Shown here: positions 1-32,000 of the stretch, piece after piece
Layout of the letters: every line of letters starts with the position of its first letter
Position numbering within the stretch: position 1 is the stretch's first letter
Source of the DNA: Flavobacteriaceae bacterium
GTDB taxonomy: Bacteria; Bacteroidota; Bacteroidia; Flavobacteriales; Flavobacteriaceae
NCBI GenBank assembly: GCA_965224465.1
Contig: OZ245049.1
Location: forward strand, 3,690,001 to 3,722,000
Direction of reading: 5' to 3'
DNA: 32,000 nucleotides
Made by a program: the position numbers and the translations under genes
The notes under the pieces: generated by a model
Seen by the model: the letters and a program-made list of their open reading frames with translations, nothing else
What the model was told of the DNA's origin: nothing
Databases searched by the model: none

Positions 1-66
1 TCATTTGTTATTTCAGCAAGATCTGTTGGAATGGGGAATGGAGAACATGTTAATGATTGGGTGTAA
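1..66 (+). CDS. hcp: 3' end of Hcp/TssD-like T6SS tube protein (partial, starts upstream of window)
   Basis: Frame 1 reads SFVISARSVGMGNGEHVNDWV*. This is near-identical to the C-terminus of the complete 128-aa Hcp-like ORF at 20284..20670 (SFIISAKSVAMGNGEHVNDWV*). The same downstream repeat follows the stop. Confidence 0.85.
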   Translation, partial: SFVISARSVGMGNGEHVNDWV

Positions 67-288
67 TACCAATTACAATCCAAAATGACCGATATAAATA
101 GTTTATTTTACGTACTAGCGTTGTTGAAAAATAGAACGATAGCTAAGGCTATCCTTAGATTTTCCACCTAGCTATACTACCAATTACAATCCAAAATGAC
201 CGATATAAATAGTTTATTTTACGTACTAGCGTTGTTAAAAAATAGAACGATAGCTAAGGCTATCCTTAGATTTTTCGCCTAGCTAGAA
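67..288. repeat. Tandem direct repeat, 2 x 111 bp (67-177 and 178-288). It is present as a single copy at 20671-20781.
   Basis: Both copies start taccaattacaatccaaaatgaccgatataaatagtttattttacgtactagcg and differ at only a few positions. Period measured as 178-67 = 111. Confidence 0.9.
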
Positions 289-386
289 CAAAAAATAATT
301 CTATTTCTAAACCGTCACTTGGAAATCTAATTGGTAGAACAAAAAATAATTCTATTTCTAAACCGTCTATTGGAAATGCATTTGGT
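285..386. repeat. Tandem direct repeat, 2 x 51 bp (285-335 and 336-386). It is present as a single copy at about 20782-20833.
   Basis: agaacaaaaaataattctatttctaaaccgtc(a/t)(c/a)ttggaaat..ggt occurs twice back to back. Confidence 0.85.
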
Positions 387-430
387 ATAATACCGTTTTA
401 GCTATAGTGTAACATATCTATGTAAATGAA

Positions 431-460
431 AAGGAAGTGTTACAAAACACTTCCTTTTTT
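431..460 (+). terminator. Rho-independent terminator-like hairpin between the two hcp paralogs
   Basis: aaggaagtgtt (431-441), loop acaa, aacacttcctt (446-456), followed by a T-run. Conserved at 20873-20902. Confidence 0.6.
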
Positions 461-502
461 GCTTTTAATTTTAATTAGTTTAATCATTATAAATAATATA
501 AA

Positions 503-898
503 ATGTCGTTTTTAGCTCAATTAACAATAGCCGATGATACCATGAATGTATTGCGATGTTCTTTTAATTTTGAACAAGGTGCAGATGCTGCTGGTAAACC
601 ATCACAAAGACCAAGTGGAGGGAAACTCATAATTTTAATAGAATCTACTAGTAAAACAGATTTTTTGGAATGGATGATCTCTCCTAATATGACCAAAAAT
701 GGAGAAGTTGTTTTTTATAAAAGAGACAACATGTCTAGTTTAAAAACCATTTCTTTTAAAAATGCCTACTGTTTGAGTTATCAAGAAGATTTTGATGCAG
801 AAGGGAACCAACCTTTAAAAACACGGATTGTTGTGTCGGCAAAAGAAATTACAGTAAAGGATACCACCTTTTTCAATAACTGGTTTGATAGAGAATAA
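503..898 (+). CDS. hcp: Hcp/TssD-like T6SS tube protein, second paralog (131 aa)
   Basis: MSFLAQL..VLRCSFNFEQGADAAGKPSQRPSGGKLIILIEST...EWM shares the Bacteroidetes TssD pattern MSF..L....VL.C.Y...Q..D..GRPS...GGKI...ES....L.WM with the 128-aa paralog. About 95% identical to 20944..21339. Lies directly upstream of vgrG. Confidence 0.85.
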   Translation: MSFLAQLTIADDTMNVLRCSFNFEQGADAAGKPSQRPSGGKLIILIESTSKTDFLEWMISPNMTKNGEVVFYKRDNMSSLKTISFKNAYCLSYQEDFDAEGNQPLKTRIVVSAKEITVKDTTFFNNWFDRE

Positions 899-927
899 AA
901 AAAGGGAAGCCTCTTAGTATGTACTTA

Positions 928-991
928 TACCACATACATTTCCAAGTGACGGTATAGAAATTATATCGGTTATTTTGGATTGTAATTGGTA
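928..991 (-). repeat. Miniature palindromic (MITE-like) copy of the hcp intergenic repeat, in inverted orientation
   Basis: The reverse complement reads taccaattacaatccaaaataaccgatata-atttctat-accgtcacttggaaatgtatgtggta. This is the left end of the 111-bp unit fused to the right end of the 51-bp unit. It is absent from the paralogous spacer at 21340-21424. Confidence 0.6.
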
Positions 992-1144
992 GTACAATAC
1001 ATGTTTGAGGATAAGATGTGCGATCTGTTAAAGCGCATTTCTTATGGAGAACCTTCTTAAAAGAAGGTTGAATATAGATAATGCACGAATAAACAGGAGG
1101 GGAATTAATTATTTTCTTTCGAGAACACTATTTATTTAGAAAAT

Positions 1145-2959
1145 ATGGCACTACAAAGCAACACAACTATAATTATTAACGGACAACAAATTTCAAGTTT
1201 TCAAAGCCTTAACTTACATCAGAAAATTGATGCATGCCATTCGTTAACACTTACGTTTAGAATGGACACACTTGAAGATATAGGAGAAGAACTTGCAACC
1301 AACAGTAAGGAGTTTTTAGGGGAGATAATTTCCTTGCAAACGATTCCTGCAGACGGTTTTGAAGATCGTTATGGCGAGTTGACGTTTAAAGGTATTATTA
1401 CCGAAATAAAAACGATAAAAGGGCATGAGGTAAGTGATGGGGATAAAATAGTTATAGAGGCAAGAAGCCCCGATTTTTTAACAAATGATGGCCCGCATTT
1501 TGCGTCTCACAACGATGTTTCCCTTTCAGAAATTGTTAATATTTCGTTTGAAGGCTATGATACTTCAAAATTAGAAGTAGACGTACGCCCTCAAAACAAC
1601 CCTAGTTTGCATTATTCGGTACAGCATAACGAAAGTGCTTTTACGTATGTAAGTAGACTTGCAGCACAATACGGAGAGTGGTTTTATTACGATGGAGCTA
1701 AATTAGTATTTGGAATGCCTGGTACCGAAGACTTAGAACTTACCTATGGATTTGATTTAGTAGAGTATCAGATACGTTTGATGCCTCAGTCCAACAATTA
1801 CAAAATATTTGCAAATGATTATCTAACCGATGAGGTACAAGAAAAATCAACAAGCGAAATCAATGCCGGTTTAAGAGGTTTTGGAGGCTTTGTTTCTGAA
1901 AAATCAAATGCCATTTACAGAAAAGAAACAAAAATTTGGCACAATCTATACAGCGATACAGAAGTACAACAGCGTTTAGATACAGCAGTGGAATTACAGA
2001 AAAAAGCGATTGATGTAAAACAAGTAAAAGTACAGGGGGTTTGTGATAATCCAGGGGTGAAAATTGGGAGCGTAGTTGTAATAGATGGGAATAGATACAG
2101 AATTATAGAGGTTACACATAGCAATAATGAAATTGGAGATTATACAAATAATTTTGAAGGAATCACCGCAGATATAAACGCATATCCATACACCAACATA
2201 AACGCATTTCCAAAAAGCGAAACACAGGTAGCTACCGTAAAAGAAAATGCAGATCCCGATGGATTGGGGCGCATAAGAGTGCAATTTCCATGGCAAGTGG
2301 AGTATAGCGAGTTAACCCCATGGGTGCGCATTGTAACACCACATGGAGGAGCCAATAAAGGATTCCATTTTATACCAGAAATTGAAGAAAAAGTATTGGT
2401 AGGTTTTGAAGGAGGGAATGCAGAACATCCTTATATATTGGGTGTTTTATATACAGGAAATGCCAAACCCGAAGCGTTTAAAACCGACACCAACGATGTT
2501 AAAATTATAAGAACCCGCAGCGGACACACCATTGAACTAAATGATAAAGATGGTGAAGAAAAAATAAATATCTACGATAACGAAGGAAGTATCATCACTT
2601 TTGATACCCAAGCAAAATCCTTGTATATACAAGCTACGGAGAATATTGAATTCCAAGCAAAGAATATTAAATTAAAAGCGAGCGAGAATATAGAACTAAA
2701 CGCCGATCAAGAAATTAAAATAGCAGCAACGGGTAACGCATTATTAGCATCAGAGGCAGTTATTAACATACAAGCAGAAAGTGATGTTAACGTAAGTGCG
2801 AGTTCGAATATAACCATAGAAGCCAGTAGTAAAGCGAATTTTAAAGGACAAAGTATTATTGTAGAAGGGCAAACATCAGCTGAATTTAATAGTGCCCAAA
2901 CCAAAATTACGGGTAGTGGAATGATTGATGTTTCAGGAGGAATGATAAAAATAAATTAA
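1145..2959 (+). CDS. vgrG: VgrG/TssI T6SS spike protein (604 aa)
   Basis: Has a gp27/gp5-like layout. Contains a conserved RIRVQFPWQ....TPWVRIVTPHGG..KGFHFIPEI.E.VLVGFEGGN.E.PYILG OB-fold segment. The C-terminus is a beta-helix of repeated ...I.I.A..NI.L.A units. Positioned between hcp and the PAAR gene. Confidence 0.92.
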   Translation: MALQSNTTIIINGQQISSFQSLNLHQKIDACHSLTLTFRMDTLEDIGEELATNSKEFLGEIISLQTIPADGFEDRYGELTFKGIITEIKTIKGHEVSDGDKIVIEARSPDFLTNDGPHFASHNDVSLSEIVNISFEGYDTSKLEVDVRPQNNPSLHYSVQHNESAFTYVSRLAAQYGEWFYYDGAKLVFGMPGTEDLELTYGFDLVEYQIRLMPQSNNYKIFANDYLTDEVQEKSTSEINAGLRGFGGFVSEKSNAIYRKETKIWHNLYSDTEVQQRLDTAVELQKKAIDVKQVKVQGVCDNPGVKIGSVVVIDGNRYRIIEVTHSNNEIGDYTNNFEGITADINAYPYTNINAFPKSETQVATVKENADPDGLGRIRVQFPWQVEYSELTPWVRIVTPHGGANKGFHFIPEIEEKVLVGFEGGNAEHPYILGVLYTGNAKPEAFKTDTNDVKIIRTRSGHTIELNDKDGEEKINIYDNEGSIITFDTQAKSLYIQATENIEFQAKNIKLKASENIELNADQEIKIAATGNALLASEAVINIQAESDVNVSASSNITIEASSKANFKGQSIIVEGQTSAEFNSAQTKITGSGMIDVSGGMIKIN

Positions 2960-2975
2960 AACAAATAAATAAATT

Positions 2976-3668
2976 ATGCCAGGACCAGCAGCAACAATAT
3001 CACACATGCACACATGCCCTATGTATAGTGGAACAAGCCCACATACTGGCGGCCCCATTATAGGCCCGGGAGTGCCAACAGTTTTAATAGGAGGAAAACC
3101 TGCCGCAGTAATGGGGGATCAATGTACCTGTTCGGGACCACCCGATGTAATTGTAGAAGGTGTTTCTACCGTATTAATTGGTGGGAGACCCGCAGCTACT
3201 ATGGGATCGAAAACAGGTCATGGAGGCGTAGTAAGCATTGGAGATCCTACCGTACTTATTGGTACAAGATGTAGTGCTCCTACCGCAATAATGCCCGTGA
3301 GTAAAATACCTTTTCCTAAAATATCTTTTAAAGATCGTATACTGACTTCTTTGTCGGGGAATTCATTGGCAGAAGCAGAAGCGAATCAAGCTGCTTTGAG
3401 AGAAGAAGAGGAAGGTGAGCCTCGTGTTTATAATTTACGTTGGATAAAAGAAGAAAGGCTAACCAAAAAATCTTCAGTACTAACACAAGTAACATTAAAG
3501 GCAAGTGTCGTTAATTTTGATGATGGAGAAAGTGTAACCTTTACTATTAATTTACCAACCAAAGAAAAAGGAGGGGATACAGAACAGGTAACATTAACTG
3601 GAACAGTAAGAGATAAAGAAGTACAAGTGGTTTGGGAAACTAAGGATAAACCAAAACAAACCTTATAA
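2976..3668 (+). CDS. PAAR-domain spike-tip protein with a variable C-terminal beta-rich extension (230 aa)
   Basis: The N-terminal 95 aa carry PAAR-type repeats (GGKPAAVMGD, GGRPAATMGS, VLIGG x2, PTVLIG). A Glu-rich linker (REEEEGEP) is followed by an 80-aa tail unrelated in sequence to the tail of the paralog at 23256..23969. Confidence 0.9.
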   Translation: MPGPAATISHMHTCPMYSGTSPHTGGPIIGPGVPTVLIGGKPAAVMGDQCTCSGPPDVIVEGVSTVLIGGRPAATMGSKTGHGGVVSIGDPTVLIGTRCSAPTAIMPVSKIPFPKISFKDRILTSLSGNSLAEAEANQAALREEEEGEPRVYNLRWIKEERLTKKSSVLTQVTLKASVVNFDDGESVTFTINLPTKEKGGDTEQVTLTGTVRDKEVQVVWETKDKPKQTL

Positions 3669-3787
3669 AAGATAAGGCAGAGGTTGTAGAAGAAAAAAAA
3701 ACAGGACAATATAATGGTATTCTGTATGAGTGTAGTTTTACGGCAGAGGGTAGAGGAGTTACCTGTGTAGAGCAGCCTGTACTTAAA

Positions 3788-6640
3788 GTGGTTAAACCAG
3801 GTGTGCGAATAAATTTGATGCGTATAGCCTTGATAAATAGAACACCTAAGTTTACGCCTTTAATGCTAGAGGGGGTTGGGAAAGATGAATTTATGCCATT
3901 GGAGACCCCAAAAGGTGCTCCAGACGTAGAAGGGTTAAGCAACTATGTATATGCAAGTACAAGCTTAAGACCCGGGTTTTTATATGTAATCAACGAGAGT
4001 GATTCAGATGGTTGGAGTGAATGGGAAGTAGGATTAGGAGGGTGGCTTAAAGAGATAGATAAATCGCAAGCAGAAAGTGATTTTAGAAAAGTCACATCAG
4101 ATGCTGTAGTAATTGATCAGTATGTTGCAGAACCTACAGATGTTTTGTGGTTTGCGTACTCAGAAATACAATGGAGTGCAGATTATTTTAAAAGCATGCG
4201 TGATGATAGTTCTAAACGGGGCACTCGTATGCAAAAATATGACTTAATTAAACATGTTAATAATGAGTCTCAAAACGATGCAGCATCTTGGGATATAATG
4301 AAAAATAATTTTCTGATTATCCCCGAAAATAAATTGGATTATAATGCTACACAACAAAATTATACAATAGCTTCTTTTGATGAAACCAATAATACCGAAA
4401 GTTATAAACTGGATGCTATCCTATGTCTACATGATCCAGTAGGGGTTTTAGAAGAATTGTCGAATTATTTAAGGTATCTTTGGATTGAAATGGATAGTCT
4501 TTTGATATCTATGAAAACAGGGATTACACTGAGTGAAGCAGAAAATTGTTTAAGAAATAATAAAGATCCAAGAAAGTTACAAAACATTGAAGACCTGAAG
4601 CAAATTGAAGCATTGTACAATATAGGAGTAAACTTAAGAGGAGTAGCTTACGCCAATGATAAAAATAGAGAAGATCTTATCGAAGCTTGGTGGGGAATTG
4701 ATGTAAAACGACTCGACAAGGTCTTAGCAGTAGAAGATCGATTAGTGATTAAGAAAAAAATAGCTAAAGGAAGAGCATTTTTGGTTAATTTTGTAGATAG
4801 TGATTACTATGGGAAAATATTAGATGACTATCTAACCAACTGCGATGAAAATATTGAAGATGCCAAGTATACAAAAAGCGGATGGTTGTCCCAAATAGGG
4901 CAAATGCCTAATGATAGGGATGCTCTTATGGAAACTAAAGAGGAGGCAAGCGAGTGGAAAGCCAATGATGATATAGGTAAACAATTTATTAAAGACACAC
5001 TAGAAGGAAAAAATAATATTGGTAAAATTTTCACTACTCCTACATTAACAGAACAGGTAGAAGGAAAAGTGAATTGGGGGAAATACTTTGCTATTTCTGA
5101 TAATTTTTTTGAGTTTTATAAAACTGCTTTTAAAGATGGTGCTAATAGTCTTGAGAAAATAGTAAAAGTACTTAATACTACCCGAATAAAATTAAATGGT
5201 ACGATGATAGTTGCTACTTATCAGATTACAGATATAGCCACAGAGTTTAGAAAAACAGATATAGGGCGTTCTGATTTTATAAAGAAAACTTTAAATATTA
5301 ATAAAAAATCCATCAAGGCATTTAAAAAAATAAGTAGTAAATTCACAAGTAAGTTTGATAAACTACTAAAAACTAAGCAAATAACTTTCGGTAAAGCTTT
5401 TCAAAAGGTACTGAAAAATGATTTACTAGATTTTGTTGATGAGTTTAGTGGAAACACTTGTTGGGTAAAACTACTGCGTAATATCAGTATGGTTAATCTG
5501 GCGATGACCAGTGTAAAGATATTTAAATCAGATGATCCTGCTCAGCTTGGGCTGAATGTATCTAAGTTTGGTATTGCGATTGCAGATGCTCACATCACCT
5601 TACGGAACGTTAAATCCTTAGAAATAAACAGTAAAAAGGCTTTAAAAATATTTACTACAGATACTAAGTTGTTAGCAAAAAGAGTAGGTTATGCGGGGGC
5701 ATTAGTAGATGCTAGTGAAGCTGCATATAATTTTTGGCAGCGCGATGTTGATGCTGGTATGGCGTATGGGGGAGCAGCAATTAGTGGAGCACTAGGGACA
5801 CTATGCATATTAGCAGTGTCTAATTCTTGGCATCCTGGGGGGTGGGCACTACTGATTCTTGCATTGGCTCTGGGTATTTATGCGAATACTCTAGAAGATT
5901 CTCCATTAGAAACTATTGCAAAAAATGGAGTGTTTGGTCCAGTACCTAGTAAATGGTTGTTTTGGAGTAGTGTGGACTTTTCTAAAGATAAAAGTTATTT
6001 AGAATTGATACATAAACATGCCAATCTAGAGGTACGTAAGTCGCTACATAAAACAGGTTTTTCTGAATGGGTGGATTTACCAGTCCAGTACATTAATTTG
6101 TTGGATATATTGATAGGTGGGCGAGTGCAGCTCAAATCATCTAAAGAAGTATCTGCTGGAGATGGTAGAAGTTTGTATGCCGATAAGGTTAATATGAAAT
6201 TTGAATGTTTTATTATTAACGAAGCAAAAGCTGAACTTATTTTCGGGTGTTTTTTACAAGAAAAAGATCAAGTAGATTATGAAATTTACTATTCTCCTGC
6301 AGGACTAGGGGGAGATTTCACCTGTTATAAGCCTAGTTATTTAGGAGTATGTATAGAAATGATTACAGAAAAAGATAAACCTACTAAGGCTATAATTACG
6401 ATTCCGATGCACCAATTGCAACATACATCCTCGGGGGTGTTAATGATTATGGCCCGTGTAGCTTTTGCAGGAGGGCAGTATTTTCCTGTACCTAATATTA
6501 ATACACCAAGATATTCAGCGTCTATTATTCCTATGATACGCACTGATTATAGTTATGGATCGTATTATACCGATGGTATTAACAACCGAGTGATTATAGA
6601 TACCAAACAAAAATTATTAAACAAAAAAGAATGGAAATAA
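3788..6640 (+). CDS. Large T6SS effector candidate: MIX-like N-terminal region, glycine-zipper TM helices, beta-rich C-terminal domain (at least 950 aa)
   Basis: LRPGFLYVI (3965-3991) and FAYSEIQWS (4151-4177) fit the MIX core and C-flank consensus. LHDPVG is shared with the cassette-B paralog. TM segments are GMAYGGAAISGALGTLCILAV and GGWALLILALALGIYA. The annotated start is a GTG, but the frame is open from 3650 and stays homologous to the paralog upstream of 3788, so the 5' end is uncertain. Confidence 0.6.
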   Translation: MVKPGVRINLMRIALINRTPKFTPLMLEGVGKDEFMPLETPKGAPDVEGLSNYVYASTSLRPGFLYVINESDSDGWSEWEVGLGGWLKEIDKSQAESDFRKVTSDAVVIDQYVAEPTDVLWFAYSEIQWSADYFKSMRDDSSKRGTRMQKYDLIKHVNNESQNDAASWDIMKNNFLIIPENKLDYNATQQNYTIASFDETNNTESYKLDAILCLHDPVGVLEELSNYLRYLWIEMDSLLISMKTGITLSEAENCLRNNKDPRKLQNIEDLKQIEALYNIGVNLRGVAYANDKNREDLIEAWWGIDVKRLDKVLAVEDRLVIKKKIAKGRAFLVNFVDSDYYGKILDDYLTNCDENIEDAKYTKSGWLSQIGQMPNDRDALMETKEEASEWKANDDIGKQFIKDTLEGKNNIGKIFTTPTLTEQVEGKVNWGKYFAISDNFFEFYKTAFKDGANSLEKIVKVLNTTRIKLNGTMIVATYQITDIATEFRKTDIGRSDFIKKTLNINKKSIKAFKKISSKFTSKFDKLLKTKQITFGKAFQKVLKNDLLDFVDEFSGNTCWVKLLRNISMVNLAMTSVKIFKSDDPAQLGLNVSKFGIAIADAHITLRNVKSLEINSKKALKIFTTDTKLLAKRVGYAGALVDASEAAYNFWQRDVDAGMAYGGAAISGALGTLCILAVSNSWHPGGWALLILALALGIYANTLEDSPLETIAKNGVFGPVPSKWLFWSSVDFSKDKSYLELIHKHANLEVRKSLHKTGFSEWVDLPVQYINLLDILIGGRVQLKSSKEVSAGDGRSLYADKVNMKFECFIINEAKAELIFGCFLQEKDQVDYEIYYSPAGLGGDFTCYKPSYLGVCIEMITEKDKPTKAIITIPMHQLQHTSSGVLMIMARVAFAGGQYFPVPNINTPRYSASIIPMIRTDYSYGSYYTDGINNRVIIDTKQKLLNKKEWK

Positions 6641-7485
6641 AAATTGATAAGAAGTATGACACCGCAAAATATTTTAAACGTTTTATTAGGTTACCATATG
6701 TTATTTATGAGGTGCCAACAGAACAAGAGATAGATATTGAAGATAATAAGAAATATGACGAACAATTTACAAATGAAATAATTAGAGAATTTACACCAAG
6801 TAGTAAAAGTAGTTATATAATTGATGTATATATATATAGTATAGTAGCTGCATTTTTTGGTTTATTAATGCCGATAGCAGGAACAATATTTGAAAAAGGA
6901 CTCATGTATTTATGGGTGTATGTTATTTATGTTTTAATTTCCCTGTTTTTTATCAGAATTACCTATTATTACTGGAAAAAATATCAAGTAGCTCCAGAGT
7001 TGGCACATATTACATTTGATAGAATGAATCAGATGATTGTTTTGCCTAGGGCAGGAGAATTTGAGTATTTTAAAATACCATTTAAACAACTAAGAGTATC
7101 AATAGAAGGGGTTGGAGGTTCCGTAATGTCATATATGGGTAAGCATTTGATTTTTTATAGAGGGTATTCTATGAACCTGATTAAGATGCATAGTGCCAAA
7201 TTAATGATGGGAGGTTTTCCTAATAATCCGAAACAAGATTGGTCATTCTATGTATGGTATATGGATAAAAATCGCCCTTTGCCACCTGGGCTGGCTTTTG
7301 ATGCGTATAGAGAAGTTGATTTTGAAAGAAGAAAGAAGGCAGGGTTTCCTCCTCCATTATTCAAAAGTTTAGTACCAACCCCAGAGGCAAGTCAGGAGCA
7401 ACAATTACTACGTGAAACTTTTTGGAAAGACGAAGATTATATAGCTACAAAAAAAGAATCACATTTTAGTCTTTGGAGAAAATAG
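6631..7485 (+). CDS. 2-TM membrane protein of the WYMDKNRPLP family; candidate immunity protein for the upstream membrane effector (284 aa)
   Basis: Its start overlaps the effector stop by 10 nt (atggaaataa). Two hydrophobic helices (IYSIVAAFFGLLMPIAGTIF, LWVYVIYVLISLFFIRI). The C-terminal motif WSFYVWYMDKNRPLPPGLAFDAYREVDFERRKKAGFPPPLF is shared with 17096, 18755 and 27327. Confidence 0.55.
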   Translation: MEIKIDKKYDTAKYFKRFIRLPYVIYEVPTEQEIDIEDNKKYDEQFTNEIIREFTPSSKSSYIIDVYIYSIVAAFFGLLMPIAGTIFEKGLMYLWVYVIYVLISLFFIRITYYYWKKYQVAPELAHITFDRMNQMIVLPRAGEFEYFKIPFKQLRVSIEGVGGSVMSYMGKHLIFYRGYSMNLIKMHSAKLMMGGFPNNPKQDWSFYVWYMDKNRPLPPGLAFDAYREVDFERRKKAGFPPPLFKSLVPTPEASQEQQLLRETFWKDEDYIATKKESHFSLWRK

Positions 7486-7557
7486 ACAAAAGAGAAATAG
7501 AATTCTGTTTTTAACAACTAAAAATTCTGTTAGCACAAATCTACAAGCAATGTATTC

Positions 7558-7578
7558 GTGTGGATTTTAAATCCGCGC
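7558..7578 (+). promoter_or_regulatory. Conserved junction hairpin (variant with two G.U-compatible changes)
   Basis: gtgtggattt-t-aaatccgcgc. The copies at 19571-19591 and 28143-28163 have gcgcggattt. The two C-to-T changes here keep pairing as U.G only if the plus strand is the RNA. Confidence 0.4.
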
Positions 7579-7588
7579 CAGTAACTGA

Positions 7589-7750
7589 GTGTCTGCTAGG
7601 AATGTTTTGCGGAAAGGTTTACGGAAAAAGGTGATTTATGTATCATTAGTAAATACAGATGATGTTTGTGAGTTTTTAAGTAATGGAAAAGAAGAACAAT
7701 ATTTTACAAATATTATAGCAGGGACAAAATTAAAAACAAGCCTATTTTAC
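7589..7750 (+). pseudogene. 5' fragment of a cell-wall-hydrolase effector gene (paralog of 28174..30891), cut by IS66 insertion
   Basis: GTG start. Reads SARNVLRKGLRKKVIYVSLVNTDDVCEFLSNGKEEQYFTNIIAGTKLKTSLFY, matching residues 1-54 of the 905-aa protein. Ends exactly at the IS inverted repeat (IR). Confidence 0.85.
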
Positions 7751-7778
7751 GTAAGCGTACGGTAAAGTACACCCTTGA

Positions 7779-9281
7779 TTATTTATCAACAGGCTTCCAA
7801 TTTTGAGGCAGTAACTCCGAAAGTTTATTAGCCTTATGTTCTGGTAATCTATTAAGGACATCACATAGCCACGTATGTGGGTTTACGTTATTCTTTTTGC
7901 AAGTAGCAAAAAAGCTATAAAATAGAGCTATGTTTTGTGCGGACTCATGACTGCCAGCAAAGAGATAATTTTTTCTGCCAATAGCTAAAGGTCTTATGGC
8001 ATTTTCTATATTATTGTTGTCTATTTCAAACCTGCCATCATCGATGTATAGTTTTAGGTTTTGCCATATTTTAAGAGTATAAGCAATTGCTTTTCCTATG
8101 GCACTTTTAGGCAGTACGTTTTTTCGCTCTTTTGTAAGATAAATTTCTATTCCGTCTAAAACAGGTGATGCATGTTTTTCTCTATATGCTTTAGTTTGCT
8201 CAATAGTTAATTCTTGTTCTTTTATTTTACGTTCTATCTTGTATAGCTTTTGAATTTCCAACAAAACAACATCCGCTCTTTTAGGATCATTATCCAGCGC
8301 CTTCTCAAAATACCGCCTAGCATGAGCCATGCAACCTAAAAGAGTAATTTCTCCTTTTGTTGTTAAGTTTTGGTATGCAGCATACCCATCGGACTGTAGT
8401 GTCCCATTGAAATCTTTAAAAAACTCTTCTGGAACAACTTTTCCTCTCCCTTTATTGTATTCAAAAAGAACTAAATTTTTAACAGGATTTCGATACACCC
8501 ACATATACCCTCTGTGTGTTGATTTTTTCTTGTCTTTATCTAAAACCTTTATAGGAGATTCGTCTGCTTGAATATAATTGGCATTTTCTAAAAACTGAGC
8601 CTTAAATGTATCGTATAAAGGAGCGATAAGCTCCGAACTTTTAGATACCCATCCTCCAATTGTTGATTTACTTACTTTTAAATCTTGTCGTTTAAAAATT
8701 TGAATTAATCTGTAAAGTGGTAAATGGTCTACAAATTTTGAAATAAGTATAAAGGCCAATAAACTTGCTGATGCATTTCCTTTAGGTATCGGTAAGCTTG
8801 GTAATTCTGCTATAACAACGCCTTTTTCTTCCGGAAGTGCATATTTAGGTCTTACAATTCGTCTTACAAAAACGGAAAGAGGCGTTATTTCTAAAAGTTC
8901 TGTAACTTCTTCTCCTATTTTTACAGCTCCTTCTTCTATGTGCTTAGGCTCTATAATCTCTTCTACTCGCGGAAAATGCGCAGGTATAGAAGAGCGAACA
9001 GGTTTTTTCTTTCCTTTCTTCTTTTGTTTTCTTTCGTAGATTACAATATGTTTTTTGTATGCCTCTTCTTTCTCAGCTATTATTTTTCCGAAAAGCGACA
9101 ATTGATTTGTGTCAACAGGGATAAAACGTTCGCTTTTAGACCCGAAAACCATTCTTCTAAGCTGCTCGTATTGCTGCTTAATTTCAGCTAGTTCTTGAGC
9201 TGTTTTTTCAAGTTCAATCTTTAAAATTACCAGCTCTTTTTGTATGTCTATTGTATTGTTTTCCACACTATAAATATACAA
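7779..9281 (-). CDS. tnpC: IS66-family transposase TnpC (500 aa)
   Basis: N-terminal coiled coil (LEKTAQELAEIKQQYEQLRRMVFGSKSERF) followed by a DDE-type core. The C-terminal AIGRKNYLFAGSHESAQNIALFYSFFATCKKNNVNP block is typical of IS66 transposases. Confidence 0.9.
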   Translation of the reverse strand: MYIYSVENNTIDIQKELVILKIELEKTAQELAEIKQQYEQLRRMVFGSKSERFIPVDTNQLSLFGKIIAEKEEAYKKHIVIYERKQKKKGKKKPVRSSIPAHFPRVEEIIEPKHIEEGAVKIGEEVTELLEITPLSVFVRRIVRPKYALPEEKGVVIAELPSLPIPKGNASASLLAFILISKFVDHLPLYRLIQIFKRQDLKVSKSTIGGWVSKSSELIAPLYDTFKAQFLENANYIQADESPIKVLDKDKKKSTHRGYMWVYRNPVKNLVLFEYNKGRGKVVPEEFFKDFNGTLQSDGYAAYQNLTTKGEITLLGCMAHARRYFEKALDNDPKRADVVLLEIQKLYKIERKIKEQELTIEQTKAYREKHASPVLDGIEIYLTKERKNVLPKSAIGKAIAYTLKIWQNLKLYIDDGRFEIDNNNIENAIRPLAIGRKNYLFAGSHESAQNIALFYSFFATCKKNNVNPHTWLCDVLNRLPEHKANKLSELLPQNWKPVDK

Positions 9282-9324
9282 AAAACAAGACTAAATAGCA
9301 GGTAAAACCTACAGTTTTATTGAA

Positions 9325-9678
9325 TTATTTAGCCTCTAAATAACGTTCGTTTTTCTGAGTATTTATAATACTAATTCCGTCTAAAACCATAACCATTTGG
9401 GTATAACTCAAAACTACTAATCCATCTTCAATGTCGTATTTTGGAAGCTCAAAAATACCTCGTTCCAATCGTTTATAATACAGTACAAATCCTCCAGGTC
9501 GCCAATGAAGAAGTTTTAGTTTATTTTTTTGCTTATTGATAAATGCATAAACACTATTTCTATCTCGCTCTTGTTCCATGTGCTCACTAACTAATCCACT
9601 TAATCCATTAAATCCTTTTCGCATATCAACTGCAGATAAGTGATAATAATACGTGTGTTCTGTACCTAATCCTAACAT
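9325..9678 (-). CDS. tnpB: IS66 Orf2/TnpB accessory protein (117 aa)
   Basis: Contains VDMRKGFNGLSGLV...LLHWRPGGFVLYYKRLERGIFELP, the characteristic IS66 TnpB pattern. Lies immediately upstream of tnpC on the same strand. Confidence 0.85.
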   Translation of the reverse strand: MLGLGTEHTYYYHLSAVDMRKGFNGLSGLVSEHMEQERDRNSVYAFINKQKNKLKLLHWRPGGFVLYYKRLERGIFELPKYDIEDGLVVLSYTQMVMVLDGISIINTQKNERYLEAK

Positions 9679-9756
9679 TTATATTTTCGTTTTTGTTTAG
9701 ATGCAAAAATTAGATTATTTTTAACTTCTTACAAGATGTAGTTCTCCGTACGCTTA

Positions 9757-10659
9757 CTATTTTACAAAGTAGATATTAAAGCAAATATCCGCATAAAAGT
9801 ACTTGAAATTAAAGGAGATTACGCACAAATAAAAGTAACATCTATTACTGCAACCTTAGTTAGAGATACCGATATTAATGATAACGTAAAACCATTTAAT
9901 AGCAATAAACTTTATACTATCAAAAATCTTACTACGGTTAATAAAATAAAGCATTTAATGGTCTTGCAACTAAAGATGCCACATTCAATACAAAACAAGT
10001 AAAAGCACCAAGAAATTGGAGAACAAATTTAAACAGAACTGTTACCTTTTACCCAAATGGCTATGGTAAAGTGATTTGGATAGAAAAAACATCTATTTCC
10101 AAAATAGCAGAAAAAATAAAAAAAATTAGATATAATTACCTCAATTATTCCTGACTATTTTTTAACAGATAAACAAAAATACGAAACAGTTGAAAGAGAA
10201 GCCAAAACAGGAGAAAAAACTACATTATATGTAGATGTATGTAAGGCATATATCGAAGTCCCTTTTAGAACCGATGTAGAAGAAGTAACTGTAGAAAAAG
10301 AAAAAGTAGTTGACTTACGTAAATTTAAAAAAGCAAAAGACGATAAAAAAGACCTTTGGTATAAAGTAGTATTAGATGATACAACTAGTAGCCAATGTGT
10401 AGCAGTAAAAGGCTGGGTAAAAGAAAAGGATCTTGACAAATTTAGCGCTTACGATTGGCAAAAATTTGGTTTTAAAGATCTAGACGCAGGTAATGAATAC
10501 ATATACTCTGTAAAAGACTTACGTGAGGCAACAGATAGTGCCGATTTTGTAACCGAAATTTGGGATAAAACAATAGATACAGATGGCAATAAAGTATTAG
10601 ATATACTAGAGCTTATTAGAGCGTTTAGTAAACCAGAAATAGCACAAAAACTATCTCGT
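9757..10659 (+). pseudogene. Continuation of the IS-disrupted effector gene, with at least two further frameshifts
   Basis: Collinear with 28335..29229. There is a 5-nt aataa duplication near 9941-9950 (ttaataaaataaagcattt versus ttaataaagcattt). There is a 2-nt shorter, degenerate stretch near 10105-10140. In-frame stops occur at about 9998 and at 10117. Confidence 0.8.
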
Positions 10660-12303
10660 TTGGTATGTAAGCACAAAAATGAATGGTCTTATACTATGGA
10701 CGAAATAAAACCAGAAGTAAAAGAACGCTGTGATTTTGGTATACAATTAGAAGAAGTTACAGCCGAAAAACAAAAACTAGAAACCCAAAGGGATGATAGT
10801 TTAGCCAAAATGGAAGCCAAAATAGAAAATTTAATGTGGTGGGATGAGGCAAGTAAAAAAACCTACACAGCACCCGTAAAAGAAGAAGATAAAACAAAAA
10901 CGAGTAGCACCAAAAGACCTTCTATGTTGCCAGAAGGTACAGTGGTAGAAGAAATACCACAAAAAGTTGTTGTACCTTTAGACAATAAAACAACAGCAGC
11001 TAAACCAGATGCTAAACCAACGGAAGATAGTATACCAACGACAAGTACAACCGCTGCTCCAGCACCAGAAACTAAAGTAGAAGAAAAAGAAGTGCCGCCA
11101 AAACGTATGTTTCCTAAAAGCAATATAGTACATCACTTTCATCCAATTGCTTGGGTGGAGCAGATGAGACTTGTTTTTGGGGATGAGGGTATTTGTGTCT
11201 GTGAAGCTAGAGTTAGGGCTTTTATGACAATGTTACGAATTGGAGAGGGGACTTTAGAAGATATTGGTTATGAAACTATTGTCGGTGGTTCTCACTTTAA
11301 AGATTATGGTAAAAATTTTAGCAACCATCCTGAAATTTACATAGAAAAATATGATTCGACTGCTGCTGGCGCTTATCAAATAACAAAGACGAATTGGAAT
11401 GATATTGCTTTTGTAAAATGGAGAGAAAATAAAAAAGTAATAGATTTCTTTCCAATAAGTCAAGATAAATATTGTTTTTATCTTTTGCAAAAAAAGAGAA
11501 AAGCAATAGATTTAATTAAAAAAGGATATATTAACGAGGCAATATTTAAAGTAAGAAAAGAATGGGCAAGTTTACCTGGTTCTGGTCATGGACAAAGAGA
11601 AGAAAAATTATCAATTGTAATCAATAAATATATTGAATTTTATAAGAATGAGTTAAAAGGAATTACACAATTAAAAATTCCTTATGGTGGATTTGAAAAG
11701 TTTGGGTTTGATTGTAATTGTCAAAATAATAATGAAACTGATACTACTTGTGGCAAAACACATATTGATGTCACAAATTTAATGATTTTTTATGACCAAG
11801 GAAGTGGAAATTCTAATTGTAATAAAACATGTAAATCCATAATGCTCCAAATGCAGGTTATTGCAGAAGGAGCAACTACAAAAGCCAAGATTAGACCAAA
11901 TCTTCCAGGTTCTTATTATCAAATTGCTGAAGAAAATTTAACAAGAGATGGGTTTGCTTTTGATGAACAAAAAAGTATAGAAGGAATCTCTTATTTAGAT
12001 AAAGCATTAGAACATGGAGACCCAATACTTTTTGGTGTAAATCATACATATAAATATCGTAAATTCGGAACAATCAATGATGACTCAACTGACCATTATG
12101 TGATAGTTACTGGTAGAAAATGTTTAGATGGAAAAACTATTTATACCTATTGGGATGTTGGTACTAAATATGGCGGAAAAGGAGACTATTATTTTACATT
12201 AGAGAATAATAAATTAACATCATCTTCGAGATCAAAAAAATATACAGTAACACAAATTAGAAGAAATTTAAACTTAAATGGAAAAATTATTCAATATAAT
12301 TAA
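10660..12303 (+). CDS. C-terminal toxin portion of the disrupted effector: Pro/Thr/Lys linker, FHPIAWVEQMR junction, lambda-lysozyme/GH104-like lytic domain, and an uncharacterised Cys/His C-terminal domain
   Basis: MLRIGEGT..GYETIVGG....HP......STAAGAYQI....W......FFPISQDKYCFYLL......I..G.I..AI......WASLPGSGHGQ resembles lambda-type lysozyme / lytic transglycosylase families. The frame is open from 10120, but the first start-like codon is TTG at 10660 and the next is ATG at 10696. Expression is therefore doubtful. Confidence 0.55.
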   Translation: MVCKHKNEWSYTMDEIKPEVKERCDFGIQLEEVTAEKQKLETQRDDSLAKMEAKIENLMWWDEASKKTYTAPVKEEDKTKTSSTKRPSMLPEGTVVEEIPQKVVVPLDNKTTAAKPDAKPTEDSIPTTSTTAAPAPETKVEEKEVPPKRMFPKSNIVHHFHPIAWVEQMRLVFGDEGICVCEARVRAFMTMLRIGEGTLEDIGYETIVGGSHFKDYGKNFSNHPEIYIEKYDSTAAGAYQITKTNWNDIAFVKWRENKKVIDFFPISQDKYCFYLLQKKRKAIDLIKKGYINEAIFKVRKEWASLPGSGHGQREEKLSIVINKYIEFYKNELKGITQLKIPYGGFEKFGFDCNCQNNNETDTTCGKTHIDVTNLMIFYDQGSGNSNCNKTCKSIMLQMQVIAEGATTKAKIRPNLPGSYYQIAEENLTRDGFAFDEQKSIEGISYLDKALEHGDPILFGVNHTYKYRKFGTINDDSTDHYVIVTGRKCLDGKTIYTYWDVGTKYGGKGDYYFTLENNKLTSSSRSKKYTVTQIRRNLNLNGKIIQYN

Positions 12304-13183
12304 AATTTTGATTCTAGTCGTAATGCTAGTTTCTTGTAAAAAACATATTTCAGGCTTAATAGTAGAAAATAAGCAGAATATTACATCATATAATGATTTA
12401 ATAGGTAAAACATTTTTTGCCCTACAAAATGAAGAAGGACAATTGGTTTATGATAGTTATGGTGTTAATGATATGACAGAAATGATACGTTTTAGACAAA
12501 CGAAAATCAACCATTTCAAACCAATGGATTGGCATAATTATGATATAATTAATCATGTTTCAAAAAAAACAATACAAATTAAAATAAAATATGAGAACAA
12601 ATCAGTAGATGAAGGTTTAAAATATTTTCTAAAATATGACAAAGAAAAACATCTTCTATACTCTTATCCAAGTGATAAGTGTAAAAACCCAAAAACATAT
12701 GTTGACAGTATATACCTAAACACAATTAGGTATAAAAAATATCCTAAAGTAAGTGATATTAATGTAGAAGATAATGTTATAAATAAAAAAATTAAAATTA
12801 ACATTGAATCTAAGGAAATAGAAATTTTAATTCCTTTTTTAGAAGAATATATTTATCATGAAGACAATATCGCAGGTAGACAAGGAATTTCAGAAACTTT
12901 AGAAGTAAAACTGTTAAAGGGCACTAATGGTAATTTATACTTTGTTTTTGGAGAGGGTAAATGTGGAGCCTGTCCTAATTTCTCAGCTCTTTATGATTTT
13001 AAAGGTAAAAACCTATCATATCAATATTCTATTAGACAGAATGTGAGAGGGTCAAAAATAATAATTTCAAAGGGTAATGATAGTGAAGTATTTAAGAAAT
13101 ATGGATTGTCAGAGAGTAATATAAACATTCAAATAAATAATCAAGACACACCTACTTATTTAATAAAAAATTGGTTTAATTAA
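12278..13183 (+). CDS. Lipoprotein (301 aa), candidate cognate immunity protein
   Basis: Signal peptide with lipobox: MEKLFNIIKILILVVMLVSC. Overlaps the toxin ORF end by 26 nt. No similarity to the other two lipoproteins in equivalent positions. Confidence 0.5.
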   Translation: MEKLFNIIKILILVVMLVSCKKHISGLIVENKQNITSYNDLIGKTFFALQNEEGQLVYDSYGVNDMTEMIRFRQTKINHFKPMDWHNYDIINHVSKKTIQIKIKYENKSVDEGLKYFLKYDKEKHLLYSYPSDKCKNPKTYVDSIYLNTIRYKKYPKVSDINVEDNVINKKIKINIESKEIEILIPFLEEYIYHEDNIAGRQGISETLEVKLLKGTNGNLYFVFGEGKCGACPNFSALYDFKGKNLSYQYSIRQNVRGSKIIISKGNDSEVFKKYGLSESNINIQINNQDTPTYLIKNWFN

Positions 13184-13196
13184 ATTACATAAGCGA

Positions 13197-14663
13197 ATGG
13201 GCGCACCAACCGCTGCTCCAACACCAGAAACTAAAGTAGAAGAAAAAGAAGTACCACCAAAACGTATGTTTTCTAAAAGCAATATAGTACACCGCTTTCA
13301 TCCTATTGCTTGGGTGGAGCAGATGCGGAGGGTTTTTGGAACTGGTAATTGTTCACAATGCGAAAAAGATTTCACCTATGAACAAATTAAGGCTATCTTT
13401 CCTGCTGCTGCAAAAAATGAAACTTTAGCTAAACAACTTATTGATGAACTGAATTTAGTACGTGAAAAACACAAAATAAATACTTGTCAGAAAAAAGCAC
13501 ACCTTATTACACAATTTGGTTCCGAAACTGGATTTAATACATTGATTGAGGATTTGGCTGGATATAGTGTATCTGCACTTAAAAAATTCAGTTACTTTGC
13601 AAGAAATCCAAATGAAGCAAAGTTATATCTAGGTAATACCAAAGAAATTGCAATGCGGGCATATGGTCTTCGTAGCGTGGATAAAGAAAAAGATATAGTT
13701 ACTTGTGTTGGATTGTCTAAAACAGAAAAAAAACTAAAAAAATGCAATGATTTAGGTAATAAAACTATGTTGGATGGTTATAGCTATATGGGCAGAGGTT
13801 TAATACAATTAACTGGAAGGTATAATTATGAAAATATAAATAAGAAATTTCAAAAGGCATTTCCAGATGAAGGAGATTTATTAGCAAACCCTCAACTTTT
13901 AGAACAGCCAAAGTATGCTGTAATGTCTGCTATGAGTTATTGGATAAATAAAAACTTAAACAAACTAGCAGATGAAGGAGGTTATAGTCAAGTTAATAAA
14001 ATAACTGGTATTATAAACAAAGGTTTAAGTAAAGGACATTATGCTAAACGAAGAAATTCGTTTGTAGAGGCTTTTTATGCATTTAATCTAAGTACATGTA
14101 AACTCCAAAACTCACAAACAAACTCTGATTTAAAAATAAAAGAAGGTTTAGCTTGGGCAGAAAGTATAGCAATTACAGAAACACAACTAAAAGCAAACCC
14201 TAAAACACCATATATTATAAATTATAATCAGGAATCTGGAAAGGAAGGACATTTAAGAACAGAACAAACCGAAAAAGGAATTGCTAAAATGGACTGTTCC
14301 GAATTGGTATGCAGGTATTTACAGAAAATTGAATGGAGTGAGAATGTAGAGTATATAACATCTAATGGACTTGTTGACTACGCAGCACAACATCCTGATA
14401 AACTTATAGTAAATAATGGTAATCCAAAAGTTGGAGATATATTTGCTTGGAGAGGTCATACTGGTATTATTAAAAGTTATGACTCATCAACAAAAAAGAT
14501 TGTAACTATAGAATCCATTAGAGAAAAATCGTACTCTTGGCATGAAGGCATCTTTTTTAAAGGTGTAGTTATTTGGACGTATACTAAAGATCTAAATCAT
14601 TTAAAAAGTAAAAAAGGAAAAAAAGTACATTACTACACTCCAATAAATCATTATTCAAAATAA
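13197..14663 (+). CDS. Orphan effector module: shared linker and junction motif, then a GH19-like muramidase/chitinase domain and an NlpC/P60-like cysteine peptidase domain (488 aa)
   Basis: Homology to the 905-aa effector starts at TAAPTPETKVEEKEVPPKRMF..NIVHRFHPIAWVEQMRRVFG and then diverges. GH19-like blocks: ITQFGSETGFN, GRGLIQLTGRYNYENI, AVMSAMSYWINKN. NlpC/P60-like blocks: MDCSELVCRYL ... GDIFAWRGHTGII. Has its own ATG start. Confidence 0.7.
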   Translation: MGAPTAAPTPETKVEEKEVPPKRMFSKSNIVHRFHPIAWVEQMRRVFGTGNCSQCEKDFTYEQIKAIFPAAAKNETLAKQLIDELNLVREKHKINTCQKKAHLITQFGSETGFNTLIEDLAGYSVSALKKFSYFARNPNEAKLYLGNTKEIAMRAYGLRSVDKEKDIVTCVGLSKTEKKLKKCNDLGNKTMLDGYSYMGRGLIQLTGRYNYENINKKFQKAFPDEGDLLANPQLLEQPKYAVMSAMSYWINKNLNKLADEGGYSQVNKITGIINKGLSKGHYAKRRNSFVEAFYAFNLSTCKLQNSQTNSDLKIKEGLAWAESIAITETQLKANPKTPYIINYNQESGKEGHLRTEQTEKGIAKMDCSELVCRYLQKIEWSENVEYITSNGLVDYAAQHPDKLIVNNGNPKVGDIFAWRGHTGIIKSYDSSTKKIVTIESIREKSYSWHEGIFFKGVVIWTYTKDLNHLKSKKGKKVHYYTPINHYSK

Positions 14664-14665
14664 AA

Positions 14666-15709
14666 ATGAAGCATCTATCAATTATAATTTTAACTATTTT
14701 CTGTTTATTTTCTTGTAAAAACAAAAAAAATGAAACAGTAGTAGTTATACAAAATAACCAATCAAAACATCAAAATATTATTGATTATATTAATAATAAA
14801 TCTGTTACTGAGTTTTATAAATTTGATGAAGATTATTTTATAAATAATACTCTTGAAGGTATTTGTAATGACACTACAAACACCATAGGGATATTTAGTA
14901 TTATCTATTATGACAACGAAAAAGACATTACTCAACTGTACAAAGAAAAAACACCAGTAAAACAACAGCAAAAATTATTTGACTCTTATAAAAAGGTTGC
15001 CTTTTTTATTGATAAAAAATATCTAGAAAAATTGCCGCATCATCATGAAGAAGGCATGGCAGTAGGCACAATATATGACCCTATTAATCCATATATAGCA
15101 CAAATGTTTATCTGGCAAGATGATGACTGGATATTTAATAAAGATATTAAAATTACAGATTATAAAGATTATGTTAGGTTAATAAGTTATTTGAGACCTA
15201 TAAATTTGTCAAAAAGAAAGAAAGAATATGAACTTAAAGATATTGTTGTTATTGAAGAACTAAGAGGATATTATAATAATGATAACATAGAGGATCTAAT
15301 TTGGGTGTTAGATATTAGTACTGATAATTCTATGGGAGGACGAGCAAAAAAAGAATATAGATTACAAGTGTTTTTAGGTGCCAAAATAAAAAATAAATAC
15401 AACTTTTTATTTACATCTGATTTAATAATACCTTGTAATTATTGTGAAAACTGGAAAAATGATTCTGAATATTCATATTATAATTTAAAATTTGAAAATC
15501 AAATTTTTAGTTTTTTTACAAAATCAACATTGGATAAAATAGGAACTAGCAATAAATTTACTTTTAAATATAAAGATGATAAAATGTTGCTTAACAATAT
15601 AGAAAAAGAAACCGTTCATTATAGCGAAAATGATAGAGTAGAAAAAGAGACAATAACAAACTTAAAACAAGTAAGTTTAGAATGTTTTAATGTTTATGAC
15701 GAATGGTAA
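14666..15709 (+). CDS. Lipoprotein (347 aa), candidate cognate immunity protein
   Basis: MKHLSIIILTIFCLFSCKNKKN lipobox. Starts 3 nt after the toxin stop. Confidence 0.5.
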   Translation: MKHLSIIILTIFCLFSCKNKKNETVVVIQNNQSKHQNIIDYINNKSVTEFYKFDEDYFINNTLEGICNDTTNTIGIFSIIYYDNEKDITQLYKEKTPVKQQQKLFDSYKKVAFFIDKKYLEKLPHHHEEGMAVGTIYDPINPYIAQMFIWQDDDWIFNKDIKITDYKDYVRLISYLRPINLSKRKKEYELKDIVVIEELRGYYNNDNIEDLIWVLDISTDNSMGGRAKKEYRLQVFLGAKIKNKYNFLFTSDLIIPCNYCENWKNDSEYSYYNLKFENQIFSFFTKSTLDKIGTSNKFTFKYKDDKMLLNNIEKETVHYSENDRVEKETITNLKQVSLECFNVYDEW

Positions 15710-15716
15710 ATCCAAA

Positions 15717-16027
15717 TGTAAATTTAAAAAAGCAAAAGACGATAAAAAAGACCTTTGGTATAAAGTAGTATTAGATGATACAACTAGTAGCCAATGTGTA
15801 GCAGTAAAAGGCTGGGTAAAAGAAAAGGATCTTGACAAATTTAGCGCTTACGATTGGCAAAAATTTGGTTTTAAAGATCTAGACGCAGGTAATGAATACA
15901 TATACTCTGTAAAAGACTTACGTGAGGCAACAGATAGTGCCGCTTTTGTAACCGAAATTTGGGATAAAACAATAGATACAGATGGCAATAAAGTATTAGA
16001 TATACTAGAGCTTATTAGAGCCTTTAG
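15717..16027 (+). pseudogene. Internal fragment of the hydrolase-effector N-terminal region (KFKKAKDDKKDLWYKVV...ELIRAF), truncated by an IS66 remnant
   Basis: Near-identical to 10318-10628 and 28887-29197. The listed ORF 15690..16070 is a chimera that borrows an ATG inside the preceding gene and a stop inside the IS end. Confidence 0.8.
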
Positions 16028-16065
16028 GTATCCGTCCGACGAAGCACGTATAGGAATTAAAAATA

Positions 16066-16097
16066 CATAAAAAAACCTCGATTTATTGATCGAGGTT
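16066..16097 (-). terminator. Intrinsic terminator of the remnant tnpC
   Basis: aacctcgat (16074-16082) pairs with atcgaggtt (16089-16097). On the minus strand the stem is followed by a T-run, the complement of aaaaaaa at 16067-16073. Confidence 0.55.
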
Positions 16098-16604
16098 TAA
16101 ATTTTGTGGAAATAGCTCACTTAATTTTTGAGCATTGTAATCAGGGATTATATCCAGTATTTTTTTCATCCATTTATAGGGGTTTACTTGGTGTTTTTTA
16201 CAAGTCCCAAAAAAGGAATAGAACATCGCTGCATTTTTTGCAGCATCATGGCTACCTGCAAATAAATAATTTTTACGTCCAATAGCTAATGTTCTGATAG
16301 ATCCTTCTACTAGGTTATTATCTAGTTCTAAAGTACCGTCATACAGGTAGGCTTTTAAGTAGTCCCATCGTTTTAATGTATAAGTAATTGCTTTTCCTAG
16401 TGGACTTTTCGGTAAGCTTCCTTGGGTATTATGGATCAACCATTTTATAAATGTATCCATTATTGGTTGTGCTTTATCTAGGCGATAAGCATGCCGTTGC
16501 TCAGGAGTAAATTCCTGGTTTTTACAATGTCGTTCTATCCAAATTGGAGGTAATGATAGAGCTGGTGCTACCTTTACTTCTGCCAATATTACAAGAGTAA
16601 CCAT
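16083..16604 (-). pseudogene. tnpC: Truncated IS66 transposase TnpC (C-terminal 150 aa only)
   Basis: LPKSPLGKAITYTLKRWDYLKAYLYDGTLELDNNLVEGSIRTLAIGRKNYLFAGSHDAAKNAAMFYSFFGTCKKHQVNP aligns with the C-terminus of the 500-aa TnpC at 7779..9281, at roughly half identity. No DDE core is present upstream. Confidence 0.8.
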
Positions 16605-16614
16605 CCAAACCTCA

Positions 16615-17091
16615 TTCCGTCAATTTTTATGGTATGAAGATCAATATGAATATCAGTCTTTTATAGTAGACACACGTACAGGTGCTTATGAAGAAATTCC
16701 TTTTGAAGAATTAAGAGGGGAAGTTAATATTGTAAAAGAAGAAGGTAGTATTCCTAGAACCGAAACAAGCATACGTATACCTGAATGGGTACATGAGAAA
16801 AGGAAAAAACATGAATATAGGTTTACTATTTTTCAACTAGTATTTGTATGTAGATTGCTACTAAATGAACAACATAAAAAATATTATCCACATACTTATG
16901 TAGGCAAAGATCGCTATATGGGTATAAAAATGCAATTATCACAATCTAGAACTCATAATTTTAAAAACATGAATGGATTACTATTCCCTCCGAAACCAAC
17001 CGAGTTTAAAGGGTATTATCATAAAAATGTAGAGGTAGATACTCTAGATAAACTATTAAAATGGGCTAAAGAACCCGTATTAAATATATAA
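16615..17091 (+). pseudogene. 3' remnant of a third MIX/TM-type effector paralog (C-terminal about 158 codons, no start)
   Basis: A continuous frame runs from the IS remnant to the stop. KKYYPHTYVGKDRYMGIKMQL...EVDTLDKLLKW parallels NHYFPYRLLDKPERYIGAKFKL...VFDTLANLKLDKTW at the C-terminus of 25207..27333. It is followed by a WYMDKNRPLP-family gene, as in the intact loci. Confidence 0.55.
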
Positions 17092-17095
17092 GTCT

Positions 17096-17791
17096 ATGGC
17101 AAAAATTAAAAAGCGTTTTGGTAAATGGGGAGGTTATTTGCCACATTGTATTGATGGACGACCTACAATAGATATAAAAAAAGAAGAAATGGATGGAGAA
17201 TATTATATTAAAGCTAATGATGAGTTTTTTATAATGAATAATGATTTATTTGGTAATATATATCTATATATAGGGTTAGCCCTTTATTTCTTTATGTTAT
17301 TAACAATAGCAATAAGACTTTCTGCAGATAAAGATGTTGGTTTTATTTTTTTATTTTTTTTATTTTCTTTTGGAACATTATCTATCATATATAATTATAC
17401 AGCTCCAGTAAAAAAGATTATTTTAGATAGACTCAATGGGATCGTTACTTTTCCCAACTTTTTATGGGGCAAACCTATTTGCATGCCTTTTAAAGATATG
17501 TTGGTAGCATGGTCAGTAAAAAATTCAGGAATCAACCCTTCAGGACCTTCGCTTTCTGCTTTTCATCCCAACGGTTTTTTTAGCACCGATATTATGGGGG
17601 CAGATGTGTTGGAAGATTGGTATTTTATAGTATGGTATATGGATAAAAACCGTCCTTTACCTCCGGGTACTGCTTTTGATGAATATCGTGAGAAAGATTA
17701 TCTGCGAAGAAAATCTGAAGGCTTTCCAGAAGGGTTATATCCTTGTAGTATTCATATTCCAGAATACAAGCCTTCAAAAAAAAGAAAGTAA
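17096..17791 (+). CDS. 2-TM WYMDKNRPLP-family membrane protein (231 aa), candidate orphan immunity
   Basis: Helices IYLYIGLALYFFMLLTIAIRL and VGFIFLFFLFSFGTLSIIY, followed by LDRLNGIVTFPNFLWGKPICMPFKDM and WYFIVWYMDKNRPLPPGTAFDEYREKDYLRRKSEGFPEGLY. Confidence 0.6.
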   Translation: MAKIKKRFGKWGGYLPHCIDGRPTIDIKKEEMDGEYYIKANDEFFIMNNDLFGNIYLYIGLALYFFMLLTIAIRLSADKDVGFIFLFFLFSFGTLSIIYNYTAPVKKIILDRLNGIVTFPNFLWGKPICMPFKDMLVAWSVKNSGINPSGPSLSAFHPNGFFSTDIMGADVLEDWYFIVWYMDKNRPLPPGTAFDEYREKDYLRRKSEGFPEGLYPCSIHIPEYKPSKKRK

Positions 17792-17858
17792 AAAACAAAG
17801 AATTGTAACTCTTATTAATTAGAAAATAATATGATAACTATTAAGAATTGTTAGTGTC

Positions 17859-18761
17859 TTTAATAAACGGGATGTTGACGCCAGTGTTGCTTGGAAGTTG
17901 GCAGGCGTTGCTTTTACAGTAAGTACTGCGGCAGGTATTTGGGGAGGAACTATTTTTTTATTATCAGGGCCTGTAGGTTGGATTGCCTTAGGAATTGGTT
18001 TAATAGGAGTGGTTTCAGCAAATATTTTTATAGACACAGACTTGGAATTCTATTTTAAACACTTTTTATTATCCGATCATAAAAAATTACCTATTGGTAA
18101 TAACAGTCCTATGGCATACAACCGTCTTGTCTATAAAAGTATTGAGACTTTAGTAGAGAGTGAGGATGAAGACATTAAAAATAGCCTAATGTATCCTGAG
18201 GATGCTATTGCTAGTTTACACGATCTTACGGTATGTACCAGCATTAATTACTATGTAGAAAACATGAAAATGAAATTTGCAGGCAGACGTGGTAGAAGTA
18301 CGGGGTATTATGTAAGTAGTTTTGGTATTACTATGAATTTTAATCATTTTTTATACGATGTAAATCAATTAGAAGCAAAAGGTATGATAGTGCGTCATAC
18401 CTGGGTTAATAGTATTGGAAGTAATGCCGAAGAATTTAATTTAATATTAAAAGATGCCAAAATAATAAGCATGAAAAATGGACAACAACAACTTTTAGTA
18501 ATTGTAGCAATACCTTACGAAAAAAGAAAATTAATAAAAGACGATAAAGATTTAGAAATGGTACTAGCCATACGTGTAAGAATTAATAAAGAGAAAAACC
18601 ATTACTTCCCTTACAGACTACTAGACAAACCTGAACGCTATATTGGTGCTAAATTTAAGTTATATAAAAACATATACACTAATTCAGGGGAAAATAACAC
18701 AGATAATCAAAATTTAGTTTTTGATACCTTAGCGAACTTAAAACTTGATAAAACATGGTAG
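17859..18761 (+). pseudogene. Orphan C-terminal toxin module (TM helices plus beta-rich domain) of the cassette-B membrane effector; no N-terminal loading region and no ATG
   Basis: Homology to 26431-27333 begins at FNKRDVDAS. Only 4 aa differences occur over the last 287 residues. The frame is open only from 17838 and the first start-like codon is TTG at 17898. Confidence 0.75.
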
Positions 18762-19543
18762 ATGCGACTTTTAATTACAAACGCCCTATAACCCATACCC
18801 AATACAAACATGGAGATAAAGAAACCAAAAAAGGAGGATTTAGCAGAATGCTGACTATGCGTATAACAGATGACATGCATGTTATGAAAAAAAGTGATGT
18901 AGGTACTAAAGGGGGCTTTCCTTTTGCTACAGATGTTTTTTTAAAATGCCCTGTTGTTCCTAAGATAATGCCTTTATGGTTGGGTAGCGTATTTTTATTT
19001 TTATTTTTATTTTGTATTTATGTATATCTTACACCAAGTGACAAAGACAATGGCGATTATATATTATTTTATTTAATAACTTTTCTTTCTTTTCTAGGAT
19101 TTTTGTTTTTTGCAACCTATTATTTTACGATGCCAACAAAAGAGCTTATTTTTAATAGAGCGGACGGTTTGGTTACTTTTCCTGGGTTTATGTGGTGTAA
19201 AAACATAACAATGCCTATACATAAAATGATGTTTTCTATGTCATCGCCTAGTACGCAAGGAGGAGGCGCTTATATGTTGCAAATTGTACGACCAGACAGG
19301 ACGTATTCTTTGTATTTATGTACAAGGGGCTATAGTTGTTATGAAGATTTATCATCTTATTTATGGTATATGGATAAGAACAGACCATTACCTACGGGGG
19401 AAGGTTTTGATCCGTGTCGTTTACAAGATTATGAACGTAGAAAATCTGAGGGTTTCCCTAAGCCATTATTTCCTTGTAGTTTTGAAACTCCAGAAGCTAC
19501 GCTTGAACAACAGGCAGAACGTGAGCGTATTGGCGGTTGGTAA
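18755..19543 (+). CDS. 2-TM WYMDKNRPLP-family membrane protein (262 aa), candidate immunity for the orphan toxin tail
   Basis: A 7-nt ATGGTAG overlap with the toxin stop, identical to the arrangement at 27327. 241/262 residues are identical to 27327..28115. Confidence 0.65.
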   Translation: MVDATFNYKRPITHTQYKHGDKETKKGGFSRMLTMRITDDMHVMKKSDVGTKGGFPFATDVFLKCPVVPKIMPLWLGSVFLFLFLFCIYVYLTPSDKDNGDYILFYLITFLSFLGFLFFATYYFTMPTKELIFNRADGLVTFPGFMWCKNITMPIHKMMFSMSSPSTQGGGAYMLQIVRPDRTYSLYLCTRGYSCYEDLSSYLWYMDKNRPLPTGEGFDPCRLQDYERRKSEGFPKPLFPCSFETPEATLEQQAERERIGGW

Positions 19544-19570
19544 AAGTTGATAGCGCAAAGCAATGCATTC

Positions 19571-19591
19571 GCGCGGATTTTAAATCCGCGC
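19571..19591 (+). promoter_or_regulatory. Conserved GC-rich junction hairpin
   Basis: gcgcggattt-t-aaatccgcgc, preceded by the 8-bp palindrome aatgcatt. The stem is GC-rich in an otherwise AT-rich context. Found in the same position after the immunity gene as at 28143. Confidence 0.4.
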
Positions 19592-19601
19592 CAGTAACTG
19601 A

Positions 19602-19901
19602 GTGTCTGCTAGGAATGTTTTGCGGAAAGGTTTACGGAAAAAGGTGATTTATACATTAAGAGAAAATAGTGAAGAAGAAGATTTAATACCAAAAGTTTTA
19701 GACTACTACCTAACGGACCTTAATCGAAACAAAATAGATAAAACAAAAATAGGTGAGAAAGTTTTTTTGAATATTAAAACCAAAAAATTAATTGGCGAAT
19801 TGCTATCTATTTCTTTGAATGATAAAAAGGCTGATTTTAAATATAAAAATGAAAGACGACCAAATGATACTATTAACCTGTCTCGAATTTTTTGGAAATA
19901 A
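19602..19901 (+). CDS. Hypothetical 99-aa protein that shares only the 17-codon leader with the hydrolase effector
   Basis: GTG start. MSARNVLRKGLRKKVIY is identical to 28174 and then unrelated. The remainder (KIDKTKIGEKVFLNIKTKKLIGELLSISL) has the alternating pattern of a small beta-sandwich. It may be a truncated or frameshifted gene. Confidence 0.3.
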   Translation: MSARNVLRKGLRKKVIYTLRENSEEEDLIPKVLDYYLTDLNRNKIDKTKIGEKVFLNIKTKKLIGELLSISLNDKKADFKYKNERRPNDTINLSRIFWK

Positions 19902-20106
19902 TATCAAAGATGTAGAAATTAAAAATGGATATACAGTAGATAACTCTTTGAATAAAGGTTTGATTAATTGCATCGAAATAGTCCTAACGGTTAGTGATAC
20001 GAAGAATATTGATGATTTTGAGTGGAATTTTATTCAAAACAACCTGCTTTTGTACCTAAAAAAGAACGCAACATCAGTTTTTCCCTTTGTTATTAAAAAA
20101 CACTAA
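19819..20106 (+). CDS. Hypothetical small protein (95 aa, or 85 aa from ATG 19849)
   Basis: An ORF overlapping the end of 19602..19901 in another frame. No recognisable motif. It could be the continuation of a frameshifted gene or a small immunity-like protein. Confidence 0.25.
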   Translation: MIKRLILNIKMKDDQMILLTCLEFFGNNIKDVEIKNGYTVDNSLNKGLINCIEIVLTVSDTKNIDDFEWNFIQNNLLLYLKKNATSVFPFVIKKH

Positions 20107-20215
20107 AACCCGTTGCCTTACTGGCGAAATCAAGGATTTTCTCTATGGTATAAAGGGCTGAATAGGGATGGAAATAATATTTTTTGATTATTAAAAGGAT
20201 ATATGCTTTTTTTAT

Positions 20216-20223
20216 TACATTTG
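20216..20223 (+). promoter_or_regulatory. Candidate Bacteroidetes -7 promoter element upstream of hcp
   Basis: tacatttg fits TAnnTTTG and lies 60 nt upstream of the hcp ATG. No well-spaced -33 TTTG is present (nearest at 20183-20186, 29 nt away), so support is weak. Confidence 0.25.
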
Positions 20224-20283
20224 ACATGTAAATATTTTTATATATATAAATATCTTATTATTAATTACTAAAATTTTTTTATT

Positions 20284-20670
20284 ATGTCTTTTAAAGCAAA
20301 ATTAAAAGTAGGTGGACAAGAGTACAATGTATTGTCTTGTTCTTATGAATTACATCAAGAAACTGATGCAACTGGAAGACCATCTTCTATCACTAGAGGT
20401 GGAAAAATTAGATTAACGGTTGAGTCTACAGCAGACACAAGTTTGTCTGATTGGATGTTTAATAACTTTGAGCGTAGAGACGGTTCTATTGTTTTCTTAA
20501 AAAGAGATACCGAAGCTACTGCAAAGGAATTAAAGTTTTCTGAAGGTTATATGGTGAAATATCTAGAGAATTTTGATTCTACAGGTAAAAATCCAATGTC
20601 AGAGTCATTTATCATTTCAGCAAAATCTGTTGCAATGGGGAATGGTGAACATGTAAATGATTGGGTGTAA
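20284..20670 (+). CDS. hcp: Hcp/TssD-like T6SS tube protein (128 aa)
   Basis: MSFKAKLKVGGQEYNVLSCSYELHQETDATGRPSSITRGGKIRLTVESTADTSLSDWMF matches my recollection of Bacteroidetes TssD (MxF.A.L...G.E..VL.C.Y.L....D..GRPSS...GGKI...VEST.DT.). Confidence 0.9.
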   Translation: MSFKAKLKVGGQEYNVLSCSYELHQETDATGRPSSITRGGKIRLTVESTADTSLSDWMFNNFERRDGSIVFLKRDTEATAKELKFSEGYMVKYLENFDSTGKNPMSESFIISAKSVAMGNGEHVNDWV

Positions 20671-20833
20671 TACCAATTACAATCCAAAATGACCGATATA
20701 AATAGTTTATTTTACGTACTAGCGTTGTTAAAAAATAGAACGATAGCTAAGGCTATCCTTAGATTTTCCGCCTAGATAGAACATAAAATAATTCTATTTC
20801 TAAACCGTCTATTGGAAATGCATTTGGTATAAT
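20671..20833. repeat. Single-copy form of the hcp intergenic element (about 163 bp), with imperfect terminal inverted repeats
   Basis: Left end is taccaattacaatccaaaatgaccg. The reverse complement of the right end is taccaaatgcatttccaatagacgg. TA(A) is present on both flanks. Confidence 0.55.
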
Positions 20834-20872
20834 AGCGTTTTAGCTATAGTGTAACATATCTAATAAAATAAA

Positions 20873-20902
20873 AAGGAAGTGTTACATAACACTTCCTTTT
20901 TT
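20873..20902 (+). terminator. Rho-independent terminator-like hairpin
   Basis: aaggaagtgtt / acat / aacacttcctt followed by tttt. Ortholog of 431-460. Confidence 0.6.
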
Positions 20903-20943
20903 GCGTTTAATTTAATTAGTTTAACAAATATAAATACTATAAA

Positions 20944-21339
20944 ATGTCGTTTTTATCACAATTAACAATAGCCGATGATACCATGAATGTATTGCGATGT
21001 TCTTTTAATTTTGAACAAGGTGCAGATGCTGCTGGTAAACCATCACAAAGACCAAGTGGAGGGAAACTTATAATTTTAATAGAATCTACTAGTAAAACAG
21101 ATTTTTTAGAATGGATGATCTCTCCCAATATGACCAAAAACGGAGAGGTTGTTTTTTATAAAAGAGATAATATGTCTAGTTTAAAAACCATTACTTTTAA
21201 AAATGCCTATTGTTTGAGCTATCAAGAAGATTTTGATGCAGAAGGAAACCAACCTTTAAAAACACGGATTGTTGTGTCTGCAAAAGAAATTAAAGTAAAG
21301 AATACTACCTTTTCCAATAACTGGTTTGATAGAGAATAA
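20944..21339 (+). CDS. hcp: Hcp/TssD-like T6SS tube protein, second paralog (131 aa)
   Basis: About 95% identical to 503..898 and in the same context. Confidence 0.85.
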   Translation: MSFLSQLTIADDTMNVLRCSFNFEQGADAAGKPSQRPSGGKLIILIESTSKTDFLEWMISPNMTKNGEVVFYKRDNMSSLKTITFKNAYCLSYQEDFDAEGNQPLKTRIVVSAKEIKVKNTTFSNNWFDRE

Positions 21340-21424
21340 AAAAGTAGAAGCATCCCTGATGCAATCAATTAAAATGAATTTATTATTGTAATTTTTTTTA
21401 GAGAACACTATTAATTTAGAAAAT

Positions 21425-23239
21425 ATGGCGCTACAAAGCAACACAACTATAATTATTAAGAGACAAGAATTTTCAAGTTTTCAAAGCCTTAACTTACATC
21501 AGGAAATTGATGCATCCCATTTGTTAACACTTACGTTTAGAATGGACACACTTGAAGATCTAGAAGAAGAACTTGCAACCAACAGTAAGGAGTTTTTGGG
21601 GGAAACAATTTCCTTGCAAACGATTCCTGCAAATGGTTTTGAAGACCGTTATGGCGAATTGACGTTTAAAGGTATTATTACCGAAATAAAAATCATAAAA
21701 GGGCATGAGGTAAGTGATGGTGATAAAGTAGTTATAGTGGCAAAAAGCCCCGATTTTTTAACAAATGATGGTCCGCATTTTGCGTCTTACAACGATGTTT
21801 CCCTCTCAGAAATTATTGATAGTTCGTTTGAAGGCTATGATACTTCAAAATTAGAAGTAGACATACGCCCTCAAAACAACCCTAGTTTGCATTATTCGGT
21901 ACAGCATAACGAAAGTGCTTTTACGTATGTAAGTAGACTTGCAGCACAATACGGAGAGTGGTTCTATTACGATGGAGCGAAATTAGTGTTTGGAATGCCT
22001 GGTACCGAAGACTTAGAACTCACCTATGGATTTGATTTAGTAGAGTATCAGATACGTTTGATACCTCAATCCAACAATTACAAAATATTTGCAAATGATT
22101 ATTTAACCGATGAGGTACAAGAAAAATCAACAAGCGAAACCAATGCCGGTTTAAGAGGTTTTGGAGGCTTTGTTTCTGAAAAATCAAATGCCATCTACAG
22201 AAAAGAAACAAAAATTTGGCACAATTTATACAGCAATACAGAAGTGCAACAGCGTTTAGATACAGCGGTGGAATTGCAGAAAAAAGCGATTGATGTAAAA
22301 CAAGTAAAAGTACAGGGTGTTTGTGATAATCCAGGAGTAAAAATTGGGAGCGTAGTTGTAATAGAAGGCAATAGATACAGAATTATAGAGGTTACACATA
22401 GCAATAATGAAATTGGCGATTATACAAATAAATTTGAAGGAATTACCGCAGATATAAACGCATATCCATACACCAACATAAACGCATTTCCAAAAAGCGA
22501 AACACAGGTAGCTACCGTAAAAGAAAATGCAGATCCCGATGGATTGGGGCGCATAAGAGTGCAATTTCCATGGCAAGTGGAGTATAGCGAGTTAACCCCA
22601 TGGGTGCGCATTGTAACACCACATGGAGGAGCAAATAAAGGATTCCATTTTATACCAGAAATTGACGAAGAGGTATTGGTGGGCTTTGAAGGGGGGAATG
22701 CAGAACATCCTTATATATTGGGTGTTTTATATACGGGAAATGCCAAACCCGAAGCGTTTAAAACCGACACCAACGATGTTAAAATTATAAGAACCCGCAG
22801 CGGACACACCATTGAACTAAATGATAAAGATGGTGAAGAAAAAATAAATATCTACGATAACGAAGGAAGTATCATCACTTTTGATACCCAAGCAAAATCC
22901 TTGTATATACAAGCTACGGAGAATATTGAATTCCAAGCAAAGAATATTAAATTAAAAGCGAGCGAGAATATAGAACTAAACGCCGATCAAGAAATTAAAA
23001 TAGCAGCAACGGGTAACGCATTATTAGCATCAGAGGCAGTTATTAACATACAAGCAGAAAGTGATGTTAACGTAAGTGCGAGTTCGAATATAACCATAGA
23101 AGCCAGTAGTAAAGCGAATTTTAAAGGACAAAGTATTATTGTAGAAGGGCAAACATCAGCTGAATTTAATAGTGCCCAAACCAAAATTACGGGTAGTGGA
23201 ATGATTGATGTTTCAGGAGGAATGATAAAAATAAATTAA
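21425..23239 (+). CDS. vgrG: VgrG/TssI T6SS spike protein (604 aa)
   Basis: Same length as 1145..2959, and collinear with it at a constant offset of 20280. Substitutions are scattered over roughly the first 420 residues. The last about 170 codons are identical at the nucleotide level. Confidence 0.92.
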   Translation: MALQSNTTIIIKRQEFSSFQSLNLHQEIDASHLLTLTFRMDTLEDLEEELATNSKEFLGETISLQTIPANGFEDRYGELTFKGIITEIKIIKGHEVSDGDKVVIVAKSPDFLTNDGPHFASYNDVSLSEIIDSSFEGYDTSKLEVDIRPQNNPSLHYSVQHNESAFTYVSRLAAQYGEWFYYDGAKLVFGMPGTEDLELTYGFDLVEYQIRLIPQSNNYKIFANDYLTDEVQEKSTSETNAGLRGFGGFVSEKSNAIYRKETKIWHNLYSNTEVQQRLDTAVELQKKAIDVKQVKVQGVCDNPGVKIGSVVVIEGNRYRIIEVTHSNNEIGDYTNKFEGITADINAYPYTNINAFPKSETQVATVKENADPDGLGRIRVQFPWQVEYSELTPWVRIVTPHGGANKGFHFIPEIDEEVLVGFEGGNAEHPYILGVLYTGNAKPEAFKTDTNDVKIIRTRSGHTIELNDKDGEEKINIYDNEGSIITFDTQAKSLYIQATENIEFQAKNIKLKASENIELNADQEIKIAATGNALLASEAVINIQAESDVNVSASSNITIEASSKANFKGQSIIVEGQTSAEFNSAQTKITGSGMIDVSGGMIKIN

Positions 23240-23255
23240 AACAAATAAATAAATT

Positions 23256-23969
23256 ATGCCAGGACCAGCAGCAACAATATCACACATGCACACATGCCCT
23301 ATGTATAGTGGAACAAGCCCACATACTGGCGGCCCCATTATAGGCCCGGGAGTGCCAACAGTTTTAATAGGAGGAAAACCTGCCGCAGTAATGGGGGATC
23401 AATGTACCTGTTCGGGACCACCCGATGTAATTGTAGAAGGTGTTTCTACCGTATTAATTGGTGGGAGACCCGCAGCTACTATGGGATCAAAAACAGGTCA
23501 TGGAGGCGAAGTAAGCATTGGAAATACTACCGTACTTATTGGTACAAGATGTAGTGCTCCTACCGCAATAATGCCAGTAAGCAAAATACCTTTTCCTAAA
23601 ATATCTTTTAAAGATCGTATACTAACTTCTTTGTCGGGGAATTCATTGGCAGAAGCAGAAGCGAATCAAGCTGCTTTGAGAGAAGAAGAGGAAGGTGAGC
23701 CTGAAATATATGGTGTACAGTGGATTATAGGAGAACAAACAGTAAGAGAATCTCATGTGTTTTCTGAAGTAACTGTAAGGGCTAGGGTAAGAAATATTAA
23801 TGATGGTGAAAAAATTACTTTTTCTATTAAAAAACCTCTTAGCACAACGGATAATAATGGAGTTAGTACTACTTCCGAAGAAGATATTATTGAGTTATCA
23901 GGTACAGTACAAGACAAAATAGTAGAGGTAACTTGGGAAATTGAAAAATCACAGGAAGAATCTAAATAA
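23256..23969 (+). CDS. PAAR-domain spike-tip protein with an alternative C-terminal extension (237 aa)
   Basis: Residues 1-149 are nearly identical to 2976..3668. After EEEEGEP the tail differs (EIYGVQWIIGEQTVRESHVFSEVTVRARVRNINDGEKITFSI...). Confidence 0.9.
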   Translation: MPGPAATISHMHTCPMYSGTSPHTGGPIIGPGVPTVLIGGKPAAVMGDQCTCSGPPDVIVEGVSTVLIGGRPAATMGSKTGHGGEVSIGNTTVLIGTRCSAPTAIMPVSKIPFPKISFKDRILTSLSGNSLAEAEANQAALREEEEGEPEIYGVQWIIGEQTVRESHVFSEVTVRARVRNINDGEKITFSIKKPLSTTDNNGVSTTSEEDIIELSGTVQDKIVEVTWEIEKSQEESK

Positions 23970-23980
23970 AATAGCAGATA

Positions 23981-25183
23981 ATGGTTACGGAAGAAGTAAT
24001 AAAATACCAAGAGGAAGGAGCAAAATTAGTTGATAGTAAATACACCGTAGTTGTATCAGGTTCAGGCGTGGTGAATGAAGAAAGACCAGTATTTAAAGCA
24101 TTATTACCAGGTATTAGATTGCATTTTCTTAGATATGGTTTGTTTGATAGAAACAAGGATAACGTAAGTTCGATTCGTATTAAAGATGATACGGACGAAA
24201 AATACACAGCATCAGATACTGATGTGTCCAATGGCGACCTACAAACCACCAAAGACTTTAGAGTAATGGCTACGCTACTTAAGAAAGGATATGTATATAT
24301 TATTAATGCGGAAAATAAAAATGACTATCATGAATTAAAAGTTGGTGAATTTGGAATGCTTTACCCTATAATTTGGAATACTAAAAATTTAGAAAGTGAT
24401 GGTAGAACCCCTAAAGACTTTAGAGAGATTAATGGTGAAAAATCACATTACAAACTCATTTCTAAAACAAAAAAAGAAGGTGGTAAAAAATATTGGATAG
24501 GCTACAGCCCTGTGCAATGGTCGTACGAATTACATAAAAAAATGCTCGCTGCATCTGATGAAGATAAAAAGCAGAAGCACATGATTTTAGTAGAATGTAA
24601 AGGTATAAAAAAAGGAGAGGAAGAAGCCAATGAATATATTTTACCTTACAATAAAATAAATATAGCCTTTTATGAAGGCGAAGACACAGATAGTTTAGTA
24701 AGAAAAACGTTAAATCAAATATTTGCCACTGAAAAAAAAGAAGAAAAACGTGGTAATAATGAGCTTCTTGAAGATATGTTTATTACTCTGCATGATCCTG
24801 TAGGCTGCCTTCATGATGTTGGAGGTGTTTTAAGTGAAAAAACTGTAGAGTTTAGAGCTTTGGTAGAAGCTATTCAATCTGGAGAAACAGAGATTGAAGC
24901 CAGAAGAAGATATGCCAAAACTCCTCCTGAATTTGCTCCTAACCCTAGTGATAATTACAAAAACATGTTCTCACTGGCTCTGGCTAGCTATAAAATGGTG
25001 TATAGTAGTAAAGAAAATACTCAAAAATTTGATGGTGCTGAGGTAGGGTATAATTTAACAAAACGTAATCAAACTAATTTTCCATATCAACCAAATTCTA
25101 GCGCTTCGTATGAGTTTACTATTAATTCTTTCTCAAAAAGTGATTATGGAGTGATAATTAAAAAAAAACTAATAATTACGTAG
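23981..25183 (+). CDS. N-terminal part (MIX-like region) of a frameshift-split large membrane effector
   Basis: LLPGIR, LKKGYVYII (24278-24304), IGYSPVQWS (24497-24523) and LHDPVG parallel the cassette-A effector. The ORF ends 4 codons after an A9 run. Confidence 0.65.
   Translation: MVTEEVIKYQEEGAKLVDSKYTVVVSGSGVVNEERPVFKALLPGIRLHFLRYGLFDRNKDNVSSIRIKDDTDEKYTASDTDVSNGDLQTTKDFRVMATLLKKGYVYIINAENKNDYHELKVGEFGMLYPIIWNTKNLESDGRTPKDFREINGEKSHYKLISKTKKEGGKKYWIGYSPVQWSYELHKKMLAASDEDKKQKHMILVECKGIKKGEEEANEYILPYNKINIAFYEGEDTDSLVRKTLNQIFATEKKEEKRGNNELLEDMFITLHDPVGCLHDVGGVLSEKTVEFRALVEAIQSGETEIEARRRYAKTPPEFAPNPSDNYKNMFSLALASYKMVYSSKENTQKFDGAEVGYNLTKRNQTNFPYQPNSSASYEFTINSFSKSDYGVIIKKKLIIT
25160..25168 (+). 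repeat. A9 homopolymer at the frameshift between the two effector ORFs
   Basis: att aaa aaa aaa cta ata att acg tag in the upstream frame. The downstream frame is open from 25162 (taa aaa aaa act aat aat tac gta ...). Confidence 0.9.
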
Positions 25184-25206
25184 CTAATGAGCATATTGGT
25201 AGTGGG

Positions 25207-27333
25207 TTGCACCGTTTAAAAGTAGAGGGAATATTAGGTGTGCACCCACGAAGAAAAAAGAGAGCCCAGTTAATTAAATATCGTGACATAGTAGGTGAAT
25301 TTATACAATCAGACTATTTAAAGAAGGGATTGGCCTTTTATTCTGAAAATTGTTCTGCTTACAAAATTTTTGGTATTGAAGAATTGTATAAATATATTTT
25401 ACTTTTATATACAAATCCGTATGGTATTGACCGTCATTTACTTTTAAACAAAAAAAATGATCTTGAAAAAGACGTTTATTATAGCAGTGACCAGTGGATT
25501 GATTGGATAAATAAACAAAAAAAATTAAAAACTCCAAACAATCCCAATGACCCTTTAGACGTCTTATTGGTTCACGAAATTTCTATTGGTCAAAAATTAT
25601 TAAATAAAAAGGTAGAATTATCTAATAAATTAGCCGCTGTTTTTTCTGCGAAATTAACACTGCACTCATTAAGCGAGGATTTTTTTAAATCAAAAAAAAT
25701 TACAAAGGCTATCACAGGAAAAACAAACTACCAAAAAATTATTAATGAAGGCTATACTGAAATGATAGACCAGCTAAATAAAATTACGGTAATTACAAAA
25801 AAAGGAGGTATACCTGAAAAAGTGTTTAGTTTTGGCAATACTCACGCAATAGAAATAAATGCAAAAGTATTAGGTGTAGATTTTGATCCTACTGTAGATG
25901 TTATTATAAAAGGTCCTGATGGGAAAAATATAAAAGAATTTACTACGGATTTAATAAAACACAATAAATTAAATGGAAATAAAGCCACTGTTGCTGGTGG
26001 TGCACATGTGTTAGAAGTTGGTGACAATGTAGAAAACATAAGCAAATATGAATATGTAAGAAATAAAATTAATAAAAACGGAGCCAAACGCTTTAATCAA
26101 AAAGCATATAATGCTTTAAATTCTCGTGGATTTACAGTTTTTTTAGCGGGTTTAGAAGTGATTAATTTTTACTATGCAACTTTGGGGCTGTATGAATCAA
26201 TACGAAAGGAGGAGTCAATACTAGTTAGAGCTAAAGAAGTTATTAACACGGCCGGAATTGGAGCCGAACTAGTAGAAGCTTCCTTCCGAGTACAAAAAGC
26301 ACATTATATTGCAATAGGGAAAGAACTTGCAAAAGATGTTGCTAATAAGCTTTCAAATAAAATTGTAATAGCAGGTGCTATTGGTGGTATTATTACTGCT
26401 GGTATGTGTATTACAGACGCTGTTATAGCCTTTAATAAACGTGATGTTGATGCCAGTATTGCTTGGGGATTGGCAGGTGTTGCTTTTACAGTAAGTACTG
26501 CGGCAGGTATTTGGGGAGGAACTGTTTTTTTATTATCAGGGCCTGTAGGTTGGATTGCCTTAGGAATTGGTTTAATAGGAGTGGTTTCAGCAAATATTTT
26601 TATAGACACAGACTTGGAATTCTATTTTAAACACTTTTTATTATCCGATCATAAAAAATTACCTATTGGTAATAACAGTCCTATGGCATACAACCGTCTT
26701 GTTTATAAAAGTATTGAGACTTTAGTAGAGAGTGAGGATGAAGACATTAAAAATAGCCTAATGTATCCTGAAGATGCTATTGCTAGTTTACACGATCTTA
26801 CGGTATGTACCAGCATTAATTACTATGTAGAAAACATGAAAATGAAATTTGCAGGCAGACGAGGTAGAAGTACTGGTTATTATGTAAGTAGTTTTGGTAT
26901 TACTATGAATTTTAATCATTTTTTATACGATGTAAATCAATTAGAAGTAAAAGGTATGATAGTGCGTCATACCTGGGTTAATAGTATTGGAAGTAATGCC
27001 GAAGAATTTAATTTAATATTAAAAGATGCCAAAATAGTAAGCCTGAAAAACGGACAACAACAACTTTTAGTAATTGTAGCAATACCTTACGAAAAAAGAA
27101 AATTAATAAAAGACGATAAAGATTTAGAAATGGTACTAGCCATACGTGTAAGAATTAATAAAGAGAAAAACCATTACTTTCCTTACAGACTACTAGACAA
27201 ACCTGAACGCTATATTGGTGCTAAATTTAAGTTATATAAAAACATATACACTAATTCAGGGGAAAATAACACAGATAATCAAAATTTAGTTTTTGATACC
27301 TTAGCGAACTTAAAACTTGATAAAACATGGTAG
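25207..27333 (+). CDS. C-terminal part of the split effector: middle region, three glycine-zipper TM helices, beta-rich C-terminal domain
   Basis: No ATG start (TTG at 25207). LHRLKVEGILGVHPRRKKRAQLIKYRDIVGEFIQSDYLKKGL aligns with IDVKRLDKVLAVEDRLVIKKKIAKGRAFLVNFVDSDYYGKIL, which lies in the middle of the single-ORF paralog. TM segments are IAGAIGGIITAGMCITDAVIAF, GLAGVAFTVSTAAGIWGGTVFLL and GWIALGIGLIGVVSANIFI. Confidence 0.65.
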   Translation: MHRLKVEGILGVHPRRKKRAQLIKYRDIVGEFIQSDYLKKGLAFYSENCSAYKIFGIEELYKYILLLYTNPYGIDRHLLLNKKNDLEKDVYYSSDQWIDWINKQKKLKTPNNPNDPLDVLLVHEISIGQKLLNKKVELSNKLAAVFSAKLTLHSLSEDFFKSKKITKAITGKTNYQKIINEGYTEMIDQLNKITVITKKGGIPEKVFSFGNTHAIEINAKVLGVDFDPTVDVIIKGPDGKNIKEFTTDLIKHNKLNGNKATVAGGAHVLEVGDNVENISKYEYVRNKINKNGAKRFNQKAYNALNSRGFTVFLAGLEVINFYYATLGLYESIRKEESILVRAKEVINTAGIGAELVEASFRVQKAHYIAIGKELAKDVANKLSNKIVIAGAIGGIITAGMCITDAVIAFNKRDVDASIAWGLAGVAFTVSTAAGIWGGTVFLLSGPVGWIALGIGLIGVVSANIFIDTDLEFYFKHFLLSDHKKLPIGNNSPMAYNRLVYKSIETLVESEDEDIKNSLMYPEDAIASLHDLTVCTSINYYVENMKMKFAGRRGRSTGYYVSSFGITMNFNHFLYDVNQLEVKGMIVRHTWVNSIGSNAEEFNLILKDAKIVSLKNGQQQLLVIVAIPYEKRKLIKDDKDLEMVLAIRVRINKEKNHYFPYRLLDKPERYIGAKFKLYKNIYTNSGENNTDNQNLVFDTLANLKLDKTW

Positions 27334-28115
27334 ATGCGACTTTTAATTATACACGTAAAGTAACCCATACCCAATATAAACATGGCGATAAAGAAACCAA
27401 AAAAGGAGGATTTAGCAGAATGTTACCTATGCGTATAACAGATGACAAGCAAATTGTAAGAAAAAGTGATGTAGGTACTAAAGGGGGCTATCCCTTTGCT
27501 ACTGATGTTTTTTTAAAATGTCCTATCAATCCTAAGATAATGCCATTATGGTTGGGTAGCCTATTTTTATTTTTATTTTTATTTTTTATTTATCTATATC
27601 TTACACCAAGTGACAAAGACAATGGCGATTATATATTATTTTATTTAATAACTTTTCTTTCTTTTCTAGGATTTTTGTTTTTTGCAACCTATTATTTTAC
27701 GATGCCAACAAAAGAGCTTATTTTTAATAGAGCGGACGGTTTGGTTACTTTTCCTGGGTTTATGTGGCATAAAAACATAACAATGCCTATACATAAAATG
27801 ATGTTTTCTATGTCATCGCCTAGTACGCAAGGAGGAGGCGCTTATATGTTGCAAATTGTACGACCAGACAGAACGTATTCCTTGTATTTGTGTTCCTATG
27901 GGCTTAGTTGTTATGAAGATTTATCATTCTTTTTATGGTATATGGATAAGAACAGACCATTACCTACGGGGGAAGGTTTTGATCCGTGTCGTTTACAAGA
28001 TTATGAACGTAGAAAATCTGAGGGTTTCCCTAAGCCATTATTTCCTTGTAGTTTTGAAACTCCAGAAGCTACGCTTGAACAACAGGCAGAACGTGAGCGT
28101 ATTGGCGGTTGGTAA
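27327..28115 (+). CDS. 2-TM WYMDKNRPLP-family membrane protein (262 aa), candidate immunity
   Basis: ATGGTAG overlap with the effector stop. Two helices, then FNRADGLVTFPGFMW and LWYMDKNRPLPTGEGFDPCRLQDYERRKSEGFPKPLF. Confidence 0.65.
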   Translation: MVDATFNYTRKVTHTQYKHGDKETKKGGFSRMLPMRITDDKQIVRKSDVGTKGGYPFATDVFLKCPINPKIMPLWLGSLFLFLFLFFIYLYLTPSDKDNGDYILFYLITFLSFLGFLFFATYYFTMPTKELIFNRADGLVTFPGFMWHKNITMPIHKMMFSMSSPSTQGGGAYMLQIVRPDRTYSLYLCSYGLSCYEDLSFFLWYMDKNRPLPTGEGFDPCRLQDYERRKSEGFPKPLFPCSFETPEATLEQQAERERIGGW

Positions 28116-28142
28116 AAGTTGATAGCGCAAAGCAATGCATTC

Positions 28143-28163
28143 GCGCGGATTTAAAATCCGCGC
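28143..28163 (+). promoter_or_regulatory. Conserved GC-rich junction hairpin
   Basis: gcgcggattt-a-aaatccgcgc, 10 nt upstream of the GTG of the hydrolase effector. Confidence 0.4.
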
Positions 28164-28173
28164 CAGTAACTGA

Positions 28174-30891
28174 GTGTCTGCTAGGAATGTTTTGCGGAAA
28201 GGTTTACGGAAAAAGGTGATTTATGTATCATTAGAAAATACAGATGATGTTTTTGAGTTTTTAAGTAATGAAAAAGAAGAACAATATTTTACAAATATTA
28301 TAGCAGGGACAAAATTAAAAACAAGCCTATCTTACAAAGTAGATATTAAAGCAAATACACCCATAAAAGTACTTAAAATTAAAGGAGATTATGCACAAAT
28401 AAAAGTAACATCTATTACTGCAACCTTAGTTAGAGATACCGATATTAATGATAACGTAAAACCATTTAATAGCAATAAACTTTATACTATCAAAAATCTT
28501 ACTACGGTTAATAAAGCATTTAATGGTCTTGCAACTAAAGATGCCACATTCAATACAAAACAAGTAAAAGCACCAAGAAATTGGAGAACAAATTTAAACA
28601 GAACTGTTACCTTTTACCCAAATGGCTATGGTAAAGTGTTTTGGGTAGAAAAAACATTTATTTCCAAAATAACAGAAAAAACCAAAAAAAAAGCAGGTAT
28701 ATTTGTCTCAATTACTCCTGACTATTTTTTAACAGAAGAACAAAAATACGATACAGTTGAAAGAGAAGCCAAAACAGGAGAAAAAACTACATTATATGTA
28801 GATGTATGTAAGGCATATATCGAAGTCCCTTTTAGAACCGATGTAGAAGAAGTAACTGTAGAAAAAGAAAAAGTAGTTGACTTACGTAAATTTAAAAAAG
28901 CAAAAGACGATAAAAAAGACCTTTGGTATAAAGTAGTATTAGATGATACAACTAGTAGCCAATGTGTAGCAGTAAAAGGCTGGGTAAAAGAAAAGGATCT
29001 TGACAAATTTAGCGCTTACGATTGGCAAAAATTTGGTTTTAAAGATCTAGACGCAGGTAATGAATACATATACTCTGTAAAAGACTTACGTGAGGCAACA
29101 GATAGTGCCGCTTTTGTAACCGAAATTTGGGATAAAACAATAGATACAGATGGCAATAAAGTATTAGATATACTAGAGCTTATTAGAGCCTTTAGTAAAC
29201 CAGAAATAGCACAAAAACTATCTCGTTTGGTATGTAAGCACAAAAATGAATGGTCTTATACTATGGACGAGATAAAACCAGAAGTAAAAGAACTCTATGA
29301 TTTTGGTATACAATTAGAAGAAGTTACAGCCGAAAAACAAAAACTAGAAACCGAAAGGGATGATAGTTTAGCCAAAATGGAAACCAAAATAGAAAATTTA
29401 ATGTGGTGGGATGAGGCAAGTAAAAAAACCTACACAGCACCCATAAAAGAAGAAGATAAAACAAAAACGAGTAGCACCAAAAGACCTTCTATGTTGCCAG
29501 AAGGTACAGTGGTAGAAGAAAAACCACAAAAAGATGTTGTACCTTTAAACGATAAAACAACAGCAGTTAAACCAGATGCTAAACCAACGGAAGATAGTAT
29601 ACCAACGACAAGTACAACCGCTGCTCCAGTACCAGAAACTAAAGTAGAAGAAAAAGAAGTACCGCCAAAACGTATGTTTCCAAGTACAGATATAGTACAT
29701 CACTTTCATCCAATTGCTTGGGTGGAGCAGATGAGGTTGGTATTTGGGGAAGGTGGTGAAATTTCTGAAATCTGTTATGCAGAAGCAAGAGTTAAGGCAT
29801 TTATGAGAATGTTGCGTATTGGGGAAGGATCTGTTGGTGAAAAAGGTTATTATACTTCTTATGGAGGTCGAACGATGACTAATTTAAGTACTCGTCAAGA
29901 AACTGTATATGAGGGCTCTAGTGCTTCAGGAGGGTGCCAATTTATAAATAAAACTTATTGGGGAATGCAAGGGTTTACAGTTGTGAAAAATAAAAAAGTA
30001 GGAGACGCTGATCCTAAAAAAGACCTTATAACAAGATATAAAATACCAGATTACGAACCATTATCTCAAGATAAGTTGTGTATTATCTATATGAAACATT
30101 ACGGAAAAGGGCTAATAGAGTTACTTGCTGAAGGGCAAATAGAAAAAGCTATTAGAACAAAAGCGAGTAAAATTTGGGCTAGTTTACCTAATGAAGGTAT
30201 ACCTTTCGAACATAAAAAAAGTAGATACCTAATGCCAGATGGTCTTAGGTATCAACCAGCAGAACATATGAGTGATAGCTGTTTGATGAATTACCGTAAG
30301 TTTTATAGAGAAGAAGTAAAAGGCATAACTGACTTATATTTACAACCAGGTTTTTTAAAAGAGTTTGGTTTTAATTGTTGTAAAGATGATGATACTTTAT
30401 CTAATAATGAGGGTGGGTGGCCTGTTAGGAAATCTCATAATGGTCATAAAAGAAGATTTGGAAGTCCTTTTGGACCTAGAAATGGAGGTCAACATCGTGG
30501 AATTGATATGAATTTTGGTTCTGGATATGATGATTATGGTGCGCCTGTAATAGCTACACATGATGGCGTTGTGAGAAAAGCACAAGAAAATGATGATAAA
30601 ACTGAAGGAGCAGGAAGAAGAGTAACGATACAGTCTGAAGATGGGACTTTTCAAACAAAATATTTTCATTTAAGTGTTTTTTTAGTAGATATAGGAGATA
30701 AAGTAAAAAAGGGACAAATTATTGGTGAAATAGGCTCTTCTGCTTTTGCTAAAGAAAATGGAACTGATTGTCACTTGCATTATGAAATACATAAAAAAAA
30801 TTCAGCAGGAAAAATGGAGCATTATAATCCTACCGAAGGGAAAGCTAACACAGGAGAAAACATAGTAGATCCACAAACTTGGATTAAATAA
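28174..30891 (+). CDS. Intact polymorphic cell-wall-hydrolase effector (905 aa): SH3b-like/EF-hand-like N-terminal region, Pro/Thr/Lys linker, FHPIAWVEQMR junction, GH104/lambda-lysozyme-like domain, M23 metallopeptidase domain
   Basis: The GH104-like block is MLRIGEGSVGEKGYYTSYGG...SSASGGCQF...PLSQDKLCIIYM...WASLPNEG. M23 motifs are HRGIDMNF (HxxxD), ...ATHDGVV..., GQIIGEIGSS and CHLHYEIH (HxH). There is no ATG in the first 364 codons. Start candidates are GTG 28174, TTG 28192 and GTG 28213. Confidence 0.8.
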   Translation: MSARNVLRKGLRKKVIYVSLENTDDVFEFLSNEKEEQYFTNIIAGTKLKTSLSYKVDIKANTPIKVLKIKGDYAQIKVTSITATLVRDTDINDNVKPFNSNKLYTIKNLTTVNKAFNGLATKDATFNTKQVKAPRNWRTNLNRTVTFYPNGYGKVFWVEKTFISKITEKTKKKAGIFVSITPDYFLTEEQKYDTVEREAKTGEKTTLYVDVCKAYIEVPFRTDVEEVTVEKEKVVDLRKFKKAKDDKKDLWYKVVLDDTTSSQCVAVKGWVKEKDLDKFSAYDWQKFGFKDLDAGNEYIYSVKDLREATDSAAFVTEIWDKTIDTDGNKVLDILELIRAFSKPEIAQKLSRLVCKHKNEWSYTMDEIKPEVKELYDFGIQLEEVTAEKQKLETERDDSLAKMETKIENLMWWDEASKKTYTAPIKEEDKTKTSSTKRPSMLPEGTVVEEKPQKDVVPLNDKTTAVKPDAKPTEDSIPTTSTTAAPVPETKVEEKEVPPKRMFPSTDIVHHFHPIAWVEQMRLVFGEGGEISEICYAEARVKAFMRMLRIGEGSVGEKGYYTSYGGRTMTNLSTRQETVYEGSSASGGCQFINKTYWGMQGFTVVKNKKVGDADPKKDLITRYKIPDYEPLSQDKLCIIYMKHYGKGLIELLAEGQIEKAIRTKASKIWASLPNEGIPFEHKKSRYLMPDGLRYQPAEHMSDSCLMNYRKFYREEVKGITDLYLQPGFLKEFGFNCCKDDDTLSNNEGGWPVRKSHNGHKRRFGSPFGPRNGGQHRGIDMNFGSGYDDYGAPVIATHDGVVRKAQENDDKTEGAGRRVTIQSEDGTFQTKYFHLSVFLVDIGDKVKKGQIIGEIGSSAFAKENGTDCHLHYEIHKKNSAGKMEHYNPTEGKANTGENIVDPQTWIK

Positions 30892-30920
30892 AAACAATAA
30901 TAAAATCTAAATTAAAAATC

Positions 30921-31847
30921 ATGTCTATTTTTATAAATCGAACTATTATAATTTGCACAATTATATGTTTATTTTCTTGTAAAATTAATGAGAAAGAAAA
31001 AAATGAAGGTGTCAAAATTCAATCAGATTTACAAACATCTTCTAAAGTTACTTCAGAAAAAAAAACTAATACAGAATTTGTAACATACCTGTATTCAAAG
31101 AGAAAGTCGGATGGGGAAGGTGAAGAACACACAATGCAAGAATTAAAAATACAATGGAATGATAGTCTTAATATAAAATTTAAGATAGTCATGAAAAACC
31201 TGATGTGTGAAATGAAAGATAAAGGAGAAGCTTCACTAATAGGAAAAAACACTTATCAAGTAAAAAATAATTCAGTTATAAAACAATTAAAATTTGATAA
31301 TAATAAGAATGAAGTAGAGTTAGTTTGTAGCTATGGTAAGTATCAAGGTGAATGTGATCCTATGCAGCAATTGTTAATGACAACAACTTCTTTTACTGGT
31401 AAAAGTGAGTTGAGAAAAGATTTTTTGGAAAAGGAAGAAGCTATTACATATGAAACTATTTATGAGCTTAAAAAGAGGAAGTTTTCAACAGATTGTTCAA
31501 GTGATGATTATGTTTTCTTTTTAGTTGCTGGACAGTTTATAACAAAAAATATTTTTTTTAATTCACGACTTAAAAAAATTAATGAGACAGAGTATTATAT
31601 TTATTTTTCGCCACCATTATTAGCCCCTGTACCAAGTAGTTTAAATGATGCCGCTTCTTTTTCTTTGAGTAAACCAATAGGTAAGATTGTTAATAATACA
31701 GAAGGTCAAATACAGTTTGAATGGTATGGTTTTTATAATAGAAAAACAAAAAAAAGAGAGTTTAAGCAAAACCCTTTTACAAATAAAATAGAGAATGGTT
31801 CTATTGTTTTAAAATGGTGTGATATAGGTAATGTCGATGGTTTTTAA
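30921..31847 (+). CDS. Lipoprotein (308 aa), candidate cognate immunity protein
   Basis: MSIFINRTIIICTIICLFSCKINEKE lipobox. Immediately downstream of the hydrolase effector. Confidence 0.5.
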   Translation: MSIFINRTIIICTIICLFSCKINEKEKNEGVKIQSDLQTSSKVTSEKKTNTEFVTYLYSKRKSDGEGEEHTMQELKIQWNDSLNIKFKIVMKNLMCEMKDKGEASLIGKNTYQVKNNSVIKQLKFDNNKNEVELVCSYGKYQGECDPMQQLLMTTTSFTGKSELRKDFLEKEEAITYETIYELKKRKFSTDCSSDDYVFFLVAGQFITKNIFFNSRLKKINETEYYIYFSPPLLAPVPSSLNDAASFSLSKPIGKIVNNTEGQIQFEWYGFYNRKTKKREFKQNPFTNKIENGSIVLKWCDIGNVDGF

Positions 31848-31933
31848 TCCCCGATCCCGCCAGTTCAATGTTATTAAGTTAAGAATTTAATCATTTAAAA
31901 ATTAGTATTTTAAATTTACTTTAATCAAGTATA

Positions 31934-32000
31934 CAGAAATAGCACAAAAACTATCTCGTTTGGTATGTAAGCACAAAAATGAATGGTCTTATACTATGGA
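31934..32000 (+). pseudogene. Start of a further orphan effector module (continues beyond the window)
   Basis: cagaaatagcacaaaaactatctcgtttggtatgtaagcacaaaaatgaatggtcttatactatgga is essentially identical to 29204-29270 (PEIAQKLSRLVCKHKNEWSYTMD). No upstream N-terminal region is present. Confidence 0.75.

Follow-up and report, generated by a model that had tools for sequence, protein, structure and literature searches.

Two large proteins encoded in this window, the 32,000-nucleotide stretch of Flavobacteriaceae DNA analysed here, are very probably T6SS pore-forming effectors of the VasX/BTH_I2691/Bte2 kind. Effectors A and B are about 1000-1100 aa long, with an N-terminal MIX domain, and each belongs to a module of vgrG, PAAR, toxin, and two-TM immunity gene. 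Positions 3965-4177 and 24278-24523 encode the core of the MIX domain (Pfam VasX_N). Pore formation, secretion, and immunity are predicted roles carried over from characterised relatives. Features are listed in Table 1.

Table 1. Features of the two effector cassettes and of the orphan modules, in window coordinates.
Feature	Position	Strand	Evidence or remark
Cassette A hcp (TssD, Bacteroidota type)	503..898	+	Pfam TssD PF17642, 160.2 bits
Cassette A vgrG, 604 aa	1145..2959	+	Phage_base_V 79.8 bits, Phage_GPD 37.3 bits
Cassette A PAAR with C-terminal extension	2976..3668	+	PAAR_motif 73.2 bits; 8GRA_J match
Effector A, VasX/Bte2-like toxin, 988 codons counted from the lost start	3674..6640	+	BTH_I2691 88.1 bits; Foldseek Ptx2
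VKPGVR, effector A (N-flank motif of the sequence-only reading)	3791-3808	+
MIX / VasX_N match, effector A (aa 42-192)	3797..4249	+	PF20249; model pLDDT 80-92
RINLMR, effector A, likely true shhPhR counterpart, L replacing P	3806..3823	+	Tke5 R25 aligned on R
LRPGFLYVI, effector A, central MIX motif (hRxGhhYhh)	3965-3991	+	aligned to Tke5 LRPGYVYVF, Ptx2 VRNGYLYVI
FAYSEIQWS, effector A, C-terminal MIX motif (hhF/YSxxxWS/T)	4151-4177	+	aligned to Tke5 IGYSPHLWT, Ptx2 VAYSELQWT
LHDPVG, effector A	4427-4444	+	family-conserved; MIX domain/helical region boundary
Two Gly/Ala-rich TM-like helices, effector A (aa 697-740)	5762..5893	+	Kyte-Doolittle windows >= 1.6
C-terminal beta-rich (Ig-like) domain, effector A (aa 817-960)	6122..6553	+	AF2 strands, pLDDT 73-88
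Putative immunity protein A, two TM helices, conserved WYMDKNRPLP...GFP motif	6631..7485	+	directly downstream of toxin
Orphan modules overall: immunity paralogs 17096-17791 and 18755-19543	17096..19543	+
Orphan copy of the C-terminal 287 aa of effector B	17898-18761	+	98% identical
Cassette B, two hcp genes (20284-20670, 20944-21339)	20284..21339	+	ORF list
Cassette B vgrG	21425..23239	+	near-identical to VgrG A
Cassette B PAAR, divergent tail	23256..23969	+	PAAR_motif 72.9 bits
Effector B, one VasX-like gene frameshifted into 23981-25183 and 25207-27333	23981..27333	+	PF20249 51.4 bits; BTH_I2691
LLPGIR, effector B	24101-24118	+
MIX domain, effector B	24113-24601	+	PF20249
RLHFLR, effector B	24116-24133	+
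LKKGYVYII, effector B	24278-24304	+
IGYSPVQWS, effector B	24497-24523	+
LHDPVG, effector B	24788-24805	+
A9 homopolymer, frameshift site of effector B	25160..25168	+	A10 or -1 slip restores frame
Putative immunity protein B, two TM-like segments	27327..28115	+	paralog of 6631-7485

Identity of the MIX domain

The sequence-only reading had proposed a MIX-type region in both proteins, and profile HMM searches bear this out. VasX_N (PF20249) matches effector A with 63.2 bits (E = 3.8e-17, aa 42-192) and effector B with 51.4 bits (E = 1.7e-13, aa 45-207); the Pfam cut-off is 27 bits. A family profile built from 93 members has only two matches in the PDB, Tke5 (9R8G, E = 1.4e-16) and Ptx2 (9QPV, E = 5.6e-16), with the motifs in register. 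The suggested VasX-type fold and architecture also agree with this profile and with the structural model of effector A. Foldseek matches this model significantly to Ptx2 alone, along its whole length (E = 2.7e-10, probability 1.00), with a TM-score of only 0.28. Every homolog in the database carries PF20249, and one 50%-identical homolog is named "toxin VasX" by NCBI.

The NCBIfam model BTH_I2691 (NF041559) scores 88.1 bits for effector A (E = 5.5e-25). In effector B, model positions 44-261 match ORF1 (32.1 bits) and positions 628-826 match ORF2 (38.6 bits). These scores are below the curated cut-off of 150 bits. Both proteins are significant homologs that fall beyond the curated, mostly proteobacterial, BTH_I2691 subfamily. 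Ratner et al. place Bte2 likewise outside this subfamily (PMC12718326).

Chance resemblance to MIX in unrelated large proteins is rejected as having next to no probability. In its favour, a single-sequence phmmer search against the PDB reached only E = 0.59 (Ptx2), and the literal shhPhR with its proline is absent from the homologous position. Against this stand the Pfam, family-profile, and Foldseek results above, motif positions that are near-invariant across 144 N-domains, and a search for the central and C-terminal motifs 30-100 aa apart. This regular expression finds 1 site in the six-frame translation of the window and a mean of 0.0 in 200 shuffles; IGYS of effector B falls outside its strict hydrophobic class.

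Motifs and their conservation

The MIX consensus given in the sequence-only reading, shhPhR / hRxGhhYhh / hhF/YSxxxWS/T, is quoted identically in PMC12909789. Its motif strings and coordinates were confirmed in the two large ORFs downstream of hcp-vgrG-PAAR, as was the presence of LHDPVG in both proteins. Order and spacing had been described as the same, but from the central to the C-terminal motif A spans 71 aa and B 82 aa.

Conservation was counted in 144 N-domains; the 142 proteins behind them combine library representatives at <=50% identity with close homologs. The xGhhYhh and YSxxxWS positions are kept in this family. In the central motif, G is present in 137/137 sequences and Y in 134/137. 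The K that replaces R in effector B, correctly pointed out before, lies at a position with R in 64 members, N in 42, and K in 6. The C-terminal motif has S in 129, Q in 126, W in 123, and S/T in 118 members. LxDPxG is conserved at D (127), P (119), and G (105) of about 135 sequences.

The N-flank motif had been assigned to VKPGVR in A and LLPGIR in B. Judged by alignment, the true motif most likely lies five residues downstream, where shhPhR of Tke5 aligns on RINLMR and RLHFLR. In the profile alignment, Tke5 PVR25-YAIV pairs with RINLMR50-IAL (A) and RLHFLR-YGLF (B), a placement at the edge of the local match. R occupies the Tke5-aligned position in 116 of 121 family members, while the previously assigned position has 46 R and 26 K. 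P at the position aligned to Tke5 PILPVR is found in 9 family members only, and the window proteins have L or F there.

Architecture of effector A

The AF2 model of effector A has strands at 44-163, helices at 255-814, and strands at 817-959. The TM region is modelled at low confidence (pLDDT 30-45), and its TM-like helices align weakly to the Tke5 TM region and to effector B. The C-terminal domain gives weak Foldseek matches to Ig domains. Both proteins had been described as ending in glycine-zipper TM helices, which does not hold. In A they span aa 697-740 of 988, ahead of a beta-rich domain of about 250 aa. In B they lie in the second of its two ORFs because the gene is frameshifted.

A third paralog, P0002, is 98-100% identical to effector A up to aa 240, 70% identical over 241-280, and then 30-55% identical in most 40-aa windows. 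Identity thus drops around LHDPVG; the MIX domain is common to both and the toxin bodies differ.

The two cassettes

Cassettes A and B have 95% DNA identity over 1111-3550, and the second hcp of cassette B has 88% DNA identity to hcp A. VgrG A and VgrG B differ at 27 positions, none after aa 416, and their C-terminal 188 aa are identical. PAAR A is predicted to have a cone (aa 1-100), a helical linker (118-143), and a beta-sandwich tail (150-223; AF2 model, pLDDT 83.4). PAAR B is near-identical to aa 149 and divergent from aa 150 on. Its tail resembles that of a Fulvivirga locus (L005) whose effector resembles B. Putative immunity protein A has no Pfam match and has four paralogs in the window.

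A MIX effector stands beside T6SS genes in both window cassettes and in six other Bacteroidota genera. The order vgrG, PAAR, VasX_N, small protein is kept in Bizionia, Aquimarina longa, Fulvivirga, and Marinilabilia. In Saccharicrinis, vgrG and PAAR are separated by two small genes; the PAAR-VasX pair of Tenacibaculum is without an upstream vgrG.

Known relatives

Bte2, from the GA3 T6SS-iii of Bacteroides fragilis, forms pores, carries a MIX domain, depends on VgrG, and has no adaptor (PMC12718326, PMC13133200). It shares phylum and T6SS type with the window effectors. Its published description gives, as in these effectors, a protein of about 1000 aa with MIX at the N-terminus, TM segments within a helical region, and an Ig-like domain at the C-terminus. 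The vgrG/paar locus with a membrane immunity gene corresponds to B. fragilis GA3 locus II (vgrG, paar, bte2, bti2). The 19 window ORFs scanned include no DUF4123 adaptor, and Bte2 is listed with 'Adaptor: None' (PMC13133200). PAAR A aligns over its full length, tail included, with 8GRA_J from B. fragilis (E = 7.3e-49, residues 6-222 against 5-218 of 222), and the 8GRA protein has been identified as the PAAR for Bte2 (PMC13402684). The window differs in its host, a low-GC marine bacterium, probably an Aquimarina-like member of the Flavobacteriaceae, rather than gut Bacteroidales, and in having two cassettes with near-identical spikes and damage in both toxin genes. The dependence of Bte2 on prey Rnf probably does not apply to the window effectors, since Ratner et al. 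infer that it is restricted to gut Bacteroidales (PMC12718326).

By sequence, the family profile finds its best PDB match in Tke5 of Pseudomonas putida (9R8G, PMC12909789), which has the three MIX motifs in the same order. Tke5 shares the three-part architecture of MIX (17-238), alpha region, and beta-rich Ig-like region. Its adaptor is bound by the MIX domain, which is itself packed against the body of the toxin (PMC12909789). Unlike the window proteins, Tke5 belongs to a T6SS-i and is loaded by the DUF4123 adaptor Tap3, which has no counterpart among the scanned window ORFs. The window proteins have about 40 additional N-terminal residues, L or F in place of the P of shhPhR, and the family's LHDPVG where Tke5 has LADAEG.

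Ptx2 of Pseudomonas aeruginosa (9QPV) aligns to the effector A model over 1158 Foldseek columns, at 12% identity and the low TM-score given above. It differs in its proteobacterial T6SS-i and its need for the adaptor Tap6 and VgrG6.

VasX of Vibrio cholerae is the founder of Pfam VasX_N and an original MIX effector, and the window proteins are linked to it through this Pfam family. This toxin depolarises membranes and has TsiV2 as its membrane-located immunity protein (PMC13133200). VasX differs in requiring the DUF4123 adaptor VasW and in also acting on amoebae.

The sequence-only reading saw here an extension of MIX to T6SS-iii, on the ground that MIX effectors are essentially proteobacterial. 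This is true of the 2014-2017 literature (PMC5471719) but is now outdated. Bte2 has already been shown to be a MIX-bearing, VasX-family pore former of a T6SS-iii (Ratner et al., PNAS 2025, PMC12718326), and the finding is correct but ordinary since such Bacteroidota toxins were already described in 2025. Ratner et al. searched IMG with pfam20249, and the Bte2 orthologs that they list come from, among others, Aquimarina, Cellulophaga, Algibacter, and Capnocytophaga, with Olleya added in the genome table (PMC12718326). Aquimarina sp. MAR_2010_214 is recorded in the ortholog list with immunity. Bacteroidota MIX/VasX_N effectors are already catalogued in Aquimarina and related marine genera. As first stated, the finding adds little: standard annotation (PF20249; "toxin VasX") recognises such effectors.

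Condition of the window copies

Effector A has AAG at 3674-3676 where P0002 has ATG, and this conserved start codon is lost. The frame is open from 3650, and the first canonical start is GTG at 3788. The NCBI protein begins at ATG 3818, inside the first MIX strand. Effector B is split at the A9 run, and homologs read through this junction. With one A added, a 1117-aa ORF results, whose end-to-end identity with a single-ORF Fulvivirga homolog is 44.5%. With the start lost in A and the frame shifted in B, both effectors may be weakly expressed or inactive.

Such lesions would fit a graveyard of effectors remodelled by insertion sequences, in which both copies are relics undergoing decay, the intact P0002 elsewhere in the genome does the work, and the window MIX domains no longer load anything. 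An IS66 element interrupting the next gene, a second IS66 fragment close by, and the orphan toxin-tip and immunity modules point the same way. Each gene has a single lesion, however, with frames otherwise intact over about 1000 codons, and the first 240 aa of effector A are almost unchanged from the intact paralog. A start at GTG 3788 would retain the whole Tke5-equivalent MIX fold, the A9 run may be a sequencing error or be read through by slippage, and the immunity genes are intact. The relic explanation is considered less likely than not.

Proposed mechanism and loading

By analogy with characterised relatives, the alpha/beta MIX domain would keep the toxin in a closed, soluble form and dock it on the VgrG-PAAR spike. 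The fired toxin would arrive in the prey periplasm, where Gly/Ala-rich helices of the central helical region could enter the inner membrane, form ion-selective pores, and collapse the membrane potential. The C-terminal Ig-like domain may aid targeting of a membrane or receptor, and the neighbouring two-TM protein would shield the producer. Docking is most likely by way of the PAAR C-terminal beta-sandwich, which is swapped along with the toxin. The 19 window ORFs scanned gave no match to a DUF4123 (Tap) adaptor, and the beta-sandwich may stand in for this adaptor.

In its full form, the proposal is a tentative one and somewhat doubtful: in T6SS-iii the PAAR tail of about 75 residues (aa 150-223), and not a Tap or the VgrG C-terminus, would be the cognate MIX receptor, with three nested units of exchange. 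Identity in the PAAR tail follows that in the effector N-domain (rho 0.58), and identity in the PAAR core does not (rho -0.36), a co-inheritance seen in 7 loci only. In Labilibaculum (L016), a PAAR with a similar extended tail lies beside a Tle1-like effector without a MIX domain.

Alternatively, MIX loading could follow the proteobacterial pattern, by way of the VgrG C-terminus or an unlinked adaptor, and the PAAR tail could serve spike stability or prey-envelope binding, for example. This is a real possibility, though held with less than even confidence. It is favoured by the listing of Bte2 as VgrG-dependent (PMC13133200), by divergent VgrG C-termini proposed as the source of specificity in B. 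fragilis locus II (PMC13402684), by the MIX-less neighbour of the Labilibaculum PAAR, and by the Tenacibaculum pair, which has no adjacent vgrG. Yet the identical last 188 aa of VgrG A and B go with MIX domains sharing only about 25% identity, and divergence between the cassettes begins exactly at PAAR aa 150. The lack of a DUF4123 match among the scanned ORFs also counts against it, and tail-less short PAARs precede non-VasX effectors in 3/3 loci.

Significance

The window is a clear natural example of modular exchange. Its two cassettes have near-identical spikes with different PAAR tails, toxins, and immunity genes, and the third paralog, P0002, has the same MIX domain with a different toxin body. 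If docking on the PAAR tail were true, the units of exchange would be VgrG with the PAAR cone, the PAAR tail with the MIX domain, and the toxin body with the immunity gene. The boundaries between them would fall at PAAR aa 150 and close to LHDPVG. This would give a rule for effector-spike pairing in Bacteroidota, and the window could guide experiments on how this phylum loads MIX effectors without an adaptor.

Organization of the two cassettes

The window encodes two T6SS cassettes, A and B, each of which carries hcp, vgrG, and PAAR genes, a large VasX/Bte2-like toxin gene (effector A or effector B), and a putative immunity gene. The window has a GC content of 32.6%, and the homolog search and related-locus scan place Aquimarina, Bizionia, and other marine Bacteroidota as the closest relatives, so that the window probably stems from an Aquimarina-like member of the Flavobacteriaceae. 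The hcp genes of both cassettes are flanked by short repeats, direct and inverted and 94-97% identical (64-285, 961-996, and 20605-20778), which may be promoter or recombination sequences. Two ORFs on the opposite strand, 3428-3709 and 3640-3942, overlap plus-strand genes that are well supported.

Coordinates of the cassette genes and IS66-family sequences in the window
Feature	Position	Strand
Cassette A hcp/TssD	503-898	+
Cassette A vgrG	1145-2959	+
Cassette A PAAR protein, 230 aa	2976-3668	+
Cassette A effector A, large ORF	end at 6640	+
Cassette A 284-aa ORF downstream of effector A, putative immunity	6631-7485	+
IS66 transposase	7779-9281	-
IS66 orf2	9325-9678	-
Second IS66 transposase fragment	16083-16604	-
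Cassette B hcp (two genes)	20284-20670 and 20944-21339	+
Cassette B vgrG	21425-23239	+
Cassette B PAAR	23256-23969	+
Cassette B effector B, two ORFs	23981-25183 and 25207-27333	+
Cassette B 262-aa ORF downstream of effector B, putative immunity	27327-28115	+

A genome scan with a 10-sequence alignment identified related loci. The order vgrG, PAAR protein (~225-261 aa), VasX_N protein (~990-1120 aa), and small protein is also found in Bizionia, Aquimarina longa, Fulvivirga, and Marinilabilia. In Saccharicrinis, vgrG and PAAR are separated by two small genes, and Tenacibaculum maritimum keeps the PAAR-VasX_N-small-protein part without an adjacent vgrG.

Family identity of the effectors

Both effectors are members of the MIX/VasX family. 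VasX_N (PF20249), Pfam's name for the MIX superfamily (PMC13133200), matches effector A with 63.2 bits and effector B with 51.4 bits, against a gathering score of 27. The NCBIfam model BTH_I2691 matches effector A at E 5.5e-25 and 88 bits, which is under its curated cut-off of 150; on effector B, the match is divided between the first ORF (N-terminal part of the model) and the second (C-terminal part).

Comparison with known structures required a family profile, as a phmmer search of the PDB with effector A alone reached Ptx2 of Pseudomonas aeruginosa (9QPV) at just E = 0.59. A 93-member family profile returned exactly two matches, Tke5 of Pseudomonas putida (9R8G, 1.4e-16) and Ptx2 (5.6e-16), and the central and C-terminal MIX motifs align residue for residue with both. 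The AlphaFold2 model of effector A, built on a 12-sequence alignment, averages a pLDDT of 65.6. The MIX domain, the C-terminal domain, and most of the helical region are modeled with high confidence; the transmembrane (TM) region is poor and of low confidence. When this model was compared with the PDB using Foldseek, Ptx2 was the sole significant match (E 2.7e-10, probability 1.00), full-length with a TM-score of just 0.28. The sequence-only reading had named profile match, homolog conservation, and structure comparison as computational checks on a MIX assignment. The Pfam, NCBIfam, PDB profile, and Foldseek results therefore favor MIX/VasX, and all three tests point the same way.

The MIX motifs

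The MIX consensus given in that reading is that of Salomon et al. 2014 as quoted in PMC12909789, and the strings assigned to it are present in both proteins. Effector A contains VKPGVR (3791-3808), LRPGFLYVI (3965-3991), FAYSEIQWS (4151-4177), and the further shared string LHDPVG (4427-4444). Effector B contains LLPGIR (24101-24118), LKKGYVYII (24278-24304), IGYSPVQWS (24497-24523), and LHDPVG (24788-24805). The pattern is no chance match: the combined MIX regular expression was found 0 times across 200 shuffles of the window.

Conservation was assessed in 144 N-domains from 142 proteins, made up of library representatives at <=50% identity and close homologs. The central motif is near-invariant (G in 137/137, Y in 134/137), as is the C-terminal motif (S in 129, Q in 126, and W in 123). 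LHDPVG is strongly conserved in the family. Its likeness to the Rhs cleavage motif DPxGL is superficial; Tke5 has LADAEG at this site, and no evidence of cleavage was found.

Three small details had been described differently. Motif spacing was said to be equal, but the central-to-C-terminal span is 71 aa in effector A and 82 aa in effector B. The proteins were also said to end in TM helices. In effector A these helices occupy aa 697-740 of 988, and therefore not the protein end, and those of effector B sit in the second ORF.

The N-flank motif probably also requires correction. VKPGVR and LLPGIR exist as read, but profile alignment to Tke5 places the homologous site 5 residues further downstream. 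Tke5 P23-V-R25-Y-A-I-V falls on the family segment f-L-R-Y-g-L-F, whose counterparts are RINLMR50-IAL in effector A (3806-3823) and RLHFLR-YGLF in effector B (24116-24133). An arginine aligns to Tke5 R25 in 116 of 121 family members; the position first proposed has R in 46 and K in 26. A salt bridge links R25 of Tke5 to the toxin body (PMC12909789). The alignment and the arginine counts indicate that the motif in this clade most likely lies at the downstream site, without the proline; confidence is moderate, since the local alignment reaches this stretch only at its edge.

Condition of the toxin genes

Effector A has lost its start codon. In the region 3650-3830, the codon at 3674-3676 is AAG, where the 95-100% identical P0002, an intact paralog elsewhere in the same genome, and all other homologs begin with an ATG (MAEVVEEKK). 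The frame is open from 3650 and has no in-frame ATG, GTG, or TTG before GTG 3788. The NCBI protein of effector A (P0001, 940 aa) begins at ATG 3818, within the first MIX strand.

A frameshift in an A9 run (25160-25168) divides effector B into its two ORFs. With one more A (A10) or a -1 slip, they join into a single ORF of 1117 aa, which shares 44.5% identity along its whole length with a single-ORF Fulvivirga homolog. Across the junction (25160-25207), homologs read straight through ...KKKTNNYVANEHIGSGLHR... Possible causes of the frameshift are mutation, sequencing error, phase variation, and slippage. Either toxin gene may be inactive or weakly expressed, or its lesion may be a sequencing error.

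The PAAR tail and modular exchange

The PAAR of the window is a full-length homolog (E 7.3e-49) of the Bacteroides fragilis PAAR in structure 8GRA, which is the PAAR for the toxin Bte2 (PMC13402684). In its model, the PAAR cone is followed by two helices and by the PAAR tail (aa 150-223), a beta-sandwich of five strands. A Foldseek search with this model gave no significant match, PAAR structures included.

The two VgrG proteins differ at 27 positions, none beyond aa 416, and the cassettes stay near-identical from vgrG to aa 149 of the PAAR. Up to that residue the PAAR proteins show 3 differences, after which they diverge strongly. Divergence runs from PAAR aa 150 (3423-3668 and 23703-23969) through the effector and immunity genes, and the MIX domains are just ~25% identical. 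As the cassettes diverge only from aa 150 onward, the tail travels with the cargo. Across seven loci, identity of the tail follows that of the effector N-domain (Spearman 0.58), whereas the PAAR core gives -0.36; the p-value is nominal, as the pairs are non-independent. In 3/3 loci with a short PAAR (153-160 aa), the effector downstream is non-VasX.

An extended tail exclusive to VasX_N effectors is ruled out by Labilibaculum manganireducens (L016:5001-7517). There, a PAAR with a similar extended tail, but without the EGEPRIYNxxW segment, lies upstream of a Tle1-like lipase effector that has no MIX domain, and the tail scaffold therefore serves more than one cargo family. The tail may be a cargo-specific adaptor. 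None of the papers found in the literature searched assigns it as the MIX receptor.

The effector N-terminal domain also looks like a separately exchanged module. Effector A and P0002 are 98-100% identical over aa 1-240, 70% over aa 241-280, the window that includes LHDPVG (aa 252-257), and 30-55% in most later 40-aa windows; it is this drop after aa 240 that suggests exchange.

Immunity candidates and neighboring elements

Four paralogous proteins with two strongly hydrophobic segments (two-TM proteins) are encoded at 6631-7485, 17096-17791, 18755-19543, and 27327-28115. They share the invariant motif WYMDKNRPLP.G..FD..R..D..RRK..GFP, and no Pfam or NCBIfam match was found for them. Presumably, this is the family that confers immunity to the toxins. 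The features of the small downstream proteins fit membrane immunity proteins like TsiV2, Tki5, and Bti2. No DUF4123 (Tap) adaptor was found among the window ORFs scanned.

An orphan array at 17096-19668 is composed of one immunity paralog (17096-17791), a 98% identical duplicate, at 17898-18761, of the C-terminal 287 aa of effector B, and a second immunity paralog (18755-19543). At the DNA level, 17849-19668 is 96% identical to 26421-28240.

Putative cell-wall-degrading effectors come after the VasX modules. One (28174-30891) is 905 aa long and carries a Peptidase_M23 domain at its C-terminus (68.6 bits); the other (13197-14663), of 488 aa, gives weak matches of the CHAP and GH19-like types. 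Short DNA segments are common to them: 13207-13339 matches 11048-11180 and 29615-29747. A paralog of the 905-aa protein (region 7545-11277) is interrupted by an IS66-family element at ~7751-9756, with flanks 7545-7750 and 9757-11277 that match 28130-28335 and 28327-29856.

Relation to known effectors and proposed mechanism

MIX effectors had been regarded as essentially proteobacterial, which fitted the 2014-2017 literature (PMC5471719) and has been overtaken by Bte2 (PMC12718326). Ratner et al. (PNAS 2025, PMC12718326) showed Bte2, from the GA3 T6SS-iii of B. fragilis, to be a divergent pore former of the VasX family, in which a MIX domain at the N-terminus is followed by a helical TM region and an Ig-like domain at the C-terminus. 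Around 90 orthologs across four phyla were reported, with IMG searched using pfam20249; the ortholog list includes Aquimarina, TRL1, Cellulophaga, Algibacter, and Capnocytophaga, and the genome table has Olleya aquimaris (PMC12718326). Bte2 is listed as MIX, BTH_I2691 family, adaptor none (PMC13133200, Table 1). PF20249 is already annotated on all homologs in the protein collection searched, and an Aquimarina longa protein 50% identical to effector A bears the NCBI name "toxin VasX".

To the homology and architecture of the toxins, a mechanism may be added by analogy with Tke5, Ptx2, VasX, and Bte2 that covers secretion, docking surface, pore formation, and immunity. The MIX domain would hold the toxin closed and dock it on the VgrG-PAAR spike, probably at the PAAR tail. 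After delivery into the prey periplasm, Gly/Ala-rich helices would insert in the inner membrane and form depolarizing pores. The adjoining two-TM protein would confer immunity.

The identification of these proteins as MIX/VasX effectors holds, but the significance first claimed for it does not. The effectors of the window are of an ordinary, already described kind, and the finding is already known. A modest side lead is the possibility that the PAAR tail acts as a loading adaptor.

Follow-up and report, generated by a model that had tools for sequence, protein, structure and literature searches.

What is the role of the four related genes which, in a T6SS region of this flavobacterial genome, follow directly on toxin genes or pieces of toxin genes? 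The initial annotation of this DNA considered their products membrane-embedded immunity proteins against a membrane-targeting T6SS toxin and a candidate new immunity family. Having analysed the whole stretch of 32,000 nucleotides (the window), we consider it probable that the products act in the inner membrane as immunity proteins against pore-forming T6SS toxins of the VasX/Bte2 family, and that they belong to the Bti2/Bfi2 kind, of which they would be a branch in marine Bacteroidota. This reading is supported by comparative genomics, i.e. by a conserved position behind the toxin gene, orphan arrays, cassette exchange and a weak homology to Bti2/Bfi2, whose immunity function has been validated by experiment.

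Four family genes and the toxin genes upstream

The four genes are all encoded on the forward strand: member 1 (6631-7485, 284 aa), member 2 (17096-17791, 231 aa), member 3 (18755-19543, 262 aa) and member 4 (27327-28115, 262 aa). They are present and alignable as described in the initial annotation, and a family HMM run over the ORFs of the window retrieves 6631, 17096, 18755 and 27327 and none besides. Their common layout is composed of a variable N-tail, a two-helix TM hairpin, a beta-rich domain and a near-invariant C-terminal block (WYMDKNRPLP..G..FD..R..D..RRK..GFP). In the alignment 36 columns do not vary, among them those of WYMDKNRPLP, G, FD, R, D, RRK, GFP and L. In pairwise BLASTP 6631 matches 17096 across the full length (E=6e-22), while the match to 18755 (E=1e-21) is limited to the 61-aa C-terminal block. 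The strong divergence noted earlier among all four genes applies to three lineages and not to members 3 and 4, which are 92% identical and enclosed in a DNA duplication (17850-19650 and 26420-28220, 96-100% identity); since these two are recent duplicates, the window holds three divergent lineages, not four. The segment (F/L)(D/N)R.(N/D)G.V.FP proposed upstream of the block is present, but is looser in 6631, where it reads FDRMNQMIVLP, and R is the sole residue there that is invariant family-wide.

Each of the four follows a VasX-type ORF, which may be intact or frameshifted or reduced to an orphan tail or remnant. Member 1 is in the cognate position of an immunity candidate for the intact VasX/Bte2-family toxin of 950 aa encoded at 3788-6640 (forward strand), in which VasX_N (PF20249) is detected at 4.7e-17, above the Pfam cutoff. 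In this toxin a VasX_N/MIX N-terminus is followed by a helical region, which includes hydrophobic helices, and by a C-terminus rich in beta structure; it matches BTH_I2691_fam at 4.6e-25, which is below the cutoff of that model. In the window toxins VasX_N scores 62.9 and 51.4 bits (cutoff 27) and the matches to BTH_I2691_fam are partial. Upstream of member 4 the VasX-like toxin gene (23981-27333, forward) is split into a 400-aa ORF with VasX_N (23981-25183) and an ORF of 708 aa (25207-27333) that is read in another frame; the split is a frameshift, owing either to a pseudogene or to a sequencing error. Member 3 forms an orphan module with a toxin tail (17850-18761, forward) consisting of the last TM helices and the C-terminal domain and showing 97% identity to residues 406-708 of ORF 25207-27333. 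Member 2 is an orphan behind the remnant of a third VasX-like toxin (16600-17091, forward), an open frame of about the last 162-163 codons, which matches residues 920-1081 of the 1081-aa VasX-like toxin of locus L039 (3.2e-63); directly upstream of this remnant lies an IS66-like transposase fragment on the reverse strand (16083-16604).

The junctions are those initially reported. The start of 6631 overlaps the stop of the toxin gene by 10 nt (ATGGAAATAA), 18755 and 27327 share a 7-nt overlap (ATGGTAG) with the upstream toxin ORF, and 17096 begins after a gap of 4 nt. The family gene would be co-transcribed with the gene of the toxin which it neutralises, and would probably also be translationally coupled to it.

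The surrounding T6SS genes encode Hcp (TssD; 503-898, forward, with further copies at 20284-20670 and 20944-21339), the VgrG spike protein (1145-2959, forward, with a second copy at 21425-23239) and the PAAR protein (2976-3668, PF05488, and 23256-23969, both forward). The N-terminal part of the two PAAR copies is identical and their C-terminal third varies along with the toxin. Identity between the two Hcp-VgrG-PAAR copies is 93-100% as far as about nt 3400 and returns to this level from nt 7545/28130 on; the PAAR C-terminus, toxin and family gene in between are unrelated alleles. Toxin and family gene are swapped as a single cassette between conserved flanks.

A protein so closely coupled to a toxin gene could also be a secretion chaperone or adaptor, which would shield the hydrophobic helices of the toxin in the producer or load it onto PAAR/VgrG like Tap/DUF4123 or Eag. 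Proteobacterial VasX-family toxins require Tap adaptors (PMC12909789), and a Pfam search of the window shows no DUF4123 or Eag homolog, leaving such a role formally vacant. We nevertheless regard this as very unlikely, as the PAAR C-terminal region, co-varying with the toxin, is the better adaptor candidate, and the family protein appears as an integral membrane hairpin encoded downstream of the toxin. Known T6SS adaptors are soluble and mostly encoded upstream of it.

Distribution and gene neighbourhoods of the family

The family comprises about 580 clusters at 50% identity among 1.84 billion representatives. Wherever the matches listed by profile search and pattern scan name an organism, it belongs to the Bacteroidota, and no Pfam family covers the members. 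Homologs with WYMDKNRPLP were surveyed in 76 other Bacteroidota loci, in which all 206 family ORFs are co-oriented with VasX-like ORFs. Among the 86 arrays which could be assessed, with 1 kb or more of sequence upstream, 67 (78%) are located directly behind a VasX-like ORF, which is full-length (at least 900 aa) in 44 and a VasX fragment in 23; this arrangement is conserved across genera. The distance from toxin stop to family start is mainly -35 to +4 nt, overlap being usual. The genes usually come in the order Hcp-VgrG-PAAR-VasX-family(n), as they do in T. maritimum, where the neighbour of the family genes is on record with the VasX_N Pfam family.

Copy number varies strongly and several paralogs are found per genome. 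The longest tandem run counts 7 copies, and up to 11 family ORFs are present at one locus (L014, L061 and L037). Orphan arrays are frequent, and modules of a toxin fragment and a family gene occur among them. Orphan immunity arrays with toxin fragments are a classic signature of polymorphic toxin immunity; for a chaperone, tandem orphan arrays without full toxins would make no sense.

The coupling to effector tails, initially described as invariable, is confirmed for the 67 arrays above but not for about 8-10 orphan arrays, which have housekeeping genes as neighbours and lack a toxin gene in the vicinity. Neighbours of such copies include DUF2339, Na/H exchanger, DeoC/UvrC and DEAD helicase genes, and one might conclude that the product is a housekeeping or stress membrane protein, e.g. 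a bPH/YdbS-like envelope protein, merely located near T6SS loci. The initial annotation had noted an impression of YdbS/YdbT (bPH_2, PF03703), which likewise have a TM hairpin and, behind it, a small beta-rich domain with a helix as its cap; YdbST is reportedly linked to resistance to a membrane-active bacteriocin. This likeness is not supported and stays an impression, since no bPH Pfam match is present in 48 members at E<=1, nor in the four window proteins, and the Foldseek echo of the bPH structure 3b77 is weak (E 1.1-2.8, TM ~0.2). With a VasX-like ORF upstream of more than three quarters of the assessable arrays, a strongly variable copy number with multiple paralogs per genome, a family that is small and, among the named matches listed, restricted to Bacteroidota, and no housekeeping-family match to its members in Pfam, NCBIfam or PDB, a housekeeping function is highly improbable.

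Predicted structure and relation to known immunity proteins

AlphaFold2 models member 1 as one compact unit (pTM 0.88). The two hydrophobic helices that had been recognised in each ORF form a hairpin in this model (6805-6990, forward strand; aa 59-87 and 94-120, 6-aa loop, pLDDT 93), and this hairpin is hypervariable family-wide, with 18-19% identity. In family members the inter-helix loop has a mean length of 4.7 aa with 0.3 K+R, and each flank carries about 9 K+R. The predicted topology is thus an inserted two-helix hairpin with both termini cytoplasmic, in which the N-tail joins the beta domain behind the hairpin in a single cytoplasmic globular unit. The order of secondary structure elements in the model, 5-6 strands and then a helix, is compatible with a PH-like fold; Foldseek found no similar solved structure, i.e. 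no PDB match with E<0.3. Some members have in addition an N-terminal four-Cys zinc-ribbon-like extension.

The NCBIfam model bfi2_fam (NF053700) matches 15 of 48 diverse members at E<0.01 (best E=1.2e-11), the best match in the window being member 4 (27327, 5e-8). The scores listed are 13-35 bits (15.9-32.7 for the window members, 35.3 for L047) versus a cutoff of 350 bits, and the family is therefore not the same equivalog as bfi2_fam. The alignments cover profile positions ~111-280 of 294, include 45-90 non-membrane residues, and run from the end of the N-tail across both helices of the hairpin and on through the beta domain as far as its closing helix. Judged against this profile, homology of the core to Bti2/Bfi2 is probable but not proven, because the scores are far below the cutoff and derive partly from the hydrophobic helices. 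As the profile stops where WYMDKNRPLP starts, Bfi2 has neither the invariant 60-aa module nor the optional C-terminal extension. The likeness of the core to an immunity protein is a further argument against a chaperone.

Bti2/Bfi2 of B. fragilis GA3, the T6SS immunity protein to Bte2/Bfe2, resembles the family also in that its gene adjoins a VasX-family (MIX-containing) pore-forming toxin gene in a Bacteroidota T6SS, and in that it is presumably an inner-membrane protein neutralising a toxin that arrives from the periplasm. Bti2 protects against Bte2, a pore former of the VasX family which acts from the periplasm and requires Rnf as receptor, bti2 being dispensable without Rnf (PMC12718326). 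For Tenacibaculum, Aquimarina, Cellulophaga, Pseudozobellia and Zobellia a Bte2 ortholog and "Immunity (bti2): Yes" are recorded, and the marine host genera are scored without rnf (Ratner et al. 2025, PMC12718326, Dataset S3); since the marine hosts are so listed, the receptor dependence of their toxins is probably unlike that of Bte2. Ratner et al. 2025 (PMC12718326) partly anticipated the family, which is probably a variant of the Bti2 kind. Of the novelty proposed in the initial annotation there is left the C-terminal module, invariant where the remainder of the protein is hypervariable; both the module and this contrast seem undescribed in the sources checked; the core matches bfi2_fam and bti2 is already scored in these genera.

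No sequence similarity of the family to Tki5 or TsiV2 was detected. TsiV2 is the immunity protein of a proteobacterial VasX/BTH_I2691 toxin and is encoded beside the toxin. Tki5, whose gene likewise adjoins that of its cognate VasX-family toxin, neutralises the helical pore-forming region of Tke5 (PMC12909789). The proteobacterial loci differ from those of the window by carrying a DUF4123 adaptor. The likeness to the immunity proteins of pore-forming colicins (Cai, Cei, Ia/E1 type) is a mechanistic analogy only. These are small integral inner-membrane proteins, encoded adjacent to the toxin, which intercept toxin helices in the bilayer in an allele-specific manner; in distinction to the family they have 3-4 TM helices, an unrelated sequence and neither a sizeable cytoplasmic domain nor a family-wide invariant module.

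In the proposed mechanism a toxin delivered by a sister cell would enter the periplasm and push its hydrophobic helices into the inner membrane. These helices would be bound, inside the bilayer or at its trans face, by the hypervariable hairpin and possibly also by the variable cytoplasmic domain, and formation of the conducting pore would be blocked in a way comparable to pore-forming colicin immunity. Following these precedents, interception would have to take place within the membrane or once the toxin has been partly translocated, because the cytoplasmic bulk of the protein is opposite to the side on which the toxin arrives. Recognition of the toxin allele would be set by the variable part.

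The invariant C-terminal module

The module extends in member 1 over aa 200-262 (7228-7416, forward strand) and reads DWSFYVWYMDKNRPLPPG.AFD.YR..DFERRK..GFPPPL...PTPEA..EQQ. It has about 60 aa and is rich in Pro, Arg and aromatic residues. Identity across the family is about 70% in the module versus 18-24% in N-tail, hairpin and beta domain, and searches with the variable part alone retrieve 36 clusters versus 453 with the whole protein. A module of such constancy is not typical of immunity proteins.

When its 32-residue core is compared across loci, 27 residues are identical, yet about 45% of their codons differ synonymously and nucleotide identity is 0.76; with synonymous sites so diverged, selection on the module acts at the protein level. 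Conservation at the DNA level, be it as a recombination handle or by gene conversion between paralogs, is hardly credible on these data. It is true that the block occupies the distal end of the variable cassette of toxin tail and immunity gene, and that paralog arrays supply many conversion partners, but also among the three window lineages the block is only 66-73% nucleotide-identical, and the recombination boundary in the window is about 60 nt past the gene end, outside the block.

Divergence of the immunity variable region correlates best with that of the toxin TM-helix block (Spearman 0.55, versus 0.27 for the MIX block), a correlation which is modest and phylogeny-confounded. As no toxin block exceeds 35% identity and the module has 70%, coevolution of the module with the toxin is unlikely. 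The module would serve all alleles alike, possibly by anchoring to the cytoplasmic membrane face, by oligomerisation or by binding a conserved cell component.

The last of these options can be extended to a two-part immunity, in which the variable half recognises the toxin and the module recruits or blocks a conserved host factor, either one needed by the toxin (e.g. an Rnf-like receptor complex) or one which removes it (e.g. a membrane protease). The identity contrast just given and the protein-level purifying selection are in line with this, and so are the need of Bte2 for Rnf and the dispensability of bti2 in its absence, in view of marine genera without rnf (PMC12718326). Bfi2, however, confers immunity without the module, which is therefore not intrinsically required for immunity of this type, and the module may be a mere structural or membrane-interface element. 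The marine genera concerned generally carry Na+-NQR, which is related to Rnf. We consider recruitment or blocking of a host factor quite unlikely. Slightly more room, though still a low probability, is given to the broader proposal of a modular immunity, mediated in part by a host factor, in which a fast-evolving recognition half is joined to a constant cytoplasmic module, of a new fold or motif without solved relative, that engages a conserved component; this may be a membrane complex exploited by the toxin in Rnf-less bacteria or a quality-control protease.

VasX/Bte2-family pore formers are widespread T6SS weapons, and immunity against them can now be studied in a family of about 580 diverged sequences, with an AlphaFold model of very high confidence at hand. 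The natural split into hypervariable and invariant parts offers targets for swaps and mutations by which specificity and mechanism can be mapped. The WYMDKNRPLP pattern, or an HMM, would allow hundreds of "hypothetical proteins" to be named and VasX toxin cassettes and orphan immunity islands to be found in marine Bacteroidota. The fish pathogen Tenacibaculum maritimum is among the carriers, and the tandem arrays probably shape strain competition there. If the modular reading is true, immunity to VasX-class toxins would be partly host-factor mediated and go beyond simple one-to-one toxin binding.

Family members and toxin genes of the window

The four ORFs of the candidate immunity family (6631, 17096, 18755 and 27327, of 284, 231, 262 and 262 amino acids) are all present on the forward strand at the positions of the initial annotation. 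The common layout proposed for them was borne out by a whole-length alignment with 36 invariant columns, which cluster in W-Y-M-D-K-N-R-P-L-P..G..F-D..R..D..R-R-K..G-F-P..L. By pairwise BLASTP the similarity is far beyond chance: ORF 6631 matches 17096 over the full length (E=6e-22) and 18755 in a region confined to the 61-residue C-terminal block (E=1e-21). ORFs 18755 and 27327, which share 92% identity, both lie within a recent 1.8-kb duplication, so that the window carries three deeply diverged lineages and one duplicate. Reading of the sequence at the junctions with the upstream ORFs gave the arrangement already described: the start of 6631 overlaps the preceding stop by 10 nt (ATGGAAATAA), those of 18755 and 27327 each show a 7-nt overlap (ATGGTAG), and a 4-nt gap separates the start of 17096 from the preceding frame.

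The upstream ORFs derive from VasX-like toxins, i.e. pore-forming T6SS toxins of the VasX/Bte2 family. The gene at 3788-6640 encodes a 950 amino acid protein scoring above the Pfam gathering threshold for VasX_N (4.7e-17), with a partial match to NCBIfam BTH_I2691_fam. A second VasX-like gene (23981-27333) is split by a frame change into an N-terminal part (23981-25183, 400 amino acids) and a C-terminal part (25207-27333, 708 amino acids) in different frames; the break at 25183/25207 is a frameshift, due either to a pseudogene or to a sequencing error. Its own immunity gene and the duplicated orphan tail-plus-immunity module (17850-19543) are both intact, the tail of the latter (17850-18761) being a copy of the last 303 residues of the split toxin. 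ORF 17096 is preceded by a toxin remnant in open frame (16600-17091), which corresponds to the C-terminal 162 residues of a 1081 amino acid VasX-like protein of Tenacibaculum sp. A30 (locus L039, 3.2e-63).

Genes for Hcp, VgrG and PAAR are found upstream of both full toxins. The two copies of this segment (456-3400 and 20897-23680) are 93-100% identical until approximately nt 3400, inside the PAAR gene, and identity returns about 60 nt past the stop of the immunity gene (7545, equivalent to 28130; 7545-7750 versus 28130-28335). Between these bounds the PAAR C-terminal third, the VasX toxin and the family gene are unrelated alleles. Unrelated alleles between near-identical flanks imply that toxin and family gene are exchanged as one unit, and the variable PAAR C-terminus is probably a toxin-specific adaptor.

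Two IS66-type elements are present on the reverse strand. One is a full IS66-family transposase (7779-9281) just past the 5' end of a copy of the downstream effector gene (stretch 7545-7750 corresponds to the first part of ORF 28174-30891); the other is an incomplete IS66-like fragment (16083-16604) directly upstream of the toxin remnant 16600-17091. IS activity seems to have rearranged the first locus of the window. A 300-nt sequence occurs in three copies that are 100% identical (10319-10618, 15718-16017 and 28886-29185), and encodes an N-terminal segment (KFKKAKDDKKDLWYKVVLDD...) common to large proteins that look secreted. A Peptidase_M23 domain is found in ORF 28174-30891; the CHAP and GH19 matches of ORF 13197-14663 stay below threshold, and ORF 10660-12303 has no Pfam match. 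In all three cases the ORF that comes next has a lipoprotein-like signal peptide (30921-31847, 14666-15709 and 12278-13183, respectively). Regions 10660-15709 and 28174-31847 probably encode modular effectors that degrade the cell wall, with periplasmic lipoproteins as their immunity partners.

Distribution and genomic context

A single-sequence search retrieved 453 relatives, all unnamed or annotated as 'hypothetical' and none with a Pfam domain, from marine Flavobacteriia and Bacteroidia (Aquimarina, Tenacibaculum, Cellulophaga, Zobellia, Saccharicrinis, Ancylomarina). With a 48-member profile, 580 clusters at 50% identity were found among 1.84 billion representatives, and W[YFW]M[DN][KR]N was present in 119 of the 120 best matches. 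Additional paralogs are present in the source genome, a 5.24-Mb contig, beyond the window.

In order to describe the genomic context, ORFs were called in 72 loci obtained by scanning species-representative genomes and in four from exact look-ups; family members were identified by HMM, and VasX-like, Hcp, VgrG and PAAR proteins by phmmer, with four toxin queries. The 76 loci contain 206 family ORFs, every one co-oriented with toxin ORFs, in a total of 96 arrays, out of which 86 had at least 1 kb of upstream sequence and could be assessed. Directly upstream of the array is a full-length VasX-like ORF in 44 of the 86 and a VasX fragment in 23. The distances from toxin to family gene are mainly -35 to +4 nt, overlaps being possibly slightly too large since the ORF caller uses the first start codon. 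The commonest gene order is Hcp-VgrG-PAAR-VasX-family(n), with up to seven tandem copies per run and up to 11 family ORFs per locus; T. maritimum carries one cognate copy and up to three more. The other 19 arrays include several continuations of arrays split by the gap or fragment rules. Homologues unlinked to T6SS or toxin genes, which the initial annotation had named as evidence that would count against it, are a minority, with about 8-10 true orphan arrays adjoining housekeeping genes among these 19. This context is the one expected of polymorphic-toxin immunity genes.

In Saccharicrinis (L004, 1698-8987) the locus of a PAAR-Tle1-like lipase effector, which also has three DUF2931 genes, ends with a family member and a VasX fragment, and resembles a mixed island of immunity or orphan genes. 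In T. maritimum the immunity-gene array is next to a variable defence island: directly behind it in L002 (11255-14758) comes a Lamassu-like pair (AAA_23/LmuB_C plus MC3), which is present in some strains and not in others (L001, L003).

Protein anatomy and relation to known families

AlphaFold2, run on the 48-sequence alignment, gave a very confident model (mean pLDDT 93, pTM 0.88). In this model the N-tail forms short strands, one region of these being residues 50-56, and leads into a hairpin of long helices (59-87 and 94-120). Residues 124-176 contain five strands, after which come a short helix, one further strand and then the C-terminal module, composed of a helix bearing WSFYVWYM (200-211), the RPLPPG loop, a helix with the R..D..RRK segment (224-236) and an ordered Pro-rich stretch. 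The inter-helix loop (mean 4.7 residues) contains 0.3 Lys+Arg versus about 9 each in the N-tail and the beta region, and five members have an N-terminal four-Cys zinc-ribbon-like extension. These features indicate a predicted N-in/C-in topology with only the tiny loop in the periplasm. Subfamilies carry either such an N-terminal extension or a C-terminal one of roughly 70-140 residues, giving classes of roughly 330-400 amino acids (examples of subclasses are L012 9956-10972, L033 5378-6382 and L047 9686-10894, as well as the homologues P0070 and P0232). The C-terminal extension is beta-rich (...W.R..Y.F.DG..VY...PP...).

Conservation is sharply bimodal. Mean pairwise identity is 0.22 in the N-tail, 0.18 in TM1, 0.11 in the inter-helix loop, 0.19 in TM2 and 0.24 in the beta region, and rises to 0.70 in the module (residues 200-262). 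The 32-residue core of the module has on average 27 identical residues between loci. Gene conversion, or use of the block as a recombination handle, was rejected as the cause of this invariance: about 45% of the codons for identical residues differ synonymously and nucleotide identity is just 0.76, so that selection acting at the protein level accounts for the conserved block. When the variable 203 residues of ORF 27327 were used as query just 36 clusters were retrieved; the motif was present in 34 of the 35 examined, the single exception being an incomplete fragment, and no full-length Bti2-like protein without the module was found among them. It is the module that unites the family.

Neither the four window proteins nor 48 diverse members belong to a Pfam family, and PADLOC gave no match for the family. 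Sequence searches of the PDB with 4- and 48-member profiles returned nothing below E=0.3, the best matches (MJ0480 and signal peptidase complex subunit 2) being judged due to chance. The same was true for Foldseek against the PDB, both with the full-length model (pLDDT 93) and with a separate model of the C-terminal 167 residues (118-284, pLDDT 86.8); matches to AcrA/MexA, which are membrane-fusion proteins, are explained by the long helical hairpin alone. The impression of a bacterial PH domain in the initial annotation found no support in these searches, although such a fold is conceivable: the PH structure 3b77 appeared five times in Foldseek, but with E of 1.1-2.8 and TM of about 0.2.

Only one signal recurs, that of NCBIfam NF053700 (bfi2_fam), an equivalog model built for the immunity protein of B. 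fragilis (Bfi2 or Bti2) directed against Bfe2/Bte2; other Pfam, NCBIfam and PADLOC matches of the window proteins and the 48 members are noise from hydrophobic segments. The bfi2_fam model is matched by three of the four window proteins (6.6e-3 to 5e-8), by 15 of the 48 diverse members (best E=1.2e-11) and, at E≤0.1, by six of ten Bacteroidales or Marinilabiliaceae members. The aligned region starts at the end of the N-tail and takes in both the hairpin and the beta domain. For L012 it pairs residues 38-203 with positions 122-280 of the 294-position profile, and the motif begins at residue 199. As the profile ends where the invariant module begins, Bfi2 shares the core of the family and not the module. 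The scores listed are 13-35 bits versus a cutoff of 350 bits, and the proteins are not Bfi2 equivalogs; from the profile comparison, the family members are probable distant homologues of Bfi2 in the same genomic role. Weak matches to STM3941_fam (NCBIfam, E 0.004-0.02) in two Bacteroidales members, L044 9875-10720 and L047 9686-10894, cover the hairpin and first strands, and may represent another distant relative of the core or noise.

According to Dataset S3 of Ratner et al. 2025 (PMC12718326), genomes of Tenacibaculum, Aquimarina, Cellulophaga, Pseudozobellia and Zobellia have a Bte2 ortholog, lack an rnf locus and are scored 'Immunity (bti2): Yes', so that an adjacent predicted immunity gene had already been noted in these genera. 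No description of the architecture or motif was found in the accessible parts of that paper, nor in the Pfam and NCBIfam models searched. The claim of a new immunity family is thus to be softened: the family is of the Bti2 kind, with core similarity to bfi2_fam, and what is new is the module-bearing variant.

Proposed function and mechanism

The immunity role put forward at the outset is well supported by comparative evidence, namely toxin adjacency, arrays and cassette exchange, and we consider it quite likely that family members are cognate immunity proteins for pore formers of the VasX/Bte2 type. The alternatives of a chaperone or adaptor and of a housekeeping protein were rejected.

Bte2 of B. 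fragilis is described as a pore former acting on the inner membrane from the periplasm and needing the Rnf complex of the target cell (PMC12718326). Loss of bti2 has been shown to be tolerated only where T6SS or the toxin is inactive, as expected for immunity to a toxin that acts in the periplasm. Tke5 of P. putida likewise forms pores in the inner membrane from the periplasm (PMC12909789), and Ptx2 of P. aeruginosa, whose structure is cited in both papers, is of the same toxin class. With the bulk of the immunity protein predicted to be cytoplasmic and the toxin arriving from the periplasm, neutralisation would thus take place inside the bilayer or on its inner face, and the hairpin may bind the inserting helices of the toxin. 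Immunity proteins of pore-forming colicins bind the inserting toxin helices, and it is in this respect that the family would resemble them. Divergence of the immunity variable region correlates more strongly with that of the toxin TM-helix block (Spearman 0.55) than with that of the MIX block (0.27), a modest contrast uncorrected for phylogeny.

Mean identity does not exceed 35% in any toxin block, and the module therefore cannot be tracking the toxins. Most likely it serves a function common to all alleles; candidates are anchoring at the membrane face via its Arg and aromatic residues, oligomerisation, and an interaction with some conserved component of the cell.

It is ordinary to find immunity genes next to T6SS toxins; it is unusual for such a family to combine a hypervariable recognition half with a constant module that is nearly invariant and without structural match. 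The family opens the mechanism of VasX-family immunity to direct testing.

Follow-up and report, generated by a model that had tools for sequence, protein, structure and literature searches.

Toxin tails and putative lipoprotein antidotes probably left over from tail exchange in a peptidoglycan-hydrolase effector family of Flavobacteriaceae T6SSiii

The window, i.e. the whole analysed stretch of 32,000 nucleotides from a Flavobacteriaceae bacterium, contains several complete, disrupted or partial genes that we assign to a polymorphic family of peptidoglycan-hydrolase effectors belonging to Flavobacteriaceae T6SSiii, with T6SS delivery predicted from the gene context. The region is flanked by genes for Hcp/TssD, VgrG, PAAR and VasX_N effectors, a VgrG/PAAR/Hcp cassette setting as used to recognize T6SS cargo. 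At six other loci, a PAAR gene is followed by a full-length gene of the family starting at most 10 nt later.

The first family member (7545–12303, plus strand) is a pseudogene. Its 5′ end (7545–7750) consists of a 44-nt leader and codons 1 to 54, with a GTG start at 7589, and is 96% identical to 28130–28335. An IS66-family element follows on the minus strand (7751–9756; tnpC 7779–9281, tnpB 9325–9678). Elements of this family encode TnpB and the DDE transposase TnpC, have terminal inverted repeats starting with GTA and generate 8-bp target duplications. The corresponding features found here were Pfam matches (DDE_Tnp_IS66, 1e-93; TnpB_IS66, 4e-29), inverted repeats (GTAAGCGTACGG) and an 8-bp target duplication (TATTTTAC), which confirms the earlier note's observation, made from the letters of this DNA, of an effector gene disrupted by an insertion sequence. 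The remainder of the pseudogene (9757–12303, plus strand) comprises an N-region with a pair of frameshifts (+5 nt at 9940–9944 and −2 nt at 10116/7), the junction motif (HFHPIAWV, 11134–11157) and a tail with lambda-lysozyme-like and C39-like peptidase domains (PDB sequence matches 1AM7, 5e-16, and 9JDD, 5e-15). The gene 7589–12303 is inactivated by the IS66-family insertion plus the two frameshifts.

A separate toxin tail with its lipoprotein gene had been proposed at 10660–13183, behind the disrupted gene. However, 9757–11277 was homologous to the intact gene without a break (94% by self-BLASTN; counterpart 28327–29856), and the open frame in the pseudogene spans 10123–12303, with 10660 merely the first TTG in it. 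Since homology and frame are continuous across 10660, this stretch is the disrupted gene's own C-terminus, and we rejected 10660–12303 as a displaced tail. The accompanying lipoprotein gene (12278–13183, plus strand, 301 aa) encodes the putative immunity protein for the lysozyme/C39 tail.

Next on the plus strand is a complete orphan module (13197–14663) with its own ATG, a homology stub and a tail of GH19-type muramidase plus CHAP type, together with a 347-aa lipoprotein gene (14666–15709, plus strand) as putative immunity gene; both had been recognized before as a complete orphan with its lipoprotein gene and were found as such. The stub measures 133 bp (13207–13339) and was 87% identical to 29615–29747 (E 6e-41) and 91% identical to 11048–11180 in self-BLASTN. 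It includes a degenerate motif, HRFHPIAWV (13293–13316), in which an otherwise invariant His is replaced by Arg; Tyr takes this place in some other orphans but in none of the full-length genes. The tail matched PDB entry 9MS7 (2e-16), while its Pfam scores for CHAP (24.6 bits) and GH19 (22.2 bits) were each slightly below the cut-off. Database searches brought up no full-length gene with a tail of this type, the top hit showing 73% identity across 68% of the query length.

The module is followed by an internal fragment (15718–16027, plus strand) corresponding to codons 238–341 in the N-region of the 905-aa effector gene, with 100% identity to 28886–29195 over 310 bp (E 2e-160, self-BLASTN). 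The fragment had been described as 311 bp long (15717–16027); it is real, but one base shorter, and its right edge was made by an IS. It abuts a second IS66-family element (16028–16538, minus strand), a cut-down 3′ end with terminal inverted repeat, tnpC C-terminus and Pfam matches. That inverted repeat (GTATCCGTCCGAC) begins at 16028; the repeat pair is visible in locus L005, whose IS copy (17594–18104) is 99% identical to 16028–16538. Because the fragment ends exactly where this repeat begins, its right edge is not a recombination entry or exit. We conclude that 15718–16027 is the 5′ piece of an older, long-stub orphan that was severed by IS66-family activity, which took away whatever came after. 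The array behind the disrupted gene thus consists of one complete orphan and a fragment, not of two modules plus a fragment.

Further plus-strand pieces lie between the cassettes: (i) behind the IS remnant that cut it, a C-terminal piece of ~160 codons from an unnamed gene, its frame open to 17091 (part 16539–17791); (ii) a gene for a 231-aa paralogue of the immunity proteins of VasX-type effectors (17096–17791), of which 17612–17764 resembles other immunity genes in DNA; (iii) an orphan of the VasX-like effector family (17849–19543), comprising the last 287 codons of a 708-aa effector and a 262-aa immunity gene copy (18755–19543), in total 96% identical to 26421–28115 (self-BLASTN); and (iv) a third copy of the effector leader with the first ~17 codons (19558–19668), also detected as duplicated DNA by self-BLASTN and joined to a piece akin to the C-terminal extension of a protein with an Hcp domain (ORF 19602–19901).

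The intact effector gene (28174–30891, plus strand) encodes a short form of 905 aa with a conserved N-region, a first box VCKHKNEW (box 1, at 29230), the junction motif (29701–29724), and a tail with lambda-lysozyme-like and M23 peptidase domains (Pfam Peptidase_M23, 6e-19, along with PDB sequence matches). Pfam and PDB matches thereby bear out the earlier view of the tails as peptidoglycan hydrolases. The gene lacks the ~320-aa N-terminal region found in canonical PAAR-adjacent members, so that T6SS delivery of its product is not assured, and this reference gene may itself be 5′-displaced. It is accompanied by a 308-aa lipoprotein gene (30921–31847, plus strand), putatively conferring immunity to the M23 tail and travelling with this tail between genera. 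The next orphan starts at 31934 (plus strand), and the window ends at 32000, ahead of its tail. This start is 100% identical to 29201–29267 (E 2e-28) and to 10634–10700 (self-BLASTN); the homologous stretch opens 27 nt ahead of box 1 (EIAQKLSRLVCKHKNEW), and an in-frame stop precedes VCKHKNEW by 19 codons. Homology to 28174–30891 is therefore entered at about codons 481 (13207), 238 (15718) and 343 (31934). Three distinct entry points had been noted earlier, and the self-BLASTN matches (E 6e-41, 2e-160 and 2e-28) place them far beyond chance.

Genes of the family are built from a conserved N-terminal part with a presumed role in delivery, a disordered Pro/Thr/Lys-rich linker, the junction and an interchangeable tail. 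The junction is strongly conserved (...R.FP....HFHPIA(W/F)VEQM(K/R)): 27 aligned proteins shared their sequence up to HFHPIA(W/F)VEQM(K/R) and had unrelated tails beyond it, and DNA homology ended about 20–130 nt beyond the last base of the motif. We know of no self-cleavage at this junction. At least eight tail types occur behind the motif in the window's own genome. N-regions of full genes span 500–850 codons; tails have ~200–480 residues and one or two cell-wall hydrolase domains, those encountered being lambda-type lysozyme, GH19 muramidase, and M23, C39-like and CHAP peptidases. Also in the window's genome, the products P0003–P0011 use internal start codons that lie inside the conserved region, which marks them as truncated, orphan or frameshifted products rather than complete effectors.

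The lipoprotein directly behind each tail is a putative periplasmic antidote. Lipoprotein-type signals could be read directly in ORFs 12278–13183 (LVSC), 14666–15709 (LFSC) and 30921–31847 (LFSC), and an ORF with such a signal was present behind 50 of 53 modules. Related lipoprotein pairs also had related tails in 13 of 14 cases (odds ratio 160, p = 8e-14, in a test that includes redundant metagenome contigs, namely the duplicates L002/L010 and L043/L044). This cognate-type co-variation is consistent with the immunity idea. The putative immunity proteins matched no known family in Pfam or NCBIfam.

Comparison with other genomes documented exchange of tails in two cases. The M23 tail and its lipoprotein gene (29700–31848) were 84.6% identical in nucleotides to an orphan of Olleya (L004, 10435–12574), with the match beginning at the junction motif and stopping at the lipoprotein stop codon; the VgrG genes of the two are only about 67.5% identical. 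The same cassette was also an orphan in metagenome contig L012, and the lipoprotein 30921–31847 shared 78% protein identity with the Olleya copy and 72% with the L012 copy. Judged by these identities, the cassette moves between genera as a unit, from the junction motif to the immunity stop codon. Likewise, the tail of P0016, a full-length gene of the near-identical strain ERZ25073217, corresponds to the orphan-length ORF P0017 of the window's genome (99%). In both cases, a cassette or tail that occupies the expressed position of one genome recurs in another as an orphan or orphan-length ORF. Within the window's genome, tails were common to full-length and truncated genes (P0015/P0007, 98%; P0014/P0005, 97%).

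In this family, orphan arrays are the norm. Among the motif copies of the window and 47 loci, 41 were of orphan type and 14 full-length, and orphans were present behind seven of the nine full-length relatives whose downstream sequence extends for 3 kb or more. Tandem orphans behind a main gene were found in L004, L005, L007, L012, L020, L022, L025 and L038, and orphan-only arrays in L019, L031 and L032. In a survey of 40 orphans, from which the frameshifted pseudogene of the window was left out, stubs comprised 6–185 codons of the conserved region.

We consider it likely, with a probability of roughly 0.8, that the region represents a polymorphic T6SSiii effector family together with cassettes left over from the exchange of toxic ends. 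A new tail with its antidote would enter through recombination that has its anchor in the conserved part or the junction, and the far end of the incoming DNA would be joined illegitimately slightly further downstream. The old tail and antidote would thereby be shoved behind the new pair, retaining a stub of the conserved region. The intact copy (28174–31847) is likewise trailed by an orphan, from 31934. Orphans probably preserve immunity against relatives still firing those tails, and probably serve as a reservoir: by recombination via the stub, the main gene may acquire a different tail from them. The earlier note had attributed the array to serial tail replacement by homologous recombination. 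Exchange between genomes (the M23 cassette and P0016/P0017) agrees with tail replacement, but homologous recombination alone cannot yield stubs of variable length; each event also requires an illegitimate joint, as the displacement model for Rhs has it. For this particular locus, serial replacement and its order are presumed. A signature of site-specific recombination (shared sequence, inverted repeats or a recombinase gene) was not found at the joints.

Alternatively, the modules could be tandem duplicates of the whole gene that decayed by loss of their 5′ parts through IS-mediated or spontaneous deletion, with no displacement by an incoming cassette. Two IS66-family elements lie in the array, one of which clearly cut a copy (16027|16028), duplicated pieces occur throughout the inter-cassette region (e.g. 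17849–19668, equivalent to 26421–28240), and the identity of 87–100% between stubs and main genes fits recent intragenomic duplication. We nevertheless regard decay of this kind as improbable. Of the orphan boundaries in the window, just one adjoins an IS. Left boundaries lie 8–86 nt past the preceding lipoprotein stop without an IS scar, and packing is equally tight where arrays of other genera are free of IS elements (Olleya L004; L019, L031, L032). Random 5′ deletions of N-regions of 500–850 codons should leave many long stubs, but all 40 stubs surveyed were at most 185 codons long. Finally, tails are unrelated within one array yet highly similar to cassettes of other genera, which argues for acquisition rather than local duplication.

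Very improbable is independent expression of the orphans, with 13197–14663 acting as a free-standing hydrolase with a working lipoprotein antidote rather than as a relic, be it in remodelling of the own wall, by another export route or as separately loaded T6SS cargo: orphan frames are intact (488 codons for 13197 despite 32% GC, where random frames close fast), the catalytic Cys/His of CHAP and the GH19 core can be read directly in 13197, its ATG lies 14 nt past the previous stop, and the lack of a plus-strand terminator-like site in 9757–16027 makes read-through transcription possible, but 13197 has neither a signal peptide nor a T6SS-loading region, promoter scans gave nothing above chance, many orphans elsewhere have stubs of 6–30 codons without an obvious start, and loss of the motif His, as in the Arg of 13197, in orphans and in no full-length gene suggests relaxed constraint on the stub.

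Displacement of toxic ends has precedents. The model has been described for Rhs genes and Vibrio T6SS clusters (PMC5361080, PMC9796082, PMC3482391), including C-terminal displacement in Rhs and arrays of orphan rhs-CT/rhsI (Jackson 2009; Koskiniemi 2014; both as cited in PMC5361080). By analogy, the mechanism proposed here would match C-terminal displacement in Rhs and CdiA. Rhs genes share with the window a conserved body, a short conserved junction, a variable toxic tail, an immunity gene directly downstream (putative in the window), displaced tails that hold on to a piece of the conserved region, and the possibility that recombination joins orphans to the main gene again. In contrast to Rhs, the window family has no YD/Rhs repeats (no Pfam match in any member scanned) and no PxxxxDPxGL, but HFHPIA(W/F)VEQM(K/R) as junction; its toxins hit the periplasmic cell wall, its putative antidotes are lipoproteins and its host is a member of the Bacteroidota with a T6SSiii. 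Similarly, CdiA-CT/CdiI loci have tandem orphan pairs behind the main gene, each opening with a stretch of the conserved region up to and including the demarcation motif. Unlike CdiA, the window protein is not a two-partner-secretion protein and has no VENN motif or FHA repeats (no Pfam matches to TPS domain or FHA repeats in the members scanned), T6SS delivery being deduced from context.

The arrays of Vibrio cholerae (Kirchberger 2017, PMC5361080) are likewise T6SS-linked, with acquired modules pushing older ones towards the 3′ side; retained immunity genes were proposed to protect against kin, and homology-facilitated illegitimate recombination was invoked (PMC5361080). They contain mostly bare immunity genes, whereas the window has whole tails with intact frames and homology stubs, as in Rhs and CdiA. 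The T6SS1 paar island of Pantoea agglomerans (PMC9796082) also encodes a PAAR-linked polymorphic effector followed by orphan toxin-immunity modules, which were proposed to be swappable and protective (PMC9796082); that effector has an Rhs body, most of the toxins there are cytoplasmic, and the system is a proteobacterial T6SSi. Acquired interbacterial defence islands of Bacteroidales, the subject of PMC10470768 and PMC12247911, belong to the same phylum and hold orphan immunity genes against T6SS effectors, but these stand alone, often with a recombinase, and remote from the effector gene, whereas the window orphans include the toxin tail, follow the effector directly and lack a recombinase.

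C-terminal displacement with orphan cassettes, well known from proteobacterial Rhs, CdiA and Vibrio T6SS loci, would now extend to a family of cell-wall-degrading effectors in the little-studied T6SSiii of marine Flavobacteriaceae; our literature searches returned no description of such displacement in cell-wall effectors of this group. The cassette common to the window and Olleya shows that toxin-lipoprotein pairs cross genera as units, and HFHPIA(W/F)VEQM(K/R) together with VCKHKNEW offers a simple handle for finding pairs of periplasm-acting toxins and putative lipoprotein immunity proteins in genomes and metagenomes.

Possibly, though we think it unlikely, the two most strongly conserved boxes, VCKHKNEWSY and HFHPIA(W/F)VEQMK, do not just anchor recombination passively but form a structural clasp or processing site of a self-contained module reaching from box 1 to the tail, with half-gene orphans that mix and match. 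Long-stub orphans would then be functional half-genes, open to expression and joined with separately encoded N-terminal loading parts, including the M23-like/SH3 region beside PAAR, in a split effector system. In an AlphaFold model, both boxes were confident beta-strands flanking a disordered loop of ~70 residues. Eight orphans from several lineages began between 9 and 58 codons ahead of box 1 (six at 9–29 codons), and a module of this kind would account for these starts.

The window has a GC content of ~32% and carries two nearly identical T6SSiii cassettes, each with one gene for Hcp/TssD (503-898 and 20944-21339), VgrG (1145-2959 and 21425-23239), and PAAR (2976-3668 and 23256-23969). Both cassettes continue with a VasX_N-type effector and an immunity gene. 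The second ends with the intact 905-aa effector gene (28174-30891), which is followed by a lipoprotein gene (30921-31847). Five ORFs of the window are identical to proteins P0008, P0015, P0018, P0059, and P0090 of the same genome, and the nearest named relatives are all Flavobacteriaceae (Aquimarina sp. RZ0, a Flavobacteriaceae MAG, and Olleya). In the second cassette, two ORFs of 400 aa (23981-25183) and 708 aa (25207-27333) make up the VasX-like effector, whose place in the first cassette is taken by one 950-aa gene; the pair may represent a disrupted gene or a genuine two-part effector. We also noted a repeat unit of ~110-175 bp upstream of the Hcp genes (1-285, 961-996, and 20605-20778). 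It is likewise dispersed, in both orientations, on an unrelated contig of the near-identical strain L005 (2045-9261; 83-100% identical) and may be a small dispersed intergenic repeat or MITE.

When the first 480 residues of the effector were used in a word-indexed search, only 12 proteins were retrieved, all from the window's own genome. These were full-length, frameshifted, or orphan-length (i.e. a toxin tail preceded by a stub of the conserved N-region) and displayed at least eight different tails. An exhaustive search yielded 41 relatives in other genomes, 26-41% identical except for the near-identical P0019 and P0002. In relatives of 950-1300 aa, the counterpart of window residues 14-345 lies at ~330-660, behind an M23-like/SH3 extension. 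A Pfam scan of eight relatives detected the SH3 domain in the N-terminal extension and tails that include papain/C39-like, M23, and GH19 + CHAP types. Two boxes are common to all members: SKLVCKHKNEWSY (box 1, VCKHKNEW) and (W/H/Y)HFHPIA(F/W)V(E)(Q/H)M(K/R), the junction motif, beyond which the family sequences are unrelated to each other. The N-region of the 905-aa gene was modeled by AlphaFold2 with a mean pLDDT of 73, and a Foldseek search of the PDB with this model returned no match at E ≤ 0.001.

All homologies listed in the earlier note were recovered by self-BLASTN, with E values from 1e-28 to 1e-160. The disrupted homologue of the first cassette (7545-12303) is a single continuous gene, split by an IS66-family element. 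Its 5′ piece (7545-7750) matches 28130-28335; the element (7751-9756, 2006 bp) is bounded by inverted repeats GTAAGCGTACGG and a target duplication TATTTTAC; and the gene picks up again at 9757, with homology to the intact gene extending to 11277 (94%). Frameshift lesions are present as an insertion of 5 nt (9940-9944) and a loss of 2 nt in an A-tract (10116/7), and the frame is open from 10123 to 12303. A separate displaced toxin tail had been proposed at 10660-13183. As 10660 is merely the first TTG in this open frame, the stretch is not a displaced module; it consists of the pseudogene's own C-terminus and its lipoprotein gene. The A-tract in the effector N-region varies in length (A8 in the window pseudogene, 10100-10117; A10 in L005, ~11520-11540) and is also the site of the frameshift dividing the proteins P0012 and P0002. 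Slipped-strand variation or an error in sequencing may account for the difference in length.

With 10660-13183 removed as a module, the remainder of the array described earlier stands, namely the orphan with its lipoprotein gene (13197-15709), the internal fragment, and the orphan start at 31934. The homology of the orphan module (13197-14663) to the 905-aa gene begins at codon ~481, in a stub at 13207-13339, and the module is followed by its lipoprotein gene (14666-15709). The internal fragment (15718-16027) shows 100% identity to codons 238-341 of the intact gene and stops exactly where the terminal repeat GTATCCGTCCGAC of a second IS66-family element starts (16028), of which 511 bp are left. 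IS66-family elements have reshaped the array. The window-end orphan (from 31934) enters at codon ~343, 27 nt before VCKHKNEW. Mapped onto the intact gene, the insertion point of the second element (16027|16028) falls at 29195|29196, and the homology of the window-end orphan begins at 29201, 5 nt off. An IS origin of the 31934 boundary was rejected, since neither IS end resembles its 86-nt spacer (best local score 27). In L005, the complete second element is preceded by a tandem series of three partial copies of its terminus (199, 259, and 199 bp; 16937-17594), a result of either nested insertion or faulty assembly.

The pseudogene tail matches lambda lysozyme (1AM7, 5e-16) and a C39-like peptidase (9JDD, 5e-15), and that of the orphan at 13197-14663 a GH19-type endolysin (9MS7, 2e-16) plus CHAP. 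The intact gene's tail contains a lambda-lysozyme-like domain, recognized by a weak match, and an M23 peptidase. All three tails have the residues that we take to be catalytic: the E in RIGEG, the Cys/His of CHAP and C39, and HxxxD/HxH of M23.

Beyond the second element, the array is continued by orphans of the other effector family (16539-19543). This part opens with a ~160-codon C-terminal gene piece and an immunity-family paralogue (17096-17791). Next comes a stretch 96% identical to 26421-28115, which holds the final 287 codons of the VasX-like 708-aa effector and a copy of its immunity gene. In the junction motif of the window orphan (13293-13316), Arg replaces the otherwise invariant first His of HFHPIAW. 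Several copies from metagenomes, each an orphan or truncated by a contig edge, have Tyr at this position (L019, L020, L031, L032, and L036), and the His is kept in 14 of 14 full-length genes. These changes hint at relaxed constraint on the stub, the numbers being too small for significance. Sigma-70-type promoter matches occurred at chance level (64 found, 65 expected), and a pattern scan for the Bacteroidota-type -33/-7 promoter gave no plus-strand match in the array; neither scan is informative on expression.

The tail exchange postulated in the earlier note was borne out by cassettes (tail plus lipoprotein gene) that change position between genera and strains. In Olleya sediminilitoris (L004), VgrG, PAAR, a 989-aa effector, and a lipoprotein gene are followed by three orphan-plus-lipoprotein units and a motif-only scrap. 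One of these orphans, with its lipoprotein gene, corresponds to window 29700-31848 at 84.6% nucleotide identity over 2149 bp, from the first base of the motif to the stop codon of the lipoprotein gene; the VgrG genes of the two loci are only 67.5% identical. The same cassette is also an orphan in metagenome contig L012. A conserved entry point at VCKHK in Olleya was discarded, as it proved to be a frameshift within a longer orphan. The near-identical strain L005 (ENA ERZ25073217; 96-99% nucleotide identity over most shared segments) has a comparable array: PAAR, the 1264-aa effector P0016 (GH19 + CHAP tail), a lipoprotein gene, an orphan, a second lipoprotein gene, and the second IS66-family element. 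In the window's genome, the counterpart of the P0016 N-part (P0012) leads into a different tail (P0002) across the A-run frameshift, and the P0016 tail is found as the orphan-length ORF P0017 (99%). Within that genome, the same tail also occurs on a full-length and a truncated gene (P0015/P0007, 98%; P0014/P0005, 97%).

A census of the junction motif across the window, four genome loci, L005, and 42 metagenome loci counted 14 full-length and 41 orphan-type copies. Where the downstream sequence extends for 3 kb or more, seven of nine full-length genes are followed by at least one orphan, and three further full-length genes have an orphan within 2.5 kb. The 40 true orphans have stubs of 6-185 codons, none longer; eight, including the window-end one, begin 9-58 codons upstream of box 1.

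The window and comparative data are consistent with the C-terminal displacement model, which was put forward for Rhs genes and has also been applied to Vibrio T6SS clusters (PMC5361080). Homology in the conserved region or at the junction would anchor an incoming cassette, whose far end would be joined illegitimately a short way downstream, so that the resident tail and immunity gene would persist behind the newcomer and keep a stub. Such stubs (133 bp and longer) would in turn let the main gene capture an orphan tail, which would account for the duplicated tails within the genome. Among distant members, short BLASTN matches at the DNA level centre on the two boxes, which are therefore likely crossover anchors. 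As an alternative, the orphans could be tandem paralogues simply eroded from the 5′ end. Three features argue against this and against a site-specific system: the tight packing, 8-86 nt after the previous stop; stub lengths that are variable yet bounded; and joints that have no sequence in common and no recombinase gene. As the joints show no inverted repeats either, a site-specific system was rejected. The displacement principle itself is established (PMC5361080, PMC9796082, and PMC3482391). In the literature we found no description of tail displacement in Flavobacteriaceae T6SSiii or of this junction motif; displacement of C-terminal tails, a known phenomenon, would thus extend to an apparently new family.

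An ORF with a lipoprotein signal lies within 200 nt downstream in 50 of 53 modules. Related lipoproteins went with related tails in 13 of 14 pairs (odds ratio 160, p = 8e-14, some contigs being redundant), and where tails are only ~30-50% identical the partners are usually unrelated. This co-variation is the pattern expected of cognate pairs and fits a putative immunity role; the lipoproteins matched no known immunity family.

The 905-aa 'intact' gene represents a short form. With the PAAR-effector locus of L005 as reference, both window cassettes break at PAAR codon ~116 and effector codon ~336, and between these breakpoints they have a different PAAR C-terminus, the VasX-like effector with its immunity gene, and 22 novel codons (window 28130-28240, 7545-7655, and 19558-19652; L005 9502-11185). 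Since the PAAR C-terminus and effector codons 1-~336 are replaced in both cassettes, the reference gene may itself be 5′-displaced, with its T6SS loading uncertain. At the PAAR gene, one step higher, displacement of the same kind seems to be at work. A 99-codon ORF (19602-19901) fuses the effector's first ~17 codons to a fragment with homology to the C-terminal extension of P0091, an Hcp-domain protein of the same genome (85%). Being such a chimera, it is a doubtful native origin of the short form's first 22 codons; its breakpoint lies ~14 nt from the start of the long-form homology and is not identical to it.

Follow-up and report, generated by a model that had tools for sequence, protein, structure and literature searches.

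Three open reading frames in a 32,000-nucleotide stretch of a Flavobacteriaceae genome (hereafter the window; contig OZ245049.1 of assembly GCA_965224465.1, positions 3,690,001 to 3,722,000) share a short block that ends in the motif FHPIAWVEQM and precedes three different tails. We wondered if this block marks a junction at which toxin domains are exchanged, and if so, to which secretion system the junction belongs.

A scan of the window with the back-translated FHPIAWVEQM pattern gave three sites and no more: 11137, 13296 and 29704. The presence of FHPIAWVEQMR.VFG in three ORFs, asserted in the preliminary description, is thereby established; its positions 29704 and 11137 are exact, while the third, given as 13294, is two bases off. 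The pattern was not found in any of 100 dinucleotide-preserving shuffles (0 matches expected by chance), which rules out a chance repeat. In each case the motif closes a shared block of 133 nt (11048-11180, 13207-13339 and 29615-29747) with 87-91% identity between copies and BLAST E-values of 5e-48 and 6e-41. Further on, similarity collapses as originally described, with the DNA alignment stopping no more than a few codons from the motif. For the two long copies, A and B, nucleotide identity drops from about 97% to about 55% past the motif; calculated in 60-nt windows, it amounts to 0.93-1.00 up to 29650, 0.68 at 29711 and 0.57 at 29741, and it is down to 0.32-0.35 by about 29860-29920. The motif sites and the genes or gene pieces related to them are as follows (WHIX is dealt with below):

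29692..29745, + strand: junction motif of copy B (IVHHFHPIAWVEQMRLVF); pattern match at 29704, conservation island in 95 relatives, strand and helix in the AF2 model
11137..11181, + strand: junction motif of copy A; pattern match and alignment
13296..13340, + strand: junction motif of the short orphan cassette; pattern match and alignment
28174..30891, + strand: copy B, a 905-aa N-terminally truncated WHIX-type effector; Pfam M23, lambda lysozyme (weak), alignment to paralog P0019, structure model
7589..7750, + strand: 5' piece of copy A, ahead of the inserted IS66 element; 7545-7750 versus 28130-28335 at 96%, running into the IS end GTAAGCGTACGG
7751..9756, - strand: IS66-family element interrupting copy A; transposase 7779..9281, TnpB-like gene 9325..9678
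9757..12303, + strand: 3' piece of copy A; 9757-11277 versus 28327-29856 at 94%, offsets 18570, 18565 and 18567
13197..14663, + strand: orphan cassette; homology to B from 13207; of the part before the junction only about 45 codons are kept, and the tail is GH19-like plus CHAP
15718..16027, + strand: effector mid-module fragment, identical to 28886-29195 and followed by an IS66 remnant
16083..16604, - strand: the IS66 remnant after the mid-module fragment
31934..32000, + strand: beginning of another 5'-truncated cassette that follows B's immunity gene, identical to 29201-29267 and running off the window

Copy B consists of a mid-module (SH3-like, EF-hand and helical hairpin parts), a disordered linker, the motif, a GH104-like domain and an M23 tail, in this order. 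It is 96% identical to the 1047-aa paralog P0019 over residues 14-526, which correspond to 328-844 in P0019. Copy A (7589-7750 plus 9757-12303) is a full-size paralog that is split by the IS66 element, with an 8-bp target duplication TATTTTAC, and frameshifted twice. According to three-frame translation both frameshifts lie at about 9945-10125, and the frame then stays open past the motif and on into a tail made of GH104-like and Peptidase C39-like domains; ORF 10660..12303 is the last part of this piece and not a free-standing gene. The starts of both A and B lie immediately behind the H.EVFT strand; the two are devoid of region 1 with its WHxxxH, and B lacks the start of region 2 as well. 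Located directly after another effector's immunity gene, these two region-1-less copies are candidates for an autonomous unit that is considered below. At 13197 and 31934 there are only short 5'-truncated orphans, each following an immunity gene. There is no canonical effector copy in the window: every tail there is carried by a spare or degraded copy.

To place the junction in a wider context, relatives were collected by HMMER search of 1.84 billion representative sequences. Out of the 132 retrieved, 95 carry the motif (113 when the window genome's own paralogs are counted). The junction profile was constructed from about 95 cluster representatives, all of them distant relatives (30-40% identical). 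In these relatives the motif forms a sharply bounded island of 16 residues, VYHFHPIAFVEQMKRI, with per-column identity of 66-100% in a 13-residue core and about 41-54% in the last three positions; on both sides of the island identity is 10-25%. The first tail domains after this island are of at least 20 unrelated kinds, nearly all of them peptidoglycan hydrolases. Pfam domains found in the tails include M23, GH24 phage lysozyme, GH19, CHAP, C39-like, PG_binding_1, DUF5675, YkuD, GH108, Pesticin, M15_3 and Ntox44, and several of the 20 tail types have no Pfam match. The initial proposal, that the motif behaves as a demarcation of polymorphic toxins with a sharp drop of conservation and with diverse tails in homologs, is thus borne out by the bounded island, by tail diversity and by 5'-truncated cassettes that keep only the stretch just upstream of the junction. 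Since the motif precedes 20 unrelated domains, the possibility that it is a piece of a catalytic toxin domain is ruled out. A motif-only profile (padded query) run against a set of 5.8 billion proteins retrieved six short fragments, some of them from Olleya.

The same description had taken the motif for the mark of an unrecognised system. This does not hold: WHIX effectors of the T6SS have already been described as a class (Fridman et al., PLoS Biol 2025; PMC12135965, cited throughout for the sections consulted), and the family is part of it. The family consensus, derived from 50 aligned whole proteins, contains N.WHGGIH.EG and H.EVFT, and WHxxxH is present in the full-length relatives P0019 and P0012 from the same genome and P0014 from a closely related assembly. 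Over region 1, hhalign aligns the family with the Vibrio alginolyticus WHIX effector at 99.5% probability and E 2e-22. The family profile matches WP_019466345.1, a protein from Table 1 of the WHIX paper, at E 1e-25 (PMC12135965). Two relatives of B, P0025 (WP_140592829.1; E 2e-44) and P0046 (WP_102995690.1; E 4e-28), are themselves leaves of the WHIX tree in Fig 1B of that paper. The combination of peptidoglycan-targeting tails (M23, GH104-like, GH19-like, CHAP and C39-like) with a downstream signal-peptide gene, a feature of WHIX effectors, is found here too. Judged by these sequence matches, the effector family makes up the branch of WHIX-domain T6SS effectors found in Bacteroidota.

Published limits of WHIX region 2 are residues 271-476 of the V. 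alginolyticus effector (PMC12135965). Residue 476 is the F of WHYWPF, and the next residues are CFCNRD, the same start as in GH19 tails studied here. In WP_019466345.1, a trimmed profile places the motif on EGFPESPAVYHIHPVALVGNF, collinearly with three upstream blocks. The published C-terminal limit of WHIX therefore appears to coincide with the motif. Because the hhalign comparison of the mid-module profile with the single V. alginolyticus sequence (region 2) is not significant (E 0.029, motif misplaced), this correspondence is drawn from collinearity and intermediate sequences.

Further, we examined the tails in the window and the genes downstream of them. Copy B was originally assigned a GH104 plus M23 tail; the M23 part is clear (Pfam Peptidase_M23, 68.6 bits), and the match to lambda lysozyme (1am7) is weak, with E 1.6e-3. 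Similarly, the GH19 plus NlpC/P60-like tail of ORF 13197 corresponds to two weak Pfam matches, CHAP (24.6 bits) and GH19 (22.2 bits). The supposedly unknown Cys/His domain of ORF 10660 is in fact Peptidase C39-like (profile E 1e-59; solved structures 9JDD and 9JG8); a literature search with these two PDB codes gave irrelevant matches only. A nested swap point had also been suggested inside the GH104-like tails at (E/K)(K/E)FGF(D/N)C. Toxin domains do shuffle independently, as C39-like domains occur after GH104-like domains, after SLT-like domains or directly after the motif. However, the string itself is nothing more than the terminus of the GH104-like domain, and with a local DNA identity of only about 55-60% between A and B, no recent recombination tract is apparent at this site. 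Each tail is accompanied by its own unrelated lipoprotein gene, as had been observed:

12278..13183, + strand: predicted lipoprotein immunity gene for A's tail; lipobox MLVSC
14666..15709, + strand: predicted lipoprotein immunity gene for the orphan tail; lipobox CLFSC
30921..31847, + strand: predicted lipoprotein immunity gene for B's tail; signal peptide, lipobox CLFSC

Likeness between the products of these three ORFs is limited to the signal peptide, which is of lipoprotein type and ends in a Ser-Cys lipobox (VSC or FSC).

Genes of the type VI secretion system lie in the same window, in two islands:

20944..23969, + strand: T6SS genes of island 2, encoding TssD (Hcp), VgrG and a PAAR protein; Pfam TssD, Phage_base_V/Phage_GPD and PAAR_motif

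A paralogous TssD/VgrG/PAAR set is located at 503-3668, and the window contains VasX_N (Pfam) as well. In two loci of relatives (L001 and L002) the order is vgrG, PAAR, effector, immunity, and in a third (L007) it is PAAR, effector, immunity, with no vgrG in the stretch read. A further relative (L004) is encoded in a T6SS cluster of Bacteroidota that is complete and includes TssN, TssO and TssR. In this core cluster a 334-aa protein, P0110, is encoded after a separate region-1-plus-toxin gene and is another candidate for the autonomous unit. Locus L007 continues from the main gene and its immunity gene to an orphan starting MFPSTN..HFHPIAW, a second immunity gene and IS66 genes, which are homologous to those of the window element and contain Pfam IS66 domains. 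The orphan-cassette layout is seen in the window too: the arm at 13207-13339 is followed by a tail and an immunity gene, and the piece from 31934 onwards follows B's immunity gene. At least 12 paralogs with different tails are present on the 5.24-Mb contig, and at least 17 motif-bearing ORFs on what is apparently one 5.24-Mb genome. Several tails recur in different settings. The tail of full-length P0014 in the other assembly is 100% identical to that of orphan P0015 in the window's genome; likewise, the tail of B is 99% identical to that of orphan P0006, and the tail of P0018 is 99% identical to that of orphan P0004. Such identical or 99% identical tails in main and orphan positions suggest that tails are exchanged between orphan and main genes.

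In AF2 models, the motif consists of a strand and a helix both in B (model of residues 225-545, pLDDT 78-86) and in full-length P0019 (pLDDT 80-96). The linker ahead of it is modelled as disordered (pLDDT 35-47), and its length across the family varies from 17 to 108 residues. Considering pLDDT and DSSP assignments, the motif probably folds back and docks onto the WHIX body. Its strong conservation could reflect more than folding, for instance processing or partner binding. A Foldseek search of the PDB with both models gave nothing at E <= 0.001 and local SH3 similarity only; sequence and profile searches of PDB chains with the N-terminal region gave only weak EF-hand matches.

In our opinion it is highly probable that the window genes are copies of WHIX-class T6SS cargo effectors in a genome of a marine type of Flavobacteriaceae, that the motif is the edge of the loading domain and that tails are swapped as cassettes. 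The canonical gene order would be vgrG, PAAR, effector, immunity. The effector would begin with the WHIX domain, composed of an M23-like region 1 with WHxxxH, SH3 inserts and a region 2 with EF-hand and helical hairpin. This would be followed by a disordered linker and the 16-residue strand-helix element, right after which one to three peptidoglycan-degrading toxin domains would start; a periplasmic lipoprotein encoded downstream would neutralise them. Loading would occur through WHIX on VgrG, at its C-terminal tail, a step taken from PMC12135965, in which WHIX-dependent T6SS secretion and loading on this tail are reported for Aeromonas and Vibrio proteins only. The motif would be the structural border at which the conserved loading domain ends on its C-terminal side, and this would be the reason why conservation stops and all tails start there. 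Homologous recombination in the conserved 3' end of the WHIX-coding region, between the full-length gene and 5'-truncated spare copies, would exchange tails together with immunity genes. A variant of this scheme, which we regard as rather unlikely, is that the mid-module and the tethered strand-helix constitute an autonomous unit in Bacteroidota that works without region 1, for example when loaded in trans, with the motif as a latch and more than a plain domain border. If so, docking and release across the linker of 17-108 residues would couple tails to the loading domain or uncouple them from it.

Could the three copies be a mere by-product of recent duplication of two T6SS cargo islands, the junction having no further meaning? 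The islands are indeed large recent duplicates (94-95% identity; 1111-3550 versus 21391-23830 at 95%, besides the 94% between copies A and B), and IS66 copies flank several breakpoints. The same boundary is nevertheless found in about 95 distant relatives with about 20 tails, and the orphan at 13207 has just the 133-nt block ending at the motif in common. We hold this explanation to be extremely improbable, and the family-wide conservation profile rules out a pure duplication artefact. Another idea is that the motif is a new pre-toxin demarcation like VENN or PxxxxDPxGL, unrelated to described domains and defining a new polymorphic toxin class. It does act as a demarcation, no Pfam or NCBIfam model covers the N-terminal 530 residues of B, literature search with motif strings returned irrelevant matches only, and Foldseek found no solved structure resembling the module. 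Membership in the published WHIX tree, the profile match to the Table 1 protein, the published WHIX limit that appears to fall on the motif (all PMC12135965) and the alignment of region 1 with the Vibrio effector nonetheless make this idea very unlikely.

It is also conceivable that conservation of the motif reflects chemistry, the motif being a processing or recognition site at which autocatalytic or partner-protease cleavage frees the tails in the target periplasm, similar to the DPxGL site of Rhs proteins. Pre-toxin domains have been suggested to be processing sites (PMC3482391), and the motif brings two near-invariant histidines and an invariant proline (H-F-H-P) exactly to the toxin boundary, at the end of a flexible linker of very variable length. 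On the other hand, it is unlike any peptidase motif, and the models show it as packed secondary structure of an ordinary kind. Its histidines are not kept in proteobacterial WHIX effectors, which have WHFSPI (Aeromonas) and WHYWPF (Vibrio) instead, and cleavage is not mentioned in the consulted sections of PMC12135965. We thus consider such processing very unlikely.

The favoured reading, cargo effectors bounded by the WHIX edge, can be compared with other systems in which toxins are swapped. In CdiA (VENN) and Rhs (PxxxxDPxGL) proteins, a delivery part is separated by a sharp junction from a variable C-terminal toxin with cognate immunity, and orphan cassettes are located downstream. Auxiliary T6SS clusters of Vibrio cholerae likewise contain arrays of displaced effector and immunity genes. 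The family seems to share with these systems 5'-truncated cassettes whose short homology arm ends at the junction, as well as tails occurring in both main and orphan positions. Unlike CdiA and Rhs, its delivery domain would be WHIX and not a filamentous haemagglutinin repeat or Rhs shell, the motif is different, and the toxins are predicted to act on the cell wall rather than in the cytoplasm. VENN, PxxxxDPxGL and FHA or Rhs repeats are absent from the window ORFs by sequence and Pfam searches, so the likeness is functional only. MIX, FIX and RIX markers resemble WHIX in that a conserved secretion-associated domain is fused to diverse C-terminal toxins and is usable as an effector marker; they bear no sequence relationship to it, are N-terminal and are known mainly from Proteobacteria. 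FIX is associated with targets in the cytoplasm, WHIX with peptidoglycan (PMC12135965).

With described WHIX effectors the family has in common the bipartite loading domain with WHxxxH in region 1 (as a family feature), vgrG/PAAR neighbours and downstream immunity proteins with signal peptides. Published C-terminal extensions, namely chitinase-like, pesticin, lambda-lysozyme-like, NlpC/P60 and lytic transglycosylase domains, nearly all target peptidoglycan, and Flavobacteriaceae members of the family are already among the leaves of the published tree (PMC12135965). The consulted sections of that paper contain no mention of Bacteroidota, of a C-terminal motif as junction or of 5'-truncated toxin/immunity arrays. 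In contrast to described members, the Bacteroidota motif comprises 16 residues versus about 6 and is set apart from the rest of WHIX by a disordered linker that can reach about 100 residues, tails of the family often have two or three catalytic domains, and the two long copies in the window lack region 1.

In this form the finding leaves the current picture of T6SS unchanged; it extends the 2025 description of WHIX to another phylum and adds a layer of orphan cassettes. The pattern [VW][YWH]H[FL]HP[IV][AG]F.E.M would serve as a sequence handle for the exact WHIX cargo junction in Bacteroidota, and thereby as a way to harvest new cell-wall toxins and their immunity genes. For engineering of WHIX as a secretion chassis, the motif would mark the natural fusion point of cargo. 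As for the biology of these bacteria, WHIX effectors, like CdiA and Rhs, would hold libraries of silent toxin/immunity cassettes.

Two paralogous cargo islands, belonging to a T6SS of the Bacteroidota type, lie in the window, with Pfam matches to TssD (PF17642), VgrG, PAAR and VasX_N effectors. Features connected with the junction motif FHPIAWVEQMR.VFG are as follows.

28174..30891: copy B, 905 aa, GH104-like domain followed by M23 domain
7545-7750 and 9757-11277: homology of copy A to copy B, exceeding ORF 10660 alone
7751-9756: IS66 element inside copy A, with ends GTAAGCGTACGG and CCGTACGCTTAC and the 8-bp target duplication TATTTTAC on both sides
13197..14663: short orphan cassette, sharing with the other copies only the last ~45 codons before the junction
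15718-16027: effector fragment identical to 28886-29195, next to an IS66 remnant
16083-16604: this remnant, a truncated IS66 transposase directly after the fragment
31934 onwards: further cassette running out of the window, identical to 29201-29267

The back-translated pattern FHPIAWVEQM occurs at exactly three sites in the window (11137, 13296 and 29704) and at none in 100 shuffles of it. Each site terminates a 133-nt block (11048-11180, 13207-13339, 29615-29747) with 87-91% identity among copies, and likeness in DNA alignments stops a few codons past the motif. Between copies A and B, nucleotide identity in 60-nt windows is 0.93-1.00 until 29650, 0.57 at 29741 and 0.32-0.35 by ~29860-29920. 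The segment shared by three ORFs and its sudden end, reported in the preliminary description, are thereby confirmed; two of its motif coordinates are exact and the third, 13294, lies two bases off the correct start. Each tail is indeed followed by its own lipoprotein ORF, the three having nothing but signal peptides in common.

Copy A carries two frameshifts downstream of the IS66 element. Frameshifts recur at an A-rich stretch encoding KI(K/T)KK (window ~9945-10125; B residues ~165-175, ~28670-28700): besides copy A, two paralog pairs from this genome (P0012/P0002 and P0017/P0001) are broken at this point, a pattern that sequencing error, decay or phase variation could explain. Upstream of the first tssD, a 111-nt unit occurs as a tandem duplicate (1-174 and 112-285); the paralogous island has it once (20605-20778). 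The window also contains a second polymorphic set (3788-7485, 17096-19543, 23981-28115) of VasX_N-type effectors: a 950-aa protein, and another divided between reading frames into parts of 400 and 708 aa. Its orphan comprises a C-terminal part with immunity gene (17849-19668 matches 26421-28240 at 96%), and the only similarity among its membrane immunity proteins is a C-terminal block, WYMDKNRPLPPG..F..YRE.D..RRK..GFP.

We wondered how far the junction extends beyond the window. A word-indexed search retrieved 12 relatives, none outside a single 5.24-Mb contig; since two of them (P0008, P0013) are identical to window ORFs, they appear to be paralogs from the window's own genome. At least six tail architectures follow FHPIAWVEQM[RK] in these paralogs.

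Tail architectures among the 12 paralogs
1: GH104-like + M23
2: GH104-like + Cys/His domain
3: SLT-like 'ALETGG' domain + Cys/His domain
4: GH19-like + CHAP
5: PG_binding_1 + M15-like domain + T4-type lysozyme
6: variant of architecture 5

The Cys/His domain, previously described as unknown, was identified in copy A (11700-12300) as Peptidase C39-like, a domain of known structure (9JDD, 9JG8/9JG9; profile E 1e-59). Its position in relatives is after the GH104-like domain, after the SLT-like domain or directly after the motif. The 617-aa PDB protein containing this domain gave no match to the WHIX family profile.

When 1.84 billion representatives were scanned exhaustively by HMMER with B residues 1-530, 132 relatives (24-42% identity) were obtained, nearly all with the motif. 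Relatives that bear a name belong to Aquimarina, Tenacibaculum maritimum, Tamlana and Pseudotamlana, Olleya, Fulvivirga and Mangrovibacterium. When 95 of them were anchored on the motif, a 16-residue island, V-Y-H-F-H-P-I-A-F-V-E-Q-M-K-R-I, emerged. Per-column conservation is 66-100% across the 13 residues of its core, with invariant proline, against 10-25% on both flanks; this is the sharp drop that had been anticipated. Grouped by first domain, the 103 tails that reach 100 residues form 20 clusters unrelated to one another. Pfam matches include M23, GH24, GH19, CHAP, PG_binding_1, DUF5675, YkuD, GH108 with PG_binding_3, Pesticin, M15_3 and Ntox44, and several clusters had no Pfam match. Because the island is conserved and followed by such unrelated domains, the motif is a true family-wide junction, and its earlier comparison with polymorphic-toxin demarcations is apt. 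That the motif is a piece of a toxin domain is ruled out by the same 20 clusters. Most tails have one or two cysteines 3-12 residues from the motif (GDC, GEC.C, GIC.C, GNC..C, EIC; in the window at 29749-29790, 11182-11200 and 13341-13360), as has a Vibrio WHIX effector (KCFC); disulfides formed in the target periplasm may be the reason.

The preliminary description did not recognise the motif; the family belongs to the described WHIX class. Full-length relatives (P0014, 1264 aa; P0019, 1047 aa; an ORF of 1221 aa at locus L001) possess ~330 N-terminal residues absent from A and B, with the consensus N.WHGGIH.EG ... YSN.FVLIQH ... FYSLY.HL ... KAG..IGY.G ... H.EVFT, that is, a WHxxxH signature within an M23-like frame (one member has a weak Pfam M23 match). 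In the paper that defines it (Fridman et al., PLoS Biol 2025; PMC12135965), WHIX is a bipartite domain for T6SS secretion that owes its name to WHxxxH, its C-terminal extensions are almost exclusively peptidoglycan-targeting, and its genes adjoin vgrG and PAAR, with signal-peptide immunity genes downstream. Our family alignment matches region 1 of the V. alginolyticus effector (S1 File of PMC12135965) with hhalign probability 99.5% (E 2e-22). The profile also retrieves proteobacterial proteins, including WP_019466345.1 of Dyella japonica (E 1e-25), a WHIX effector with lytic-transglycosylase tail in Table 1 of that paper. Two relatives which B matches directly, WP_140592829.1 of Aquimarina algicola (E 2e-44) and WP_102995690.1 of Pseudotamlana (E 4e-28), are leaves on its WHIX tree.

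Region 2 is given there as residues 271-476 of the Vibrio protein, which reads ...FIVKHPTDWH...ELERADKFSWMQ...KSLWHYWPF(476)VGNHTQSKCFCNRD... and is collinear with LVCKHKNEWSY ... NLMWWDE ... IVHHFHPIAW ... of B. Past WHYWPF follows CFCNRD, identical to the start of GH19-type tails here. With the profile of mid-module (SH3-like, EF-hand and helical hairpin) and motif, EGFPESPAVYHIHPVALVGNF of WP_019466345.1 aligned to the motif, three upstream blocks being in the same order. When the mid-module was compared directly with the single Vibrio sequence, no significant match resulted, so the correspondence of WHYWPF to the motif that we infer rests on collinearity and intermediates. We conclude from these alignments that the motif likely is a longer, Bacteroidota version of the C-terminal edge of WHIX.

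An AF2 model of B residues 225-545 (alignment of 50 sequences) comprises, in order, SH3-like sheet, EF-hand helices, the LVCKHK strand, a long helical hairpin, a disordered linker (pLDDT <50), and a strand (IVHHF) with helix (PIAWVEQMRLVF) at pLDDT 78-86. For full-length P0019, the modelled motif element reaches 80-96 and the linker 35-47. Linker length is 17-108 residues in 47 relatives and 17 in Vibrio. The strand-helix element is thus predicted to dock back on the WHIX body, a place beside the LVCKH strand being the simplest option. No homolog of known structure was retrieved by Foldseek.

Copies A and B begin directly after the immunity gene of another effector, with a common 5' junction (7545-7750 matches 28130-28335). 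A third copy of this junction between VasX-type immunity gene and truncated WHIX effector lies at 19558-19668 (region 19558-19901; 92% to 7545-7655) and opens a 99-aa ORF before diverging. Both A and B are devoid of region 1 and of the first strand-rich part of region 2. Since the two regions, according to the WHIX paper, together form a cavity proposed to cap the VgrG tail (PMC12135965), A and B are probably displaced remnants serving as large spare cassettes. At locus L004 (7638-11813, within a core Bacteroidota T6SS cluster), WHIX parts are divided between two genes, each with its own small ORF next: a 616-aa protein with region 1, H.EVF strand and SLT-like toxin, and the 334-aa P0110 with mid-module, motif and M15_3 toxin. 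It is therefore possible that the mid-module can work alone, without region 1.

Loci L001 (a Flavobacteriaceae MAG) and L002 show the order vgrG-PAAR-effector-immunity, and the L004 cluster is complete, with TssN, TssO and TssR. Locus L007 consists of PAAR, full-length effector, immunity gene, orphan starting MFPSTN..HFHPIAW, second immunity gene and IS66, the last flanking the orphan array. The tail of the full-length L007 effector is 100% identical to that of P0015, an orphan of the window's genome, and 99% tail identity links B with orphan P0006 and P0018 with orphan P0004. Arms upstream of the tails are 79-98% identical regardless of tail type. CdiA and Rhs loci are known for cassette exchange. 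Their signature, identical tails in main and orphan settings behind common arms, is matched here, suggesting that toxin cassettes are exchanged between full-length and orphan copies.

The WHIX class to which the motif belongs was thus already known; new here are an explicit junction motif for its Bacteroidota branch, the predicted strand-helix nature of this motif behind a variable linker, and the arrays of orphan cassettes.
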